This document shows positions 1-64,000 of a stretch of DNA of 64,000 nt, one piece after another. The notes beneath the pieces were generated by a model. It was not told where the DNA came from and did not search any database. It saw nothing but the letters and a program-made list of their open reading frames with translations. Location of the stretch: contig JAYFQV010000009.1 in NCBI GenBank assembly GCA_034926605.1, positions 51,116 to 115,115 on the forward strand. The letters run 5' to 3'. The stretch is from Victivallaceae bacterium. Lineage in GTDB: Bacteria; Verrucomicrobiota; Lentisphaeria; Victivallales; Victivallaceae. The position numbers were made by a program, and so were the translations under genes. Position 1 is the first letter of the stretch. Each line of letters opens with the position of its first letter.

Positions 1-3000
1 ATTCTTCGCGGCATTCTTGATCGCCGATTCGGCGGCGTCCTCGCCGCCGGAGAGTCCGCGGGTGGAAAGTTTTTCGCACAGGAACGGCACGCCTTTGTTC
101 ATGAACAGCGAAAGCCCGCCGGATTCCAGCGCGCCCTTCCAGCCGCCCTGCTGATAGCCGTCGTAGGTGCTCCAGGCGATGTCGACCGCGTCAGAGTACA
201 TGGTGACGGTGCGTTTGACTCCCTCGGTCAGCCCCCCCTCGGCGGTGCCGGTGGTGAACTGGTAGGCCAGCGCGATCGCCTGCGGCCCGCCGAACATCGA
301 GCAGAAGGCCATGCCGGTGTCGGCGCCGGCCTTGACGTTGGTGGCGGCGTTGAGCTTGAATTCGGCCCAGGCGATTTCCTCGTCGTTTTTGGCTTCGGTG
401 GCCAACTGGCGGCCGTAGCGCTGGAGGTCGAGCGCTTTGTTGAGTTGAGCCCAACGGTCGGGATTGAGCGGGTCTTCGCGGTTGATTTTGTCGATAATGG
501 AGTAGACTTTTTCCTTTTGGGGCCCGTCCAGCTCCTTCAGGTAGAAATCGACATATTGCTGCTGCCGTTTGAGCATCTGTGCGTTGCGGATCATCTTTTC
601 GGTGTTCTCGCGCATCTGGAGTTGGCACATATCGTCGAACGGGGTTCGGCTGGCCACGAAGGTGCCGGTCTTTACCGCGTTGATGCGATCCTGCTCATAT
701 ATCGCGTCGCTCTGTGCCTGGATACGCTGGAACTCCAGCGCGGCTAGACGGCTCTGGTCTCCTGATTTCCTGGCTTCGGTGATTTCGGCGTTGATTTTTT
801 CTTCGCATTTCTTGAGATAATCGATATTGGACTTGTGAAAAGCCATCTCTTCTTCGCGCGCCTTCGATTCCTCGCGGGCGGCGGTTTCCGCCGCGTCGAC
901 GGCGGCGGTCGACTTGCCGTGAATATCGGAAACCGCGGCGGCGACCGCCTCGGAGTCGGACGGTTCGTTTTTATGGCGTTCGGCATCCAAGGTGTTGGCG
1001 GCGGCGTTGGCTTCGTCTTCTTCCATGATTACGCGCTTATAGCGGTACTTGACGGCTGCGGGGTCATTGCCGTCCGCGGCTCGGCTGCACCAGAACACAA
1101 GTTCGGGTTCGCCATGGATGCGGAACGAAAAGTCAAATTTCTGGGTTTTCGGTTGCGGGTTTTCGCGGCCGAAAAACGTGAACGCGTGATAGTTCAACAG
1201 TCCTGTACCGGCGTTCATGGTAACATCCTGAAGCCGTTTCCTCAGCACATCAAGTCCGCCGTCTATTTTTTCCGAACCGGTTATTGTAAAGCTGAACGTT
1301 TCCGTGGCCGGAACCACCGACGGCGGCATCGACCAAGAGAAGGAGCGTTCGACCGTCATTGAATCAAGTACCCCGATGCCGTCCTCTCCTTCTGCCAGCA
1401 CCCTGAAACGGGCCTTGCCGGTGCGGGAATTGTTGCCGTTGGCCACCACGATGGAGTCTTTCTTGACATAAGGACCGCACAATTCGTCTTTCTTGGCCAT
1501 AGCGTCGTATACGGTGGATCCTACAAGGTCAACATAGACTATGCCGTCATGCGTGTTGAACGGGCCGGGCTGCCGTTCCACTCCCTGGTAAACCCAGAAT
1601 ATTTGATTGGCCGCGGCGGGTTTCGGCAGCGTCAGCTGGCGGGCGAAGCACTCAAATGCTTTGCGGCATTTCTCGAATTCTTCCATAATCACCGCGCTTC
1701 CGTATTCCCGGTAGAAATTCTGCTTTTCTTCCAGCGTTTTGCCGGTGATGGTAACGGCGCCATCGGGGAGGAACAGCCCGTTATAATGGGTGTTGGTCGG
1801 CTTCATTATCTGTACTTTGCCCCGCGGCTCCATTTCTGCGGCCGACGCCTTGCCGGCGATCGCGGCCGGCATTATTTCATCGACATAACGTGAGGCATTT
1901 TTCAGCGCGTTGGGGCCGCAGAAGCTGAGGGTATAAGTTTCCCAGCGCAGCGAACCATCGGGCTGCGGGATGAATCGCTCCATGGTGGTGCCGTCGTCTG
2001 GATAGAATATCAGTGCGCCGTCCGGTTCCACCTGGGCGACAAATTCACTGGCGCTCCACGACGGATCGTATTCCGAGTCTTCGTAATCGGCGCGGTAGAC
2101 GATAACATGGTTCTGGTCCACACTTCCGACGACCTTGAAATAAACGGTCGGCCGGGTGAAATGGTAGTCGAAACTTATCGGTTTTTGCCCGATGCTTGCA
2201 AGATAGTCCTTGTCGGCATAGACGTTATACGAGAATTCGCCCGGAACAAGCTTGTTGTCGGTGCCGTATTTCGGCGTGATCTCAACCATATATTCGGTGA
2301 AGGTGTATTCGCCGTCTATTTCGAGATCGGGCGCCTTTGACAGCCCGAAGACCTCGGCGACGGTTTTTTTGGCGGAGCGATAACTTTGCGACGCCTCTTC
2401 TTTCAGCGCCGACGGATTCGGCGGGTCGCCCAGCTTCTCCAGTTTCGCCAGCGACTCCTTCATCGCCTTTTCGATGGATTTCATGGCGGCGGCCTGCTTG
2501 CCGGCCTCGCTCATCAATTCATTGGCGGCCTCATAGTCGCCGAAGCTGCGGGCGGTGACGGCCTCTCCGGCCGCCGCGTCATATGCCTGGATCGCCGTCA
2601 CCATCGAAGTGCGCAGGTCCAATATTCGGTTGACCAGCGGGGCGGCGGACTTGAGATAGTCGAGCACCTTGGGATCGGGGTAGTCGGCTACGGCGCTCCA
2701 TTTCTTCTCGAATTCCTTCTCGCCTTCCGGCGTGAGTTCGCCTGCAAGTTCGCGCATGGCGGCTTTGACCGCCGTGGCGGCGGCCTTGTAGTTGGCTTCG
2801 TTGATGCTGGAAAGGTCTATCGCCGGGGCTGGCGGCTTCACCGGGCCGAACTCCGGCACCGGGCGCGGTTTGTACTTTTTGAACGCGCGATCGGCATTGT
2901 CGAGGTCGCAGAACCGCTTCATGGCGTCGCCGCCGCCAACTGCTTCCTTTTTACCGCCGGACGCGAATGAAATTTTGGAGACCATCGCGCGGAAATCGGC

Positions 3001-3405
3001 GTTGAAATCCTTGCTGCGATGAAAATTGAAATGCACCGGCCAGACCAGCCCGTCGCGGATGACGAATCCGGAGTAGAGCATCGAGCCGTCGGGGTCCGGC
3101 TCCCCGGCGCCGCGCCAGGTGTCGCCGCCGAGATCCAGCTTCATGACAAGCTTGCCCTTCAGCATGTAGTCGACCACTTCCTCCGGCTTCCGTCCCTTGC
3201 AGTCGACGCCGTTAAGCGGAGCGATCAGGAACACGCCCTCGGTGTTGGGCACCGGGATGAAACAACCGGCAAACCCCTCGATGGCGAGGTCGGTCTGAAT
3301 TTCCGGTTTCAGCTCGTCTGGCACCTCCAACACCCCCACCTGCACGGCATGCAGAAGCATGAGTGGCATTGCCGCCGCCATAAGCATCGCCAGTATTTTC
3401 TTCAT
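1..3405 (-). CDS. Large secreted protein of unknown function, with no domains I recognise. The N-terminus lies in the window and the gene runs off the window start, so the product is more than 1,130 aa.
   Basis: Manual reverse-strand translation from ATG at 3405 (AGGAGGG RBS at about 3412-3424) gives MKKILAMLMAAAMPLMLLHAVQ..., which reads as a signal peptide. The frame stays open with no stop all the way to position 1. The supplied ORF track omits it because the ORF has no stop inside the window. The plus-strand ORFs at 445-3439 are antisense to it. Confidence 0.7.
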   Translation of the reverse strand, partial: MKKILAMLMAAAMPLMLLHAVQVGVLEVPDELKPEIQTDLAIEGFAGCFIPVPNTEGVFLIAPLNGVDCKGRKPEEVVDYMLKGKLVMKLDLGGDTWRGAGEPDPDGSMLYSGFVIRDGLVWPVHFNFHRSKDFNADFRAMVSKISFASGGKKEAVGGGDAMKRFCDLDNADRAFKKYKPRPVPEFGPVKPPAPAIDLSSINEANYKAAATAVKAAMRELAGELTPEGEKEFEKKWSAVADYPDPKVLDYLKSAAPLVNRILDLRTSMVTAIQAYDAAAGEAVTARSFGDYEAANELMSEAGKQAAAMKSIEKAMKESLAKLEKLGDPPNPSALKEEASQSYRSAKKTVAEVFGLSKAPDLEIDGEYTFTEYMVEITPKYGTDNKLVPGEFSYNVYADKDYLASIGQKPISFDYHFTRPTVYFKVVGSVDQNHVIVYRADYEDSEYDPSWSASEFVAQVEPDGALIFYPDDGTTMERFIPQPDGSLRWETYTLSFCGPNALKNASRYVDEIMPAAIAGKASAAEMEPRGKVQIMKPTNTHYNGLFLPDGAVTITGKTLEEKQNFYREYGSAVIMEEFEKCRKAFECFARQLTLPKPAAANQIFWVYQGVERQPGPFNTHDGIVYVDLVGSTVYDAMAKKDELCGPYVKKDSIVVANGNNSRTGKARFRVLAEGEDGIGVLDSMTVERSFSWSMPPSVVPATETFSFTITGSEKIDGGLDVLRKRLQDVTMNAGTGLLNYHAFTFFGRENPQPKTQKFDFSFRIHGEPELVFWCSRAADGNDPAAVKYRYKRVIMEEDEANAAANTLDAERHKNEPSDSEAVAAAVSDIHGKSTAAVDAAETAAREESKAREEEMAFHKSNIDYLKKCEEKINAEITEARKSGDQSRLAALEFQRIQAQSDAIYEQDRINAVKTGTFVASRTPFDDMCQLQMRENTEKMIRNAQMLKRQQQYVDFYLKELDGPQKEKVYSIIDKINREDPLNPDRWAQLNKALDLQRYGRQLATEAKNDEEIAWAEFKLNAATNVKAGADTGMAFCSMFGGPQAIALAYQFTTGTAEGGLTEGVKRTVTMYSDAVDIAWSTYDGYQQGGWKGALESGGLSLFMNKGVPFLCEKLSTRGLSGGEDAAESAIKNAAKN

Positions 3406-3486
3406 CTCTTCTGCCCTCCTTCTTGACTTGGGTTACCAACCGCCGTCGTCCCTGTTGCCATCAGAAATGATGAACCGCCGCTTCCG

Positions 3487-4782
3487 TTATTTCTCCTTTT
3501 TGGGAATCACGAAAACAAAATCGGACGGAACCGAAAACTCGAGTTCAAGCGCGTCGCCGCGTTTGCCGAACGACTCGATCGGGAATATCTGAATCTTATA
3601 ATCCTCGCCCGGTATAAGCAGGTCCGGCGGCAGCGTAAACTCCGGATGGGGGGACATGCGGTCGATCCCGCGGTAGAAGTCGGAGAAATACAGCAGTTCG
3701 GTGATGGGTTCGGATTCTCCGGGATGGAACACTTTGATCGCGTATGAGTGTACGAAGTCCGGATGCTTTGCCGCATCGAAAGCAACGAATGCGTTACCAC
3801 GGCGGAAATCAATCGTGGGAGCCGCGGCGAAGAACGGCCATTCGGGAGCTTCGCGCTCTTCGGCGCGCGCGGCGGAATATACCGGAGCGTTTTTGTCGTA
3901 CGGCAGTTCGACGACCCATGGCTCATCCGGTTTGATCTCCTTGCCCTCGCGAACGTTGAGGCGGGTCATCTCAACGCGGTTCTTGTAGATTTCCATGTAT
4001 ATCATCTGTACGCAGTCGCTGGCGTGCGGCGGCACCGAACCGTTGACTTTTCCTTTCTCCATCTCGCAATAATTGAGACTGGAGGTCCCGGCGGCGGTGA
4101 AGTCGCCCTGCCAGATCGTGCGTTCATCCTCCAGCGGATAGTGGGAGTGGCCGGAAAAGGCGATCACCTGCGGATAATCCTTCAGCATATCGAAAATGTC
4201 GGAGTTGCCCCAGGCGTCGCTGCCGTAGACGGTGTTGGCCGGGTGCTGGTGGGTAATCACGAAGATCGGCTTATGGGGATCGCGTTTTACGGCCAGCTTA
4301 AGGTTTTCCGCCATAAGTTTCTTGGTGTTTTCCGAGTAGACGCCGTTGCACTCGCCTGCGTCCGGGCTCATTGCGATGAAGTCGTATTCATTTATGACCA
4401 TATGGTAAACGTCGGCGTGGCCCTGGCCGGTGCCGAGGCAGAAGGTCGCTATGGAGGTTTCCGGCGGAGTGTCCTTCTTCCAGAAATCGTGGTTGCCCAT
4501 CACCTGGAGCGTCCACGGCGGGCGGTCGCGGAACACGCGCGAAAAGATCGCGCGGTAATTGTCATAGACCTCTTCCTGCCCGGCGTTGGCGAGGTCGCCG
4601 CCGATCAGCAGCACGTCGATGTTGCGGTCTTTGAGCTGTTCGAACGCGAGTTCCAGGTTTTCCATGCCGTAATCGTTGGCGGCGGGGGTTCCCTGTACGT
4701 CGCTGACTATGCCGACACGCAAATTCGGCCCGGCGGCGCATCCGGTTACAAGCGCCGCCAGAGCAATGGCTGCAAACTTCAT
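3487..4782 (-). CDS. Calcineurin-like metallophosphoesterase lipoprotein
   Basis: 431-aa ORF. N-terminus MKFAAIALAALVTGC carries a lipobox. Metallophosphoesterase motifs GDLAN, GNHD and GHSH are present. Confidence 0.7.
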   Translation of the reverse strand: MKFAAIALAALVTGCAAGPNLRVGIVSDVQGTPAANDYGMENLELAFEQLKDRNIDVLLIGGDLANAGQEEVYDNYRAIFSRVFRDRPPWTLQVMGNHDFWKKDTPPETSIATFCLGTGQGHADVYHMVINEYDFIAMSPDAGECNGVYSENTKKLMAENLKLAVKRDPHKPIFVITHQHPANTVYGSDAWGNSDIFDMLKDYPQVIAFSGHSHYPLEDERTIWQGDFTAAGTSSLNYCEMEKGKVNGSVPPHASDCVQMIYMEIYKNRVEMTRLNVREGKEIKPDEPWVVELPYDKNAPVYSAARAEEREAPEWPFFAAAPTIDFRRGNAFVAFDAAKHPDFVHSYAIKVFHPGESEPITELLYFSDFYRGIDRMSPHPEFTLPPDLLIPGEDYKIQIFPIESFGKRGDALELEFSVPSDFVFVIPKKEK

Positions 4783-4815
4783 TGATTTCCTCTCAAAAGT
4801 TATATAACATACTTG

Positions 4816-5538
4816 TCATTCTACTATATATCCGTCGGCACTTTTTTCAAGCCTGCAGAAAATGGCGATTGCTTTCAGAAATCTTTCGCGGGCATGTTTT
4901 TCCCGCCACGGGGTGTGTCCGCAACGCTGGAATATGTGGAATTCCGGGGCCATGTCTTCCAGCGGTTCGATTACTCCGGCGGCCGGATGCGGATCCTCTG
5001 CTCCGTGGAAAATGGCGATGGGACAGCTTATTTTTCGGAATGCCGCCAAAAGTTCGCCGCTGCGGCGCATCGCGGCGGCTTCCGGCCATATTACGTCATA
5101 CTGGGCCTGTTCGAACCGGCATTCGGAGCCGGGCAATGAATCTACCGAGTCGGCCGCTTCGGCCAAAGCAGATATTTCAGCCGGGTCTCCGCCGGAGGCG
5201 AGCAGTCGCTCGAAGCGGGCGGCGCGTTCGCTGCCGAGGTTGGCGGCGCGGCGCGCGGCGATCTGCGGGACATAGGATTCCAGCAGCGGCCCGCTGCCGA
5301 CCAGCGCCACTTTTTCCGCCAGTTCCGGGTGGGTCGCGGCGCAAAGTCCGGCCAGCCAGGCGCCCCAGGAGTGGCCGATCAGGATGCTGCCGGGTTCGAG
5401 TGCCGCCGCCAGCTCCTCCACCATGCCGCCTACCGACATCGCCTCCTGTTGCGGCGCGACCGCTCCGGGGAGCATGGCGGCAAGATCGTCGGCGCTGCCG
5501 TGTGCACCGGGGCCGCCATGGATTATTGCGAGTGTCAT
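4816..5538 (-). CDS. Alpha/beta-fold hydrolase
   Basis: 240 aa. Contains a nucleophile elbow GHSWGA and a C-terminal HG...H region. Start lies 4 nt downstream of the stop of the upstream gene. Confidence 0.6.
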   Translation of the reverse strand: MTLAIIHGGPGAHGSADDLAAMLPGAVAPQQEAMSVGGMVEELAAALEPGSILIGHSWGAWLAGLCAATHPELAEKVALVGSGPLLESYVPQIAARRAANLGSERAARFERLLASGGDPAEISALAEAADSVDSLPGSECRFEQAQYDVIWPEAAAMRRSGELLAAFRKISCPIAIFHGAEDPHPAAGVIEPLEDMAPEFHIFQRCGHTPWREKHARERFLKAIAIFCRLEKSADGYIVE

Positions 5539-5541
5539 CGG

Positions 5542-6633
5542 TCAGAATCCTCCGGGAACGCTGATGGAGAGTGCCGGTTCGGCGGCTTCCGCTGTGTCGG
5601 AGTCGTCATCCGTGGATTCCACCGGCCTGGCAACCATGGACAGCACCTGTTCGCAGCGGCCGCAGTGAGTGCAGTTGGAGGCGCACTTTGCGGCGATGCC
5701 GCTGGCGGCCCAGTCGGCCGGGAACGCGGTGTTGTCGAACCTGACCTTCGGTTTGTATTGGAATCCGGGGTCGATGAGTTCGAGCAGGTCGCCGTCCCAG
5801 CGGCGTTCGGCGTATGCCTTGACGATCTTCGCGGGGTAGGCAACGTCGCGAGTGGAGAGCTTGAAGCATTTGATGTAAGGTTCGAACAGATGGAGGTCTT
5901 CCGGACGGATCCAGGTGGTGCGCAGAAACTCGACGTAACGGCCGGAGGAATACATCCGGGTGCACAGCGCCAGATCGAACCCGGCATTGTTGCAGTCGCG
6001 GCAGGCTTTGGAGAATCCGTGGGAGAGCAGTGTGGCATGGAACGGCTGCCACGGACAGTCATGCAGGCAGTTGCTGTTGACCAGCATGCAGACCTCCTTG
6101 CCGTTTTTTGCCGCCCATTCGGAGTACATCCTCACGGTCGGCAGATCGCGCTGCCAGTCGCGTCGCATGTAGAACGAATCGAAGTATTCCGAGGCATATT
6201 CCATCGCCAGTGTCGAATTCAGCCGCGATACCACCGAGGCGCGCACGTCCGTCTGAGGAAAATATTTTTTCACCACCATCGCGATGAAAGGCGAGGTGGT
6301 GGTGACGACTTCCGGCAGCAGGCCGCCGTCCTTGAAGTTTTTCAGCGCGTCGCGCACCGTGTTTTCGAGCTCCCGCGAACAGGAGTTGTCGCCATAGCAC
6401 AGCGCATTTAGAAGCAGGTCCAGTACCACACCGTTTTCGCGGCACCGGCGCAGGTCGCGCGCCAGTTGTTGTTGCTGCTGGTGCGGCGCCACTGGAGATC
6501 GGCGGGAAGTGAGCAGTCCCGGCCAGGAATAGTAAACTTCCCGTATGCGCTCGAAGTAAGGTTCCACCGTCGGAATGAACGGATCGGCGAAAAAGTGCCC
6601 GACGGCAAGATTGCGTTTCGAATCGTTGCCCAT
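5542..6633 (-). CDS. Hypothetical protein, possibly peptidase-U32-like, with a C-terminal Cys cluster
   Basis: 363 aa. The segment LHLFEPYIKCFKLSTRDVAYPAKIVKAY resembles the U32 L..lpeL...slKIEGR...Y motif. C-terminal CASNCTHCGRCEQV cysteine cluster. Assignment is weak. Confidence 0.35.
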   Translation of the reverse strand: MGNDSKRNLAVGHFFADPFIPTVEPYFERIREVYYSWPGLLTSRRSPVAPHQQQQQLARDLRRCRENGVVLDLLLNALCYGDNSCSRELENTVRDALKNFKDGGLLPEVVTTTSPFIAMVVKKYFPQTDVRASVVSRLNSTLAMEYASEYFDSFYMRRDWQRDLPTVRMYSEWAAKNGKEVCMLVNSNCLHDCPWQPFHATLLSHGFSKACRDCNNAGFDLALCTRMYSSGRYVEFLRTTWIRPEDLHLFEPYIKCFKLSTRDVAYPAKIVKAYAERRWDGDLLELIDPGFQYKPKVRFDNTAFPADWAASGIAAKCASNCTHCGRCEQVLSMVARPVESTDDDSDTAEAAEPALSISVPGGF

Positions 6634-6672
6634 GTTTTGAATCCCCCTTTTGGAGGAATACTATAGTACGCG

Positions 6673-7872
6673 TTATTGATTTTTGCAAATCGACGGTTTC
6701 CGGTTGTCGATTGCTATCAGTGCGGCGGTTATGAGAAAACATACAGGCGCCGTCAGCATAGCGGCGCGGATGCCGAAAAGATCGCCGAGGTGCCCCAGCA
6801 GAACGGAGAAAATACCGCATCCCGGAATGCCGGAAGCCGAAAGCACGATGAATATCTGGGTCGAGTTGCGGTCGGGAAGCCGTCTCATGCACAGGGTCTC
6901 GATGGTCGGCCACAGGGGGCCGGTTCCGGTTCCGGCAGCAAAAAGCAGCGGGAAAACCCATATTTTCGAAGACGTCCATGCAAATGCCAATGAAGCCGCC
7001 GCCGCCAGCAGAGAGGACATTATCAGCAGCCGTGGTGCGAAACGGTCATGAACGAATATGCCGGCAAACATTCTGCTGGTCATCATTCCCAGCGCGAACA
7101 CCGCCGCCGCCATTCCCGCCGCCGCGGCGGAAGTGCCGAACGCCAGCTGCACGAAAGCCGGACACCAGAACGACAGGCCGAATCCGCAGCCGCCCGCCAG
7201 AAAAAGCGCGGTCAGATAGATGTAAAACCGCGGCGTTTTCAACAGCAGCACGGTGTCGGGGATCACATTCCGGCCGCCGTCGGCCGATCCTTCCGGAATC
7301 GCCTTGGTGTCCGGAACCAGCAGCATCAGCCCGGATACTAGACCGCATGCCGATACCGACATGATGATTATCCGCCATCCGATTCCCAATTCAAGCAACC
7401 AGCCGCCAAGTACGGTGGCGAGCACCAGACCTCCGGACCAGAACCCGTAAGTTATGTTCACATAGCGGCCCGGTTCCTCGGGGTGCAGCGCGGCCATCAT
7501 GGGGTTGGTCAGGCCTTCGACCACGCCTTCACCCAGTCCGGCAACCATCATTGCCGCCAGCAATATGTAATAATTGGAGGCGCCGGCGGCAAGCAGAACA
7601 CCAAGCGCCATAACCATCGCCGCCAGACCCACCGGTCGCCGTTTGCCGAAATGCGCGGCAACGAAGCCGCAGGCCAGCAGCATGGCGGTAATGGCAAACG
7701 AACGTATCAGCTGAAGCGAGCCGCCCATGCCCATGCCGCCGGAGGCCAGCGGAAACGCGAGATCGTCGGCGATCGAAACCAGGCACATCGGCACGATGAA
7801 CGAGCCCAGCGCATAGGCGGTGAACATCACGAATACGGCATAATCGCTGCGCGTGAAGTGAAGTTTACCCAT
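6673..7872 (-). CDS. MFS transporter
   Basis: 399 aa, about 12 predicted TM helices and an MFS-like GR/K loop. Overlaps hrpB by 8 nt. Confidence 0.7.
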   Translation of the reverse strand: MGKLHFTRSDYAVFVMFTAYALGSFIVPMCLVSIADDLAFPLASGGMGMGGSLQLIRSFAITAMLLACGFVAAHFGKRRPVGLAAMVMALGVLLAAGASNYYILLAAMMVAGLGEGVVEGLTNPMMAALHPEEPGRYVNITYGFWSGGLVLATVLGGWLLELGIGWRIIIMSVSACGLVSGLMLLVPDTKAIPEGSADGGRNVIPDTVLLLKTPRFYIYLTALFLAGGCGFGLSFWCPAFVQLAFGTSAAAAGMAAAVFALGMMTSRMFAGIFVHDRFAPRLLIMSSLLAAAASLAFAWTSSKIWVFPLLFAAGTGTGPLWPTIETLCMRRLPDRNSTQIFIVLSASGIPGCGIFSVLLGHLGDLFGIRAAMLTAPVCFLITAALIAIDNRKPSICKNQ

Positions 7873-10279
7873 TCCTATGTTTCTTTATGGTTCGGGAGGT
7901 CGGGGATTCGTTCGCGGGGTCGTCCGGCCACAGATGCTTCGGATAGCGCGACTTCATGTCTTTCTTCACCAGTTCCCAGCTGCCGCGCCAGAATCCGGGA
8001 AGGTCGGAAGTCACCTGAACCGGACGCATCGCGGGCGACAGCAGTTCCATGACCAGCGGGCGGCCGCCCGCGCGTGGATGGGTTTTGCAGCCGTAAAACT
8101 CCTGTACTTTTGCCGCCAGCTTCGGCGCGTCCCCGGAATAGTCTATGCGCAGGCGCGATCCGGCGGGAGTGGTGAAGTATTCGGGGCATACCGATTCAAG
8201 CTCGGCAAATTTTGCGTAACCCAGAAAGTCGCGTAAAACAGTGAACAGGTCGATTTTTGCAAGCTGGGCAAAACTGCGCGTCCGGCCCAGATGTGGCAAC
8301 AGCCATTCTTTCAGAGATGAAAGCAGAGCTTCGTCGCTCCAATCCGGGAATCCGGGTGCGAAGCGGACGCGTTCGCGCAGCGATGTCGCCTTGGGCGTCC
8401 AGTCCAACACCCGCAGGCCGTATTCGCGTACTGCGGCCAGCAGTGGCTCCGGCGGGACTTCGGCAAGCGGTGTTTCGGAGATCACGATGCTGCCAAGCCG
8501 GGTCTGTCTCACCGCGAAAGCCGCTTCGCGGCCGCGGTCGAATCCGGAGGTGATGACGGTAGTGAACCGCTCCGGGAATTTGGCCTGAAGATCGGCGACG
8601 TCAAGCCCGGCGGCGAGCCGGATAGCCGCGTCGCGCCCGGCGCCGTCGAGAGTGGCGACGGCAAGGAATTCAAACCGCTTAAGCGGGTCGTGCTCGGGCA
8701 CTCTGGCACCGCGACCGGAACTGGTCAGATAGTTTTCGGAATCCGGGGCACGGCGTTTTGCGATTCGGTCCGGATAGGCCAGCGCCAGCAGGGAACCGGT
8801 TTCGAACGGGTCGCACTCGCGGTAGCCGATGTTAAGTATGTTCAGAAGCTGGTCGCGCACCGTCCGGAACAGATATGGCGGCTTGCGGCGGCATCGCCCG
8901 ACCAATTCGGCCAGGTCGGTGACGGAATCACCGGAACGTTCTTCGATCAGGGCCGCCAGCTCGGCGGCGAGGGGAGCGAGTCCGGCGCGTCCGGCTGCCA
9001 CCAGCATCGCGCCGAGACGCGGATGCACCGGAAGCATGGCGGCGGCTCGGCCGTCGGAGGTGGGACGGCCGTTTTTTTCGGTCAGCGCCAGTTCGTTCAG
9101 CAGTTCGCGGGCGGCGGCCAGCGCCGGGGCGGGCGGCTGATCGAGCCATGTAAGTTCCTCCGGCGGCGTACCCCATACCGTCAGTTCAAGTGCAAGCCCG
9201 GAAAGTTCGGCGGCGAGTATTTCCGGGGTTGAAAATTCCGCCATCGCATCCTCGTCGAAAGCACTCCACAGGCGCAGACAAACTCCGGGCGCAAGCCTCC
9301 CGGCGCGTCCGGCGCGCTGTGCGGCCGAGGCGCGCGATATCCGCGCGGTTTCAAGCCGGGTGAGCCCGCTGGATGGATCGAAGCGGGGAGTGCGCTCGAA
9401 ACCGGAATCGACCACCATTCGAACGTCCTCGATGGTGAGACTGGTTTCGGCTATATTGGTGGCGAACACCAGCTTTCGGCGTCCGCTTGGGGAAGGTAGC
9501 AGCGCGGTCTCCTGCTCGTCGCGGTCGAGCGCGGCGTATAGTCTGCGCACGTCCAAGTCCGGCGGCGCCGCGATGCGGGCTTTGTCCGCCGCGGTGTCGA
9601 TCTCGAATGCGCCGGGCAGGAATACCAGACAACCGCCTGGTTCGGAGCGCATCAGCTCCAGTGCGGCGCCGGCGGCGAATGCCGGCAGTTCCCGCCGGTC
9701 GGTTGGCGGCCTCAGATAACGGTTTTCAACATTGAACATTTTGCCGGCGGCGGACACCTGCGGCGCGCCTAGCAGCGCGGCGATGCGCGAGGAGTCGATG
9801 GTGGCCGACATTACCAGTATGCGCAAGTCCGGCCTCAGGTTTCTGCGGGCGTCGAGGGTCAATGCCAGCGAAAGGTCGCATACCATGCTGCGTTCGTGAA
9901 ATTCGTCGAAGATGACCAACCCCACGCCGGCCAGCTCGGGATCGCGCTGGAGTCTGCGTACCAGAATGCCTTCAGTGACGATCTCCAGCCGGGTATGGGT
10001 TGAGGCGCGCCGTTCGCCGCGTACGGCATAGCCGACTTTGCCTCCAACTTCGCAGTTCAGCAGCGCCGCAATGCGGAACGCAGCGGCTTTCGCGGCTACC
10101 CGCCTTGGTTCGAGCATAAGGATTTTTTTGCCGTCAAGCCATTCCGCATCGAGCAGATTGGGCGCAAGAACGGTGGTTTTACCGCTTCCGGGCGGAGCCG
10201 AGAACACTGCGGCGCCGTTCTGTTCCAGCGCCGTCGAAAGCTCCGCCAACGCGTCCAGCGCCGGATAGCGGGCGTTCAT
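7865..10279 (-). CDS. hrpB: ATP-dependent RNA helicase HrpB (DEAH-box family)
   Basis: 804 aa. Walker A GSGKTT, DEFHER motif, HA2 region and a C-terminal HrpB-specific extension. Confidence 0.85.
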   Translation of the reverse strand: MNARYPALDALAELSTALEQNGAAVFSAPPGSGKTTVLAPNLLDAEWLDGKKILMLEPRRVAAKAAAFRIAALLNCEVGGKVGYAVRGERRASTHTRLEIVTEGILVRRLQRDPELAGVGLVIFDEFHERSMVCDLSLALTLDARRNLRPDLRILVMSATIDSSRIAALLGAPQVSAAGKMFNVENRYLRPPTDRRELPAFAAGAALELMRSEPGGCLVFLPGAFEIDTAADKARIAAPPDLDVRRLYAALDRDEQETALLPSPSGRRKLVFATNIAETSLTIEDVRMVVDSGFERTPRFDPSSGLTRLETARISRASAAQRAGRAGRLAPGVCLRLWSAFDEDAMAEFSTPEILAAELSGLALELTVWGTPPEELTWLDQPPAPALAAARELLNELALTEKNGRPTSDGRAAAMLPVHPRLGAMLVAAGRAGLAPLAAELAALIEERSGDSVTDLAELVGRCRRKPPYLFRTVRDQLLNILNIGYRECDPFETGSLLALAYPDRIAKRRAPDSENYLTSSGRGARVPEHDPLKRFEFLAVATLDGAGRDAAIRLAAGLDVADLQAKFPERFTTVITSGFDRGREAAFAVRQTRLGSIVISETPLAEVPPEPLLAAVREYGLRVLDWTPKATSLRERVRFAPGFPDWSDEALLSSLKEWLLPHLGRTRSFAQLAKIDLFTVLRDFLGYAKFAELESVCPEYFTTPAGSRLRIDYSGDAPKLAAKVQEFYGCKTHPRAGGRPLVMELLSPAMRPVQVTSDLPGFWRGSWELVKKDMKSRYPKHLWPDDPANESPTSRTIKKHRNG

Positions 10280-12675
10280 TTTTTATCGGGTTCCAGCCCG
10301 AGCGCACAAATTGCTCCGGAGATCAGAGTGAACAGCCGCATCCGGTCAAACCGTTCATCGGAGCGGTTGGCCAGTTCCCACCACATGGACACCAGTACGC
10401 CAAGCACTCCGGTACGCGGCGTGAACGGCGGGTTTTTCCAGCCGCCGGACGGGGTCAGCAGACGGCCCAGCGAGGCGGGTGACTGTTCCCGTCCGTAATC
10501 GATGGCGAACTCGTCGAGCAGCAGAAACAATATGGTGCGGGCCAGAAGTTCGTAAGTGCCGACGTCGAACATCGAGGTGAGCGCATCGGTCTTCGGTACG
10601 GGAACGGCGTTCCAAAGCTTCGGATTGGCAAATTCCCGGAGCAGGGCTTCGATTCCGGCGCCGGATGAGCGCAGTTCGGCATCGAATTGTTTGAATGCGC
10701 CGGATTTGTCGGAGGTGTTCCAGGCCCTGGTCATAGCCAGCAGAGTTTGGAATACCAGTATTTCATTGCCCGTGCCGAGATAGACCCGGAATATCGCCGG
10801 AGTGTCGGAATAGTCGCCGATCCGGCTCAGCGCCTCAGCGGCGGCGGCGTGCAGCAATGCGGATTTTCTGGAGTCCAGCAACCGGCGCAACGCCGGACGC
10901 GCCTCGGTGTTGCCGATCATCCCGAGCGCGAACACCGCCGCCTGCGCCACCGGCAGTTCCGGCTCGAACGCCAGGCTTGCGGCGGTATCGAACGCTTCCG
11001 GCGCGCGCATTCTGCCTAGCGCGCGCAATGCCGCCACCCGCATTCCCAGTTCGGGGTCCTTCGCCAGTTTTATCAGTTCGGCTATGACTTCCGGCGAAAC
11101 CTTGTCCAGCGTGCTCAAATGATTGACCGCCTCATCACGCACCCGGCTGGACGGGCTGTAAAGATCGGCCATAAGTTCGCTCGACACCATGCTGCCATGC
11201 AGGTTGGCAAGTTTGCCCACTCGCGATTCCTCGGAGAGCGGCCGCGCCATAACATAGCTCTGATATACCTGTCTTACCGCGTTTTCGGTTATGAGCACCC
11301 GCATCATCTCACGGGTGTTGACCGCGCCGTCTTCACGCAGTTTGCCGATCAGGAAGAGGCTGGCAAGGTACACCATGGCCGAGCAGAAGGCCATGAAATT
11401 GAAGGGGTGTATGCCGACCGTGTCAAACCACGCAACCTGCGCCAGCGACTCGTAAAGTTTGCCGGAGAAGATACCGGTCAGCGATCCGCAGAAGCCGATC
11501 AGCGAATAGAACATTGCAATTGCGACGCCCTGGATGCGCCGCTCACCCTGCGAAGTCAACAGCGACTGCTGCGCGGCGGCGATTCCCACCGCCGTAAAAC
11601 CGATCATCAGGAATATCGGCAGCACCGAGAATACGCCGGGCGGAAGGTGGAAAGTTCCCGCGCCGAACAGTGTGCATATCCTGGCGATTATCGAATTGGC
11701 GAAGTCGTCCAGCACCGTGTTGCCCGGGAACAGCGTGGCGTACAGCAAATACTCCCCGGCGACCAGCAGCGTACACAGCACCAGCACCGGTTTCCGGCCG
11801 TATTTGGTGCCTACGATCTGGAAAAAGTAGGAGGCGATGAAACTGACCGCCGCCGCAATCACCCCCAGAATTTGGAGTGTTTTCATGTCCATCTGCATGG
11901 TGCGGATAAGATAGACGTTTGTGAACGCTCCGCAGATGCCGCCGCCCGCCGCCTGAAGGCAGAAGAACAGCGTGACCGTGCGGAAGGTGCGGTGCTTTGC
12001 CACTTCCTTTATATGATTGAACGGATTTTCACGATCTTTGCGCGGGTATGGGTTGGGATCCGGAATCTTCATCTGGATGAAGCTGGATATGTAGCCGAAA
12101 AACGTGCCGAGCATCAGCATGTAGGTGTAGCTTCGTACATCCTTCGATCCCCAGTGGTCCAGCATGATGCCGGATATGATGCCGCTGATCATGCTGAACA
12201 GCATGTACATGCCGTTGCGTTTGCTCCAGAAGGCGTTGCTGGCGGCTTTCGGTACGAACTCGGCGTGCCATGTCATGCCGATCGGCGCGATGGCGTTGGA
12301 GCTTATCAGCACTCCGGCGTAGGTGCAGGCGAACAGAATAAATCCTGCGGCCGGGGAAAATCTGCCATAGAACCACACCAGTACGCCGAGCAGCCCGAAA
12401 AATGAGAACATTGAATAGGAGAAAAATCCCCAGTAATGGGTGCGGTGGAAAAAACGTTCCTGGACGTACAGCCCGATAAGCTGCAGCGGAACGAAAACGC
12501 CGCCAAGAGAGTTGATCAGCGCGATCTGCTTGGGTGAAAAGTCCAGCGCGACTTCCAGCCCGGACATGATCGGGCCTCCGACAAACGCGGCGTAAAAACT
12601 CCAAAGCACCGCCGCCCAAATGGAAATGGTCATGCCGCGCTTGATCTGTCGAGGCGAATAGCTTATCTGGTCCAT
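10276..12675 (-). CDS. MFS-type transporter fused to a C-terminal HEAT / PBS-lyase repeat domain
   Basis: 799 aa. The N-terminal 450 aa or so form multiple TM helices. The C-terminus carries repeated ...AVNHLSTL..., ...RVAALRALGRM..., ...AVFALGMIGN..., ...AAAEALSRIGD... HEAT-like repeats. Confidence 0.6.
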   Translation of the reverse strand: MDQISYSPRQIKRGMTISIWAAVLWSFYAAFVGGPIMSGLEVALDFSPKQIALINSLGGVFVPLQLIGLYVQERFFHRTHYWGFFSYSMFSFFGLLGVLVWFYGRFSPAAGFILFACTYAGVLISSNAIAPIGMTWHAEFVPKAASNAFWSKRNGMYMLFSMISGIISGIMLDHWGSKDVRSYTYMLMLGTFFGYISSFIQMKIPDPNPYPRKDRENPFNHIKEVAKHRTFRTVTLFFCLQAAGGGICGAFTNVYLIRTMQMDMKTLQILGVIAAAVSFIASYFFQIVGTKYGRKPVLVLCTLLVAGEYLLYATLFPGNTVLDDFANSIIARICTLFGAGTFHLPPGVFSVLPIFLMIGFTAVGIAAAQQSLLTSQGERRIQGVAIAMFYSLIGFCGSLTGIFSGKLYESLAQVAWFDTVGIHPFNFMAFCSAMVYLASLFLIGKLREDGAVNTREMMRVLITENAVRQVYQSYVMARPLSEESRVGKLANLHGSMVSSELMADLYSPSSRVRDEAVNHLSTLDKVSPEVIAELIKLAKDPELGMRVAALRALGRMRAPEAFDTAASLAFEPELPVAQAAVFALGMIGNTEARPALRRLLDSRKSALLHAAAAEALSRIGDYSDTPAIFRVYLGTGNEILVFQTLLAMTRAWNTSDKSGAFKQFDAELRSSGAGIEALLREFANPKLWNAVPVPKTDALTSMFDVGTYELLARTILFLLLDEFAIDYGREQSPASLGRLLTPSGGWKNPPFTPRTGVLGVLVSMWWELANRSDERFDRMRLFTLISGAICALGLEPDKK

Positions 12676-12841
12676 AGCATCGTTTCCTTACCTGGATCGG
12701 AAAAATTTCAAGAAATATACTTCTTCGCTTCGAAGGTTCAAGTTTCAATTACAACAAAAAAACATCTTTTTCCGGCGTTTTTGTGCCATGACGAGAAGGA
12801 CGGCCGGAGCCGTCCCATTAGTTCTGCGAATAAAAGTGTCG

Positions 12842-13516
12842 TCAATTGTTGTCGGAATCGTAATTATCCTGGCCTGACAAGTCATAGTCGTGCAGCACCA
12901 TGCCGCTGTTGTCGAGGATATAGCCGCACTTCGATTGTTTGAACAGGCCGCTGGTATCGCGGGTGTCTCCCACATGGCCGTCGGCATAGGCCAGGTTGCC
13001 GACTCCGTTGTGGCGGCCGCAAAGGCCGAGATTGCTGCCGTAATCAGTGCTCCGGTAGAAAGCGCAATACTGTGTGCCGGCCGGGGCGCCGGTGCTGTTT
13101 TGGTTTGTCTTCCACGCACAGGCGGTATTCTCGAGCACCACATAATAGATGGATGAACTCGGAATCTTATCCATAATTAATGATACAAAGAGGGTATCTT
13201 ATCGGATCAATGGCGTTGGTTTCGAGATATTCGCCACCGTAGTCCTCATCGGACTTGTCATTTTCGACAAAATAAGGGGTTCCATAGCCGGCGCTGCCAT
13301 AGGCGAGCATGCCGGTCTCTTCGCCGGCCGGGCACAGCGGGCCTGTGGGGCCGTTGCCGCCGAAATTGCTTCGGCTCCGTTTCTGGCAAAGTTTGAGTCC
13401 GTAACCAATAGGAATCAGATGTGCGCAAAACTTCGGACACTACCAAGAATCGCGATGATTGCGATTACAGCCAGAAGCTCGATCAATGTGAGTTTGTTCT
13501 TCATAATAATAAACAT
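12842..13516 (-). pseudogene. Disrupted prepilin-type N-terminal cleavage/methylation domain protein (DUF1559-like, C-terminal DGHV motif), split across three reading frames
   Basis: On the minus strand, 13516 down to about 13418 encodes MFIIMKNKLTLIELLAVIAIIAILGSV..., a classical prepilin leader plus hydrophobic helix, and then hits a stop after about 33 aa. A second frame continues as ...GYGLKLCQKRSRSNFGGNGPTGPLCPAGEETGMLAYGSAGYGTPYFVENDK.... A third frame (12842-13174) ends ...NLAYADGHVGDTR..., typical of PVC-group pilin-like proteins. The interruptions could be sequencing frameshifts or genuine decay. Confidence 0.55.
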
Positions 13517-13657
13517 CTTGAATAGTTGTATTACATTGCCATATAGTAGCAATCACATAATATTGAGGGATACAATGCCATAGTCGCAAGGAAATGGGAT
13601 TATTTGGGGTCATGCTTGTGAACGATCATGAAAATTGAAAAAAAATGAAAAAAACTG

Positions 13658-13685
13658 TTGACATTCGATAAAACGGTAATATGTT
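13658..13685 (+). promoter_or_regulatory. Candidate sigma70-like promoter (TTGACA, 16-nt spacer, TATGTT) in an AT-rich region upstream of the 13774 gene
   Basis: TTGACA at 13658-13663 and TATGTT at 13680-13685. The surrounding 250 nt is unusually AT-rich for this genome. Confidence 0.3.
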
Positions 13686-13773
13686 AAGACATGTAAGCGT
13701 GGAATATTAAAAAAGCGGTGGTGGAGTGTAAAGCTTCGCCGTACGCAAATCAACCAAAAATGGAGCTGAAAGT

Positions 13774-14586
13774 ATGAGTCAGGAAATCATTACTTACCTT
13801 TTGGGTGCGGTGGTGCTTATTGCGCTGGGCGTCATCTATTTCTGCAACAAACAGCAGGGCAATCCGAAAATGCAGACTCTGTCGCTTGTCATGCTGGTGG
13901 TGGCGGTGGCTGCCGGCGGATTTTTGATTTGGAACATGATTTTCGGCAATACCGCCGATCAGGACAGGATCAAGTCCAGCGATGTTCTTTATGCCTCTCA
14001 AGGATTTAAATTCGGCAAGATGATTTCCGAGGCCAACGCCGGGAGCAACGTCTTGGTGTTGATGGAGGAGAATGCGGCGGACCGCGCCGAAAACGTCAAA
14101 GACAGCCGGGAGGCGATGTTCATCGAAGCAATGAAGCAAGCCGATCCCGGTTTGAACGTCAGTATTGTGGTTCCGCAGGCCAAGATGGCCGCCGATTTGC
14201 CTGAAGGGATGCGTCAATCTCTCACTTTCGGCAAGATTGTTACTGCCGATGATTTTAACAAGGCTATCGACGGCAAGAATGCCACTGCCATCGTGTTTGC
14301 CTGTCAGCTTCCCCAGAGCTTTACCGTTGTCGATAACGGTTATGGTTCTGGTGTCCTTCCCGACAGTTTTAAGTGCTTCAAGAAAAACGCGGCTGAAAAG
14401 CTGCCGGTTTATATGACCGATCTTTCGATCAGTCCTAAATACGCGGCCGAAATGCTGGCTCAGAAGCGTATCGCCGGTGCAGTCGCGCGCAACAGCGGTG
14501 AGAAGGGCGAGGTTTCTCCGGACAACTATGAAGCGGCTTTCAATGTCGGCTGGAAGCTGGTTGAACCCGCTGCGTCCCGCCGCTAA
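13774..14586 (+). CDS. Hypothetical membrane-anchored protein (two N-terminal TM helices, soluble C-terminal domain)
   Basis: 270-aa ORF. The N-terminus has two hydrophobic segments. A terminator follows. Confidence 0.55.
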   Translation: MSQEIITYLLGAVVLIALGVIYFCNKQQGNPKMQTLSLVMLVVAVAAGGFLIWNMIFGNTADQDRIKSSDVLYASQGFKFGKMISEANAGSNVLVLMEENAADRAENVKDSREAMFIEAMKQADPGLNVSIVVPQAKMAADLPEGMRQSLTFGKIVTADDFNKAIDGKNATAIVFACQLPQSFTVVDNGYGSGVLPDSFKCFKKNAAEKLPVYMTDLSISPKYAAEMLAQKRIAGAVARNSGEKGEVSPDNYEAAFNVGWKLVEPAASRR

Positions 14587-14604
14587 TCGGGTGTAGTAAA
14601 TGTC

Positions 14605-14629
14605 AAGCCGCCTTCGGGCGGCTTTTTTT
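14605..14629 (+). terminator. Rho-independent terminator
   Basis: AAGCCGCC-TTCG-GGCGGCTT hairpin followed by TTTTT. Confidence 0.75.
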
Positions 14630-14646
14630 ATGCAGGTTGTTATTAA

Positions 14647-15438
14647 ATGATCAGCCGTAAAAAAATGGAGAAAGGCCCGGCGTGGCGTAAACTTCGCGCC
14701 AAACTTGGCAGCGCGGCGGTCACCTACCGCATGATCAATCCGGGGGACCGCATTCTAGTCGGTGTTTCCGGCGGCTGCGACTCCATGATAATGCTGGCTC
14801 TGCTGGCCGCCCTGCGCCGGCGTGCCCCGATAAAGTTCGAGCTGCTTGCCGCCACTTTCGATCCCGGGTTCCCGAAGTTCGGCCTTGACCGGATCCGGCG
14901 TTTTGCAAAGAGTCTTGATGTGGAGTTTGTCTCGGCCGGGGTGGACATTCCGGGTCTGCTGGCTGAAAAGCGGGCGGACGAACATCCCTGCGTTCTGTGT
15001 TCGAGGTTGCGGCGCGGCGTTCTTTATACTCTCGCCGAAAAGCACGGTTGTTCCAAACTGGCGCTGGCTCAGCATTTGGACGATGCCGCTGCATCTTTGC
15101 TGATGGGAATGTTTCGCGGACATGGGCTTGCCACCATGGGCCCCAACGTTTCGGCCGACGATCATCCGGTCCGGGTGATCCGACCGTTGATTTTTGCTGA
15201 GAAAAGCGAAATAAAAGCGGTGGCAGGAGAGTTAAAGATGCGGTTTTTCGAGCGCTGCCCGTATGCCGGAACGCTCAAAAGGAGCGGAGACCGTGCTTAC
15301 TTTGAGCGACTGATTGCCGGCCTGGATAAACGTATCCCGAATGTTCGCGGGCTGATGTTGCGTTCGATGTCCGATCTGCGCCCCGGGCATCTGCTGGATC
15401 CGAACTTTATATTTCCAGAGCATCCGCCAGAGCGATAA
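14647..15438 (+). CDS. ttcA: tRNA 2-thiocytidine(32) synthetase TtcA (PP-loop ATPase)
   Basis: SGGCDS PP-loop. CxxC pairs CVLCSRLRRG ... HLDDAAASLLM as in TtcA. Confidence 0.75.
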   Translation: MISRKKMEKGPAWRKLRAKLGSAAVTYRMINPGDRILVGVSGGCDSMIMLALLAALRRRAPIKFELLAATFDPGFPKFGLDRIRRFAKSLDVEFVSAGVDIPGLLAEKRADEHPCVLCSRLRRGVLYTLAEKHGCSKLALAQHLDDAAASLLMGMFRGHGLATMGPNVSADDHPVRVIRPLIFAEKSEIKAVAGELKMRFFERCPYAGTLKRSGDRAYFERLIAGLDKRIPNVRGLMLRSMSDLRPGHLLDPNFIFPEHPPER

Positions 15439-16249
15439 ACTCCTTCACCGAAAGCGCTTCCGGCCGGGCGTCCGTGTTGACTCCTATGGTCGCGAGAACC
15501 TCGCGTATCCGTTCCGCGCCGAACTCTGTTCCGAGCGTGTTGGTCAATTTCTTGCGTCGCTGGTTGAACGCCATGCGAGCCAGCCGGTCAACCCGCTGCC
15601 GAACCTTTTCCGGAGGCATATCGGCAAGCAGTTCCGCCTCCAGCAGAGCGGATTCCACTTCCGGCGGCGGGAAAAAAACTTCCGGCGGCACCAGCCTCAC
15701 CAGTTTCAGCCGGTATAGCATGCCGGCCCGAACCGAAAGCGCTCCGTAATTTCCACAGCCGGGAACGGCGGACAGCCGCTGGGCCATTTCTTTCTGGAGC
15801 ATAAAGAAACATCCTTCAGGCGGTTCCTTCAGTTCCAGCAGTCTGGCGATGAAAACCGAACTTATCGAATATGGCAGATTCGCCACCGCACGGAACGGCC
15901 GCGGCACCACCGAATCGAAGTCTACCTTGCAGGCATCGCCTTCTATCAGGTGAAAATTCGGTTCATTGCCGAGTTCGCGGCGAAGATACTCGCAAAGACG
16001 ACGGTCGAACTCGATTGAATATACGTGCGCCCCGGCTTCCAGCATCTTGCGGGTCAGCGCCCCGAATCCGGGGCCGACCTCGAGGATATTCATACCGGCC
16101 GCGACTTTGGCCGATCGCACGATGCAGTCCAGCAGGTTGTTGTCCAGCAGGAAATTTTGGCCGAGGCCGCGACCGGGCCGCATCCCGCAGGCGGCCAGAG
16201 CTTCCGTCAATTGTTGTTTGTTCATGCTATAATATATCATCTTTTTCAC
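15407..16249 (-). CDS. rsmA: 16S rRNA (adenine1518/1519-N6)-dimethyltransferase RsmA/KsgA. The true start is probably the internal ATG near 16224 (MNKQQL...).
   Basis: GQNFL motif, SAM-binding LEVGPGFGALT, C-terminal KsgA region. The longest ORF begins with GTG at 16249. Confidence 0.8.
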   Translation of the reverse strand: MKKMIYYSMNKQQLTEALAACGMRPGRGLGQNFLLDNNLLDCIVRSAKVAAGMNILEVGPGFGALTRKMLEAGAHVYSIEFDRRLCEYLRRELGNEPNFHLIEGDACKVDFDSVVPRPFRAVANLPYSISSVFIARLLELKEPPEGCFFMLQKEMAQRLSAVPGCGNYGALSVRAGMLYRLKLVRLVPPEVFFPPPEVESALLEAELLADMPPEKVRQRVDRLARMAFNQRRKKLTNTLGTEFGAERIREVLATIGVNTDARPEALSVKEFIALADALEI

Positions 16250-16325
16250 AAAAATACTAAAAGCGGTGTTGATTTTTACGTGAAAACGCGGTAGATTATG
16301 ATAATTCTAAAGGGATAACATAAAA

Positions 16326-17405
16326 ATGTTGAGATTGTTGAAAACCGCGCTTGTCGCGGGAGTGCTGATAATGTCGTTTGCTCTCCGCGCCGGTGACGAG
16401 GATGCCCGCGCTTTGCTCAAGCAGGCCAATGCCGAATTCAAGGAACAGGACTACAACAGCGCAGCCAAAACCGCACTCGACGCCGAACATATGGCCGACA
16501 CTCCACAGGTCAAGGCCATGGCGGTTTCGCTGGCGGTGCAAAGCTATCGCAAGGCAGGACTTTATTACCGCGAGTTCGAAAATATTGAGAAACTGCTCAA
16601 CAACTATTCATCATACGCCGATTTTGATGCATTGGTGAAGCGTGAATTCGAAATCGCCGACGCCTGCTTTGCCGGCCATCGCGACCCCGCGTATTACTCC
16701 CTGCGGTGGATACCATGGATGCTCGACGAAGACCGCTCCATAGAAATATACGAAAAGGCTATTTCCCACGCGCCGTATGCTTCCCAGTCGCCGGACGCGA
16801 AATTGCGGACCGCGGTCAGGATGCTTGAGACCGGCAAGGACTTCGACAAGCCGATTGCCCTGCTGCGCAGCATCGTCAAGGATTACCCGGACACGCCGGA
16901 AGCGAAATCCGCCCGGCTTCATCTCGGTGTGGCTCTGGCAAAACTCGCCAAGTACGGCGACGGTGACGGTGCCTACAACCGCGAGGCGATTCAAGTCCTT
17001 AACGAGTTCAAGCTGAAGTATCCCGAATCACCCGAGATTCCATACGTCAACATCCTTATTGCCGAAACCCGCGATATTCAGGCCAAACGCCTGCTCGAGA
17101 CCGCCGAGTTTTACCGTAAAAACGAGCGTCCGGAAGCCGCTCAGCGCTACCTCGGAGAAGTGATCCGGCTTTATCCCAACACCGCCAGCGCCGACTCCGC
17201 CGAACGGGCGCTTACCGATATGGATAAGACTTATATCCCGCAACCGCTGCAGCCAACTCCCGACCAGACTATCCAGACTTACGATGCATATCCGCTGCCG
17301 CCCTCCGGCGGCGATCTGATGATTGCTCCCCAGGACAGCGACGGCAAATATCTGCTTCCGATCCGTGACCTCGGTATCGGAAAGCCCATTCAGGAGAAAA
17401 AATGA
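16326..17405 (+). CDS. TPR-repeat protein, BamD/YfiO-like
   Basis: 359 aa with a signal peptide and TPR-like helical repeats. The C-terminus is Pro-rich. Lies upstream of the LptE-like gene with overlap. No lipobox Cys, so a BamD assignment is tentative. Confidence 0.4.
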   Translation: MLRLLKTALVAGVLIMSFALRAGDEDARALLKQANAEFKEQDYNSAAKTALDAEHMADTPQVKAMAVSLAVQSYRKAGLYYREFENIEKLLNNYSSYADFDALVKREFEIADACFAGHRDPAYYSLRWIPWMLDEDRSIEIYEKAISHAPYASQSPDAKLRTAVRMLETGKDFDKPIALLRSIVKDYPDTPEAKSARLHLGVALAKLAKYGDGDGAYNREAIQVLNEFKLKYPESPEIPYVNILIAETRDIQAKRLLETAEFYRKNERPEAAQRYLGEVIRLYPNTASADSAERALTDMDKTYIPQPLQPTPDQTIQTYDAYPLPPSGGDLMIAPQDSDGKYLLPIRDLGIGKPIQEKK

Positions 17406-17902
17406 AGAAACTCATTTTGCTGTTGCCGCTGATTTTGGCCGCAAGTTGCTACCACTGCGGATCTCTGATGCATCCGCAGGTACAGTCCATCGCAATCGCG
17501 CCGGTGGTTAACGAGACCGCCGCCTACAACCTTGCCAGCGAAATGCGCATGGCCTTGTCCGAACAGTTCATGACCGACGGCAGTCTCACGGTGCGCGACC
17601 TCAATACCGCCGACTGCATTCTTAACGCCCGTGTTATCGAAGTCACCTATATAGAGATCAGCGACGACTCTTATGACAGCGACGTCATATATCGCCCCAC
17701 CGAGTGGCGCGTTACCGTCACCATGGAATTCAAAGTCATCATTCCCGGCAATCGCGAACCGCTTGTTTCCACCCGCACCGTTACCGGCGATTCCATGTTT
17801 CAGGTGCAGGCCGATCTCGCAACCAACCAGCATCAGGCCACTTTGCGCGCTTGTGCAAACGCCGCTAAAGCCGCGGTTGTCGCCACCACCGAAGCCTGGT
17901 AG
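17402..17902 (+). CDS. Lipoprotein, LptE-like (LPS-assembly lipoprotein fold candidate)
   Basis: MKKLILLLPLILAASC lipobox. The segment TVTMEFKVIIPGNREPLVSTRTVTGDSMF resembles the LptE core [24 protein letters not shown]. Confidence 0.4.
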   Translation: MKKLILLLPLILAASCYHCGSLMHPQVQSIAIAPVVNETAAYNLASEMRMALSEQFMTDGSLTVRDLNTADCILNARVIEVTYIEISDDSYDSDVIYRPTEWRVTVTMEFKVIIPGNREPLVSTRTVTGDSMFQVQADLATNQHQATLRACANAAKAAVVATTEAW

Positions 17903-17904
17903 TT

Positions 17905-18035
17905 TTTGCTTGCCCGCGCGGCGGATTTTGCGCCTTGCCGGTCGTCGTCGCTCGGTCAAGTACAGTCGTACGCTCCTTCGCTTCTCCTCGGGCAAAACGC
18001 AAAATCCATCCGCGCGAGCTAAGCAAAAACCTCTC
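17905..18035. terminator. Long imperfect inverted repeat (arms about 30 nt) flanked by a T-run on the left and an A-run on the right. Probable bidirectional terminator between convergent genes.
   Basis: Left arm TTTTTGCTTGCCCGCGCGGCGGATTTTGCG. Right arm CGCAAAATCCATCCGCGCGAGCTAAGCAAAAAC. Confidence 0.5.
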
Positions 18036-18148
18036 TGTGAGCTGGCGTTGGTAACGCGGCTCGCTTCGCTTGAACCACCTGATTTCTATGCAAAAAAAGC
18101 GCCCCCCGATTCGCAAGATGCTAACCGGAAGGCGCCGGGGTGGATATA

Positions 18149-20323
18149 TTATTTTTCTTCGTAAGTCAACGGAGCGTCAAGTTTGACGTTCACTATACGC
18201 GAAACCGCCAGACGTTTTACTTCGAGTCTCAGCTCGGTTTTGCCTGTGGTGGCCGCTTTGAACTCGTCGATGTTGTGCACCGCCGTATCTCCCACCTTTA
18301 CAATCATCTCATACGGCTTGATTCCGGCCACGCTGGCCTTTGAACCCGGTTTTACCGATGCAACCAGTACCGCAGGGTCTTCCGGAGCCATACGCATGTA
18401 GTTGCGCACTTCACTGGTCATGTTGCACACGGTTATCCCAAGATCTTTGACATTCAATCGCTTGGCGTTGTAGTAGCACTCCGGAGCAAGTTCCACCGTC
18501 AGAGTCGCCTCTTTTATCTTGCCGTCGGAAATATATTCGATCTTGTAGGTGGAACCGATGCCTAAATCGGAAACCAGCTTGTCTATGCCGCTGTTCAGAT
18601 CCGGCCAGGGGTATGGGATTTGGTCGAAGTATTGTTCCGGCAGATCGTCGTATTCGCTCCAGGGGAAGTCGGACATATCGTCACGCTCAAACTCGTATCC
18701 GGCAAGCTCCACGGGTATTCCCGTGGCTTCCGGCGTTATGCGCAGCAGAACGTCATCCTGTTTGATGCCGGCCTTTTGGGCGGGCGAATCCAGGGTCGCA
18801 TCGGTCACCAGCAACCCGAGCTTGCCACCGTTGGTCATCGACATCAGGTTGGTTGCTTCGGCCAGCTCGGGGGTGAGACGCTGATAATCAACTCCGAACC
18901 AGCCGATTTTGAAGCGTTCCTCGGGCGGCTTGGGTGCATAAGCCGTATCGAAATCCTTCATCTTGCCCGTCAGATCCCAGGGAATCACGCAGAAAGCGTC
19001 CGGCCCGTCGGAATAGCGGCCGTTGCGCATGGCGCGGAACATGAGCGGCAGGGTGATCAGTTTGCCGTCGGAGGAGAATCCCAGATTGCGGGTGCCGATC
19101 ATAGGGAATCGCTGATTCTGATAGCCGCGCTCGGTCGTTCCGGGTTTGGATTTTGCCGGAACCGCTTTGGCGATGACATTGTTTTCACTGACGTTGAGCA
19201 TCATGTCCCAAGCGTATGAACGGTAATAGTTATCCGGCGTGACCTGGGCAAATTCCACGGGAGCTTCCCCCACTTTTTCCTGCGGCTTAACTATGAAAAG
19301 GTCGTATTCCTTCAATGCTCCCACAAAATCGGCCGGGATGACCTTGTCGCCCACCGCGACGGTTATGCGGTCGATGCGGGCGCAGTCTGCGGAACTCAGC
19401 CGAAGCGGTACCAGCAGCGTACCGTCCGCCATCAGCAGTCCGGGGGCGATGCGTTCCAGATCGCGTTGTTCGCGATAGGAATAGCGATCGCGGCGGGAGG
19501 TATCCTTGGGAGGTTCGGCCAGCTTGAATTTTACCGGGAATATGCCTGATTTCGCAATGTTCAGGATATTGAGGTGTTCCTGTTCGCGGTCGGCGGCGGA
19601 GACGCTCTGCCACTTGTCGGGAGTCAACCGCCAATTGTCGGCCATTTCCAGTTCCTCCTGAAAGTTTACCGCCAGCACATCGCCCTTGTCGTCCACGATC
19701 AGAGTGTTGGCCGGCAGCTTGAGGAAGTCCTCTCCGGATGGCAGATAGCGTACCATTCCGGTGGGAGAAAACGGTTTGGTTCCGGCCATGGTCGAGCCGT
19801 CTTCTTCCACGATGAAGAAGCTGAAGAGCTCTTCGGGAAGTTTTTCCGGGTTGGCAAACACCAGCGGTTTTACCGGGAGTGTTCCGGAGAAGTTTAGGCT
19901 TATCGCATCGCGTGACGGAAAATACGCGGCGATTTGGGCAGGAGCGGTTTTGCCGTCCATGGTTTCTATTTCGATCCGTTCGATGTTTTCCATCGGGATG
20001 CCGGGATCGCTGCTCATAACTTTATCGGTAGCGACCACAAATCCCGGAGCGCTGTACGGCTTTTTCAGATTTATATATTCGTCCGCCCCCCGGCTGTGCC
20101 ATTCTCCGCAGTTGGGACATAGAAATCCGGAGATCGCGCACCCGGCTCCGGTTTCATCCACTTTCAGATAGTAGTTGACCTTCACGGCCGAGGCGGAAAG
20201 TTTTTCGACCAGCGAGGTATTGAGCGCGCGTATCTCTTCGGCCGATTTTGTTTTTTCCGCATCTTCTCCGAAGACCGGCAGGGCCAGCAATGCCAGAGCG
20301 GCGGCTGCAAGAAAGTGTTTCAT
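18149..20323 (-). CDS. Secreted PDZ-domain protein (two C-terminal PDZ domains; no obvious protease catalytic triad)
   Basis: 724 aa with a signal peptide. The PDZ-like segments are GLLVTDATLDSPAQKAGIKQDDVLL and VLVASVKPGSKASVAGIKPYEMIVKVGDTAV. No GDSGGP motif. Confidence 0.5.
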   Translation of the reverse strand: MKHFLAAAALALLALPVFGEDAEKTKSAEEIRALNTSLVEKLSASAVKVNYYLKVDETGAGCAISGFLCPNCGEWHSRGADEYINLKKPYSAPGFVVATDKVMSSDPGIPMENIERIEIETMDGKTAPAQIAAYFPSRDAISLNFSGTLPVKPLVFANPEKLPEELFSFFIVEEDGSTMAGTKPFSPTGMVRYLPSGEDFLKLPANTLIVDDKGDVLAVNFQEELEMADNWRLTPDKWQSVSAADREQEHLNILNIAKSGIFPVKFKLAEPPKDTSRRDRYSYREQRDLERIAPGLLMADGTLLVPLRLSSADCARIDRITVAVGDKVIPADFVGALKEYDLFIVKPQEKVGEAPVEFAQVTPDNYYRSYAWDMMLNVSENNVIAKAVPAKSKPGTTERGYQNQRFPMIGTRNLGFSSDGKLITLPLMFRAMRNGRYSDGPDAFCVIPWDLTGKMKDFDTAYAPKPPEERFKIGWFGVDYQRLTPELAEATNLMSMTNGGKLGLLVTDATLDSPAQKAGIKQDDVLLRITPEATGIPVELAGYEFERDDMSDFPWSEYDDLPEQYFDQIPYPWPDLNSGIDKLVSDLGIGSTYKIEYISDGKIKEATLTVELAPECYYNAKRLNVKDLGITVCNMTSEVRNYMRMAPEDPAVLVASVKPGSKASVAGIKPYEMIVKVGDTAVHNIDEFKAATTGKTELRLEVKRLAVSRIVNVKLDAPLTYEEK

Positions 20324-20327
20324 CTTA

Positions 20328-21740
20328 TTATAACTCCTTTTCGGTGTCTTTGCTGAAGTTCAAAACCGTCTGCCGGCGGGAGCCGTTGCGCATAATGGTG
20401 ATAACGGCTTTCGTGCGCAGGTGCACGTTGGAAAGCGCTTCGTCATATACTTTTTGCACTTGCTCTATGGAGGAGATTTTCCGGTTGTTTATGGCAATGA
20501 TTATGTCGCCGGTACTAAGATCGCAGCTGCGGGCGTTGCCGGAGTAGTCCAGGCCGAAAACGTAAACACCTTCTTTGCAGTAATGGTACAGGTCGGGGTT
20601 GTCGAAACGGTTGATGGCCTTGACAGTGATCCCCCAGCGTTTCAGCAGCAGTTCCTGTCCTTCCACCTTGCCTTTGGCGATCGGGGTGGCGGTGATCTGG
20701 AGTGTTTTTCCGTCGCGTTCGACGGTGAAAGTCACCGGCACGTTGAACGGCAGCAGGCCGAGCTTGCGGCGCAGCAGCGGCATGTCTTCGGCGGTCATCA
20801 CCGTTATCGGGGTGCCGTCGATGGCCACGATCAGATCTTTGGGAAGGAACCCGGCTTCGCGCGCCGGGCTGCCGACCTCGGTACCGGCTACCACCACGCC
20901 ATGGTCGAATTCAAAATATATGTTCTGCTCGAAGTTGTGCAGTTCCTGGAGTTCCAGTCCCAGCCAGGCCCAGTTTGCCTTCTTGTATTCACGAAGACGC
21001 GGCAGAACGTCAAGGATGGTGGGGGCCGGAACCGAAAAAGCGATGTCTCCGCCGAACAGCGTGCCGAGGGTGTTGATACCTACCACCTTGCCTTTGGTGT
21101 TGACCAGCGGTCCGCCGGAATTGCCGGGAGAAATGGATGCGTCGGTTTGGTACCACAACGAATATTCGCTGGCTCCGGGCAGGAATCGGTTGGAGCATGA
21201 TATGATGCCGATTGACACTGAGCGGTTCATTCCCCACGGCGCTCCCATCGCCATCACGAACTCTCCCTCCTGCACCGGTTCGGTCTCGAATTCGGCGCAG
21301 GGCAGGGGCGGGGTGTTCTCCGGCATTTTCAGCTTCAGCAGTGCCAGATCGACATCTTTGTCGAATCCGACGATTTCGGCGTCGTATGCCTGGGCGGTGT
21401 TGAGCTGACAGCGGATGTGGCTGGCTTTGTCGGCAACATGAAAGTTGGTGAGGACTTCGCCGTCCGGCGAGATTATCACGCCGGATCCTCCGATGATGTT
21501 GGCGTCGTCGGTGCCGCTTTCGGTGTTGGCCGCGACGGCATGGATGTAGACCACGCAGGGGAACACCTTGGCGTTGGCCGACTCCACCACCTGCTGAAAT
21601 TCGCTCGAATAGGGCGCGATGTCGGATGCACACCCTACGGCCAGTGCGGCGGCCGCCACCGGGATCAGAAACTTGAACCGCATCGGAGTTCTCCTTGATT
21701 TATATTGTGGCAGAACATGGCTTCCGGCTAACAATATCAT
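20328..21740 (-). CDS. htrA: HtrA/DegP-family periplasmic serine protease with PDZ domains
   Basis: 470 aa. Catalytic-triad context TNFHVA...DLALLK...GNSGGPLVN, with two PDZ-like regions. Confidence 0.8.
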   Translation of the reverse strand: MILLAGSHVLPQYKSRRTPMRFKFLIPVAAAALAVGCASDIAPYSSEFQQVVESANAKVFPCVVYIHAVAANTESGTDDANIIGGSGVIISPDGEVLTNFHVADKASHIRCQLNTAQAYDAEIVGFDKDVDLALLKLKMPENTPPLPCAEFETEPVQEGEFVMAMGAPWGMNRSVSIGIISCSNRFLPGASEYSLWYQTDASISPGNSGGPLVNTKGKVVGINTLGTLFGGDIAFSVPAPTILDVLPRLREYKKANWAWLGLELQELHNFEQNIYFEFDHGVVVAGTEVGSPAREAGFLPKDLIVAIDGTPITVMTAEDMPLLRRKLGLLPFNVPVTFTVERDGKTLQITATPIAKGKVEGQELLLKRWGITVKAINRFDNPDLYHYCKEGVYVFGLDYSGNARSCDLSTGDIIIAINNRKISSIEQVQKVYDEALSNVHLRTKAVITIMRNGSRRQTVLNFSKDTEKEL

Positions 21741-21972
21741 GACTTTTTTGTAATGACAAGTGTCGATTCTTTAAAAAGACATATTTTTCCCGAATAAAAA
21801 AAAGCGGCCTTGCGGCCGCGGAGAGGAAGGGAATCAAAACTCGGGAACGTCGTTTTGCCTCTCTGAACAAAGAGTATACCGAAAACCTGCGAAAAAGTCA
21901 ATACTGCCAATGTAAAAAAAGTTGAAAAAACCCGATAACGGCGTTATTTTAGCGCAAAACGCGAGGAATTTT

Positions 21973-24123
21973 ATGAAAAAAGTCTTTTTATGCCTGGTCT
22001 TTGCTTGGGGAACGGCGCTGCTGGCGCGGGAATTGTTGCTGACACCGGCTCCGGCCAGATTCGAGTGGGGTGATGAAGAGACGGTGCTGGCTCCGGCGGA
22101 CTGGCTGAACGTCGAGATCGATCCGACCGACGATCCCGTGCTGCCGCCGGAAGGCTACAAGCTTACCGTCACCGGTACCGGCGCATCCGTTTCCGGCGCC
22201 GACGCGGCCGGGCGTTACTATGCGCTGGTTACCTTGGAGAATCTGCGCACCCTCTATCCGGACGGCATACCGGCGGTGACCATAATCGATTTTCCGTCCG
22301 TGGCCTATCGCGGGATAATGGTGGATGTGGCCCGTCATTTCATTCCGATGGAAAACCTTGAAAAGTTCATCGACATGATGGCGCGCTATAAGTTCAACTA
22401 CCTTCAGCTGCACCTTTCCGACGATCAGGGCTGGCGCATCGAAATCAAAAAATATCCAAAACTGACCGAGGTCGGCGCCGTGCGCGGCCCCTCCGAGATA
22501 TGGCCGCAGGACGGCAAGAAGTATGGCCCGTATTTCTATACTCAGGATCAGATGCGCGCGCTTATAAAATATGCGGCGGAACGCTCCATAACCATCGTGC
22601 CGGAGATCGACCTGCCCGGGCACAGTCTTGCCGCGTTGTCCAGTTATCCGGAACTTGGCTGCACCGGCGGCCCGTACAAGCCGATGACCAGATGGGGAAT
22701 ATCCAAGGACGTGCTGTGCGCCGGCAATCCGTTTACCCGTGAATTCGTGAGCGACGTGGTGGCCGAACTCGCCGGACTGTTTCCCGGCCCGTACATTCAC
22801 CTCGGCGGCGACGAATGTCCGCTTACCCGGTGGGAGGATTGCCCGCGTTGTCAGATGGCGGTGGCGGAGCTGGGACTTTCCGGAGTGGAACAGTTAGAAG
22901 ATCGGTTGCTTGCGGATTTTTCCGGTTATGTCGAGAAAAACGGCAAGCGGATGATCGGTTGGGATGAGATGCTTACCGGTGAAATTCCCGGCGACGCCGT
23001 AATCATGGCCTGGCGCGGAAACTACGGTGCGCGAAACGCCGCCAGGCGTGCGCATGACGTGGTGGTGGCCAGCTATTCCCATTGCTACTTCGATTACGCT
23101 CAGACCTCCAGTCACAAGGAGGAGGAATGGTGCGCCGCCCCCGTTTGCACCGATCTGCGGCGGGTATACAGTTTTTCAACCGATCTTCTGCCCGGCGATC
23201 CCGCCGCCAAGCATATCGTCGGCGCACAGGCCGAACTTTGGAGCGAGGGCATATTCACTCCCGCCGATCTCGAATATAAGGCCTGCCCGCGGATGATCGC
23301 GCTGTCCGAGGCGCTTTGGAGTCCGAAATCCGCCCGCGATTTCCAGTCGTTTGCACGTCGTGTCGCTGGGGAAATGCGTTTTCTGCGCGGCAATGGCGTG
23401 AGCGCCCGCTTTGCCCCCGCCACGTTGCCGGCCACCGTCTATTTTTCCGACGAATTTGTTTACGACATCGGCCAATTGCCCGACGGGGTGGACATCCTTT
23501 ATACACTCGACGGTTCGCGGCCGTCGGCTTCGCAGTCTGCCGCACGTTACAGCGAGAAGCGCCCGCGGGTGACCGCCGATGCCGATCTGGTGCTTGAATA
23601 CGAATTTTCCGGCCTGCCGGCGCCGCAGCGGCCGTTCCCCGCCACTCGCTCCGCGTTGCGCAAGGCGGTGCCGGTTCCTGCGGTCAAAGACGTGTCGGCG
23701 CGGCCCGGCTTCTGGTTCGATTACCGGGTGGGCCAGGTGCGCGGAGGCATGATGCGCACCAATCTCGATTTCGATCCGGAGCCGTCGCTTTTCCGCTCCG
23801 GCGGGGGGTGGTCCGGCTCGGTGGAAGGCTATTTCCTCGCACCGGAAACCGCCAACTACGAGTTCTCAATCGCCTGTTGCGGTACCGTGACCATTGCCCT
23901 GAAAGGAGCAGAACCGTTCACCTACACCGGAGACGGCGTTTTCCACAGTATCGAGAAAAGCTATCTGCTTGAAAAGGGGTATCATCCGGTGCGCATAGAT
24001 TTCAGCCTGGCCGCCCCCGGCGGTCATCATAACGGTATGCAGCTCTATGTGGCTCGCGGGCTGGGCCGCCAGCTGCCTTTGGCGCAGTTTTTGTTCCACG
24101 GCGGAGAAAACAACGCAAAATAA
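21973..24123 (+). CDS. Glycoside hydrolase family 20 beta-N-acetylhexosaminidase with a C-terminal PA14/GLEYA-like domain
   Basis: Signal peptide MKKVFLCLVFAWG. GH20 catalytic motifs RGIMVDVARHF and HLGGDE. C-terminal Gly/Tyr-rich beta domain. Confidence 0.75.
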   Translation: MKKVFLCLVFAWGTALLARELLLTPAPARFEWGDEETVLAPADWLNVEIDPTDDPVLPPEGYKLTVTGTGASVSGADAAGRYYALVTLENLRTLYPDGIPAVTIIDFPSVAYRGIMVDVARHFIPMENLEKFIDMMARYKFNYLQLHLSDDQGWRIEIKKYPKLTEVGAVRGPSEIWPQDGKKYGPYFYTQDQMRALIKYAAERSITIVPEIDLPGHSLAALSSYPELGCTGGPYKPMTRWGISKDVLCAGNPFTREFVSDVVAELAGLFPGPYIHLGGDECPLTRWEDCPRCQMAVAELGLSGVEQLEDRLLADFSGYVEKNGKRMIGWDEMLTGEIPGDAVIMAWRGNYGARNAARRAHDVVVASYSHCYFDYAQTSSHKEEEWCAAPVCTDLRRVYSFSTDLLPGDPAAKHIVGAQAELWSEGIFTPADLEYKACPRMIALSEALWSPKSARDFQSFARRVAGEMRFLRGNGVSARFAPATLPATVYFSDEFVYDIGQLPDGVDILYTLDGSRPSASQSAARYSEKRPRVTADADLVLEYEFSGLPAPQRPFPATRSALRKAVPVPAVKDVSARPGFWFDYRVGQVRGGMMRTNLDFDPEPSLFRSGGGWSGSVEGYFLAPETANYEFSIACCGTVTIALKGAEPFTYTGDGVFHSIEKSYLLEKGYHPVRIDFSLAAPGGHHNGMQLYVARGLGRQLPLAQFLFHGGENNAK

Positions 24124-24204
24124 ACGGCACTCCCGCTTGAAAAAAACGCGAAACGGCGCTAATAGTATAAGGTTATGCTGTATTTTTAATGAGGAAACAA
24201 TAAT

Positions 24205-25584
24205 ATGGAAAAACAAGCTATTCACGACGTTCACGTCAGTGTTCGCGACATGTACAAGCGGGCACTCGCTTGCGCCGACGATCCGAAAAATCGCGACTAC
24301 GCCATCACGCTTCTGTCCGAAGTGGTGCGTCGCGCTCCCGCGCTGGAGGTGGCCCGCAAGAAGCTTCGCGAACTGGAACTTGCTAAGAAACCGGGCTTTT
24401 TTGCCAAGCTAGCCGCCTCCAGTTCCAGCCGCAAGGCGCTTCCGGCGATTCAGAGCGAGATGACTCAGAGTCCGCTGCGCGCCTTGGCCCTTTGTGAGGC
24501 CGAGCTGGCCAAGAATCTCAACAATCCGGCGGTGCTACGGCTGATGGCCGCCGCGGCGCGCGCGTTGAAAGCGGAGTTTATCGAGATTGAGGCGATGGAA
24601 CTGCTGCATGAGTTTTTGCCAGCCGACATGGATGTCTCGAAAAGTCTGGCCGAGCTTTACAAGCAGGCCGGAATGTTGGTCAAGCGCGCCGAACTGCTGA
24701 CCGTGCTGGCCAACAAGAATCCCGGCAGCTATGAGCTTCAGGACGCCGCCAAGCTGGCGATGAATGACATGAAGTCGATTCGCGAAGAGGAAAAGCTTCA
24801 GGCCATGCGGGAAAAGATGTCCGCCACCAAGGCCAACGTCACGCTGCAGCTTGAGGGCAGCACCATTCATGACGAACGCCAGGCCCGGACCCTGATCAGT
24901 AAATTTACTGCCGAACTGGCCGCCGCCGATTCTCTCGACATGCGCCGCAAACTCGCAGAGGCCTACATGGTGGCGAAGGAATACGATAACGCGATCAAGC
25001 AGCTCGAGTACGTGGCCCAGAAGCTGGGTACCGCCGATCCGGCGCTGGACAAGGCGATCGAGCAGGGCTATGTGGCCAAGTTCGACGCCTACATCGACGC
25101 GCTTAAGGCCAATCCGGATGATTATGAGAACGCCGCGCAGCAGATCGAGGAATACAGCAAGCAGCGCGACGAGTTCCGCCTGCAGCGCGCCGAAAACCGG
25201 CTTAAACTGTATCCCAACGACTCCCAGCTGCAGTTCGATTACGCGGCGCTGTGCTATGCCGGCGGACGGATCAACGAAGCCGTCGAATACTTCGAGGAGG
25301 CAGCGAAGAGCCAGCGGCTCAAGGTTGCCGCCAGCATCTACCTCGGCCGTTGCGCGATTCGCCGCCGCGACTATGACGCGGCCATCGAACGCCTGAACAT
25401 CGCAATCAAGGAACTTCTGACGATGGACAAGCGCAAACTTGAGGCGCTTTACTATCTCGGCATGGCCTACGAACGCGCCAACCGCTTCGAGGAGGCCAAG
25501 GCTCAATATGACCTGATTCAGAACAATCATCCGGGGTATCGCGATGTCGAAGAGCACATTGCGTTGTGCAAGGAGAATTTGTGA
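24205..25584 (+). CDS. TPR-repeat protein
   Basis: 459 aa, alpha-helical. The C-terminus has clear TPR units (...EAVEYFEEAAK..., ...LYYLGMAYERANRFEEAKAQY...). Confidence 0.55.
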   Translation: MEKQAIHDVHVSVRDMYKRALACADDPKNRDYAITLLSEVVRRAPALEVARKKLRELELAKKPGFFAKLAASSSSRKALPAIQSEMTQSPLRALALCEAELAKNLNNPAVLRLMAAAARALKAEFIEIEAMELLHEFLPADMDVSKSLAELYKQAGMLVKRAELLTVLANKNPGSYELQDAAKLAMNDMKSIREEEKLQAMREKMSATKANVTLQLEGSTIHDERQARTLISKFTAELAAADSLDMRRKLAEAYMVAKEYDNAIKQLEYVAQKLGTADPALDKAIEQGYVAKFDAYIDALKANPDDYENAAQQIEEYSKQRDEFRLQRAENRLKLYPNDSQLQFDYAALCYAGGRINEAVEYFEEAAKSQRLKVAASIYLGRCAIRRRDYDAAIERLNIAIKELLTMDKRKLEALYYLGMAYERANRFEEAKAQYDLIQNNHPGYRDVEEHIALCKENL

Positions 25585-25676
25585 TTTTTCCGGTTCCAGC
25601 CTATTGACTTTTTGGCGGTTAGGCACTATATTCTGAACGTGATAGTTTAAATAAAACATTTTATAAGAGGATTCAT

Positions 25677-26585
25677 ATGAGCGATAACAACGAGTTTCTG
25701 AAGGGGATTCCAACCCCGAAATCGGCGGAGGATTCCGCTCCCGCGACCACCGACACCGGCAATGTGCCGAAAGTGGAGGCGGACGATACCCGAACCCGCA
25801 AGACCGTGAAGCTCTCTGCCGCCGGAATGATGCCGAACCTTAACAAGCTTCGTCCGGAGGATTTGGCGGTGGCCAAGCCCACTCCGTCCGCTCCGCCGGT
25901 TGGCGGCGCCGCTCCCATGGGTGCCCCCGATTCTCCGACTGTGCGTCTTCGCCCGGTCGGTGGCGCCATTCCCACTCCCGGCGCCCATCCCACACCGGCC
26001 GCTGCTCCCGCCGCCGGAACGGATACCGGCAATGTACCGAAACAGAATGCCGCCGAGGATACCCGCACCCGCCGCACCGTGCGCATTACCGCCGCAAGTG
26101 TTGAGGATACGGTGAAATTGCAGCGCGGCGCCGCTCCGGCTGCGCCAAGTGCTCCTGCTGCTCCGGAGGCTCCGGCTGCTCCGACCGCCGAGGCGCCCAA
26201 GCCGAAGCTTTCCATTCCGAAGCCCGCTGCTCCCGCCTCGGCTCCCGCGGCACCGACCGCGTCGGCCGCTGCTCCCGCGGCACCGGCCGAAGCCGGTGCT
26301 CCGGCCACCGGTCGTGTGCGTCGTGAGAAGGCGCAGTTGAACTTGGTCAAGGAAGCCGGACCGGCCCAAGGGCCGTCCCGTGTGGAAAAAGATATGGCCG
26401 CGATTGCCGGCAATAAAGTAGGCGGCGGCAGTAACGAGGTATCTCCCGTTTATACCGTGATAGCGGCAATCACCCTGCTGGCGTTGATAGCCACCGTGGT
26501 GTTCAGCTCGCAGTATTTGAACATCTGGCAGCCCCAGTGGGCCGATGGATTCACGATACTGCCTTCCGCTTCCGAGTCCAAATAA
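25677..26585 (+). CDS. Pro/Ala-rich repeat protein with a C-terminal TM anchor
   Basis: RBS AAGAGGA lies 6 nt upstream of the ATG. Internal duplicated block TDTGNVPK...DTRTR(K/R)TV(K/R)(L/I)(S/T)AA. Long APAAPxAP tracts. C-terminal hydrophobic helix VIAAITLLALIATVVF. A plus-strand terminator follows. Confidence 0.55.
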   Translation: MSDNNEFLKGIPTPKSAEDSAPATTDTGNVPKVEADDTRTRKTVKLSAAGMMPNLNKLRPEDLAVAKPTPSAPPVGGAAPMGAPDSPTVRLRPVGGAIPTPGAHPTPAAAPAAGTDTGNVPKQNAAEDTRTRRTVRITAASVEDTVKLQRGAAPAAPSAPAAPEAPAAPTAEAPKPKLSIPKPAAPASAPAAPTASAAAPAAPAEAGAPATGRVRREKAQLNLVKEAGPAQGPSRVEKDMAAIAGNKVGGGSNEVSPVYTVIAAITLLALIATVVFSSQYLNIWQPQWADGFTILPSASESK

Positions 26586-26602
26586 CTTGGATGACTTAAG
26601 AG

Positions 26603-26632
26603 ACGGCCGCTTCAATGCGGCCGTTTTTTTTT
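26603..26632 (+). terminator. Rho-independent terminator
   Basis: ACGGCCGC-TTCAAT-GCGGCCGT hairpin followed by TTTTTTTTT. Confidence 0.75.
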
Positions 26633-26781
26633 GCATTTCACGAAAATAAGCCGGATTTTTCATGACCCATTCCTATTTTTTGAAAAAAAGACTGGAATTT
26701 TGTTGATTTTTCGCCGCATCAGTGTTTATTTGTTTTTTGAAGAACCATTTGCGATTGAAAACAGACCGGGAAGGAGGAGGT

Positions 26782-28221
26782 ATGGGCAGGGGCTTTCCCA
26801 TTATTGCCGCAATGTTTTTATGTTGGAGCCTGACGGGAGAGGCTCCGCCGGGAGAGGATGAGGCGCATACGCGCACTCTGCGTTTTGTTCAGGATGACGC
26901 GCAGGACTACATGGTATCGAAAGTTTATGTCCTGAAATATGTCCAAAGCAACGATATAATGCCGTTTGTGCTGGGCATGGTCAGGCGTTACAATGTCAAT
27001 TCCGTGGCTGGCAGCATTGAATACGGGGCCAACCGGCAGCAGATACTGACCGTGACCTGTCCGATCGGCATGATGCCTTATGTGGATGATTTTATCGCCA
27101 AGGTCGACCGGAACATCGAAGTAGACGGCCGGGTTCCCGGCGACATCATCCGCGGCACCGGAATTACCCGCGCTGTTTACCGCCCGAGATACCGGTCCGG
27201 GCAGGATCTGGTCAACATAATCGTGAATGCCGCCATAAACGCCGGGCCGTATGGATCGGTTTACGGCTATGACGAAAATTCCAATCAGATATATTGGAAA
27301 GACAACAGCTCAAACAGCGAGTTCGTATACCAGCTGCTCGGATGGCTGGATAGGCCGGCGCCGCAAATATCTTTCGAATTCACGGTTTACGAAGTGCGTG
27401 AAAGTACGCTCCGCGACATGGGAATAGAGTACCTCGCCTGGAAGAACGGCCCGGGGCTTAATCTGTTCGAAATAGGGTGGCGCGCATTCGATGTCACCAG
27501 TGCCGGTACCGCCGCGATCCAGGCGATGTCCGGGCCGGTCGGCGGATTTTTCTTTGCGCCGCAATTCGACGCCAGCTTCATCCGCATGCTTCAGCAGAAC
27601 GGCCGGGCGGAAATACGCAATCGGGCGAATTTCACGGTGTCCAATTCGGACAGCAAAACGTACAGTTTGCTGTTCAATCCTCAGCTTCAGAACATAGTAA
27701 AAAGCAACAACGACCAGACCAGCGTCACTCTGAGCGAGGTTTCCCAGCAGCCCGGCATAAGCCAGATATATTTGGAGATCGCCCGTCCGGTTGTAAACCA
27801 GCGCACCGGGCTTCCGGAAGTCGGTTATCCGGCCAACGAGCCGTTTTCGTTCAAAAACTATGCCCCCGGCGACTACGCCAAGCTGTCCGGCACCGTTTTT
27901 TTCGGCTACGACATCCGGACGGCAAACGTGGTTGAACGCAACAACCTCGGCAACGAGCTGATCGAGACCGGAACTTTTTCCGGCAATGTGCTTATCCCGC
28001 TGAACAAGGATGTGATTCTGGCCCAGTGGGACAAGGATCAGCTGGTGGAGCAGACTATCGGTGTGCCGTTTCTCTGCAACATTCCGGTGCTTAAATACCT
28101 GTTCAGCACCGTGACAACATCCAGGGAACACACCCGTGTGTATCTCACCGTCAATGTGACTATGCTTAACACCGCTGTTCCGAGTTCGCTTAAGATCGGC
28201 GAACTGGTAAGGCTCAAATAG
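26782..28221 (+). CDS. Secretin-family outer-membrane channel protein, paralog 1 (GspD/PilQ/CpaC superfamily)
   Basis: AGGAGG RBS upstream of the ATG at 26782. Signal peptide present. The N-terminal KVYVLKYVQSNDIMPFV is N0/N1-like. The C-terminal GVPFLCNIPVLKYLFS matches the secretin GVP.L..IP..G.LF motif. Confidence 0.6.
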   Translation: MGRGFPIIAAMFLCWSLTGEAPPGEDEAHTRTLRFVQDDAQDYMVSKVYVLKYVQSNDIMPFVLGMVRRYNVNSVAGSIEYGANRQQILTVTCPIGMMPYVDDFIAKVDRNIEVDGRVPGDIIRGTGITRAVYRPRYRSGQDLVNIIVNAAINAGPYGSVYGYDENSNQIYWKDNSSNSEFVYQLLGWLDRPAPQISFEFTVYEVRESTLRDMGIEYLAWKNGPGLNLFEIGWRAFDVTSAGTAAIQAMSGPVGGFFFAPQFDASFIRMLQQNGRAEIRNRANFTVSNSDSKTYSLLFNPQLQNIVKSNNDQTSVTLSEVSQQPGISQIYLEIARPVVNQRTGLPEVGYPANEPFSFKNYAPGDYAKLSGTVFFGYDIRTANVVERNNLGNELIETGTFSGNVLIPLNKDVILAQWDKDQLVEQTIGVPFLCNIPVLKYLFSTVTTSREHTRVYLTVNVTMLNTAVPSSLKIGELVRLK

Positions 28222-28231
28222 GAGGCCGGAG

Positions 28232-29926
28232 ATGAGGAAATTTCTGCTTATGCTTGCTGTCCTCGCCGCCGCCGGAGTTTTTGCTGACGATATCCCCGGA
28301 GTTCCGCGCGACTCCAATTTGAACAACACCGGCGGATATGAATCCACCAGGATTCAGGCACAGCTGCAGGTGAAGGTGGCCGATGACACCAGGATATTCC
28401 ATTTCATCCGCGACAACAACGATCCCCGGGTGGTTACCAAGACCTATCTGATCAAGAATGTCGACGCTTACGAGTTTCGCGACTTTCTTCGCCAGATGGT
28501 ACAGGCCAAGCGGGTCGGCAACACCGCATTGCAGCAGGACTATCCGGGCAACGCCTATGCCACCGACGGCTCCGGCAACAAGATTCCAGGCACGGTCGCG
28601 GCCACCGTCAGTTCGCCGGAGCTTTCTCCGACCGCCGCTCAGCCCGGCTATGTTCCGGCGGCGCAGCTTGGCAGCAACACCGCGGTGGAATGCATCAAGT
28701 ACGCCGACGGAACCGGGCTGTTGATAATAAGTGCCGAGGATTACCGTTTCCGCGACCACGACGGCGGAATGGGAATAGACTCGCTGGTGGCGTTTTTGGA
28801 CAAGCCCCAGATGGGCGCCTGCTTCGGCACCCAGACATTTTTCTATCTTCCCAAGTTCGTGCCGGCACGCAATTTGATGCCGCTTATTCAGAATGTCGGC
28901 ATGAACATAAACGACGTCACCGAAGCATGGCAGGGGCAGGATCTGGTGGCTTACGATCCCGATCTGAACTGGTTGATTTTCGACGTTTCCAATTACTCCT
29001 GCGACAATATTTCGCTGATGCTGATGAAATACGACGTTCCGATTCCCCAGGTCAGAATGCGTTATTCGGTCTACGAAGTCACCAGTGAAAACGACGAGAA
29101 GATCGGTATAGATTTCCAGAACTGGAAAAACAACGAGGGAGCCAACATCTTCTCGGCCGGCGGCCGTTATCGCAACAACTGGTCCGCCACCTATTCCGGC
29201 GGTATGTCAAGAGATTATGGTTCGGAACGGACCAGCTTCTACAATTTCAACCCAAAATGGAATTCCCGCTACCTCGACTTTCTGGTGAGCAAAGGTCGCG
29301 CCAGGGTTGCCTATACCGGCGAACTGCTGATCCGCAACAACACTCCGGCCAAGATCGAACGGCTGACGCAGATTTTTTACGACGACGTTTCCAACCCGGT
29401 CAGCGGGGCGGTGACTTCTCCGGACATGGGGGTGGGGCCGTATGAAATGCTTTCCGCGTTGATCGGTCGCGCAATTCCCAATAACGATATTCCGGTCGGC
29501 AAGGGCGAAGCCGAGATAACCACCCGCGCTTCCGGGTTCGGTTTTACTTTGACGGTTGCCAATGCCGCGGTGAATTTGGACGAGACGCGGCTGAAGGTTA
29601 CCATGAGCAATACCAGTTTGCTCGGGTTCGAGTCCTCCGGCGCTCCGCGTATTTCGGCCGCCAGCGTGGTCACTCAGGACGTGAGTCTGCCGCACGGCAA
29701 GGATGTATTCGTGATCGGTGGATTGAAAAAACAGGAGGTGGTTAAGTCGACGTCGGGCGTCCCGTGGTTGATGGACATCCCCTGGATCGGTTATCTGTTT
29801 TCAACCGAGTCGACTTCGGTCAAATACTCCGAGCTGGTGCTGGCGGCCCAATGCGACTGGGCGTCGCCGGGCGACGAGCTGCCGCCGCCGGGAAGCAATC
29901 TGCGGCTGCGCAGAGATAAGCAATAA
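28232..29926 (+). CDS. Secretin-family outer-membrane channel protein, paralog 2
   Basis: Signal peptide MRKFLLMLAVLAAAGVFA. N-terminal TKTYLIKNVDAYEFRDFLRQMV. C-terminal SGVPWLMDIPWIGYLFS secretin motif. Confidence 0.6.
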   Translation: MRKFLLMLAVLAAAGVFADDIPGVPRDSNLNNTGGYESTRIQAQLQVKVADDTRIFHFIRDNNDPRVVTKTYLIKNVDAYEFRDFLRQMVQAKRVGNTALQQDYPGNAYATDGSGNKIPGTVAATVSSPELSPTAAQPGYVPAAQLGSNTAVECIKYADGTGLLIISAEDYRFRDHDGGMGIDSLVAFLDKPQMGACFGTQTFFYLPKFVPARNLMPLIQNVGMNINDVTEAWQGQDLVAYDPDLNWLIFDVSNYSCDNISLMLMKYDVPIPQVRMRYSVYEVTSENDEKIGIDFQNWKNNEGANIFSAGGRYRNNWSATYSGGMSRDYGSERTSFYNFNPKWNSRYLDFLVSKGRARVAYTGELLIRNNTPAKIERLTQIFYDDVSNPVSGAVTSPDMGVGPYEMLSALIGRAIPNNDIPVGKGEAEITTRASGFGFTLTVANAAVNLDETRLKVTMSNTSLLGFESSGAPRISAASVVTQDVSLPHGKDVFVIGGLKKQEVVKSTSGVPWLMDIPWIGYLFSTESTSVKYSELVLAAQCDWASPGDELPPPGSNLRLRRDKQ

Positions 29927-29938
29927 AAAGGGACATAT

Positions 29939-30382
29939 ATGAAAAAGATTGCGGCATTGATTCTTACGGCGGCGCTTGCGGTTGTATCCGGGTGCCGGGT
30001 TGTTCCATCGGGCCCGGAACCCAAACCGGTTCCGGAGGCGGTCAACGCTTCCGCGGTCAAACTGGGCGGTGAACTGCTTTCCGCGATTCGTTGCCGCGAT
30101 TTTGCCGCGTTCTGCAAGATAGCTCCGGAACAGATGAAGCCCGAACTCGACAAGGCCAAGTTCGACGCTTCCGCCGATCAGTTCAAGGCCGAGTACGGCG
30201 AACTGGAAGATTTTGAGTTTCTGACCATGCTCGACACCCCCGGGGTCGCCAATGCGGTGTGGAAGGTGGGATTTCGGCGCAACGACGCCGACGGCCATGC
30301 GGTGAGGCGCGAGCTGCTGTTCAGGGTGGTGGTGGCCGAGCTCGACGGCAAGACCGAGATATTGAGCTTCGGATTCTTCTGA
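29939..30382 (+). CDS. Small lipoprotein immediately downstream of the secretins (pilotin-like position)
   Basis: MKKIAALILTAALAVVSGC lipobox. 147 aa. Confidence 0.5.
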   Translation: MKKIAALILTAALAVVSGCRVVPSGPEPKPVPEAVNASAVKLGGELLSAIRCRDFAAFCKIAPEQMKPELDKAKFDASADQFKAEYGELEDFEFLTMLDTPGVANAVWKVGFRRNDADGHAVRRELLFRVVVAELDGKTEILSFGFF

Positions 30383-30540
30383 TTTCCGCCTCTTCCGCTC
30401 CGGAGGCGGTATGCGGCGGGTTGATTTCCGTACATAGGCATAAAAAGCGTTTTTTTTGTTGAAAAACGCGACAATTTCATTTGTATTTTGTCTATTCGTG
30501 CGGAATATTTCTTTACGGATATAAACAATGGAGGTAAAAC

Positions 30541-31126
30541 AGTGGAAACCATAACCATTTTTCTGAAGAACTACTCGAGCGAATGGTTTTTTTATCTGGC
30601 GATCGCGGGAAGCGCCATCTTCGTGCTCCAGATGATAATGACTTTTATTGGAGTTGGCGGGGATAATTTCGATACCGATGTTGCCACCGACTTCGACTCT
30701 TCCGACATCGACATGACCGGCGGCGGCGATCTCGGTTTGGTGAGTTTCTTTTCATTGCGCGCCATTATCGGGTTCCTGACATTCTTCGGGTGGGCCGGAT
30801 TCTTCTGGGGGAACACGCTGGGCGGTTTTATCCTGTCGATCGGCTGCGGTCTGCTTATGGCGGTGCTGACCACGCTGGTGGTCTGGTTTTTCGTCAAGAT
30901 GCAGCAGTCCGGCAATTTGAAAGGCGATGACTTCATCGGCAAGACCGGGGCGGTGTATCTTTCCATTCCCGGCGGTGACGGTTCCGGGCTGGTGACCGTG
31001 CAATTTCCGTCCTGTACCCGCCAGATCAAGGCGATAGCCGAAGAAGAGATTCCGGCCGGTCGGCCGGTGAAGGTGGTCGAGCTGATCGGGTCCGATCTCT
31101 TCCGTGTCGAAAAACTTTCCAAGTAA
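30541..31126 (+). CDS. NfeD-like membrane protein (short form with C-terminal OB-fold)
   Basis: GGAGGT RBS upstream of the GTG at 30541. TM helices followed by C-terminal KTGAVYLSIPGGDGSGLVTVQF...VKVVELIGSDLFRVEK, which is OB-fold like. The longest ORF starts with TTG at 30488. Confidence 0.55.
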
Positions 31127-31216
31127 AAAAGCGGACGGGCGCGGCGTGGCCCGGAACATCGCGGGACGATGACGCCACAAGCATGTAACAACCAAAGTAA
31201 CATAGGAGACTTTTGA

Positions 31217-32785
31217 ATGGAAATTATTGTCTACATCGTGCTGGCGGCATTCGTGCTAATGGCTCTTTTCGCAATGCTCGCCACCCGCTACCGCAAGTGC
31301 CCCTCGGACCGCATCATGGTCATCTACGGTAAGACCGGCGGCAATCAGGCGGCACGCTGCATTCACGGCGGCGCCAAGTTCATCATCCCGGTGATTCAGG
31401 ACTACGGATACATCTCTCTGCGTCCGCTGCAGATCGATGTCAAGCTGGACAACGCGCTGTGCCAGCAGAATATCCGTATCAATGTGCCCAGCGTGTTCAC
31501 CGTGGGCGTGAGCACCCGTCCCGAGATCATGGGCAACGCCGCCGAACGTTTGTTCGGGCAGACCCCGGAAGCCATCCAGGAGCTGAGCAAGGACATTATT
31601 TTCGGCCAGCTGCGTCTGGTGATCGCCTCCATGACCATCGAGGAGATCAACGCCGATCGCGAAACGTTCCTGCGCGCGGTGGAAACCAACGTGGCCGAAG
31701 AACTTAACAAGATCGGCCTTGAACTGCTCAACGTGAACATCACCGACATCACCGACGAATCCGGTTACATCGACGCGATCGGTAAACGGGCCGCCAGCGA
31801 AGCGATCAACCGCGCCAAGATCGACGTGTCCGAAGAGGTGCGTAAGGGCTCCACCGGTGAGGCCGAGGCCAAGAAGCAGGAGCGTATCGCCGTGGCCGAC
31901 GCCGACGCCAAGGCCATCTCCGGCGAAGCCCGCGCCGCCCAGGAGCGCCGTATTGCCGTGGCGCAAGCCGAGACCGCCGCGGTCTCCGGCGAGGCCGAGG
32001 CCGCGCAACAGCGTCGTATCGCGATCGCGCAGGCCGAAACCACCGCCGTTTCCGGCGAGGCCACCGCCGACCAGCAGCGCCGTATCGCGGTGAAGCAGGC
32101 CGACAGTACCGCCACCCAGGGCGAGAACCTCTCCGCCGTCGAGATCGCCAAGAGCAACGCCAGCCGTACCGAGCAGGAGGCCGAAGCCTACCGCCGGGGC
32201 GAAGCCGCGCGCCGGGTAGCCGCCGCGCAGGTCGAGCAGGCGCAGTTCGACGCCGAGAAAGTTGTACAGATTTCCCGTGCCGCGATGGAAATGGAAAAGC
32301 AGAATGCCGAAATCATCGTTGCCGCCGAAATCAAGAAAAAGCAGATTGAAATCGAAGCCGAGGCCCAGGCCGAAAAACTCCGTCGCGAGGCGAAAGGCCA
32401 GGCCGATGCCATCTTCGCCAAGCTCGAGGCCGAGGCACGAGGCAATTTCGAGATTCTGAAGGCCAAGGGCGAAGGTTATCGCCAGATCATCGACGCCTGC
32501 GGCAAGAGCGGCGAGTCCGCCGGCCGTATGCTCCTTATCGAAAAACTTCAGGACATTGTTGCCATGCAGACCGAGGCGATCCGCAATATCAAGATCGACA
32601 AGGTCACGGTTTGGGACAACGGCGGCAAGACCGGCGATGGCAAAACCGCCACCGCGAACTTTCTCAGCGGCATGGTGCAGAGCCTGCCCCCGCTGCATGA
32701 CGTTGCAAAAATGGCTGGCCTGGATCTGCCCGAGTATCTCGGCAAGGTGAAGGACCAGGAGAAAACCGAGGAAAAGAAATCATGA
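31217..32785 (+). CDS. Flotillin-like SPFH/band-7 protein (FloT/YuaG-like)
   Basis: 522 aa. N-terminal TM helix, SPFH domain, then a long Ala/Glu-rich coiled-coil with the repeated AQERRIAVAQAETAAVSGEAEAAQQRRIAIAQAE flotillin signature. Confidence 0.75.
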   Translation: MEIIVYIVLAAFVLMALFAMLATRYRKCPSDRIMVIYGKTGGNQAARCIHGGAKFIIPVIQDYGYISLRPLQIDVKLDNALCQQNIRINVPSVFTVGVSTRPEIMGNAAERLFGQTPEAIQELSKDIIFGQLRLVIASMTIEEINADRETFLRAVETNVAEELNKIGLELLNVNITDITDESGYIDAIGKRAASEAINRAKIDVSEEVRKGSTGEAEAKKQERIAVADADAKAISGEARAAQERRIAVAQAETAAVSGEAEAAQQRRIAIAQAETTAVSGEATADQQRRIAVKQADSTATQGENLSAVEIAKSNASRTEQEAEAYRRGEAARRVAAAQVEQAQFDAEKVVQISRAAMEMEKQNAEIIVAAEIKKKQIEIEAEAQAEKLRREAKGQADAIFAKLEAEARGNFEILKAKGEGYRQIIDACGKSGESAGRMLLIEKLQDIVAMQTEAIRNIKIDKVTVWDNGGKTGDGKTATANFLSGMVQSLPPLHDVAKMAGLDLPEYLGKVKDQEKTEEKKS

Positions 32786-33396
32786 ATATCCTGATGGCCT
32801 GGAGCGCATTTATGGTCGTCGCGCTGGGTAGCGGATGCGGCGTGACGCCGATGTTCAATCCGCCCATTGTTGTCGATCCGACTCCCGAGCAGCGGAAGGT
32901 TGTGGAGTCGCAGCACGTTGAAATCGCGCAGAAGCTGGTCGGCGACTGGAAGGCCGGAGACGAAGCCGAAGCGAAAGCCGCCCTTGGCGAGAAAAACCTT
33001 CTGATGCTCGATGTGCAGCTTAAGGAGGGCGACAAAGGCATGAAGCAGGTTCCGCTTTACGGGCTGTGCTCGTATTTGAACAACGAGCCTTATCTGACGT
33101 TCTGCGTGAACTTGAACCAGCCGGCATATGACGGCATCAACGGTATGGTGCGTCCGAATTTCTACGCTGCTCATCTGGTTTTCGACGGTGCGGACAATGT
33201 CACGGTCGAGATCATCACCTGGAAGACCGAAGGTGAAAACGGCAAACCGACCGATCCTTCGCTGGTTTTCTGCAGTAATGGCGATGCAGAGAAGTGCGGC
33301 GACACCGTTATGAACTCCTCCGAAGAACTTTGTAAGCTCATCGCCGCCGGGAAATATCGCGTGGCCAAGACCTATAAGTTCGAACGGGTGAAGTGA
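32782..33396 (+). CDS. Hypothetical lipoprotein
   Basis: MNILMAWSAFMVVALGSGC lipobox. 4-nt overlap with the flotillin stop. Confidence 0.5.
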   Translation: MNILMAWSAFMVVALGSGCGVTPMFNPPIVVDPTPEQRKVVESQHVEIAQKLVGDWKAGDEAEAKAALGEKNLLMLDVQLKEGDKGMKQVPLYGLCSYLNNEPYLTFCVNLNQPAYDGINGMVRPNFYAAHLVFDGADNVTVEIITWKTEGENGKPTDPSLVFCSNGDAEKCGDTVMNSSEELCKLIAAGKYRVAKTYKFERVK

Positions 33397-33470
33397 GCGA
33401 TGACGAATCAACCTGGATGGTCCGCGGACCGGGATGCCCATAGTGCATAATCGGCTGTGAACATTTCAGA

Positions 33471-33502
33471 GCCGCCACCGTTTATACGGCGGCGGCTTTT
33501 TT
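33471..33502 (+). terminator. Rho-independent terminator
   Basis: GCCGCCACCG-TTTATA-CGGCGGCGGC hairpin followed by TTTTTT. Confidence 0.7.
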
Positions 33503-33604
33503 ATCTTATCGACAGCTTTTTAAACAGTTTTACCTAAGTCGGGTTGTTTTTGCAAATGCTCCGGTATATATTGGCTTCGTATCTTTATGGAAGCGAGGTG
33601 AATT

Positions 33605-35746
33605 GTGAAGCAGTTGTTCAAGATTACCGGAATGAGCTGTGCCTCGTGCGCGGCGCACGTCGAGAAGGCGGCCGGAACGGTGCCGGGAGTTCTCTCCGCC
33701 TCGGTCAACCTGATGGCGGATTCGATGCTGGTGGAGTATGACCCGGCCGTGACCGGGCCGGAAAAAATTGTCGACGCGGTTGCGAAGGCCGGTTATGGTG
33801 CATCGTCGGATGTGGCGTCAGACACGGGCGATGTTTTGCCGGGATCGGAGAGGGCGTCCGCCGCTGTTGGGAAAAGACTGCTGTGGTCGTTGGTGTTTCT
33901 GGCGCCGCTGTCGGTTTTGGCTATGGGCTTTCACGGTTGGTTTTGGCTTCAGATGGTTTTGCTGGTGCCGATTTTGTGGCTGAATCGCGGTTATTTTGTG
34001 AACGGCGGCCGGAGGTTGCTGTCGCTGGCGCCGAACATGGATTCGCTGGTCGCGCTTGGCGCGGGGGCGGGGGTGATATATTCGCTTTTTCTCTACGGCG
34101 GGGAAATGTTTTACTTCGATTCGGCCGGCATGGTGCTAACGCTGGTCACGGTCGGCAAATATCTCGAAGCGCGGTCGAAAAAGCACACCGGCGACGCGAT
34201 AGGCAAGCTGTTGTCGCTCGCGCCGGCCATGGCAACGGTTGAGCGCGACGGCGTGGAAGCGACGGTTCCGGCGGCGGAACTGAAGGTCGGGGACGTGGTT
34301 GTCCTGCGTCCCGGCGGGGCCGCTCCGGTGGACGGGGTTATTGTGGACGGGTTTGCGGTGTTCGATGAATCGGTACTGACCGGCGAGAGTATTCCGGTGG
34401 AGAAGTTCACCGGTTCCAAGGTGCTTTCCGGGGCGCTCAACACCGACGGTTTTGTGAAAGTGCGCGCCGAGAAGGTTGGCGGCGACACCACTTTGTCCCG
34501 TATCGCCGAGCTGGTGCGGGAGGCTGGAAGCACCAAGGCCCCCATCGCCAAACTTGCCGACCGGGTCAGCGCGGTATTCGTTCCGGCGGTCATCGCGGTG
34601 GCGGTTTGCACGTTTGCCGGCTGGATGCTGGCGGGGCGACCGGTCGGATTTTCACTCACCGCGGCGGTCACGGTTCTGGTCATCAGTTGTCCCTGCGCTT
34701 TGGGGCTGGCCACACCGGTGGCGATCATGGTTGGTGCCGGCCGGGGAGCGGAGTCCGGTATTTTGTTCAAGTCGGCCGAGGCGCTCCAGACGGTTCACGC
34801 CGCCACCTGCGCGGTGCTCGACAAGACCGGCACCGTTACCATCGGCCGCCCGGAGGTTACCGATGTTGTTCCACAGCCAGGTGTTTCCGAAACCGAGCTT
34901 CTACGTATGGCGGCGGCGGTGGAGAAATCATCGGAGCATCCTTTGGCAAAGGCGGTGGTCGCGCAGGCCGCGGCCGAAGGCCTTGAGTTGCCGGGTGCGT
35001 CGGAGTTTTACTCGCTCGGCGGGCTTGGAGTGATTGCCACTGTTGAAGGTCATGAATACGCGGCCGGTCGCGACAAACTTTTCGAAGATCTCAAGCTGGA
35101 CGCTTCCCCGCTTGTCACCTCGGCCGGCAATCTGGCGCACCATGGCAAGACTCCGCTGCTTTTTATGCGTGACGGCGCGCCGTTCGGTGTTATCGCGGTG
35201 GCCGACCGGGTGCGGGCGGACAGTCCGGAAGCGGTTGCGGCACTGGGTAAGCTGGGGTTGCGGGTGGTGATGCTCACCGGTGACAATCCGGCTACGGCGG
35301 GGGCGATAGCGAAGGACGCGGTCATTCACGAGGTTATCGCCGGAGTGCTTCCGGAGCAGAAGGCGGAGGAGATTGAGAAGCTGCGCAAGTCAGGAGAGAA
35401 GGTGGTGATGGTGGGCGACGGCGTCAACGACGCTCCGGCGCTGGCGGCCGCCGACACCGGCATGGCCATCGGCGCCGGCAGCGACATCGCAATCGACGCG
35501 GCGGACGTGGTGCTGGTTGGCAATTCGCTCTTCGGCGCGGTTGCCGCCATCCGCCTGAGCCGGGCGGTGTTTCGCAACGTCAAGGAGAATTTGTTCTGGG
35601 CGTTTTTCTATAACGTGTTGTTGATTCCGTTGGCGGCCGCCGGGCTGCTGAACCCGGTTTTCGGCGCGGCGGCGATGAGCGCCAGCTCGGTTTGCGTGGT
35701 GGCCAACGCGCTGCGGTTGCGCAGATTCAACGATAGCCGCTTATAA
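33605..35746 (+). CDS. copA: Copper-translocating P1B-type ATPase
   Basis: GTG start. HMA motif GMSCASC, CPC in TM6, DKTGT phosphorylation site, GDGVNDAPAL. Confidence 0.85.
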   Translation: MKQLFKITGMSCASCAAHVEKAAGTVPGVLSASVNLMADSMLVEYDPAVTGPEKIVDAVAKAGYGASSDVASDTGDVLPGSERASAAVGKRLLWSLVFLAPLSVLAMGFHGWFWLQMVLLVPILWLNRGYFVNGGRRLLSLAPNMDSLVALGAGAGVIYSLFLYGGEMFYFDSAGMVLTLVTVGKYLEARSKKHTGDAIGKLLSLAPAMATVERDGVEATVPAAELKVGDVVVLRPGGAAPVDGVIVDGFAVFDESVLTGESIPVEKFTGSKVLSGALNTDGFVKVRAEKVGGDTTLSRIAELVREAGSTKAPIAKLADRVSAVFVPAVIAVAVCTFAGWMLAGRPVGFSLTAAVTVLVISCPCALGLATPVAIMVGAGRGAESGILFKSAEALQTVHAATCAVLDKTGTVTIGRPEVTDVVPQPGVSETELLRMAAAVEKSSEHPLAKAVVAQAAAEGLELPGASEFYSLGGLGVIATVEGHEYAAGRDKLFEDLKLDASPLVTSAGNLAHHGKTPLLFMRDGAPFGVIAVADRVRADSPEAVAALGKLGLRVVMLTGDNPATAGAIAKDAVIHEVIAGVLPEQKAEEIEKLRKSGEKVVMVGDGVNDAPALAAADTGMAIGAGSDIAIDAADVVLVGNSLFGAVAAIRLSRAVFRNVKENLFWAFFYNVLLIPLAAAGLLNPVFGAAAMSASSVCVVANALRLRRFNDSRL

Positions 35747-35792
35747 TAGCGAGTTGTAGCAAGGACGACAAATAAACTGAAAAAACAGCGGC

Positions 35793-35870
35793 CGCCACAA
35801 ACGCGGCAGCCGCTGAAATGGAAGATCATAGTCCGTCGCTCAATTTCGGAGCGGCGGACTTTTCTTTAGT
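35793..35870. terminator. Two consecutive hairpins between convergent copA and the isomerase gene (bidirectional terminator region)
   Basis: AAAAAACAGCGGCCGCC...GGCAGCCGCTG, then CCGTCGCTC-AATTTCG-GAGCGGCGG followed by a T-rich run. Confidence 0.45.
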
Positions 35871-36750
35871 TACTGTTCCGAAGCCATCTTGAGGTAACGG
35901 ATCAGGTTTTCCCGACCGAGACGGATGCCCAGCTCGTTGTCCTCGATGCTTTCGAATTCGACCGACAGCACACCGTCGTATCCGGCGTTCTTCATCAGAC
36001 GCAGGCACTGCACGAACGGCACTTCGCCGTGGCCGATGATCGCGCCGCGGCGGAACTGACCGGCACGCGAGAGGAACCAACCCTCTCCTGGGTGCGGGCC
36101 GTTGCCGTCCTTGACCAGGAAGTCCTTGGCGTGGACATGGAAAGCGTACTTCATGGCTATGCCCAGCGCGTGGCCGGGGAATTCGTCCACACAGGTGAAG
36201 TTACCCATGTCAACCAGCCACCCGAAGTTGGGATGGTTAACGGCGCAGATCAGTTTTTCGACCCGTTCGGAATCCTGCACGAAGAACCCGTGGTTTTCCA
36301 CCATGGTGCGGATGCCTTTTCCCGCGGCGTATTCGGTGACGGCACGGCAGCCGTCAGCCAGTCTGGGCAGAACCGCGTCGAAGCTGCGCGGCCCGGTGTA
36401 ATCCGGCTTGAATCCCCAGGCCGCGTCGTGACGCATGCCCTTGGCGCCGAGGATTTCGGCGATGTCCACCTCGCCTTTGACCCGCTCTATCTCCTTCTCC
36501 AGGTCGCCGTCGGAACCGTTGATGAAATCGGCGCCGATGGTATAGTTGGAGATTTCAAAACCGGCCTCATCGCCAGCTTTGCGGATTTTCATCGCCCAGC
36601 TGCGGATGTCCTCGCCTTCCGGAACGTTCAACGTGGCATATTCGATTGATTCGAACCCCATCTCCTTCGCCTTGGCCGGGAAGGTGAGGTCGGTTATCTT
36701 GTTATCCTTGTAATAGCGGTAGAAACTGTATGAGCTTACTCCGATTTTCA
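35870..36750 (-). CDS. Sugar phosphate isomerase/epimerase (xylose-isomerase-like TIM barrel)
   Basis: MKIGVSSYSF start. Conserved His/Glu/Asp metal ligands typical of the AP-endonuclease-2 / xylose-isomerase-like fold. Confidence 0.7.
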
Positions 36751-36752
36751 TT

Positions 36753-37757
36753 TTAGAACTGTTTGACCTTTTCAAATTTGCCGGTCTGGCCGGACTTGGT
36801 GATGGCGTTGCAGATGGCGATCGCCTCGCGGCCGGTCTGGCCGGGGGTGCGGCAGATGGAGCGGCCGCGGATGGCGGCGACGAAGTTGCACTGGCTGTTC
36901 AGCCGGGATTCGCGCTGCTTGATCTCGCGGGCTTTCTTGGCGCCCTTCTTCTGATAGTAGAGCTTCCAGGCGTTGTCGATGAATATCGCGCCCTCGGTGC
37001 CCTTGAGGTAGAACTGGAAGCCGCCGATGGGGTCGGTCCACGAGAGTTCGAGGGTGCCGAAAGCGCCGTTGTCAAACTTGAGAATCGCGACCACGTTGTC
37101 GACCACGTCGATGCCGGGGAAGCGGGTGGTGGTGTAGCTGGCCACTTCGAGGATACGGTTGCCGGAAAGCCACTGCATGAGTTCGGCCAGATGCACGCCG
37201 ATGTCCTGGATCAGGCTGCCTTCATGGGCGGCCTGGACGAACCAGTCGGCGCCAGGGCTCCAGGCGATATGCGGCGGCTGGGTGGCGCAGGAGACGCAGG
37301 AGGCGCCGGTGAGTTCGCCTATCTTGCCCTGGGCAATCAGGTCGCGGAACTTGTAGCCGATGCTGTTGTAGTGCCAGGAATGATTGATCTGGAGGATTCT
37401 GTCGGCCTTTTCGGCCGCCTCGATCATCTTGGTGCATTTGTCGGTGTCGAATGCCATGGGCTTGTCGCTGAGTACGTGCCAGCCCTTCTTGAGCGCGGCG
37501 ATGGTCATCGGGTAGTGAAGATCGTTCGGAGTACAAATGCTGATGGCGTCGATATTGTCGGCCTTGAGCATTTCATCGAATGAAGTGTAGCGGTCCACAT
37601 TACCAAGATTGTGTTTGGTGATTTCGGTTTCCATTTTTTCGGGGACGATGTCGCACACCGCCACAATTTTCGCCTGTTTGCTGGCGAGATAACCGGGAAT
37701 ATGGTTGCAATCAGCGATCTTGCCGCATCCCACGATACCAATTCTGACCTTTGCCAT
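36753..37757 (-). CDS. Gfo/Idh/MocA-family NAD(P)-dependent oxidoreductase
   Basis: MAKVRIGIVGCGKIA Rossmann N-terminus with an AGGAG RBS upstream. The longest ORF extends to 37814. Confidence 0.75.
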   Translation of the reverse strand: MAKVRIGIVGCGKIADCNHIPGYLASKQAKIVAVCDIVPEKMETEITKHNLGNVDRYTSFDEMLKADNIDAISICTPNDLHYPMTIAALKKGWHVLSDKPMAFDTDKCTKMIEAAEKADRILQINHSWHYNSIGYKFRDLIAQGKIGELTGASCVSCATQPPHIAWSPGADWFVQAAHEGSLIQDIGVHLAELMQWLSGNRILEVASYTTTRFPGIDVVDNVVAILKFDNGAFGTLELSWTDPIGGFQFYLKGTEGAIFIDNAWKLYYQKKGAKKAREIKQRESRLNSQCNFVAAIRGRSICRTPGQTGREAIAICNAITKSGQTGKFEKVKQF

Positions 37758-37905
37758 CTTACAAACTCCTGTGTATTGGTTGTTGCTGTTAGGCTTAATC
37801 CATAATATAAGCATCCGTGTTGAAAAAACAACAACTTTTTCTCGAAATTATTGGCGAAAAGCACGCTTTCAATGTATTTTATATAAATATACATGGAGAG
37901 CTGCG

Positions 37906-38238
37906 ATGAAGATAAATCTAGATGAAATCAGACAAAGGCTGACCGGTATGCTGGAAGTTGCGATGGAGAGCGATTCCGGCGGGGTCTGGGCGATTCAGAT
38001 TGATTCCGACGGAAACGTCGCCGTCCCGGAACCGGGAAAAAAACGGTGGCTGCACAAATTGCTGGAGCTGCGCTGCGACGATGATGAGTTTCATCTTCTG
38101 GTGAATCCAGACCTGCGGTTCAAGCAGGAGATCGACCTGATGGACGACGATATTCCCGACACGGTTCCGGAGACTGTGGAATTTTTATGGGAGGACATCG
38201 TTGCCGGCATCCGCGAATATGAAGATTGTTTCGAATAA
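37906..38238 (+). CDS. Small acidic hypothetical protein
   Basis: MKINLDEIRQRL... with a GGAGAG RBS. About 110 aa. The longest ORF from 37705 is probably over-extended. Confidence 0.4.
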   Translation: MKINLDEIRQRLTGMLEVAMESDSGGVWAIQIDSDGNVAVPEPGKKRWLHKLLELRCDDDEFHLLVNPDLRFKQEIDLMDDDIPDTVPETVEFLWEDIVAGIREYEDCFE

Positions 38239-38254
38239 ACGAACAGGAAGCGTT

Positions 38255-39397
38255 ATGACCAGATTGAGCATTTTGATGGCCTGTTACATGCAGGAAAAGT
38301 ACCTGGAGGAGGCAATCGATTCGGTTCTGAAGAGCGGCTTTGATTTCCGGGACAGCGAGATCATCATGTGGGACGACTGCTCCACCGACCGTACCTGGGA
38401 GATAATTCAGGACTACGGGCGCCGCTACCCTGATATCATTCGCCCGTTCCGCTCCGAAAGCAATATGGGCGTGGCCGACTGCGCCGCCGCGATGGTGAAC
38501 ACCGCCCGCGGCAAATATGTGATGATTTTCGATCATGACGACGTGCTGCTGCCGTTCGACATTGCCGGCGAACTGGATTTTCTCGACAAAAACTCCGATT
38601 ATGTGGCCAGCTACGGTCGCAAGCTCATGTTCGATGAAGAAAAAGGTCTGCACGGCCGGTCGATGGGCGGCCCTTACAGCGACTTCCTGATGATCCTGCA
38701 CCCGCCGATCAACAATAACGCTCTTATCATCCGGCGCGAAACGGCTTTGGCGGTGGGCAACTTCAAATCCACCCGCGAGGGCAAACTCTCCGGCGCGGCA
38801 GACATTTTTATGTGGCTGCGGCTGCGGCTGGCGGGCAAGCTGAGGTACGACAACGCGTCGCCGCGCCTGTTGCACCGCATTCACAAGAAACAGGTGACCC
38901 AGCGCGACAATCAGTCCGATGTCTACGTTCGCGACTACCGGTTTTTCCTCGATTATATGATCGAGCGTTACCCCAGCGTCTATGAAAAATTGTCCTCCGG
39001 CAAGGAGATGCGCTTTTCCAATGAAGAAACTTTCGCCGCGCTTATTATGCTTGGCGGAATGATACGCAATACCGATCAGGCGCAGGATCTCGACCGCTTT
39101 CTGTTCTATGCCAAGCAGCTGGCCCCGGAAGATCCGGCGGTGGACCAGCAGATCGGCGAATTCATGTTCAACCTCAAGCACTACGAGGATGCCGCGTTCA
39201 AGTTCTTCGACATATATATCAAGTTCGAGGACGACTACCATCGCCTGATCTCGCTGTCGTGGCTTACCAAGGCTTATGAAAAACTCGAACGGCCTATTGA
39301 CTATCTCCGTGCCGGAGCCGTCCGGGTGAGTAGCCGCTATTTCTCGCTTTCGCCCGAGAACCGGCGGATTCTGATGAATGTCCGGCGCTACAAATGA
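38255..39397 (+). CDS. Glycosyltransferase family 2
   Basis: MTRLSILMACYMQEKYLEEAIDSV... with a DxD region (WDDCSTD, DHDD). Confidence 0.65.
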   Translation: MTRLSILMACYMQEKYLEEAIDSVLKSGFDFRDSEIIMWDDCSTDRTWEIIQDYGRRYPDIIRPFRSESNMGVADCAAAMVNTARGKYVMIFDHDDVLLPFDIAGELDFLDKNSDYVASYGRKLMFDEEKGLHGRSMGGPYSDFLMILHPPINNNALIIRRETALAVGNFKSTREGKLSGAADIFMWLRLRLAGKLRYDNASPRLLHRIHKKQVTQRDNQSDVYVRDYRFFLDYMIERYPSVYEKLSSGKEMRFSNEETFAALIMLGGMIRNTDQAQDLDRFLFYAKQLAPEDPAVDQQIGEFMFNLKHYEDAAFKFFDIYIKFEDDYHRLISLSWLTKAYEKLERPIDYLRAGAVRVSSRYFSLSPENRRILMNVRRYK

Positions 39398-41247
39398 AAC
39401 CTTTCTTCTACCGTCCGGAGACCGCCGTCGCGTGTGTCGGACGGCTTTTGACCGCGCTGGAGCAGTGCGGCCATATCGGTTGCGGCGCCGGAAACGGCGT
39501 GCGCGAACTGGCTGTGACCATCGATCCTGATTCGGCCGGCCGCTGGCGGCTCGATGTTTCCGGCGATGTCGTCACGGTTAAGGCCGGCGGAGTTTCCGAG
39601 GCCGCGCGAGGCATCGGGGCTGCTTTGGCCGGTGCGCAGGCGGGTGACGACGGTGCGCGTGAGTTCCGAACCTTCGGCATATTGCTGGACAGTTCCCGGA
39701 ACTTTGTGTTCAATGTCGGCTATCTCAAGCAATATTTCGCGGCCTTGGCCATGATGGGCTGCAACCTGGCGATGATCTACACCAAGGATGCCTACCGTCT
39801 GGAGGGCGAGCCCTGGTTCGGTTATCTGCGCGGAGGCTACACCGCCGGTGAACTGCGGGAACTCGACGATTTTGCGGACGCCGTGGGCATTGAACTGATC
39901 GGTGCCATTCAGGCGCTGGGCCATCTTGAGCCGGTACTGCGCTGGCCTGCCTGCGCTCCGATCGCGGACACCCCGTCCGTGTTGCTCACCAGCGAACCGG
40001 CGAGTTACCGCCTGATTGCCAAAATGCTGGATTTTTTCTCCGAAAATCTGCGCAGCCGGCGTATCCATCTGGGTATGGACGAGACCCACGACCTCGGCCG
40101 CGGCCGCTACATGGACCTCAACGGTTACAAGCGCGGGTTCGATATTTACAATGAACACCTGGCCAAAGTGATGCCGATGTGCGCCGAACGCGGGCTGGCG
40201 CCGATGATCTGGAGCGACATGTTCTTCCGCATGGGCAGCAAGAATCTCGACTATTACGATCCCGCCTCGGAGATTCCCGCCGATGTCGCCGCCGCGATTC
40301 CATCCGGCGTTCAGCTCTCCTACTGGGACTATTACCATACCGATCGCGCGTTTTATGCCGACTGGATATCCCGCCATCTTCCGCTTGCCGGCAAACCGGT
40401 AATGACTTCCGGCATCTGGACATGGAGCGTGTTCTGGTATGACCACGCCACCACCCGTGCCACCGTCGAGCCGTGCCTTGCCGCCTGCCGGGAGAAAGCG
40501 GTGGACGAGGTGGTGTTCGCACTGTGGGCCGACGACGGCGGTTACTGCGACTGGGGATCGGCGCTTGCCGGCGCGGCATATGTGGGGGGCATGATGTTTC
40601 CCGGCGGCCCGGATGTCCGGGCGCTGTTCAGGGCCGTTACCGGCGGAGACTATGATCTGCACCTGAAATTGTCGGAGATGGGCGAGCGGCGCGGCGAGTT
40701 CGAGCTGCTCTCCCCCGCGATATTGTGGGATGATCCGCTGCTTCAGATATACTGGAAGGAACAGGCTGCCGCCCGCGGCGGGGATTACTGGCCTCAAGTG
40801 ATCGAAAAGTTCGACGCGCTGATCGCCGCCACGCCGTCCGGCGACGGTTCCGGCCCGTTGCCGTTGGCCGGCGACATTTGCCATGCGCGCTGTCTGTTGG
40901 ACGTGCTTGGCCGCAAACTCAAGCTGACTGCCGGGCTTCGCCGCGCCAACCATGACCCGGAATTTCGGAAAGGCCTGCTGGCATCCGGCGAATTTGAGCT
41001 GCTGGATGCGGCGTTGGCGCATCTGGAGGAGTCGTTCCGGCGGCACTGGTATGGCCGCGGCCGGATTGCCGGGTTCGAAGTCATGCAGATCCGGCTGGCG
41101 GGTCAGCGCCGCCGCTGGGAGGAGGCGAAGCGGCTGCTCGCCGCATTGCCCGACGGCGAGTCCATCGGCGAGATCGATGAAACCGCGCCTTCAGGCGGAG
41201 TATTCAACCAGTACAAATTTTATGCAACCGCATCTTATTTTATTTGA
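39394..41247 (+). CDS. GH20-like (beta-hexosaminidase family) hydrolase, divergent
   Basis: FGILLDSSRNF ... IHLGMDETHDLG resembles the GH20 R-x-x-D-x-x-R and H-x-G-G-D-E catalytic motifs. No signal peptide. 4-nt overlap with GT2. Confidence 0.45.
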   Translation: MKPFFYRPETAVACVGRLLTALEQCGHIGCGAGNGVRELAVTIDPDSAGRWRLDVSGDVVTVKAGGVSEAARGIGAALAGAQAGDDGAREFRTFGILLDSSRNFVFNVGYLKQYFAALAMMGCNLAMIYTKDAYRLEGEPWFGYLRGGYTAGELRELDDFADAVGIELIGAIQALGHLEPVLRWPACAPIADTPSVLLTSEPASYRLIAKMLDFFSENLRSRRIHLGMDETHDLGRGRYMDLNGYKRGFDIYNEHLAKVMPMCAERGLAPMIWSDMFFRMGSKNLDYYDPASEIPADVAAAIPSGVQLSYWDYYHTDRAFYADWISRHLPLAGKPVMTSGIWTWSVFWYDHATTRATVEPCLAACREKAVDEVVFALWADDGGYCDWGSALAGAAYVGGMMFPGGPDVRALFRAVTGGDYDLHLKLSEMGERRGEFELLSPAILWDDPLLQIYWKEQAAARGGDYWPQVIEKFDALIAATPSGDGSGPLPLAGDICHARCLLDVLGRKLKLTAGLRRANHDPEFRKGLLASGEFELLDAALAHLEESFRRHWYGRGRIAGFEVMQIRLAGQRRRWEEAKRLLAALPDGESIGEIDETAPSGGVFNQYKFYATASYFI

Positions 41248-41274
41248 TCGAACCAACAAAAAAGAGGGATAGCC

Positions 41275-43032
41275 ATGAACGAAAAAGCAAAGGCGATGGC
41301 GGAGGATTTCCTCCGTAACGAAACCCAGTTCCATCTGGGAATGTTGCCGACTGAGCAGTCCAACCCCAGAACCAAGGATCTCGACCGGGTGTTCAAGAAC
41401 AACGCGGCCGAGGGTATCCGACTGCTGCTGTCGGTGGACTACGACATCATACCGATGGCGAAGAAGATGTTCAAATCCGAGCAGTTCCGCAAACTGGCGG
41501 AGACCGGTTACGAGACCATAAAGGCCGGCCACCGCGTGATTTTTTCCGGCTGCGGCGCCACCGGACGTATCAGTATAATCATGGAGTCGGCCTGGCGCAA
41601 GTTCTTCAACGGGCTTAAGGCGGATCATCCCGCAATCTATGCGAAAGTGGGCGACTGGGAGAATCGCGTGTTCTCGATCATGACCGGCGGCGACTATGCG
41701 CTGGTCAAGTCCGTCGAGTGTTTCGAGGATTTCGCCGAGTTCGGCCGTCAGCAGGTACGCGAATATGACGTTACCTCCGACGATATGCTGGTGGCGATTA
41801 CCGAGGGCGGCGAAACCAGCAGCGTGCTCGGTACCGTCGACGAGTTTCTAAACCGCGGCGGCAAAGTATTCCTGCTTTTCAACAACCCGGCGGACATTCT
41901 CGCCAAGCATATCGAACGCTCCCGGAAGGCGATCGAAGATCCGCGCGTGACCGTGCTTGATCTCTACTGCTGCCCGATGGCCATCGCCGGCTCCACCCGG
42001 ATGCAGGCCACCACCTGCGAGCAGATGACCGCCGAGTACGCGCAGGAACTCTGGATCAAACGTTACTTCAAAGAGACCCTTTCCGCGGCGGAATACGCCT
42101 CGCTGGGCTGGCAGGATTACGACCCGGTCGATGAACTCGAGAAGATCATCGACGCGATCCGTTCCGAGGAAAACGCCGAGTCGGTGGCCGAACTTCTGCG
42201 CACCGAGGAGAAGATATACAAGCAGCACGGTCTGATCACTTACTTTGCCGATGAGTTTCTGTTCGACGTGTTTACCGACACCACCGAGCGTTCCCCCACT
42301 TTCATGCTGCCGCCGTTCCGCAAGTTCGACGACATGAAGACGGTCACCAGCTGGGCGTTCGTCAAGAATCCGCTCTATTCCACACCCGAAACCTGGAAAC
42401 GCCAGATGTGCCGCGATCTCCGCTGCCTCGGGTGGAAACCGGCCGACTACCAGCGCATGGGCGCCCCGGCGTTCATCGTGGACAATCCGCCCGCGATTTC
42501 GCGCGAGGAGTTGCTCCGTTTCCACATCGGCAACGAAGTCGAGTCCGACCGTTTCGAGCGGCATCCCGCCGTGGCGATCACCCTCAACGGCGAGATCGAA
42601 GCCGGACGGCTTGACGATTTCAATGGGGCGATGAAGACTTCCGGCGCAAAATTCGACAAGGTTTTCTCGATCTGGGTCGGCGGCGAATCCAATCACGCCA
42701 ACGCCGACTTCTTCGTCAAGGCCTCCACTCCGAAATCGCCGCTGAACCTGATGGCGCATCTGCTGGCCAAGCTGGTGCTTAACACCATGAGCAGCGGAAC
42801 CATGGTTCTCTACGGCCGCGTTTCCGGCAACTGGATGAGCTATGTGCAGGTATCGAACAAAAAGCTGCGCGACCGCGGAATCCGGCTGGTCTGCGAACTT
42901 TGCAACGTGGATTATCCCACCGCCTGCTATGAGCTGCACAAGACTATGGAGGAGGATTCACACCTCGACCACAGCAATCAGGAGCCGCCCGCGCTGGTTC
43001 AGATGACCATCGAGCGGCTGGGCCGCAAATAA
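41275..43032 (+). CDS. Two-SIS-domain protein of the GCKR / MurQ (N-acetylmuramic acid 6-phosphate etherase) family
   Basis: N-terminal LPTEQSNPRTKDLDRV matches the MurQ/GCKR TEQ.NP.T..LD motif. GCGATGRISI SIS P-loop. 585 aa, about twice the length of MurQ, like eukaryotic GCKR. Confidence 0.55.
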   Translation: MNEKAKAMAEDFLRNETQFHLGMLPTEQSNPRTKDLDRVFKNNAAEGIRLLLSVDYDIIPMAKKMFKSEQFRKLAETGYETIKAGHRVIFSGCGATGRISIIMESAWRKFFNGLKADHPAIYAKVGDWENRVFSIMTGGDYALVKSVECFEDFAEFGRQQVREYDVTSDDMLVAITEGGETSSVLGTVDEFLNRGGKVFLLFNNPADILAKHIERSRKAIEDPRVTVLDLYCCPMAIAGSTRMQATTCEQMTAEYAQELWIKRYFKETLSAAEYASLGWQDYDPVDELEKIIDAIRSEENAESVAELLRTEEKIYKQHGLITYFADEFLFDVFTDTTERSPTFMLPPFRKFDDMKTVTSWAFVKNPLYSTPETWKRQMCRDLRCLGWKPADYQRMGAPAFIVDNPPAISREELLRFHIGNEVESDRFERHPAVAITLNGEIEAGRLDDFNGAMKTSGAKFDKVFSIWVGGESNHANADFFVKASTPKSPLNLMAHLLAKLVLNTMSSGTMVLYGRVSGNWMSYVQVSNKKLRDRGIRLVCELCNVDYPTACYELHKTMEEDSHLDHSNQEPPALVQMTIERLGRK

Positions 43033-43050
43033 TCGGATTTCCCGATGTTT

Positions 43051-43085
43051 CCGCCGGAACGTTTCCGGCGGATTTTTTTTTTTTT
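43051..43085 (+). terminator. Strong rho-independent terminator with a 13-T tract
   Basis: CCGCCGGAA-CGT-TTCCGGCGG perfect 9-bp stem followed by T13 (43073-43085). Confidence 0.8.
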
Positions 43086-43191
43086 GTCTATATCCGGACA
43101 GAAACAACAAATTCCCGCCCGGAGCTTGACTTTTTTGTTTTATGTGCCATATTGACACATGACAACGCAATGACATCCGACGGGAGTTGAA

Positions 43192-44361
43192 ATGGCTGAG
43201 AAGAAGAGTTTTATAGACCGGTTCATTGAACGGCTGGACTCGATCGACGGCGGCAGTTTGCAGGCGTATCTGCTGCGGCTGAGCCGCGACAAGGGTTTTT
43301 TCGCGACCATCCTGAACGCGGTGGACGACGGCATTCTGGTTATCGACCGCTCGCTGCGCATACGCTATCACAACAAGACCGCGCGCGAACTGTTGGGGCT
43401 GCCGGCCGATTTATCGCGGGTGGGGCTTTCGCACTTCATCCGCAATGTGGACTGGCAGGCGGTGGTGCAGCAGGACGTGGCAGAATGGACGCGCCTGCTG
43501 CGTGAGGAGGTGGAAATATTCTACCCGGCCCACCGGTTTCTGCGTCTTTATCTGGTGCCGCAGGAACTTGACGGAGAGTCGTGCGCAATCGTGATATTGC
43601 ACGACGTGACCGAGCAGCGCAGGCGCACCACCGAGGAGTTGCGCAACGGCGCGGCCGAGGCGGTGTCCTTGCTGGCGGCCGGAGTGGCGCACGAAATAGG
43701 CAATCCGTTGAACAGCCTTTACCTCAATCTTCAGCTGATCGATCGCGAACTCTCGGATTCCGGTTTTGCGCCTGAGTCCGGCCAGATGGTCAAGTCATGT
43801 ATGGCCGAGGTGGAGCGGCTGGACAACATAATCCATCAGTTTCTGCATGCGATCCGCCCGGGCTTTCCCAAACTGGAGCCGACCTCGCTGGTCGCGGCGG
43901 TGATGGAGACTCTCGATTTCATGCGCCGCGAGTTCGAACTGAAACAGGCGCAGGTCACTTTCGACGCTCCCGACACGGTTCCGGAAGTGCTGGCCGACGT
44001 TTCACAGCTCAAGCAGGCGTTTTACAATATCCTCAAGAATTCGCTTGAAGCGATCTCGAGCGGCGGCCACATCGCCATAAAGTGCAGCTACAATCCCGAT
44101 ACGGTGGACCTGACTTTTTCCGACGACGGTTGCGGCGTGACGCCGGAACAGCTATCTTCGATGTTTCAGGCGTTCAAGACGTTCAAACCGGGCGGCAACG
44201 GGCTGGGCATGATGATCGTGCAGCGTATACTTACCGAGCACGGCGCAACCTTCGGCGTGTCCGGCGGGGAAGGCGAAGGGCTCAGCTTCCAGGCGCGGTT
44301 CCCGCGTCGCGACCGCGGCTTTGCGCAGTTGCCCGAGAACGCCGGAAAGGAGCGCGCCTGA
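43192..44361 (+). CDS. Cytoplasmic PAS-domain sensor histidine kinase (NtrB/AtoS-like)
   Basis: PAS region (ILVIDRSLRIRYHNKTAREL), H-box AAGVAHEIGNPLNSL, HATPase G-boxes DDGCGV...GGNGLGM. No TM segment. Confidence 0.75.
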   Translation: MAEKKSFIDRFIERLDSIDGGSLQAYLLRLSRDKGFFATILNAVDDGILVIDRSLRIRYHNKTARELLGLPADLSRVGLSHFIRNVDWQAVVQQDVAEWTRLLREEVEIFYPAHRFLRLYLVPQELDGESCAIVILHDVTEQRRRTTEELRNGAAEAVSLLAAGVAHEIGNPLNSLYLNLQLIDRELSDSGFAPESGQMVKSCMAEVERLDNIIHQFLHAIRPGFPKLEPTSLVAAVMETLDFMRREFELKQAQVTFDAPDTVPEVLADVSQLKQAFYNILKNSLEAISSGGHIAIKCSYNPDTVDLTFSDDGCGVTPEQLSSMFQAFKTFKPGGNGLGMMIVQRILTEHGATFGVSGGEGEGLSFQARFPRRDRGFAQLPENAGKERA

Positions 44362-45698
44362 TGGCTGACAAACCCACCATGCTGCTGGCGGACGACGAGC
44401 GTTCCACCCGCGATGCGCTCGAGCGTTATCTGCGTCGCGACTACGATGTGACCTTGGCGGAAGACGGTCGGGTGGCCCTGAACCTGCTGGCCCGCCGTAA
44501 CTTCGATTTTGTACTGACCGACCTTAAGATGCCCGGCGCCGACGGCCGTGCCGTAATCGAGTCCGCTCAGAAACTCGACCCGGTTCCTACCTGTCTGGTG
44601 TTCTCCGCCTACGGTACGGTGGAGTCGGCGGTGGAGGTGATGAAACTCGGTGCTTTCGATTTCGTCGAAAAACCGGTCAACCTCAACCATCTCGACATGG
44701 TGCTCAAGCGCGCCCGCGAAGCGCGCAATCTTACGCAGGAAAACAGGCAGCTGCGCCAGAAACTGGCGGACAACCGCGGAGTTGACATGGTTGCCGCTTC
44801 CCCGGCGATGGCCGGGATACTTGATTTGATCAAGCAGATCGCCCCGTCGCGTTCGACGGTGCTGCTGACCGGCGAGTCCGGCACCGGCAAGGAGGTGGCC
44901 GCCAATCTGATTCACAAACTCAGCGGGCGTACCGGCCCATTTGTGGCGGTGCACTGCGCCGCGCTCCCGGCCACGTTGCTGGAAAGTGAACTGTTCGGCC
45001 ACGAAAAAGGCGCCTTCACCGGTGCGATCGAGCAGAAGAAAGGACGTTTCGAACTGGCAAATGACGGAACCTTGTTTCTTGACGAGATCGGCGAGATCGA
45101 TCCGCAGGTGCAGGTGAAACTGTTGCGCGTACTCGAAACCCGCGAGTTCGAACGTCTTGGCGGCGGCGAACCTTTGTACAGCAGCGCGCGGCTGGTGGCC
45201 GCCACCAACCGCGATCTGCGCAAGATGGTGCGCGACGGCAAGTTCCGCGAAGACCTTTTCTATCGGTTGGACGTAGTGACCATCGACCTGCCGCCGCTGC
45301 GAAAGCGGGTGGAGGACATTCCGATACTGGTGAAGCGTTTCCTCGACCACTTTGCCGCCGAAAACGGCCGCGGTACCATGAACATTGCGCCGGACGCCCT
45401 GGAGGCGTTGTGCCGCTACCGCTGGCCCGGCAATATCCGGGAATTGCGCAACGCGGTGGAACGCATGGTGGTGCTGTGCCGTACCGACACGCTTACCGTT
45501 TCCGACCTTCCCGCCGCCGTGCGCGAAAACGCCGGCCCGGAACCGGCGGCGCTTCCCGGCGAAACCATCGACGATCACGAGAAGGCATTGATTGAACGCG
45601 CCCTGCGTGAAGCCAACGGCAATCGCACGGTCGCCGCCAGGAAGCTGGGCATTCCGCGGCGCACCTTCTATCGCAGACTGGAGAAATACGGGTTATGA
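44361..45698 (+). CDS. Sigma-54-dependent response regulator (NtrC family): REC + AAA+ + Fis-type HTH
   Basis: ATGA start/stop overlap with the kinase. REC with D at LTDLKMPG. GESGTGKE Walker A, GAFTGA sigma-54 contact motif. C-terminal HTH ARKLGIPRRTFYRRL. Confidence 0.85.
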   Translation: MADKPTMLLADDERSTRDALERYLRRDYDVTLAEDGRVALNLLARRNFDFVLTDLKMPGADGRAVIESAQKLDPVPTCLVFSAYGTVESAVEVMKLGAFDFVEKPVNLNHLDMVLKRAREARNLTQENRQLRQKLADNRGVDMVAASPAMAGILDLIKQIAPSRSTVLLTGESGTGKEVAANLIHKLSGRTGPFVAVHCAALPATLLESELFGHEKGAFTGAIEQKKGRFELANDGTLFLDEIGEIDPQVQVKLLRVLETREFERLGGGEPLYSSARLVAATNRDLRKMVRDGKFREDLFYRLDVVTIDLPPLRKRVEDIPILVKRFLDHFAAENGRGTMNIAPDALEALCRYRWPGNIRELRNAVERMVVLCRTDTLTVSDLPAAVRENAGPEPAALPGETIDDHEKALIERALREANGNRTVAARKLGIPRRTFYRRLEKYGL

Positions 45699-46504
45699 GA
45701 ATCATATTGAGAATTGCCGCCGTCGTTTTTACCGTCGGGTTCGCGTGGGCCGGCTCTCCGCCCCGTGCGGTGTCGCTGTCTCCCGCCATTACCGAACTGA
45801 TATGCAAGCTCGGCGGATTAGAACGTCTGGCCGGGCGCAGCAGCGCCTGCGACTATCCGGCCGAGGTGGCGTCGTTGCCGGTAGCCGGAGACTTCGCCTC
45901 TCCGTCCGTGGAGAAAATCGCCGCCATCGGTCCGGATATGGTTGTTTCGGATGTTTTTCAGGATCCGGAGGCGGTCAAATTGATGAAGTCGTGGGGAATA
46001 GACGTGGAGTGCCTGCCGTTGAACTCGCTTGACGACTACGAGAAGGCGACCTCCCGGCTGGGCGAACTGCTTGATTTGAAAGAGAACGCCGCGAAAGAGG
46101 TGGAGCGAACCCGGGCCGAGCGCAAGAAATTAGCCGCCGAGCCGGTTGCAAATCCGGTGAAAGTTCTGCTGCTGTTTTGGGATTCCCCGCCGGTAAGCTG
46201 CGGGAAACGGTCGTTTTTGAACGACTATCTTGCTCTGGCCGGCGGTGTCAGCGTGACCGGCGAAGCCGACGAGGGGTATTACTATCCGTCTACCGAAGTG
46301 CTGGTGCAGGCCGCTCCCGAGGTGGTGCTCTGCCCTGAAACCCAGGGAATGACGCTTGAAAACGTCCGAAGCTGGACGACGGTTCCGGCAGTTAAGAACA
46401 AACGCATCCATGAGCTGAACGCGGCCGATTCCCAGGTCGTATTCCGGATGTCGCCGCGCTGGGTTGAGGCGGTGGCAATCTTGAAGAAGCTGCTGGCTGA
46501 ATGA
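45695..46504 (+). CDS. Periplasmic substrate-binding protein, BtuF/FhuD-like (ABC type III cluster), orphan
   Basis: Signal peptide present. AVSLSPAITELICKLG and PDMVVS motifs typical of cobalamin/siderophore binding proteins. No permease or ATPase gene nearby. Confidence 0.55.
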   Translation: MRIILRIAAVVFTVGFAWAGSPPRAVSLSPAITELICKLGGLERLAGRSSACDYPAEVASLPVAGDFASPSVEKIAAIGPDMVVSDVFQDPEAVKLMKSWGIDVECLPLNSLDDYEKATSRLGELLDLKENAAKEVERTRAERKKLAAEPVANPVKVLLLFWDSPPVSCGKRSFLNDYLALAGGVSVTGEADEGYYYPSTEVLVQAAPEVVLCPETQGMTLENVRSWTTVPAVKNKRIHELNAADSQVVFRMSPRWVEAVAILKKLLAE

Positions 46505-47091
46505 GGTACGTTGATTTTCATACTCACGGCGAGGTGCCTGAGGGGGTGGTTGCGATCATTTCCGGCACGGTGCGTCCGGCGCGCGGCTTTTTCTCCCGCC
46601 AGTGTCTGCCGTCGGAATTTACCGGCGAAGTTCCGGACTTGGCCGGGGCCGATGCGTTGGGCGAGATCGGGCTGGATCGAAGGCTTGCCGTGCCGATGGA
46701 CAGGCAGCGGGCCATACTGCGCATACTTTTGGCCGCCGCCGGGGATTTGCCGGTGGTGATTCATTGCGTGCGCGCCTACCCCGAACTCAACGCGGAACTG
46801 AAAAACTTTGTCGGGCGGGTGCTGCTGCACAGGTTCAACGGTTCGTTGCGGGAAATGGACAATCAGCTGGCTTCGGGACGGTATCTGTCGTTCGGGTTCG
46901 GTGACCTGCGCTTGGCGGCGCGGGTGTGGCGTCTGCGGCCGGAACTGCTGGCGCTTGAAAGCGATGGCAAACCGACGGATTACGCGGAATGTTATCGGTG
47001 CGCGGCGGAGGAATTTGGTACTGATCAGGAGTCGCTGGCAGCCTGTCTGGAAAACAATATGAAAGTTTTTATGAATGTCGAAAATCTTTGA
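46501..47091 (+). CDS. Short TatD-family metal-dependent hydrolase-like protein
   Basis: FHTHGE, GEIGLD, PVVIHCVRA motifs. Only 196 aa. Confidence 0.45.
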   Translation: MRYVDFHTHGEVPEGVVAIISGTVRPARGFFSRQCLPSEFTGEVPDLAGADALGEIGLDRRLAVPMDRQRAILRILLAAAGDLPVVIHCVRAYPELNAELKNFVGRVLLHRFNGSLREMDNQLASGRYLSFGFGDLRLAARVWRLRPELLALESDGKPTDYAECYRCAAEEFGTDQESLAACLENNMKVFMNVENL

Positions 47092-47818
47092 GCGAACGGA
47101 ACTTTTGATAGGTCGCGAGGGTCTAATAAGATTGAGGGCCGCACATGTTATGGTGGTCGGCGCCGGCGGCGTCGGAGCGTTTGCGGCGGAGTTCGCCGCA
47201 CGCGCCGGAATCGGCAAGCTGACCGTGGTGGATGGCGACGCGGTGGCCGAGTCCAACCGCAATCGTCAGCTGATTGCGCTGGAATCAACTATGGAACGTC
47301 GTAAGGTTGCTGTGCTCGCCGAGAGGCTGCGTGATGCGGTCGGGGCCGAGGTCGTTGAGGTCGACCGGTTCCTTACCGCCGAGGACGTGGCGGCCCTCCT
47401 GGAGGCAGAAGCCGATTTTGTGATAGACGCCATTGATTCCGTGCCGGTGAAGGCGCGGCTTATTTTTGAATGCGAACGCCGCGGCGTTCCCATGGTTTCG
47501 AGCATGGGCGCGGCCGGAAAACTCGACCCCGCGCAGATAAAAGTCGCCCCGCTCGGCAAGACCAGCCACTGTCCGCTGGCACGCGCGGTGCGCAAGGCGG
47601 TGCGCGATCTTGGCGGAAGCGATTCGGTTCCAACGGTATTTTCCCCCGAGCCGCCGCCAGGAAACCGGCTGGAATTCGAGGACGCCGGCGGCGGCCGCCG
47701 TTCGGCTCCCGGTGTAATATCCTACCTTCCGGCGGCCTTCGGTGTTTTTTGCGCGGCCGAGGCGGTGCGCCATTTGCTTGAAAAAAACGCCCCGGCGCTT
47801 GAAAAGCCGCGGATTTGA
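47075..47818 (+). CDS. tcdA: tRNA threonylcarbamoyladenosine dehydratase TcdA/CsdL (ThiF/MoeB E1-like)
   Basis: VVGAGGVGAFAAEFAARAGIGKLTVVDGD Rossmann. TcdA-like conserved Cys/His further along. Confidence 0.7.
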   Translation: MSKIFERTELLIGREGLIRLRAAHVMVVGAGGVGAFAAEFAARAGIGKLTVVDGDAVAESNRNRQLIALESTMERRKVAVLAERLRDAVGAEVVEVDRFLTAEDVAALLEAEADFVIDAIDSVPVKARLIFECERRGVPMVSSMGAAGKLDPAQIKVAPLGKTSHCPLARAVRKAVRDLGGSDSVPTVFSPEPPPGNRLEFEDAGGGRRSAPGVISYLPAAFGVFCAAEAVRHLLEKNAPALEKPRI

Positions 47819-47866
47819 ACTAATTTACTTTAAACTAATCCAATTCACGCAATCACGAGGTGACAA

Positions 47867-48427
47867 ATGAAAAAGTTTATTACGGCGCTCATGTTGGCGG
47901 CAACTCTGGGATTCGGGTTTGAGTCTCAGGCCGAGTCCGTCGCGGGCAAAATCCTGTTATGGCCGGCCAACCGCATCATGGACGCGCTGGATATATTCAG
48001 CATTTCCCTGGGTGTCGGCAATACCGTGCGTATCGAGCTTATGGCCACCGAGGCGGTCAAGGTCGGCGCCGGTATCGGTACCGAATTCAGCCTGGTCAAG
48101 GATTACAACCGGCAGTACGGCGTGGCCATGACCAACGGCTGGTATTGGTCGCTTATCACCGCCCAGCAGGGTAATCTGGAGCGCGTTGCGCTATGCGGCA
48201 CCGTAAAATCCTATCAGGAAGAGATCCGCGGCTATATCGATCCGGCCACCGACCCGACTTTCGATTTCTATGAGGGCGAACGCGATTACTGGCGTATCGG
48301 CGGAGCGCTCGGTTTGCTGGTCGACGGCGAACTCTATCTGCACCCGGTGGAGATAGCCGACTTCGTCGCCGGCATCTTCTTCATCGATCTGCGCGCCGAC
48401 GATTATTCGATGGACTCCTTTGAATAG
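47867..48427 (+). CDS. Hypothetical secreted protein
   Basis: Signal peptide MKKFITALMLAATLGFGFESQA. 186 aa. Confidence 0.45.
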   Translation: MKKFITALMLAATLGFGFESQAESVAGKILLWPANRIMDALDIFSISLGVGNTVRIELMATEAVKVGAGIGTEFSLVKDYNRQYGVAMTNGWYWSLITAQQGNLERVALCGTVKSYQEEIRGYIDPATDPTFDFYEGERDYWRIGGALGLLVDGELYLHPVEIADFVAGIFFIDLRADDYSMDSFE

Positions 48428-48734
48428 CTTCCGCTGTGTGCGCTGCGGCAACTGCTGCCGCTGGTACGGCCCGGTGAGGGTGGATGCCTCCGAGATCGCG
48501 GATATATCCGCGTTTTTGGAGCTGTTGGAGGCGGATTTTATCCGGGACCACACTACGCTCACCGCCGACCGCCGCGGATTGTCGCTGCTGGAAAAATCGG
48601 ATGGAAGCTGTGAGTATTTTTCGGAAGAGGCCGGATGCCTCATTCAGCCGGTTAAGCCGCGCCAATGCCGCGACTTTCCGCTGAAGTGGAATTTTCCCGG
48701 GTGGGAAAACGAATGCGGAGGGGATAAAAAGTGA
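48420..48734 (+). CDS. YkgJ-family (UPF0153) Fe-S/zinc cysteine-cluster protein
   Basis: CVRCGNCC N-terminal cluster and a C-terminal CxxC. Confidence 0.6.
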   Translation: MNSFRCVRCGNCCRWYGPVRVDASEIADISAFLELLEADFIRDHTTLTADRRGLSLLEKSDGSCEYFSEEAGCLIQPVKPRQCRDFPLKWNFPGWENECGGDKK

Positions 48735-49351
48735 AACAGATTCTGGGTACCGCCATCGTGGTCTCCGGCCCGAGCGGAGTGGGGAAATCCACCCTGTGCA
48801 AACGGGTACGCGAAGCCTATCCGGAGCTGGGATTTTCAATCTCCTGCACCACCCGCCCACCTCGCGCCGGAGAAACCGACGGAGTGGAATATTTCTTTCT
48901 GGCCCATGACGAGTTTGACCGGCGCGTCGCCGCCGGTGAATTTGCCGAATACGCCCGGGTCTTTGCCAACTCCTACGGCACGTTGAAAAGCCAGCTGCTC
49001 GACCCCGTCCGCAATCTGCGCGACGTTTTTCTGGACATCGATGTTCAGGGCGCCATGCAGATACGCGAGGCATGCCGGCAGGACGCCGAGCTAGACTCGG
49101 TCTGCGAATTCATCTTTATCGCGCCGCCGTCGCTGGCGGTGCTGGAAAAACGGCTGCGCGACCGCAACACCGACTCCGATGAGCAGTTGGCTTTGCGTAT
49201 CGGCCAAGCCCGAACCGAACTGTCTTTTGCCGGGCGCTACGATTATATCGTGGTCAACGACGACCTCGAGACCGCGGCGCGCGAGCTTATAAATCTGATT
49301 GCAACTTTCAAACTGAGCAGCAAACGGCGCAGGCTGGAGGAGAATTTATGA
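48731..49351 (+). CDS. gmk: Guanylate kinase
   Basis: GPSGVGKST P-loop, SCTTRPPRAGE, YFF guanylate-kinase signature. Confidence 0.85.
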   Translation: MKQILGTAIVVSGPSGVGKSTLCKRVREAYPELGFSISCTTRPPRAGETDGVEYFFLAHDEFDRRVAAGEFAEYARVFANSYGTLKSQLLDPVRNLRDVFLDIDVQGAMQIREACRQDAELDSVCEFIFIAPPSLAVLEKRLRDRNTDSDEQLALRIGQARTELSFAGRYDYIVVNDDLETAARELINLIATFKLSSKRRRLEENL

Positions 49352-49884
49352 GCAGGAAGACCATCGTTCTCGGAGTTTCCGGCGGGATCGCCGCCTACAA
49401 GGCCGCCGATTTGTGCAGCAAGCTGGCGCAGGCGGGATACGACGTGCATGTGGTGATGACCGAGCACGCCGCCAAGCTGGTTACTCCGCTGGCGTTTATG
49501 ACGTTGTCGCGAAATCAGGTCTCAACCGACAACTTTTCAATGCGCGACTGGCGCCCGGAACATATCGCGCTTGCCGATGCCGCCGACCTTGCGGTCGTGG
49601 CTCCGGCCACCTACAACATCATCGGCAAGCTGGCCAACGGCATCGCAGACGATCTGCTTTCGACTTTTCTCGCCGCCTATCGCAAGCCGCTGTTCGTGGC
49701 TCCCGCAATGAATCCGGCGATGTACGCCTCCGCTGCGCTCGTCGAGAATCTGGTGAAACTGCGTGAGCGCGGGGTGCATATAATCGGCCCCAAGACCGGG
49801 CACGTGGCCTGCGGCTCCGACGGCCCCGGCCGGATGGTCGAGCCCGAGGAAATCTTCAAGGCGATTACCGAGTTCGAGGGATAG
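49348..49884 (+). CDS. coaC: Phosphopantothenoylcysteine decarboxylase-type flavoprotein (CoaC domain only)
   Basis: ILGVSGGIAAYKA flavodoxin-like N-terminus, PAMN motif. No CoaB (CTP-ligase) half. Confidence 0.7.
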   Translation: MSRKTIVLGVSGGIAAYKAADLCSKLAQAGYDVHVVMTEHAAKLVTPLAFMTLSRNQVSTDNFSMRDWRPEHIALADAADLAVVAPATYNIIGKLANGIADDLLSTFLAAYRKPLFVAPAMNPAMYASAALVENLVKLRERGVHIIGPKTGHVACGSDGPGRMVEPEEIFKAITEFEG

Positions 49885-49888
49885 CACC

Positions 49889-50326
49889 ATGCGGCGAGCA
49901 GCATGGGCGGCGCTTCTTGTTTTTAGCTTGTTTTTCGCGTGGCCGGGTTTGATGTTGCTGATTTATTTATTTTTCTCAATTTCCATATTGGGAGGCTGGT
50001 TTTTCGGGATACTTCTATTTTGTCTGTTCATTGCAATTATTGTGGATGTTATGGTGTTCCGAAATTGCGACAATCAGGTTGTTCTGGCTCTGTTGACGCT
50101 TCAAGGCATCCTGATTTTGATTTCGTTCAGCTCTTTTGCTCCGAGGCTTTTTACCGGACTGGTTGCGCTGACCGGATTGGCGGCATATCTTTGGGCTGGT
50201 TTTTCCATTTTGACATATCGCGACGTATCACCTTGGAGAACATATTTTAGCAGCACTGTCGGTTTGCTTATCGCAGGCGCGGCGGCAATCTTTTTTATTT
50301 TGCTTGGCATTGATTTTGGGGTGTAG
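49889..50326 (+). CDS. Small polytopic membrane protein (paralog A)
   Basis: 145 aa, 4 TM helices. Shared GILLFC motif with the next gene. Local GC is clearly lower than the surroundings. Confidence 0.45.
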   Translation: MRRAAWAALLVFSLFFAWPGLMLLIYLFFSISILGGWFFGILLFCLFIAIIVDVMVFRNCDNQVVLALLTLQGILILISFSSFAPRLFTGLVALTGLAAYLWAGFSILTYRDVSPWRTYFSSTVGLLIAGAAAIFFILLGIDFGV

Positions 50327-50341
50327 AAGGGAGTATGTGGG

Positions 50342-50776
50342 ATGACGGATACGGGGAAACGTCGATTCTGGGGGGCCATGTTTGCGGCGGCGCTGGTTGC
50401 ACCGTGGGCGGCGATCTATCTGCTTCGCGACATCGGCGACTGCTATTTGGCCGCAACCGGGATTCTGCTGTTTTGCGGCGAGTTGGTAATATTGATGGTG
50501 ATGTGGCGTGATGGCGCGGAGCCGGTCTTGCGCTGGTTTCTTACCGCGCAATGCCTTTGTGTCATATTGGCGTTGGCGGTCGGAAGGCTGGTGTTTCCGG
50601 CGGCGATGGCAGCGGCGGCGGCGGCGGGTCTTGGCGCGTTTGCGGCCGCCTTCCGCGCGGCGGTGATTCGCTGCGGGGAAGATTCAGATTTTATGTATTT
50701 TGCCGGAACCGTCGGTTATCTGCTCGGCATTGTAGCAGGAGTGCTGACATGGGTTTCGATGGTATTGTCCGGCTGA
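50342..50776 (+). CDS. Small polytopic membrane protein (paralog B)
   Basis: 144 aa, 4 TM helices. GILLFC motif. The 3' end overlaps the convergent minus-strand gene, so the true end is uncertain. Confidence 0.4.
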   Translation: MTDTGKRRFWGAMFAAALVAPWAAIYLLRDIGDCYLAATGILLFCGELVILMVMWRDGAEPVLRWFLTAQCLCVILALAVGRLVFPAAMAAAAAAGLGAFAAAFRAAVIRCGEDSDFMYFAGTVGYLLGIVAGVLTWVSMVLSG

Positions 50777-51450
50777 TCATATATTCCGGCAAGAGTCATC
50801 GTTCCTTTGAACAGTACAATCCCGGGCAGCGCGACTCCGTCGAACAGCACGGTTGCCGCCGCCGAGACCGGAACATCGACGGCCAGTGCCGCCGGAACCA
50901 CCGGCAGCAGCCACCAGCTTGAAAGGGCTTTTTCTTTGCGAATGAACACCGTGTTCTCCATAATATCGAAACTGCCGTCCATTTGCGTGATAAGTGGCGG
51001 ACTAGGCCGATTGCGGAGCGGCAGCTTTTCCGCTTCTGAAAGATTGATGGCGCCGTAAAAGGCCACGCCCTCGGCATTTAAGTCATAAGCATTATTAAGT
51101 TCGGGGCCGCTTAGGTAATCGGCATAGTTGCTGGATATTTCAATTACGGCGTATCTCTGCGGAACTTCAATCCGGTTCAAGCTGCTTTCGGCATAGCTGA
51201 TTGGAACCATTATCAGCGCGAACTGCGACAGCGACGGATGGTATCCGACTTCCCGCGCAAAGACGTAATAACGGTTTCCGCATTTGTAAATGGTGTCATC
51301 CATGATGTCGGAGAAGTCGGCGTAGTATTCCACCACTCCCGCATTGAGCGTTTTGGCGCAGAACAAGCTGGCCACGCATCCCGATGTTCCGCAGGCCAGC
51401 AGGCAGAGCATTGCCGCCACCATAGCCGCATTGCCCGGTATGTGTCTCAT
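50716..51450 (-). CDS. Hypothetical lipoprotein
   Basis: MLCLLACGTSGC lipobox-like N-terminus. 244 aa. 4-nt overlap with the upstream gene. Confidence 0.45.
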   Translation of the reverse strand: MRHIPGNAAMVAAMLCLLACGTSGCVASLFCAKTLNAGVVEYYADFSDIMDDTIYKCGNRYYVFAREVGYHPSLSQFALIMVPISYAESSLNRIEVPQRYAVIEISSNYADYLSGPELNNAYDLNAEGVAFYGAINLSEAEKLPLRNRPSPPLITQMDGSFDIMENTVFIRKEKALSSWWLLPVVPAALAVDVPVSAAATVLFDGVALPGIVLFKGTMTLAGIYDQPDNTIETHVSTPATMPSR

Positions 51451-52412
51451 TTTATCTGCTTACCCCGGCTGTTTGGCAAATGCAATATTGACCAGGCATT
51501 ATCATTTTCCGGCAGTATTTTTGCGGCTTTCTTTGCCGCCTGCTCATAACAGTCGTCATAGGACTCGTCGGATATGACCTTGCCGTCGGCACGGGTGAAT
51601 GCTTCTTCGAGAGAATCTAGCATGTTTTCCTCCGGTTCCGTCCCGAACCGGAAAACTTCCTCAAGATATTCCTCGCTCCAGTTCAGTTGTTCAAGCGTCA
51701 GGTTGGCTATTTCTCGGCTCTTTTTCGGGGTGTACAACTGTTTCAGGCTTTCAATGAATATGCCTAGCAATTTTTGACGTTGTGCCGGAGTCACGGAGAG
51801 TGACTCGCTGAACTGTTCCATAAAGTCGTTTGCACCCTGGGCGATCGAAGATATTCTGATGGTATCGGCAATGAAATCACGATTGCCATCCGGCGTGTGC
51901 GGATAGTCTGCATTTATCATTTCAAGCCCCTCGTATTCCGGGTGGCGTTCCATCCAATATTTTAACAATTCAAGATCGGCGGGCCCGCCGTCGAAGATGA
52001 TGCGGCGCGCGGCATTTTGGAATATCGGTTCGAGCGCGGTCTTGTCGGCTGGATTGGTGGAGACCAGAAGTTTTGCCATTCGCGCGGTTGATATATTATA
52101 ATCCGGGCAAATACCGATAAATATGTCCCGCAATCGTAGTTTGAATTGTTTGGAATTGTAATAGTCGGAAAAAATCTGTCGGGCCTCGGCGGTTTCCGCG
52201 TCATCCAGAGGAGCACCGTACAGTTGTTCGAATGTTTCATTGGTAAATTCAAGGGAGGCTTGAGTGAACTTCGGAGCGATTTGCCCCGTCGTCTTCTCTA
52301 TCGCCGTATAGATCAATTTAGGTGCCATAATCTGGACGGTAAGCTTTCCGCATTTGACCATCAATAGAATCGCAACCACAACGGCAATAAGAATTTTGCT
52401 CCAAGTCGGCAT
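51447..52412 (-). CDS. Hypothetical membrane-anchored protein
   Basis: N-terminal TM anchor ILIAVVVAILLMV. 321 aa. Confidence 0.45.
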   Translation of the reverse strand: MPTWSKILIAVVVAILLMVKCGKLTVQIMAPKLIYTAIEKTTGQIAPKFTQASLEFTNETFEQLYGAPLDDAETAEARQIFSDYYNSKQFKLRLRDIFIGICPDYNISTARMAKLLVSTNPADKTALEPIFQNAARRIIFDGGPADLELLKYWMERHPEYEGLEMINADYPHTPDGNRDFIADTIRISSIAQGANDFMEQFSESLSVTPAQRQKLLGIFIESLKQLYTPKKSREIANLTLEQLNWSEEYLEEVFRFGTEPEENMLDSLEEAFTRADGKVISDESYDDCYEQAAKKAAKILPENDNAWSILHLPNSRGKQIK

Positions 52413-52548
52413 GGACTGATTATCTCCTTATGTTGGTACGGTTTAATGCCATGAATTGAAGCATGGACTCGAAAATAATATAGCATAAAAACTACCACTG
52501 TCAACATTGTGAACTTGCGTTAAAGGCGAAGAATGCTAAATTAATATC

Positions 52549-53169
52549 ATGACTATTACGGAATTTTACCAATATTTATTTGTGCGCTACGGCGAGCAGC
52601 ACTGGTGGCCGTGCGTGTCCGGTTCGCGCTGGGAGATTGCCGCCGGCGCGGTGCTGACTCAGAATTGCGCGTGGCGGAACGTGGAGAAGGCGCTTGTCAA
52701 CCTTGAAGCGGTCGGGCTGAACACGCCGGAGGCCGTGGTCGCAGCGGACGCCGCCCTAATTGGAGAATTGGTGCGCCCGGCCGGTTTTTTTAGGCAGAAG
52801 AGCGCCTATCTGCGCGAGGTGGCGGAATTTTTCCTGGCGAACGAGTCACGGTTCGCGGCGGCGGAATATACGCCGGAATTGCGGCGGGAACTGCTGGCGG
52901 TAAAGGGCGTCGGGCGCGAAACCGCCGACGCCATCCTGCTTTACGCGTTCAATTTCCCGGTGTTTGTGATCGACGCTTACACCAGGCGGGTCGCGGCGCG
53001 CCATCTTGATCTCGACGGCACGGAGGCATATGACGAGCTGCAGCGGAAATTCGCCGCCGCATTGCCGGCCGACCCCGCGCTGTTCAACGAATATCATGCG
53101 CTGATCGTGTGCTTCTGCAAGGAATCCTGCAGAAAATCCGGTTGCGGCGGCGACTGCCCTACTTCTTAA
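52549..53169 (+). CDS. Endonuclease-III-related HhH-GPD base-excision-repair protein
   Basis: LLAVKGVGRETADAILLYAF HhH-GPD motif. C-terminal 4Cys cluster CFCKESCRKSGCGGDC. Confidence 0.65.
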   Translation: MTITEFYQYLFVRYGEQHWWPCVSGSRWEIAAGAVLTQNCAWRNVEKALVNLEAVGLNTPEAVVAADAALIGELVRPAGFFRQKSAYLREVAEFFLANESRFAAAEYTPELRRELLAVKGVGRETADAILLYAFNFPVFVIDAYTRRVAARHLDLDGTEAYDELQRKFAAALPADPALFNEYHALIVCFCKESCRKSGCGGDCPTS

Positions 53170-54463
53170 GCCCGTCGATGCGGGCGATGATCGCGTCGGT
53201 TCCGGCCTGATAGAGTTTGGGCCCGGCGTGATTCTCGTTGGGGAACATCTTCCACGATTTGTTTTTGCTTGCCAGCTGGTTGTACATCATCATCACGCCG
53301 GTGGGCGGGCAGGTGTAGTCGGTAAGGCCGACAGTCACAAAGGTGTCGCAGGTGACGCGCGGAGCGAAGTTGACGGCGTCGAAATAGCGCATGGTCTCAA
53401 CCACGGCGGGATCGACCGCGGAACCGTCGTCATTCAGTTTCACAAAACCGGGCCAGACCGAGAAGAGACGGCGCTCGATCGGGGCGGAAACGTCGCACAG
53501 CCACGGGGCCTGGGGTGCCGCGAAGGTCACGGCACTGTCGAGCGCGGCTGCCACCACGGTCTGGAGTCCGCCCTGGCTGCCGCCGCCGGCGATCAGGTTT
53601 CTGCCGTTCCATTCCGGCAGCGACTTCATATAGTCCAGCGAACGTTTTACGCGAAGGAACATGTCGAGGAAATAGCATTTTTCGCGGTCGTTGGTGCCGC
53701 GCAGGTAGTATCCGGCCAGTTCGCCGTTGCCCAGTTTGTCGTAGAACTCCTGCGGTTTGCCGTTGGCGATGCCGTGGGCGTTGATTTCCAGCACCATCGC
53801 GCCATGAATGGCGATGTTGAACGGTTTGCGGGCGGAGTAAACCCCGGCGCCCTGATAGGTGACCACCGCCGGGAGTGATTTCGGGGCCGCACCCTTCGGC
53901 ATTATCAGGTAGCCGGATACCGGCACGCCGTCCACGCATTCGACTTTCACGTCATAACAGACCAGTTTTCCGGCGTATTCGGGTTCGGTTACCGGAATCT
54001 CCACCCGCTCGAGCTCTTTCAGCGGGACGGCGGCGAGCCGATCGAGCTGCCGCTGCCAGAAGGCGTCGAAATCGTCCGGGCGCGGAGCGGAGGGCTCGAT
54101 TTCCTCGGGCGCGAACGCTGCGCCGACACTCTTATTAATACGCTTGGCGTTGTCGGCCGGTGCGGCCGGGTCGGGGATCGACATTTCGAACCGCACGAAG
54201 CCGGGGCGGTCGCAGGTGAACGGAATGAACACCGGCAGTTCTTCCTTTCGCTCGGTGAAATATGGAGTATCGACCGAGTCGGTGTACTGCTGAATGATCG
54301 CCGGGCCGGGCAGGGAGTTCCCGCCGTCCCGCGCTTCGATGTGCAGCATCAGCTTGTCGCCGGGCTCATAAATTTTTGCGCTGTCGAAATTGACTGTGAT
54401 CTCGGGCGCGGCTGCCAGCGAGAAACCGAGCGCCGCCAGGGCGGCTATAAAATGCTTTTTCAT
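53159..54463 (-). CDS. Acetylxylan esterase / cephalosporin-C deacetylase-like (CE7) secreted esterase
   Basis: Signal peptide MKKHFIAALAALGFSLAAA. GGSQGG nucleophile elbow and AXE1-like N-terminal beta region. The longest ORF (to 54679) is probably over-extended. Confidence 0.65.
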   Translation of the reverse strand: MKKHFIAALAALGFSLAAAPEITVNFDSAKIYEPGDKLMLHIEARDGGNSLPGPAIIQQYTDSVDTPYFTERKEELPVFIPFTCDRPGFVRFEMSIPDPAAPADNAKRINKSVGAAFAPEEIEPSAPRPDDFDAFWQRQLDRLAAVPLKELERVEIPVTEPEYAGKLVCYDVKVECVDGVPVSGYLIMPKGAAPKSLPAVVTYQGAGVYSARKPFNIAIHGAMVLEINAHGIANGKPQEFYDKLGNGELAGYYLRGTNDREKCYFLDMFLRVKRSLDYMKSLPEWNGRNLIAGGGSQGGLQTVVAAALDSAVTFAAPQAPWLCDVSAPIERRLFSVWPGFVKLNDDGSAVDPAVVETMRYFDAVNFAPRVTCDTFVTVGLTDYTCPPTGVMMMYNQLASKNKSWKMFPNENHAGPKLYQAGTDAIIARIDGLKK

Positions 54464-54593
54464 GTCGATTCTCCGTTTTTTCCGATTATTATACACCCGC
54501 CGCCGTGCCGGTGCAACCGGCGGAATGGTTTTTCCCGGCTTAAAATAAAAAAAACGCGGTGCCGGAGCACCGCGTTCTGTATAGGACGGAATC

Positions 54594-56418
54594 CTAGCCG
54601 AGTCTGGCTTCGAAATCCGCGAGCTGCTTCTTGAGCTCTTCCGGGAGATGACTGCCGAAACGCTGATAGTGTTCCTCAATCATTTCGGTTTCCTTCTTCC
54701 AGCCCTCGACGTCGACACGCAGGAGTTCCTTCATGTCGGCTTCGGTTACTTCGTTTTCGATGCCGCTGCGATCGATGTCCTCGACGTTCGGCATGTAACC
54801 GATCTGGGTCTTGTTGGCTTCGATGGCGTTGTTGCAGCGGGCGAAGACCCAGGCGAGGACGCGGCTGTTATCGCCGTATCCGGGCCACAGCCACTTGCCG
54901 TCGGCGGTCTTGCGGAACCAGTTGACGAAGAAAATCTTCGGCAGCTTGTCTGCTTTGCCGGCCTTGCCGATGTCCAGCCAGTGCTTGAAGTAGTCGCCCA
55001 TGTTGTAGCCGCAGAACGGCAACATGGCGAACGGGTCGCGGCGGACGGTGCCGGCCTTGACGTCAAGCGCGGCGGCGGTGACTTCGCTGCCGGCGATGGT
55101 GCCCATGAACACGCCGTGGTTCCAGTCGAAGGACTGGTGCACCAGCGGGACGGTGGACGGACGGCGGCCGCCGAACAGGATGGCCGAAATCGGAACGCCG
55201 GCCGGGTCTTCCCAGTTGTCGGCGATGGCCGGGCAGTTGTAGGCACGGGCGGTGAAGCGGGCGTTCGGGTGGGCGGCGGGGGCGGTGGCGGTAGCGGCGT
55301 CCCACTCCTTGCCGTGCCAGTCGATCAGCTTGCCCGGAGCCGGGTAGCCGATGCCTTCCCACCAGACGTCGCCGTCTTCGGTAAGCGCGACGTTGGTGAA
55401 AATGGTGTCCTTGCTGCAGGAGTACATCGCGTTCGGGTTGCTCTGCATGTTGGTACCGGGAGCCACGCCGAAGAAGCCGGCTTCCGGGTTGATCGCGTAA
55501 AGGCTGCCGTCTTTGCCGAACTTCATCCAGGCGATATCGTCGCCGACGGTTTCGACCTTCCAGCCTTCGATGGTCGGGATCAGCATGGCCAGGTTGGTCT
55601 TGCCGCAGGCGGACGGGAACGCGCCGGTGACGTACTTGACTTCACCTTCGGGATTGGTAAGCTTCAGGATCAGCATGTGCTCGGCCATCCAGCCCTCGTC
55701 ATGGGCCTGGACGCTGGCGATGCGCAGGGCGAGGCACTTCTTGCCGAGCAGGGCGTTCCCGCCGTAACCGGAGCCGAAACTCCAGATTTCACGGGTTTCG
55801 GGGAAGTGGGCGATGTACTTCTTTTCCATCGGGGCGCACGGCCAGATGCCGTTGTCGCTCTCGCCGGCGGCCAGCGGCTTGCCGACGGAGTGCATGCAGG
55901 GAATGAATTCGCCGTCACCGAGGATGTCGAGTACCTTGGTGCCGACGCGGGTCATCACATGCATGTTGATGACAACGTAGGCGGAATCGGTAATCTCGAT
56001 GCCGATCTTGGCGATGTGGCTGCCGACCGGACCCATCGAGAAGGGAATGATATACATGGTGCGGCCGTGCATGCAGCCCTGATAGAGGCCCAGCATGGTC
56101 TTCTTGAGTTCGGTCGGGTCGATCCAGTTATTGGTCGGGCCGGCGTCTTCCTGGCTCCGGGAGGCAATGTAGGTACGGGCTTCGACGCGCGCAACGTCGC
56201 TCGGATCGGAGCGGAACAGCAGGGAGTTCGGGCGCTTTTCGGGATTCAGGCGAATGGCGAGTCCGGATTCCACAAGCTCATTGTTCAGGCGATCGTACTC
56301 GGCCTGGGAACCGTCGCACCAGTAGATGGCGTCGGGTTCGCAGATCTTTGCCCAATCTTCGACCCATTTCAGCAATTTTGCATTTTTGGTCGGAGCCTGA
56401 TTCAGATACTTAACCATA
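54594..56418 (-). CDS. pckG: Phosphoenolpyruvate carboxykinase (GTP)
   Basis: FPSACGKTN kinase-1a, GDDIAWM and other GTP-PEPCK signatures. AGGAAAG RBS upstream of MVKYLN. Confidence 0.9.
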
Positions 56419-56605
56419 ATCACTCTTTCCTTTTGGGTTAAAAGTTTCAAATTGTTTTCCAAAAACTTAAATCCATTAAATATACCATCGATACATTTTT
56501 ATTCAAGTCCCAAAATGGAAAACCCGGAATTTTATCGGGCGGGAAGTTGTTTTCCGCGGTTTGTGTGTCTATATTATCAAAAATCATTGTGAAGCGAGGA
56601 ATTCA

Positions 56606-57589
56606 ATGAAAAAAGCTATGCCGTTTCTGCTGGCGGCGGCCGTGGTGATCACCCTGTTCTGCGGCCTGCTGTGGTTAAACAATATTGAAAGCGCGAGAAA
56701 GAGCTACGAGATACTGTTCTCCGGCAGCGGTTCGGCGGCGGAGGCGGCCCGGCAGCCGGGATTCTTCGGCTGGCTTGATTGGGCCACTCTGGATTTGTCG
56801 ACCATCAGCACCTTGATTCCGTTTTTCGGAATGCTGTGCCTGACTCTCGGTATTGTCCGCATCCGGCGCGGTAAACCGGTGCTCACCGAAAATTTTCCGT
56901 TCTTCCATTCCTATGACCGCATCAACATTGCACTGGGGCTCATCGGAACCATCTGGGGCATCATCATCATCGGGTTTTACAAGCCGGAGGACATCAACGT
57001 GGCCAACCTGATGATGTGTTTGCACACCGCGCTGTTTTCCACTATGGTGGCGGTGGTATGGGTGTCGGTGCTGCTGCCGCTGCTGGTCACTCCGCTCATG
57101 CGTAAGCTGGCCGGGGAGAAGGCCGCCGGGGCGGCTGCCGCGGGCGAGGACGACAACCTGTTCGAACTGGTTGATAAACTCAGCGTTGCCGCGGCCGCGG
57201 TAAGCAAGGAGTTCGCCGCCAGCAACGAACAGCTGCGCAATTTCAACGGTCGCCTGCGCAACGCCGCCGAGGAGCTCAACGAATGCAGTCTCAACCTGAG
57301 CGCCATGCTTCACCGGCTTACCGGTACCGGCGATCAGTGGCAGAAGGAGCAGGCGCGACAGGTGGAGATACTGGGTCAGACGGCCAAGATGGTGGAGTCG
57401 GTGAGCAACGTGCAGTCGCAACTTACCGCGCAGCTGGAGAAGCTTCAGCGCGACAACGCCACTTTGCAGGCTCAGAACGCCGCCTTGCGCAGCACCAACA
57501 GTGAACTCAGCGAGTCCGCCAGCGTGGCCGGCGCCGAGAACATTAAGCTCAAGACCGCGCTCGAACAGATCAAGGGCGCATTTCACTAA
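56606..57589 (+). CDS. MotA/TolQ/ExbB-family proton-channel protein with an approximately 130-aa C-terminal coiled-coil extension
   Basis: GAGGAA RBS. TM1, then ALGLIGTIWGIIIIGF and CLHTALFSTMVAVVWVSVLLPLL matching the ExbB/MotA TM2-TM3 conserved core (GLLGTV.GM / A.xTT..GL). Heptad-rich Q/L/A tail. Confidence 0.6.
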   Translation: MKKAMPFLLAAAVVITLFCGLLWLNNIESARKSYEILFSGSGSAAEAARQPGFFGWLDWATLDLSTISTLIPFFGMLCLTLGIVRIRRGKPVLTENFPFFHSYDRINIALGLIGTIWGIIIIGFYKPEDINVANLMMCLHTALFSTMVAVVWVSVLLPLLVTPLMRKLAGEKAAGAAAAGEDDNLFELVDKLSVAAAAVSKEFAASNEQLRNFNGRLRNAAEELNECSLNLSAMLHRLTGTGDQWQKEQARQVEILGQTAKMVESVSNVQSQLTAQLEKLQRDNATLQAQNAALRSTNSELSESASVAGAENIKLKTALEQIKGAFH

Positions 57590-57591
57590 AA

Positions 57592-58386
57592 ATGAAGCTT
57601 TCCGCCAAAATCAAAAAGCGGCTGGCGAAATTTTCCGGGGTGTATACCCAGTCCGACGCCGCCGGGGATGAGATGAACGCCATCTTGCTGCAACTGACGA
57701 TGGCGCTCATGATGATCTTTCTTATCGCTTTTTCGCTGTTCCGGCTTAAGACCAACGCGGAACTGGCTCCGGTGGCGAAGATCAAGGAGGAGCAGCAGCT
57801 CAACTTTCAGCGTCAGGAACTGATTGTGGCGCTGGAGCGCGTGGATGAATACTACCGTATCCGTTACGGGTTGAAGAATTTTGCCAACGTCGACCTCAAC
57901 GACCGGGTGATTTACGACGCGGCTCCGGTAATTGAAAACGGCGCTCTTTCCAGCAACCAGATATTGCGCAGCGTGTTCATCAACGGCGCCAAAGCCGCTT
58001 TCGCGGATTATTCCGATCCCGGAAAACTGCCGCAGGCATGGGCGACCCGCGTGATGCTCGAGGCGGGCATCGACGCATCAACCATGCAATCCGGCAATCA
58101 GGCGTGGCTGAACAAACAGATCGAAAACCGTATAGTTCGGGTGCGGGACGATGTGACGGCGCTTCAGTACCAGGCCGCTGCGTTGATCCAGTCATATCTG
58201 GCGCTTCATCCGAAAAAGGTGGAGGACGAAGGCGTGCGCAGTTTGCTGGAACAGTACATCACGTCTCCGCCCGAGACCCAGCGGGTGCTGCTGAACGAAC
58301 TTGACCGGTCTCTTAAGAACTATGCTTTCGGCTTTTTGAAGAAGCAGGTAAACACTTCCCTGATGCGGGAGTTGAATAATGAATAG
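57592..58386 (+). CDS. ExbD/TolR/MotB-like single-TM protein lacking an OmpA/peptidoglycan-binding domain
   Basis: Starts 3 nt after the previous stop. MNAILLQLTMALMMIFLIAF aligns with the TolR/ExbD TM INIVPLLDVLLVLLLIFM, with the conserved Asp position occupied by Gln. The C-terminal 200 aa are helical with no OmpA-like motif. Confidence 0.45.
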   Translation: MKLSAKIKKRLAKFSGVYTQSDAAGDEMNAILLQLTMALMMIFLIAFSLFRLKTNAELAPVAKIKEEQQLNFQRQELIVALERVDEYYRIRYGLKNFANVDLNDRVIYDAAPVIENGALSSNQILRSVFINGAKAAFADYSDPGKLPQAWATRVMLEAGIDASTMQSGNQAWLNKQIENRIVRVRDDVTALQYQAAALIQSYLALHPKKVEDEGVRSLLEQYITSPPETQRVLLNELDRSLKNYAFGFLKKQVNTSLMRELNNE

Positions 58387-60562
58387 ATATTTCAACGGAT
58401 TTCCGTTGGCGGCGGTTCTGGTGGTCGGATGGTGTGTCTTTGCCCGGATTTCCGTTTGCGGCGGCGGGCCGGATGGCGGGCAGATCGCCGGAAACGAGCG
58501 GGAGGTGATGAACCGCAATACCGCGCTGCTGGCGGCCAATCTGCTTATATCCGAGTTGCGCGATGCGTTCGCCCGGCGCGAAATCGGCATTGATATGTAC
58601 GGCGAGATGCTGGTAAATCCGTCGAAGTATTCTTCGCCGTCGGCAGCGTCAACGCTGCTCGAACACGACTATGCCGCCGCTTTGCAGGCGGCCTATCGGG
58701 GCGAAGCTCAAAAACTTCTGGATGATGTTCGAACCCGTTATGAAGGGGCGGCCGGTTATCTTTCTCCGGAGTTTTCCGCGGAAGCGCTGAAGCTGCCGAC
58801 CTCTTATTTGCAGGCGAATGTGTCCAACGTGTTTCCGGCACTCTTCAAAAACGCGCGTGAGCGTGTCTGCGCCGAGCAGCGCCTGCGGATCGTAGGCAGC
58901 AGCTATCCCACCGAGTCGGAAGTGGATACGCTAAGCGAAGCGGAGCTGGTCGGCAAGCTGGAGAGCAAACTGTTGACCGACTGGGGCGCCGCCATCTTCG
59001 AAGAGAACCGCGGCTTCGTGCGGGCCTCGGTGGTTACGCCGCTGGTGAAGGAGGCCTTCGCCCAGCGCGAACAGCAGAAGCGGATAGTTTCCGACGCGTC
59101 AATATCCGATGCCATATTGCCGGCCGATTACGAGGCGGAATTGCGTGAGAAATTGGCTGCGGCGATCGCCGCCCGCCGCAGCAATCCCTCCGAACGTAAA
59201 GTATATGACGTATTCCCCTCGATTATTCAGGAGGTGCCGCGCCGTGCCCGCGAGCTTACGGTGCGGAAGTTCATTTCCACCTTTAAGGATTATGTTCCGA
59301 AGTACACACCCATGCAGATAAGCGACATAATCCTTGCCACTCCCGGCGACTATCGCAGCGCCGCCGGCGGCGAGAGGCAGTTCTACAATCTGTTTCGTCA
59401 GAAGATGGTGAATGACGCGCTTGCGGCATTTGTGAAACGGGTGCCGGAGGCCAACCAGCGCGAGTTGCGCAGTTTTCTCGAGACCAATATCCCAAGCAGT
59501 CAGGATGCTGAGAATACCATCAAGGCCTACTTCGATCATCAGGTGCTCGGCATGTTCCGGAAAGTTCGCGAGGATGTGGCCAAAGCTCAGTTCAAGCACT
59601 ATCTGCCGTCGCTGGAGAACGGTTCATGGCAGCCGCCGGAAGCCGAGCTGGAAAACAACTACCACGACCGCAGTCTGAAATATTCCGCAAAGTGGCGCAG
59701 CCTGATCGGCCAGGAACTTGCTCCTGAAGTGGCAATCTTTCTGTTCGATGAGACCAACGACATGGCCGCTGTCGCGATGGACGGTTGTTTTGCCACCGCG
59801 CTTAAGGCGATGGATCGCCAATTCGAGCTTACGCGCGGCAGCTACAAGGTGCTGTCCGGATTTGTGAGCAAGGCTCAGCAGGACGCCGACTATAACTGCG
59901 AGGCGGCGATAGTTGAATTCCTTCAGATGCCGGCCGGGGAAAAACTAACCCGCGAAACCATCGCCAAGGCTTATGCCGACAAGATAGCGGCAGACTGGGA
60001 CCGCGATCGGGTGACACTGCTGTGGCCGCAGGGCATAACCCGCCCGCCCAACTATGAACAGCTTTTCAAGCCGCTGTTCCCGCTGGTGGCCGAGGAAATC
60101 GAGCGCAACGCCCGCAGTTTGTTCAGCGAACTGGAAATAACACGGCCCGAGATTTACGGTTCATTTCGCGATGATCCCGACCTGAAAGTCATCAACTGCA
60201 ACCTTGAATTGAATATGAGTTCCGGCGCCTATACCGTGGCGGTGAGTTCCCCGCAGAATCCTCTTATGCGGCAGCTTTTCACACTGCCGATCCTGACCGG
60301 CGTTCCGGTGACCGACGATTCCTTGGACCGATTCTACCGTGAAGCGATCGGTTTTGTGTGCGACCTGGTGTCGAAAACCTCCAAGACCGAATTGCGCGAA
60401 AAGAATTTGGTGCAGGTGTTCCTGCGGGTTCACAACGGCGACATTCCATACCGTTTCGTGGCCCGTTTTAGGGAGCAGCTGCGTGAAGAGTTGCGGAAAC
60501 TCCCGGTTTCGGCCGAGGCGCGTTTCCGAGTGGCGGACGAACTCAAACCGGATCGTGAATGA
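58379..60562 (+). CDS. Large hypothetical protein with N-terminal signal-anchor, no recognisable domains
   Basis: 727 aa. 8-nt overlap with the upstream gene. Hydrophobic N-terminus FPLAAVLVVGWCVF. Confidence 0.5.
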   Translation: MNRYFNGFPLAAVLVVGWCVFARISVCGGGPDGGQIAGNEREVMNRNTALLAANLLISELRDAFARREIGIDMYGEMLVNPSKYSSPSAASTLLEHDYAAALQAAYRGEAQKLLDDVRTRYEGAAGYLSPEFSAEALKLPTSYLQANVSNVFPALFKNARERVCAEQRLRIVGSSYPTESEVDTLSEAELVGKLESKLLTDWGAAIFEENRGFVRASVVTPLVKEAFAQREQQKRIVSDASISDAILPADYEAELREKLAAAIAARRSNPSERKVYDVFPSIIQEVPRRARELTVRKFISTFKDYVPKYTPMQISDIILATPGDYRSAAGGERQFYNLFRQKMVNDALAAFVKRVPEANQRELRSFLETNIPSSQDAENTIKAYFDHQVLGMFRKVREDVAKAQFKHYLPSLENGSWQPPEAELENNYHDRSLKYSAKWRSLIGQELAPEVAIFLFDETNDMAAVAMDGCFATALKAMDRQFELTRGSYKVLSGFVSKAQQDADYNCEAAIVEFLQMPAGEKLTRETIAKAYADKIAADWDRDRVTLLWPQGITRPPNYEQLFKPLFPLVAEEIERNARSLFSELEITRPEIYGSFRDDPDLKVINCNLELNMSSGAYTVAVSSPQNPLMRQLFTLPILTGVPVTDDSLDRFYREAIGFVCDLVSKTSKTELREKNLVQVFLRVHNGDIPYRFVARFREQLREELRKLPVSAEARFRVADELKPDRE

Positions 60563-62400
60563 TGAAAAAACTGCTGAAGATCGTGCTGGCGGCCGTATTG
60601 TCGGCCGGGTGTGCGCGGGAGGTGGAACTGCACCGGGTTTCTCCGGACGACCGCGAGGATACCACCGCGGCGTTGATGGCCTCGGGCGACCGGGTGTTCA
60701 GCGGATCCCGCAACTTTCTTTCATCGCATTTGCTGAACGATGAATTCGAGCGCGCTCCGGATGCGGTGATCCGCAGAATATGCGATGAGTTCATGGAGAC
60801 GCATGACCGCCGGCGGCTGGAAGTGCTGGTGCAATTGACGTACCGGCTTGGTCTGGAACGGTCGGACGGTTCGGGGGCGGGGCTGAAATACTTTGTCGCC
60901 AGCGCCTATTTCAGCTATATCTTCTTATTCGACCAGTCGCTGCCGGAGCCGTCCAGTAAGTTCGATCCGGTGTACTTCATGGTTTCCCGTTACTACAAAT
61001 ACTCGTTGCTGCATATCTTCGAGTATCTGAAGGATAACAATCTGCTGGACTCTGCCGGCTATACGCTGCCGGATGTGGTCGGCCCCGGGTTTTTTGTGCT
61101 GGCGCCGGAAAATCCGTTGCCCAAGCCGCTGTTCTCTTACAGCACGGTGGAACCGTGCGATGATTACCGGGTAGACAATTTGCTGGTTTCGGCTCAGAGT
61201 TTCGGGCTGGGGTTGCCGCTGGCGGCCACCAACAACATGTCGGAACTCAAGGATGACGGTTCGCATATATTTGCCTCTTCGGCCAACCCGGTCACGATGA
61301 TATTGGATTTTCCGGCTCCGAACCGTGCGCAGCTGCGTTTTTTCCAGACTATGAAAACGCGCACGGCCGAGGTAGCCGGAACCCAGACACCGCTGGAAAC
61401 CGATATTTCCACGCCGTTGGCGGTGGCGACATTGCGCGGCTCTTTTTGGAACGACCTGCTATCAATGTTGGACCCCGACCGCATAGAGGCCCGTTCCGGC
61501 CTCTACATGATCGGCGATTACAACCCGGACAAAATCCCGGTGGTGTTCGTCCACGGTCTTATGTCAAGTCCGCGGACCTGGCTTCAGATGGTCAATTATC
61601 TGTTGAGCGACCGTCGCATCGCAGACAATTATCAGTTCATGTTCTATTATTATTCGACCGGACAGCCGGTGCTTTATTCCGCTTGTATGCTCCGCGAAGA
61701 GCTTGACGAGCTTTATCGTCGCTACGGCAATTCACCTAAATTCAAATATATGGTGATTGTGGGGCACTCCATGGGCGGATTGTTGACCGATATTTGCGAT
61801 AAGAATTCCAACCGGGAATTCGCCAATAGTATGTTGAAAGGCCATCTCGAAGAGGTGGAGAAGGCCGTTACCACTCCCGAGCAGAAGCAGTTTATCGAGA
61901 GCATGCTGCTGTTCTCGCGTCCGGAATATCTTTCGCGGGTGGTGTTCATGGCGGTGCCGCACCGCGGTTCGGATATGGCGCAGTGGGATATCGCCCGCTG
62001 GGGAGCCGATCTGATCCGGATGCCGACCGCGATGATCGGGCAGATAGGCAAGCATCTGGACGCGGTGTTGGTTACCATCTCTCTGAAGGAAAATAACGAC
62101 CCGATTTATATCGCTTCCGGCATCGACAACCTCGATCCCGACAATCAGACGCTGAAATTGCTCGAGGCTCTGCCTTATGATCCGGCGGTGCCGTGCCATT
62201 CGATAATCGGTAATCGCGAACAGGCCGGAGTTCCCGCCGGTTCCGATGGCATAGTGCCATACTGGAGCAGCCATATCGACAACGCTGTAAGCGAAATGGT
62301 GGTAAAATCAGGTCACAGTGTACAGCAGACCGCTCCCGCAATCGAAGAGCTGCGGCGCATCCTGCTGCTTCATCTTGTCGCGTGCGGGATACTGCAGTGA
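60559..62400 (+). CDS. Lipase-like alpha/beta-hydrolase lipoprotein (PGAP1/DUF676-like)
   Basis: MMKKLLKIVLAAVLSAGC lipobox. VVFVHGLMSS, GHSMGG nucleophile elbow, later D...H. Confidence 0.6.
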   Translation: MMKKLLKIVLAAVLSAGCAREVELHRVSPDDREDTTAALMASGDRVFSGSRNFLSSHLLNDEFERAPDAVIRRICDEFMETHDRRRLEVLVQLTYRLGLERSDGSGAGLKYFVASAYFSYIFLFDQSLPEPSSKFDPVYFMVSRYYKYSLLHIFEYLKDNNLLDSAGYTLPDVVGPGFFVLAPENPLPKPLFSYSTVEPCDDYRVDNLLVSAQSFGLGLPLAATNNMSELKDDGSHIFASSANPVTMILDFPAPNRAQLRFFQTMKTRTAEVAGTQTPLETDISTPLAVATLRGSFWNDLLSMLDPDRIEARSGLYMIGDYNPDKIPVVFVHGLMSSPRTWLQMVNYLLSDRRIADNYQFMFYYYSTGQPVLYSACMLREELDELYRRYGNSPKFKYMVIVGHSMGGLLTDICDKNSNREFANSMLKGHLEEVEKAVTTPEQKQFIESMLLFSRPEYLSRVVFMAVPHRGSDMAQWDIARWGADLIRMPTAMIGQIGKHLDAVLVTISLKENNDPIYIASGIDNLDPDNQTLKLLEALPYDPAVPCHSIIGNREQAGVPAGSDGIVPYWSSHIDNAVSEMVVKSGHSVQQTAPAIEELRRILLLHLVACGILQ

Positions 62401-63383
62401 AAAGATTCTGGAAACGCCCTGTTTTGCGGCTGGCCCCGCAATTCGCGCTTGCTCTGTGGGGGCTTTTCTGCGCCGGAGCAGTCTATTACAATTTGCGTTG
62501 CTGCGGGCCGCTGCGCTGGGTCGGCTTCGTGCTTCCGGTGCTGCCGTTCCTGATTCGTTCGTGGCGTAGCGCCTGCGCGACGGCGGCCGTCCTTGCAATA
62601 GTAACCACCGGTTATCTGGCGTTGGTGCGGCCGTCGAACAACCGTGACTGGCAGCCGTCGTTCTCGCGCAACCCGACCGCGCAGATCGAGGGAACGAAAT
62701 TGACGGTGCGCAACCTGCGCGATTTCCGCTACCGTACCGAAACCGATTTCGATGCGGCGTATATCGACGAAACCTATGATCTGTCAAAACTCGAGGACGT
62801 TTCACTGGCGGTGATCCACTGGGGTAGCAACGCGATTGCGCACACCATGGTTTCATTCCGGTTTTCGGACGGCAAGGCCTTGACATTTTCCATGGAGACC
62901 AGATTGGACAAACAGGACGTCCAGGGCGCGCTTCCGGGGCTGTTCCGCCAGTTTGAACTGCTATGTATCGCCGGCACCGAACGCGATCTGCTCGGGTTGC
63001 GCACCAACTTCCGGCATGAGGACGTCTACCTTTATCCGGTGATTTCCTCTCCAGCCAATACCCGCCGCCTGTTGCTGGCGATGACGGACAAAGTCAACGG
63101 ACTCGCCGTCCAGCCGGAGTTTTACAACACGTTGACCAGCAACTGTACCACCGCACTGGTTCCGGTGCTGAACCGCAACGGGCAAATGCCCTGCAACTGC
63201 AAGCTGTTTTTGAACGGCTATTCCGATCTTGCCGCGTATGAGGCCGGAATATTGCGGCTCGATTATCCGGGCGAAGGATTCGAAGAGCTCAAGCAACGCC
63301 ATTATGTGAATCCCAAGGTGGACCATTGCGATATTTATGCGCCGGGATTCAATTACTCCGCCGCGATCCGGGAGGGTTTCTGA
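62397..63383 (+). CDS. Hypothetical membrane protein (possibly DUF4105-like)
   Basis: GTG start overlapping the upstream TGA (GTGA). N-terminal TM helices then a soluble domain. The longest ORF starts at 62382. Confidence 0.4.
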   Translation: MKRFWKRPVLRLAPQFALALWGLFCAGAVYYNLRCCGPLRWVGFVLPVLPFLIRSWRSACATAAVLAIVTTGYLALVRPSNNRDWQPSFSRNPTAQIEGTKLTVRNLRDFRYRTETDFDAAYIDETYDLSKLEDVSLAVIHWGSNAIAHTMVSFRFSDGKALTFSMETRLDKQDVQGALPGLFRQFELLCIAGTERDLLGLRTNFRHEDVYLYPVISSPANTRRLLLAMTDKVNGLAVQPEFYNTLTSNCTTALVPVLNRNGQMPCNCKLFLNGYSDLAAYEAGILRLDYPGEGFEELKQRHYVNPKVDHCDIYAPGFNYSAAIREGF

Positions 63384-63386
63384 GCG

Positions 63387-64000
63387 ATGGATGTACTGGT
63401 TGTCGTTGCGGCCGCCGTGGCGCTGCTGACCGCGTTCATGCAGTCGGCCACCTATGTGCTGACTCGATTTTTTTATGCCAGGGGCGGCAATCCGGCCCAG
63501 CTGGCCTATCTGAATTTCATGCTGATGGGGATTGTTTCACTGGCGGTGCTGTGGCCGGCCGGGATCGCGAAAGTGGAATGGAGCCTGGAGTTGGCCGGCT
63601 GGCTGGGGCTGGAGTCGGTCACGTTCTTCTGCGGGCAGGTTTGCTGGCTGGCGGCGTTGGCCAAAGCCCCGGGATCGCGGCTGGCCACGTTATACAATCT
63701 CAAGATTATCTTTGTCGGCGTGCTTTATTCGTTGTGCTTTGCCGCGCCGTTCAACCGTTGGATGGCCGCCGGGCTGGTGCTGGCGGCCGGAGCCGCCATG
63801 TTGATGAACGGTTCCAGTCGTCCGGCCGGGGAACGCGGGCGCGGTGCGGCTGCGGCATGGCTGCTGCTTGCCGGAGCGATAATCTTCCTGTCATGGGCCG
63901 ACGTCGGTGCGGCCGGGATGCTGAAGTGTCTGGGGCGACCCGGTGATCTTGGAGCGGTGCTGCTCACCGTGTGTCTTGGGAATACCGCCGTTGCCGTGAT
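63387..64000 (+). CDS. Polytopic membrane protein (EamA/DMT-like), 3' end runs off the window end
   Basis: The ATG at 63387 sits 4 nt after the previous stop. Open frame to the window end: MDVLVVVAAAVALLTAFMQS.... The ORF track does not list it because there is no stop. Confidence 0.5.
   Translation, partial: MDVLVVVAAAVALLTAFMQSATYVLTRFFYARGGNPAQLAYLNFMLMGIVSLAVLWPAGIAKVEWSLELAGWLGLESVTFFCGQVCWLAALAKAPGSRLATLYNLKIIFVGVLYSLCFAAPFNRWMAAGLVLAAGAAMLMNGSSRPAGERGRGAAAAWLLLAGAIIFLSWADVGAAGMLKCLGRPGDLGAVLLTVCLGNTAVAV

Follow-up and report, generated by a model that had tools for sequence, protein, structure and literature searches.

Among the described secretins closest to those of the present locus is GspD of type II secretion (T2SS), represented by PulD, EpsD and XcpQ, which has a signal peptide, periplasmic ring-forming N-domains (N0-N3), an S-domain and a C-terminal secretin domain with the motif GVP.L..IP.LG.LFS, and which is encoded in the gspC-M operon. 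The f1 phage protein pIV (PDB 7ofh) has a minimal N0-N3-secretin architecture and is not paired, and PilQ of the type IVa pilus carries AMIN domains, is encoded downstream of pilMNOP and apart from the ATPase and platform genes, and has a TPR pilotin (PilF/Tgl). Orphan secretins, such as XqhA of P. aeruginosa, and self-piloting liposecretins (HxcQ) are also known, each encoded by a single gene located apart from the remaining machinery. Among the partners of secretins are the pilotins PulS, AspS, MxiM and InvH and other secretin-binding accessory proteins such as the Slk plugs (PMC13392014). All the solved secretins returned by our PDB searches (T2SS, T3SS, T4P, Tad and phage) are rings of a single protein, and the literature searched yielded no account of secretins that are heteromeric or encoded in tandem.

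The window analysed here, a 64-kb stretch of DNA from a Victivallaceae bacterium, contains two adjacent secretin genes, referred to as A and B, in a co-oriented run with the following features.

24205..25584, + strand, TPR protein (459 aa; matched by Pfam TPR families in its C-terminal third)
25677..26585, + strand, Pro/Ala-rich protein (302 aa; C-terminal membrane anchor; no Pfam or NCBIfam match)
26598..26629, + strand, terminator-like hairpin (13-bp stem with 7 GC pairs, T-run)
26782..28221, + strand, secretin A (479 aa; upstream member of the conserved pair)
28232..29926, + strand, secretin B (564 aa; downstream member of the conserved pair)
29939..30382, + strand, small lipoprotein (147 aa; lipobox VSGC; weak DUF3887 similarity)
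30488..31126, + strand, NfeD-like membrane protein (three hydrophobic segments and a C-terminal OB-like tail)
31217..32785, + strand, flotillin (SPFH/Band 7, FloT-like; Band_7 and flotillin-1/2 matches)
32782..33396, + strand, probable lipoprotein (204 aa; 4-nt overlap with the flotillin stop codon; no family match)
33478..33495, + strand, weak terminator-like hairpin with T-run, 3' of the last co-oriented gene

The ORFs were found at the coordinates given in an earlier note on this DNA, and its figure of about 480 aa for A matches the 479 aa that follow from the likeliest start, ATG 26782, which is preceded by the Shine-Dalgarno sequence GGAGGAGG. The eight genes lie close together and share one orientation, the latter as the note described. 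The hairpin near 33.5 kb, at which it placed the end of the run, is weak. The 9-kb stretch is best explained as three unrelated transcription units. The first, ended by a strong terminator, would encode a TPR protein of the cytoplasm and a Pro/Ala-rich protein with a tail anchor; the second would be an operon of secretin A, secretin B and the small DUF3887-like lipoprotein; and the third would be an ordinary NfeD-like/flotillin/lipoprotein set, the 204-aa lipoprotein belonging with the flotillin. Only the second unit is a conserved entity.

The secretin motif quoted for each protein is present in the translations (GVPFLCNIPVLKYLFS in A and GVPWLMDIPWIGYLFS in B). In the Pfam Secretin search that the earlier note had proposed (PF00263, cut-off 27.5 bits), B scored 63.4 bits, whereas A alone reached 25.2 bits, slightly below the cut-off; precomputed PF00263 matches are present in A orthologues. 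A profile of the A family matched pIV (7ofh, its best PDB match, E 8e-9) and GspD (E 1e-6), and GspD was the best PDB (E 7.6e-8) and NCBIfam match of B and the best Foldseek match of A. The two proteins are approximately 22% identical and were aligned by hhalign over 411 columns with 99.7% probability, and Foldseek gave nothing but secretins as the 40 best matches to the AF2 model of A. The identification of two adjacent secretin genes was therefore borne out by PF00263 for B and by the family profile, hhalign and Foldseek for A: the two are full-length but very divergent secretin paralogs. B is 100% identical to a protein of a "Victivallaceae bacterium" MAG.

By inspection, both N-termini resemble Sec signal peptides, as had been claimed. 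In A, the putative signal peptide is followed by two predicted N0/N3-like domains and the C-terminal secretin domain, and in B by a predicted N-domain with an insertion of ~60 aa, a second such N-domain and the secretin domain. The proposed N0/N1-like modules received partial support, in that the AF2 monomer models, both of low confidence (pLDDT 48 for B and 62 for A), each contain two beta-alpha-beta-beta-alpha units, and Foldseek matched XcpQ N0-N1 crystal structures at E ~5e-3; Secretin_N matched A faintly (E 0.063) and was also seen in some orthologues. With GspD, A and B share the motif-bearing secretin domain and, by inspection and prediction, a signal peptide and N-domains, but the predicted layout of two N-domains and a barrel has neither the full N0-N3 set nor an S-domain, and the genes lie outside any gspC-M operon, always as two tandem paralogs. 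They resemble pIV in minimal architecture and length and differ from it as paired, chromosomal core genes without phage context. The likeness to PilQ lies in the secretin domain, the distance from ATPase and platform genes and a possible need for a lipoprotein in assembly; AMIN domains and an upstream pilMNOP are absent. XqhA and HxcQ are similarly remote from their machinery, but they are single genes whereas A and B are two obligately linked paralogs, and neither A nor B has a lipobox.

When one genome per species was scanned, relatives of B turned up in 460 genomes, mainly from the Victivallales, and the best 80 of the 460 were all from Lentisphaeria or Victivallales. An A-type gene was immediately upstream of B in all 85 loci with room for one. 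The synteny that the earlier note had suggested checking in relatives thus held for the A-B pair (85/85) but not for NfeD-flotillin, which was near the pair in 0/87 loci. B starts 10 nt past the A stop codon in this window; the median gap was 12 nt, and the 4-nt overlaps in 19 of 82 loci suggest translational coupling. Exactly two secretin ORFs were present in 88/96 loci, the exceptions being contig ends, a split A ORF (L010), an extra B-like ORF at the edge of the locus (L034), a second secretin pair (L092) and a remote homologue that is a lone secretin without a partner (L096). Tandem pairs were also found at greater distance, with lengths of 508 + 629 aa (P0247), 468 + 607 aa (P0502), 478 + 699 aa (P0428), 508 + 586 aa (L093), 544 + 575 aa ("Sumerlaeia"), 557 + 541 aa (a "Planctomycetota" MAG) and 480 + 599 aa (P0464, a locus with a second pair too). 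A-type proteins were 32-64% identical to one another and ~22% identical to any B. In a neighbor-joining tree, seven upstream genes formed one clade in 100/100 bootstraps, and their branching order mirrored that of their downstream partners. Since the two trees mirror each other, A and B have been passed on, and have undergone duplication, as one unit, and the best explanation of these data is an ancient pair whose members are always co-transcribed, in many cases coupled in translation, and transmitted and duplicated together.

No prepilin motif or T2SSE Walker box was found in any frame of the 64-kb window, Pfam scans of 38 ORFs detected no T2SS, T4P or T3SS family, and in 84 related window-type loci no inner-membrane machinery was encoded at distances of up to 10 kb from the pair. 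The description of these secretins as orphans, with no ATPase, platform or pilin gene nearby, is therefore upheld, and the alternative that a canonical locus simply continues beyond the window is contradicted by the relatives, which have a lone pair among housekeeping genes. The inner-membrane partner is in no case adjacent to the pair. Components of the type-IV-filament class are present in the genomes of relatives, with T2SSE ATPases in L088, L089 and L091 and a DUF1559/SBP_bac_10 gene in L001.

The profile scores favour none of GspD, PilQ, pIV, RcpA and SctC, and B gave only subthreshold matches to the NCBIfam GspD, MshL and PilQ models. For T2SS GspD (TIGR02517, cut-off 351 bits) the scores were 63.9 bits for B and 23.3 bits for A, with only two N-domains predicted and with gsp genes found neither in the window nor in the 84 related loci. 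Those for T4aP PilQ (TIGR02515, cut-off 284 bits) were 55.2 and 36.2 bits for B and A, respectively, with no AMIN match and with upstream genes that differ from locus to locus. T3SS SctC (TIGR02516, cut-off 238 bits) gave 48.8 and 34.4 bits and no T3SS genes were found, and Tad RcpA/CpaC gave a weak C-terminal match to 8odn (E 3e-5), with no tad genes nearby.

The small downstream lipoprotein, to which a pilotin-like position had been attributed, proved to be a conserved partner. Its homologue adjoined the pair in 54/87 loci by tblastn and in about 60/84 by iterated HMM searches, with a length of ~145 aa and a lipobox in most cases. DUF3887 was matched by 10 of 24 family members (best E 9e-7), a PDB search found no relative of solved structure, and no homology to known pilotins was found. 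Like pilotins and Slk plugs, the protein is small, exported, lipidated and encoded beside secretin genes, but it has no sequence similarity to them and, being DUF3887-like, differs from the TPR protein PilF/Tgl. Because it is missing beside some pairs, namely those of Victivallis lenta and the distant pairs, it is not obligatory. We regard it as a third, facultative member of the module and as a candidate pilotin or plug.

That the pair, with the small lipoprotein, is retained across hundreds of Lentisphaerota species of the gut and rumen suggests a channel made of two different secretins. In our judgment, A and B probably form a two-secretin outer-membrane portal, and probably co-assemble, in the service of a machine of the type-IV-filament class encoded elsewhere. 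Both proteins would be exported by Sec and would enter the outer membrane, with the adjacent lipoprotein possibly as a helper or plug. There they would function as a common portal, in the form of one mixed ring or of two rings in association, through which an ATPase, platform and (pseudo)pilins of T2SS- or T4P-like kind would drive folded proteins or a fibre. A more specific version, which we put forward tentatively as somewhat short of an even chance, is that A and B are obligate partners in a single hetero-oligomeric channel, the first natural two-subunit secretin, with the DUF3887-type lipoprotein as a new pilotin or plug, and that Lentisphaerota and some neighbouring phyla use it as their standard outer-membrane portal. 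In human and ruminant guts, Victivallales are widespread as degraders of polysaccharides, and it may be mainly through the A-B pair that they export folded proteins or pili. Two full-length secretin paralogs held as an operon through speciation and duplication are a natural test case that could reveal how two subunits share out the symmetry of the ring, its gating and its docking to the machine in the inner membrane, and Victivallis vadensis and V. lenta provide a defined, cultivable system for the question.

An unlikely alternative is that A and B are independent homo-oligomeric channels for different machines, e.g., one T2SS-like and one pilus-like, which are merely co-transcribed. It is favoured by the single-secretin composition of every solved ring returned, by the presence of more than one T2SSE ATPase in the genomes of relatives, and by the low identity of A and B (~22%) together with their complete domain sets, so that either might in principle make a ring by itself. 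Independent channels would, however, be expected to part or to be lost singly, whereas the genes are adjacent in 85/85 loci, their overlaps suggest translational coupling, and A and B duplicate together, with trees that mirror each other. It is less probable still, and in our view doubtful, that one paralog is the channel while the other, derived from a secretin, has lost the ability to form a membrane pore and serves as an accessory, for instance as a periplasmic ring, a cap, a plug or a scaffold for assembly. Such a role would fit the shorter length of A and its score below the Pfam Secretin cut-off, the lineage-specific insertions in B and the precedent of secretin-binding accessories such as the Slk plugs (PMC13392014), but A aligns over its full length, barrel strands included, with B and with solved secretins, and it is as conserved as B across Victivallales (60-71% versus 58-71% identity).

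The earlier note had instead joined the secretins, the TPR and Pro/Ala-rich proteins, both lipoproteins, NfeD and flotillin into one new secretion layout tied to a membrane microdomain. The co-orientation and close spacing of the eight genes in the window are compatible with this, but we consider it highly improbable. Homologues of the five extra genes (TPR, Pro/Ala-rich, NfeD-like, flotillin and 204-aa lipoprotein) were near the pair in 0/87 related loci, other neighbour families were each common to at most 13/84 loci, and the flanks were unrelated in every relative inspected, even close ones. In addition, the strong terminator-like hairpin at 26598-26629 separates the Pro/Ala-rich gene from secretin A. 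Nor does the comparison with PilF/PilW made for the TPR protein hold: its translation shows no signal peptide, so the protein is cytoplasmic and cannot be an outer-membrane lipoprotein of the PilF/PilW type, and it is not conserved beside the secretins. NfeD-flotillin is a self-standing, widespread gene pair. Its position beside the two-secretin operon is a local coincidence, which removes a false lead, the association of flotillin/NfeD with secretins.

A prophage or filamentous-phage remnant, in which A and B would be pIV-like virion-export secretins, is most improbable: the two N-domains without an S-domain, the 7ofh match of A and matches to PHROG 1012 (pIV) at 47-69 bits recall pIV, but the PHROG match reflects generic secretin similarity, pIV scores do not exceed the GspD or PilQ scores, a search of IMG/VR viral contigs gave no relative, no locus has phage genes around the pair, its neighbours being housekeeping genes, and A and B are almost universal within the order, with parallel inheritance.

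As to the flanking proteins themselves, the assignment of the flotillin is solid (Band_7, 94.5 bits; flotillin-1/2 in the PDB, E 1e-22; NCBIfam FloT, 140 bits, below the FloT cut-off), but that of its NfeD partner is weak. Pfam NfeD gave 14 bits (E 0.059; cut-off 29.1) and the PDB search no match; by inspection, the topology fits NfeD, and the two genes can be placed in the NfeD-flotillin (SPFH) pair with this reservation on the NfeD side. The Pro/Ala-rich protein contains two internal repeats of the form TDTGNVPK...EDTRTR+TV.

The interval at 24205-33396 contained eight co-oriented open reading frames (ORFs), and translation confirmed each of them at the coordinates that the earlier note had proposed:

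24205-25584 (+), TPR protein, with TPR repeats in its C-terminal third (Pfam) and without a signal peptide
25677-26585 (+), Pro/Ala-rich protein
26782-28221 (+), secretin A, 479 aa
28232-29926 (+), secretin B, 564 aa, directly downstream of A
29939-30382 (+), 147-aa lipoprotein, with the canonical lipobox VSGC
30488-31126 (+), NfeD-like protein, 105 nt after the lipoprotein gene
31217-32785 (+), flotillin
32782-33396 (+), second lipoprotein

The flotillin was assigned from its Pfam Band_7 score (94.5 bits) and a match to flotillin-1/2 among solved structures (E value of 1e-22). The NfeD-like assignment was weak, at 14 bits against the Pfam cut-off of 29.1, and a PDB search returned no match for this protein. 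No family match was found for the Pro/Ala-rich protein in Pfam, NCBIfam, PHROGs or PADLOC; a motif of ~25 aa, TDTGNVPK...(A/E)DTRTR(K/R)TV(K/R), occurs twice in its cytoplasmic N-terminal region and is followed by a single membrane helix that anchors the protein at its C-terminal end. Long antisense ORFs in the window, such as one of 338 aa opposite this gene at 25647-26663 (-) and one of 480 aa opposite the flotillin gene, are high-G+C by-products rather than genes, and their codon-position G+C was atypical.

The proposal that A and B are both secretins was borne out by profile, hhalign and Foldseek evidence. B reached 63.4 bits with the Pfam Secretin family (PF00263), for which the cut-off is 27.5, and A, searched as a single sequence, scored 25.2 bits, slightly under this cut-off. 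Despite that score, A was accepted as a secretin because the family evidence was decisive: its orthologues carry PF00263 matches in precomputed annotation, its family profile matched pIV (E value of 8e-9) and GspD (E value of 1e-6) among solved structures, hhalign matched it to the B family (99.7% probability) in an alignment of 411 columns that takes in the N-terminal domain, and its best 40 Foldseek matches in the PDB were all secretins, with 450-500 columns aligned. The A protein starts at ATG 26782, with the ribosome-binding site GGAGGAGG in front.

Both proteins appear to retain the complete secretin plan, in which two N-domains and a barrel domain follow a signal peptide; neither has an S-domain or a lipobox. 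The NCBIfam models for GspD, MshL, PilQ, SctC, HofQ and Amuc_1098 scored far under their cut-offs and at similar levels, and pIV was likewise rejected as a class, its weak scores being similar to those of GspD, MshL, PilQ and SctC. By these scores, A and B stand outside every curated secretin class. Their PDB profile matches to GspD, pIV, PilQ and RcpA were mostly confined to the region of the C-terminal motif, and the AF2 monomer models (pLDDT of 48 for B and 62 for A) were too low in confidence for a gate/lip comparison.

B was 100% identical to a protein from a 'Victivallaceae bacterium' MAG and had hundreds of relatives at 63-71% identity labelled Lentisphaeria or Victivallales, a pattern that A shared. 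When each species was represented by a single genome, the scan found relatives of B in 460 genomes, the best 80 of which were all Lentisphaerota, from gut, rumen or sediment. The B profile retrieved 106 proteins under an E value of 1e-30 from 1.84 billion representatives; these were 550-730 aa long, with the common N-terminal motif VHFIRDNNDP.V.TK.Y.LKHADPYE.

The neighborhood of the pair was compared across 87 related loci, which were searched by tblastn with each of the eight proteins of the interval.

Conservation of the interval genes beside the secretin pair
Secretin A: immediately upstream of B in 85/85 loci where the contig has room (tblastn)
147-aa lipoprotein: adjoins the pair in 54/87 loci (tblastn), ~60 by iterated HMM
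TPR, Pro/Ala-rich, NfeD-like, flotillin and second lipoprotein: near the pair in 0/87 loci (tblastn)

By iterated HMM, the lipoprotein gene lay mostly right after B and at times right before A, and most copies beside the pair had a lipobox. Clustering of all neighboring ORFs revealed no other family common to more than 13 of 84 loci, and individual flanks were wholly unlike from locus to locus: V. lenta has LacI and an amino-acid permease there, another MAG has Kdo kinase with a radical SAM enzyme, and a third has ornithine decarboxylases. With respect to the suggested synteny of the pair with NfeD and flotillin, the A-B arrangement thus held wherever there was room for it, but neither the NfeD-like gene nor the flotillin gene accompanied it. 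Since homologues of the flanking genes were near the pair in none of the 87 loci, and a terminator with a 13-bp stem and a T-run lies between the Pro/Ala-rich gene and A in the window (26598-26629), the interval comprises three separate units. The conserved entity within it is A-B-lipoprotein only.

The two secretin genes were tightly linked, with a median of 12 nt from the A stop to the B start and 4-nt overlaps in 19 of 82 cases, and exactly two secretin ORFs were present in 88 of 96 loci. Eleven distant homologues were examined by gene context, and 10 of them belonged to tandem pairs.

Distant tandem pairs (upstream + downstream gene)
508+629, 468+607 and 478+699 aa
480+599 aa; another pair lies 7 kb from this one
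508+586 aa
544+575 aa, in a 'Sumerlaeia' MAG
557+541 aa, with biotin carboxylase and SpoVG as its flanking genes, in a 'Planctomycetota' MAG

The upstream genes were A-type, with 32-64% mutual identity versus ~22% to any B. In a neighbor-joining tree, the seven upstream genes of Lentisphaerota type formed one clade (100/100 bootstraps) whose branching order was that of their downstream partners, and within the set of three remote pairs the upstream and downstream genes showed this mirroring as well. The tandem distant pairs, the A-type clade, the mirrored trees and the two-ORF loci together show that, after one ancient A/B split, the pair was passed on as a unit and, in some cases at least, was also duplicated as one.

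The exceptions to two secretin ORFs were contig ends, a split A, a singleton without a partner (the eleventh distant homologue, L096) and extra copies. In L010, the A-type gene is present as two ORFs (261 and 213 aa, 2294-3721) immediately before an intact B; a frameshift in the assembly or a rare pseudogenization of A would account for this. At 19078-21800 (-), L092 has a second pair, less than 10 kb from the first, in which a B-like gene of 673 aa is preceded by an A-type gene, and L034 has an extra B-like ORF at 100-1722 (+), 8 kb upstream of the pair at the locus edge.

The A-B-lipoprotein operon would most likely constitute the outer-membrane portal of a machine of the type-IV-filament class, in which A and B would function jointly. 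Joint action is suggested because the genes behave as those of obligate partners do: they are strictly adjacent, probably coupled in translation, and mirrored in their trees. The two proteins may share a single mixed ring or stack as two rings, or one may be the channel and the other an accessory derived from a secretin. The 147-aa lipoprotein is, by its position alone, a candidate pilotin or plug; it showed weak similarity to DUF3887 and no relative among solved structures in a PDB search. The recently described Slk plug proteins represent another role for small secretin partners (PMC13392014).

It seems rather unlikely that A and B are two independent homomeric secretins, as independent channels would be expected to separate over time, yet the two genes are strictly adjacent. 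That one paralog is a degenerate accessory is less probable still. The earlier note had placed the TPR, Pro/Ala-rich, NfeD and flotillin genes with the secretins in a single eight-gene layout, and such an integrated system was rejected on the synteny comparison (0/87) and the terminator before A. A phage pIV origin was rejected, given no relatives among viral contigs, no phage genes beside the pair, and a near-universal pair whose members were inherited in parallel.

The components of the proposed portal are already known in kind as secretins; what is new is the module, in which two paralogs are conserved together and have a lipoprotein of their own. In a full-text literature search of incomplete coverage, no paper dealt with the secretins of Lentisphaerae, nor with secretins that are tandem, paralogous or heteromeric. 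The pair pattern is robust over hundreds of species, and cultured Victivallis would allow direct testing.

The window was also searched for inner-membrane machinery. Neither a prepilin motif nor a T2SSE Walker box was found in any frame of the 64 kb by motif scan, and a further 30 ORFs, scanned with Pfam, yielded housekeeping functions only (HrpB, MFS transporters, TilS, KsgA, a BamD-like lipoprotein, HtrA-type proteases, GH20 enzymes, a copper ATPase, a sigma-54 regulator and PEPCK) and no secretion machinery, in agreement with the earlier reading of the window. Motif scans likewise found no type-IV-filament genes beside the pair in window-type loci, the lone Walker-box match (L070) being FtsK. 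The relatives' genomes do hold type-IV-filament parts, since T2SSE ATPases and a DUF1559-type gene were found in their loci. Downstream of one distant pair (L088, 10870-17855; L089, 11365-18391) are an ABC exporter with an HlyD-like adaptor, a 4Fe-4S protein and two T2SSE ATPases of PilB/PilT-like sizes (495 and 351 aa). Among the pairs seen, no other had type-IV-filament ATPases within 7 kb; these were rejected as linked partners, with unrelated genes in between.

Envelope-biogenesis genes lie just upstream of the interval, at 16326-21740, and were not kept beside the secretin pair in other loci. A BamD/YfiO-like TPR lipoprotein (16326-17405, +) adjoins two tandem minus-strand PDZ-containing proteins, one with matches to PDZ domains only (18149-20323) and one with a trypsin-like HtrA-type protease domain (20328-21740). 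Scans for tRNA and Rfam families found none in the window. The G+C content of 12001-14000 was 0.495, versus 0.55-0.64 in the rest of the window, with short ORFs of atypical codon-position G+C at 12745-13583; the stretch may be non-coding or may derive from a small insert of foreign DNA. At 56561-62400 (+), a MotA/ExbB-like protein of 342 aa (Pfam MotA_ExbB, 23 bits; weak PADLOC match to ZorA2, E value of 3.7e-8) is followed by three co-oriented genes, two without a family match (264 and 727 aa) and a third of 613 aa with a weak alpha/beta-hydrolase match, which could together be a Zorya-like or Tol/Exb-like module.
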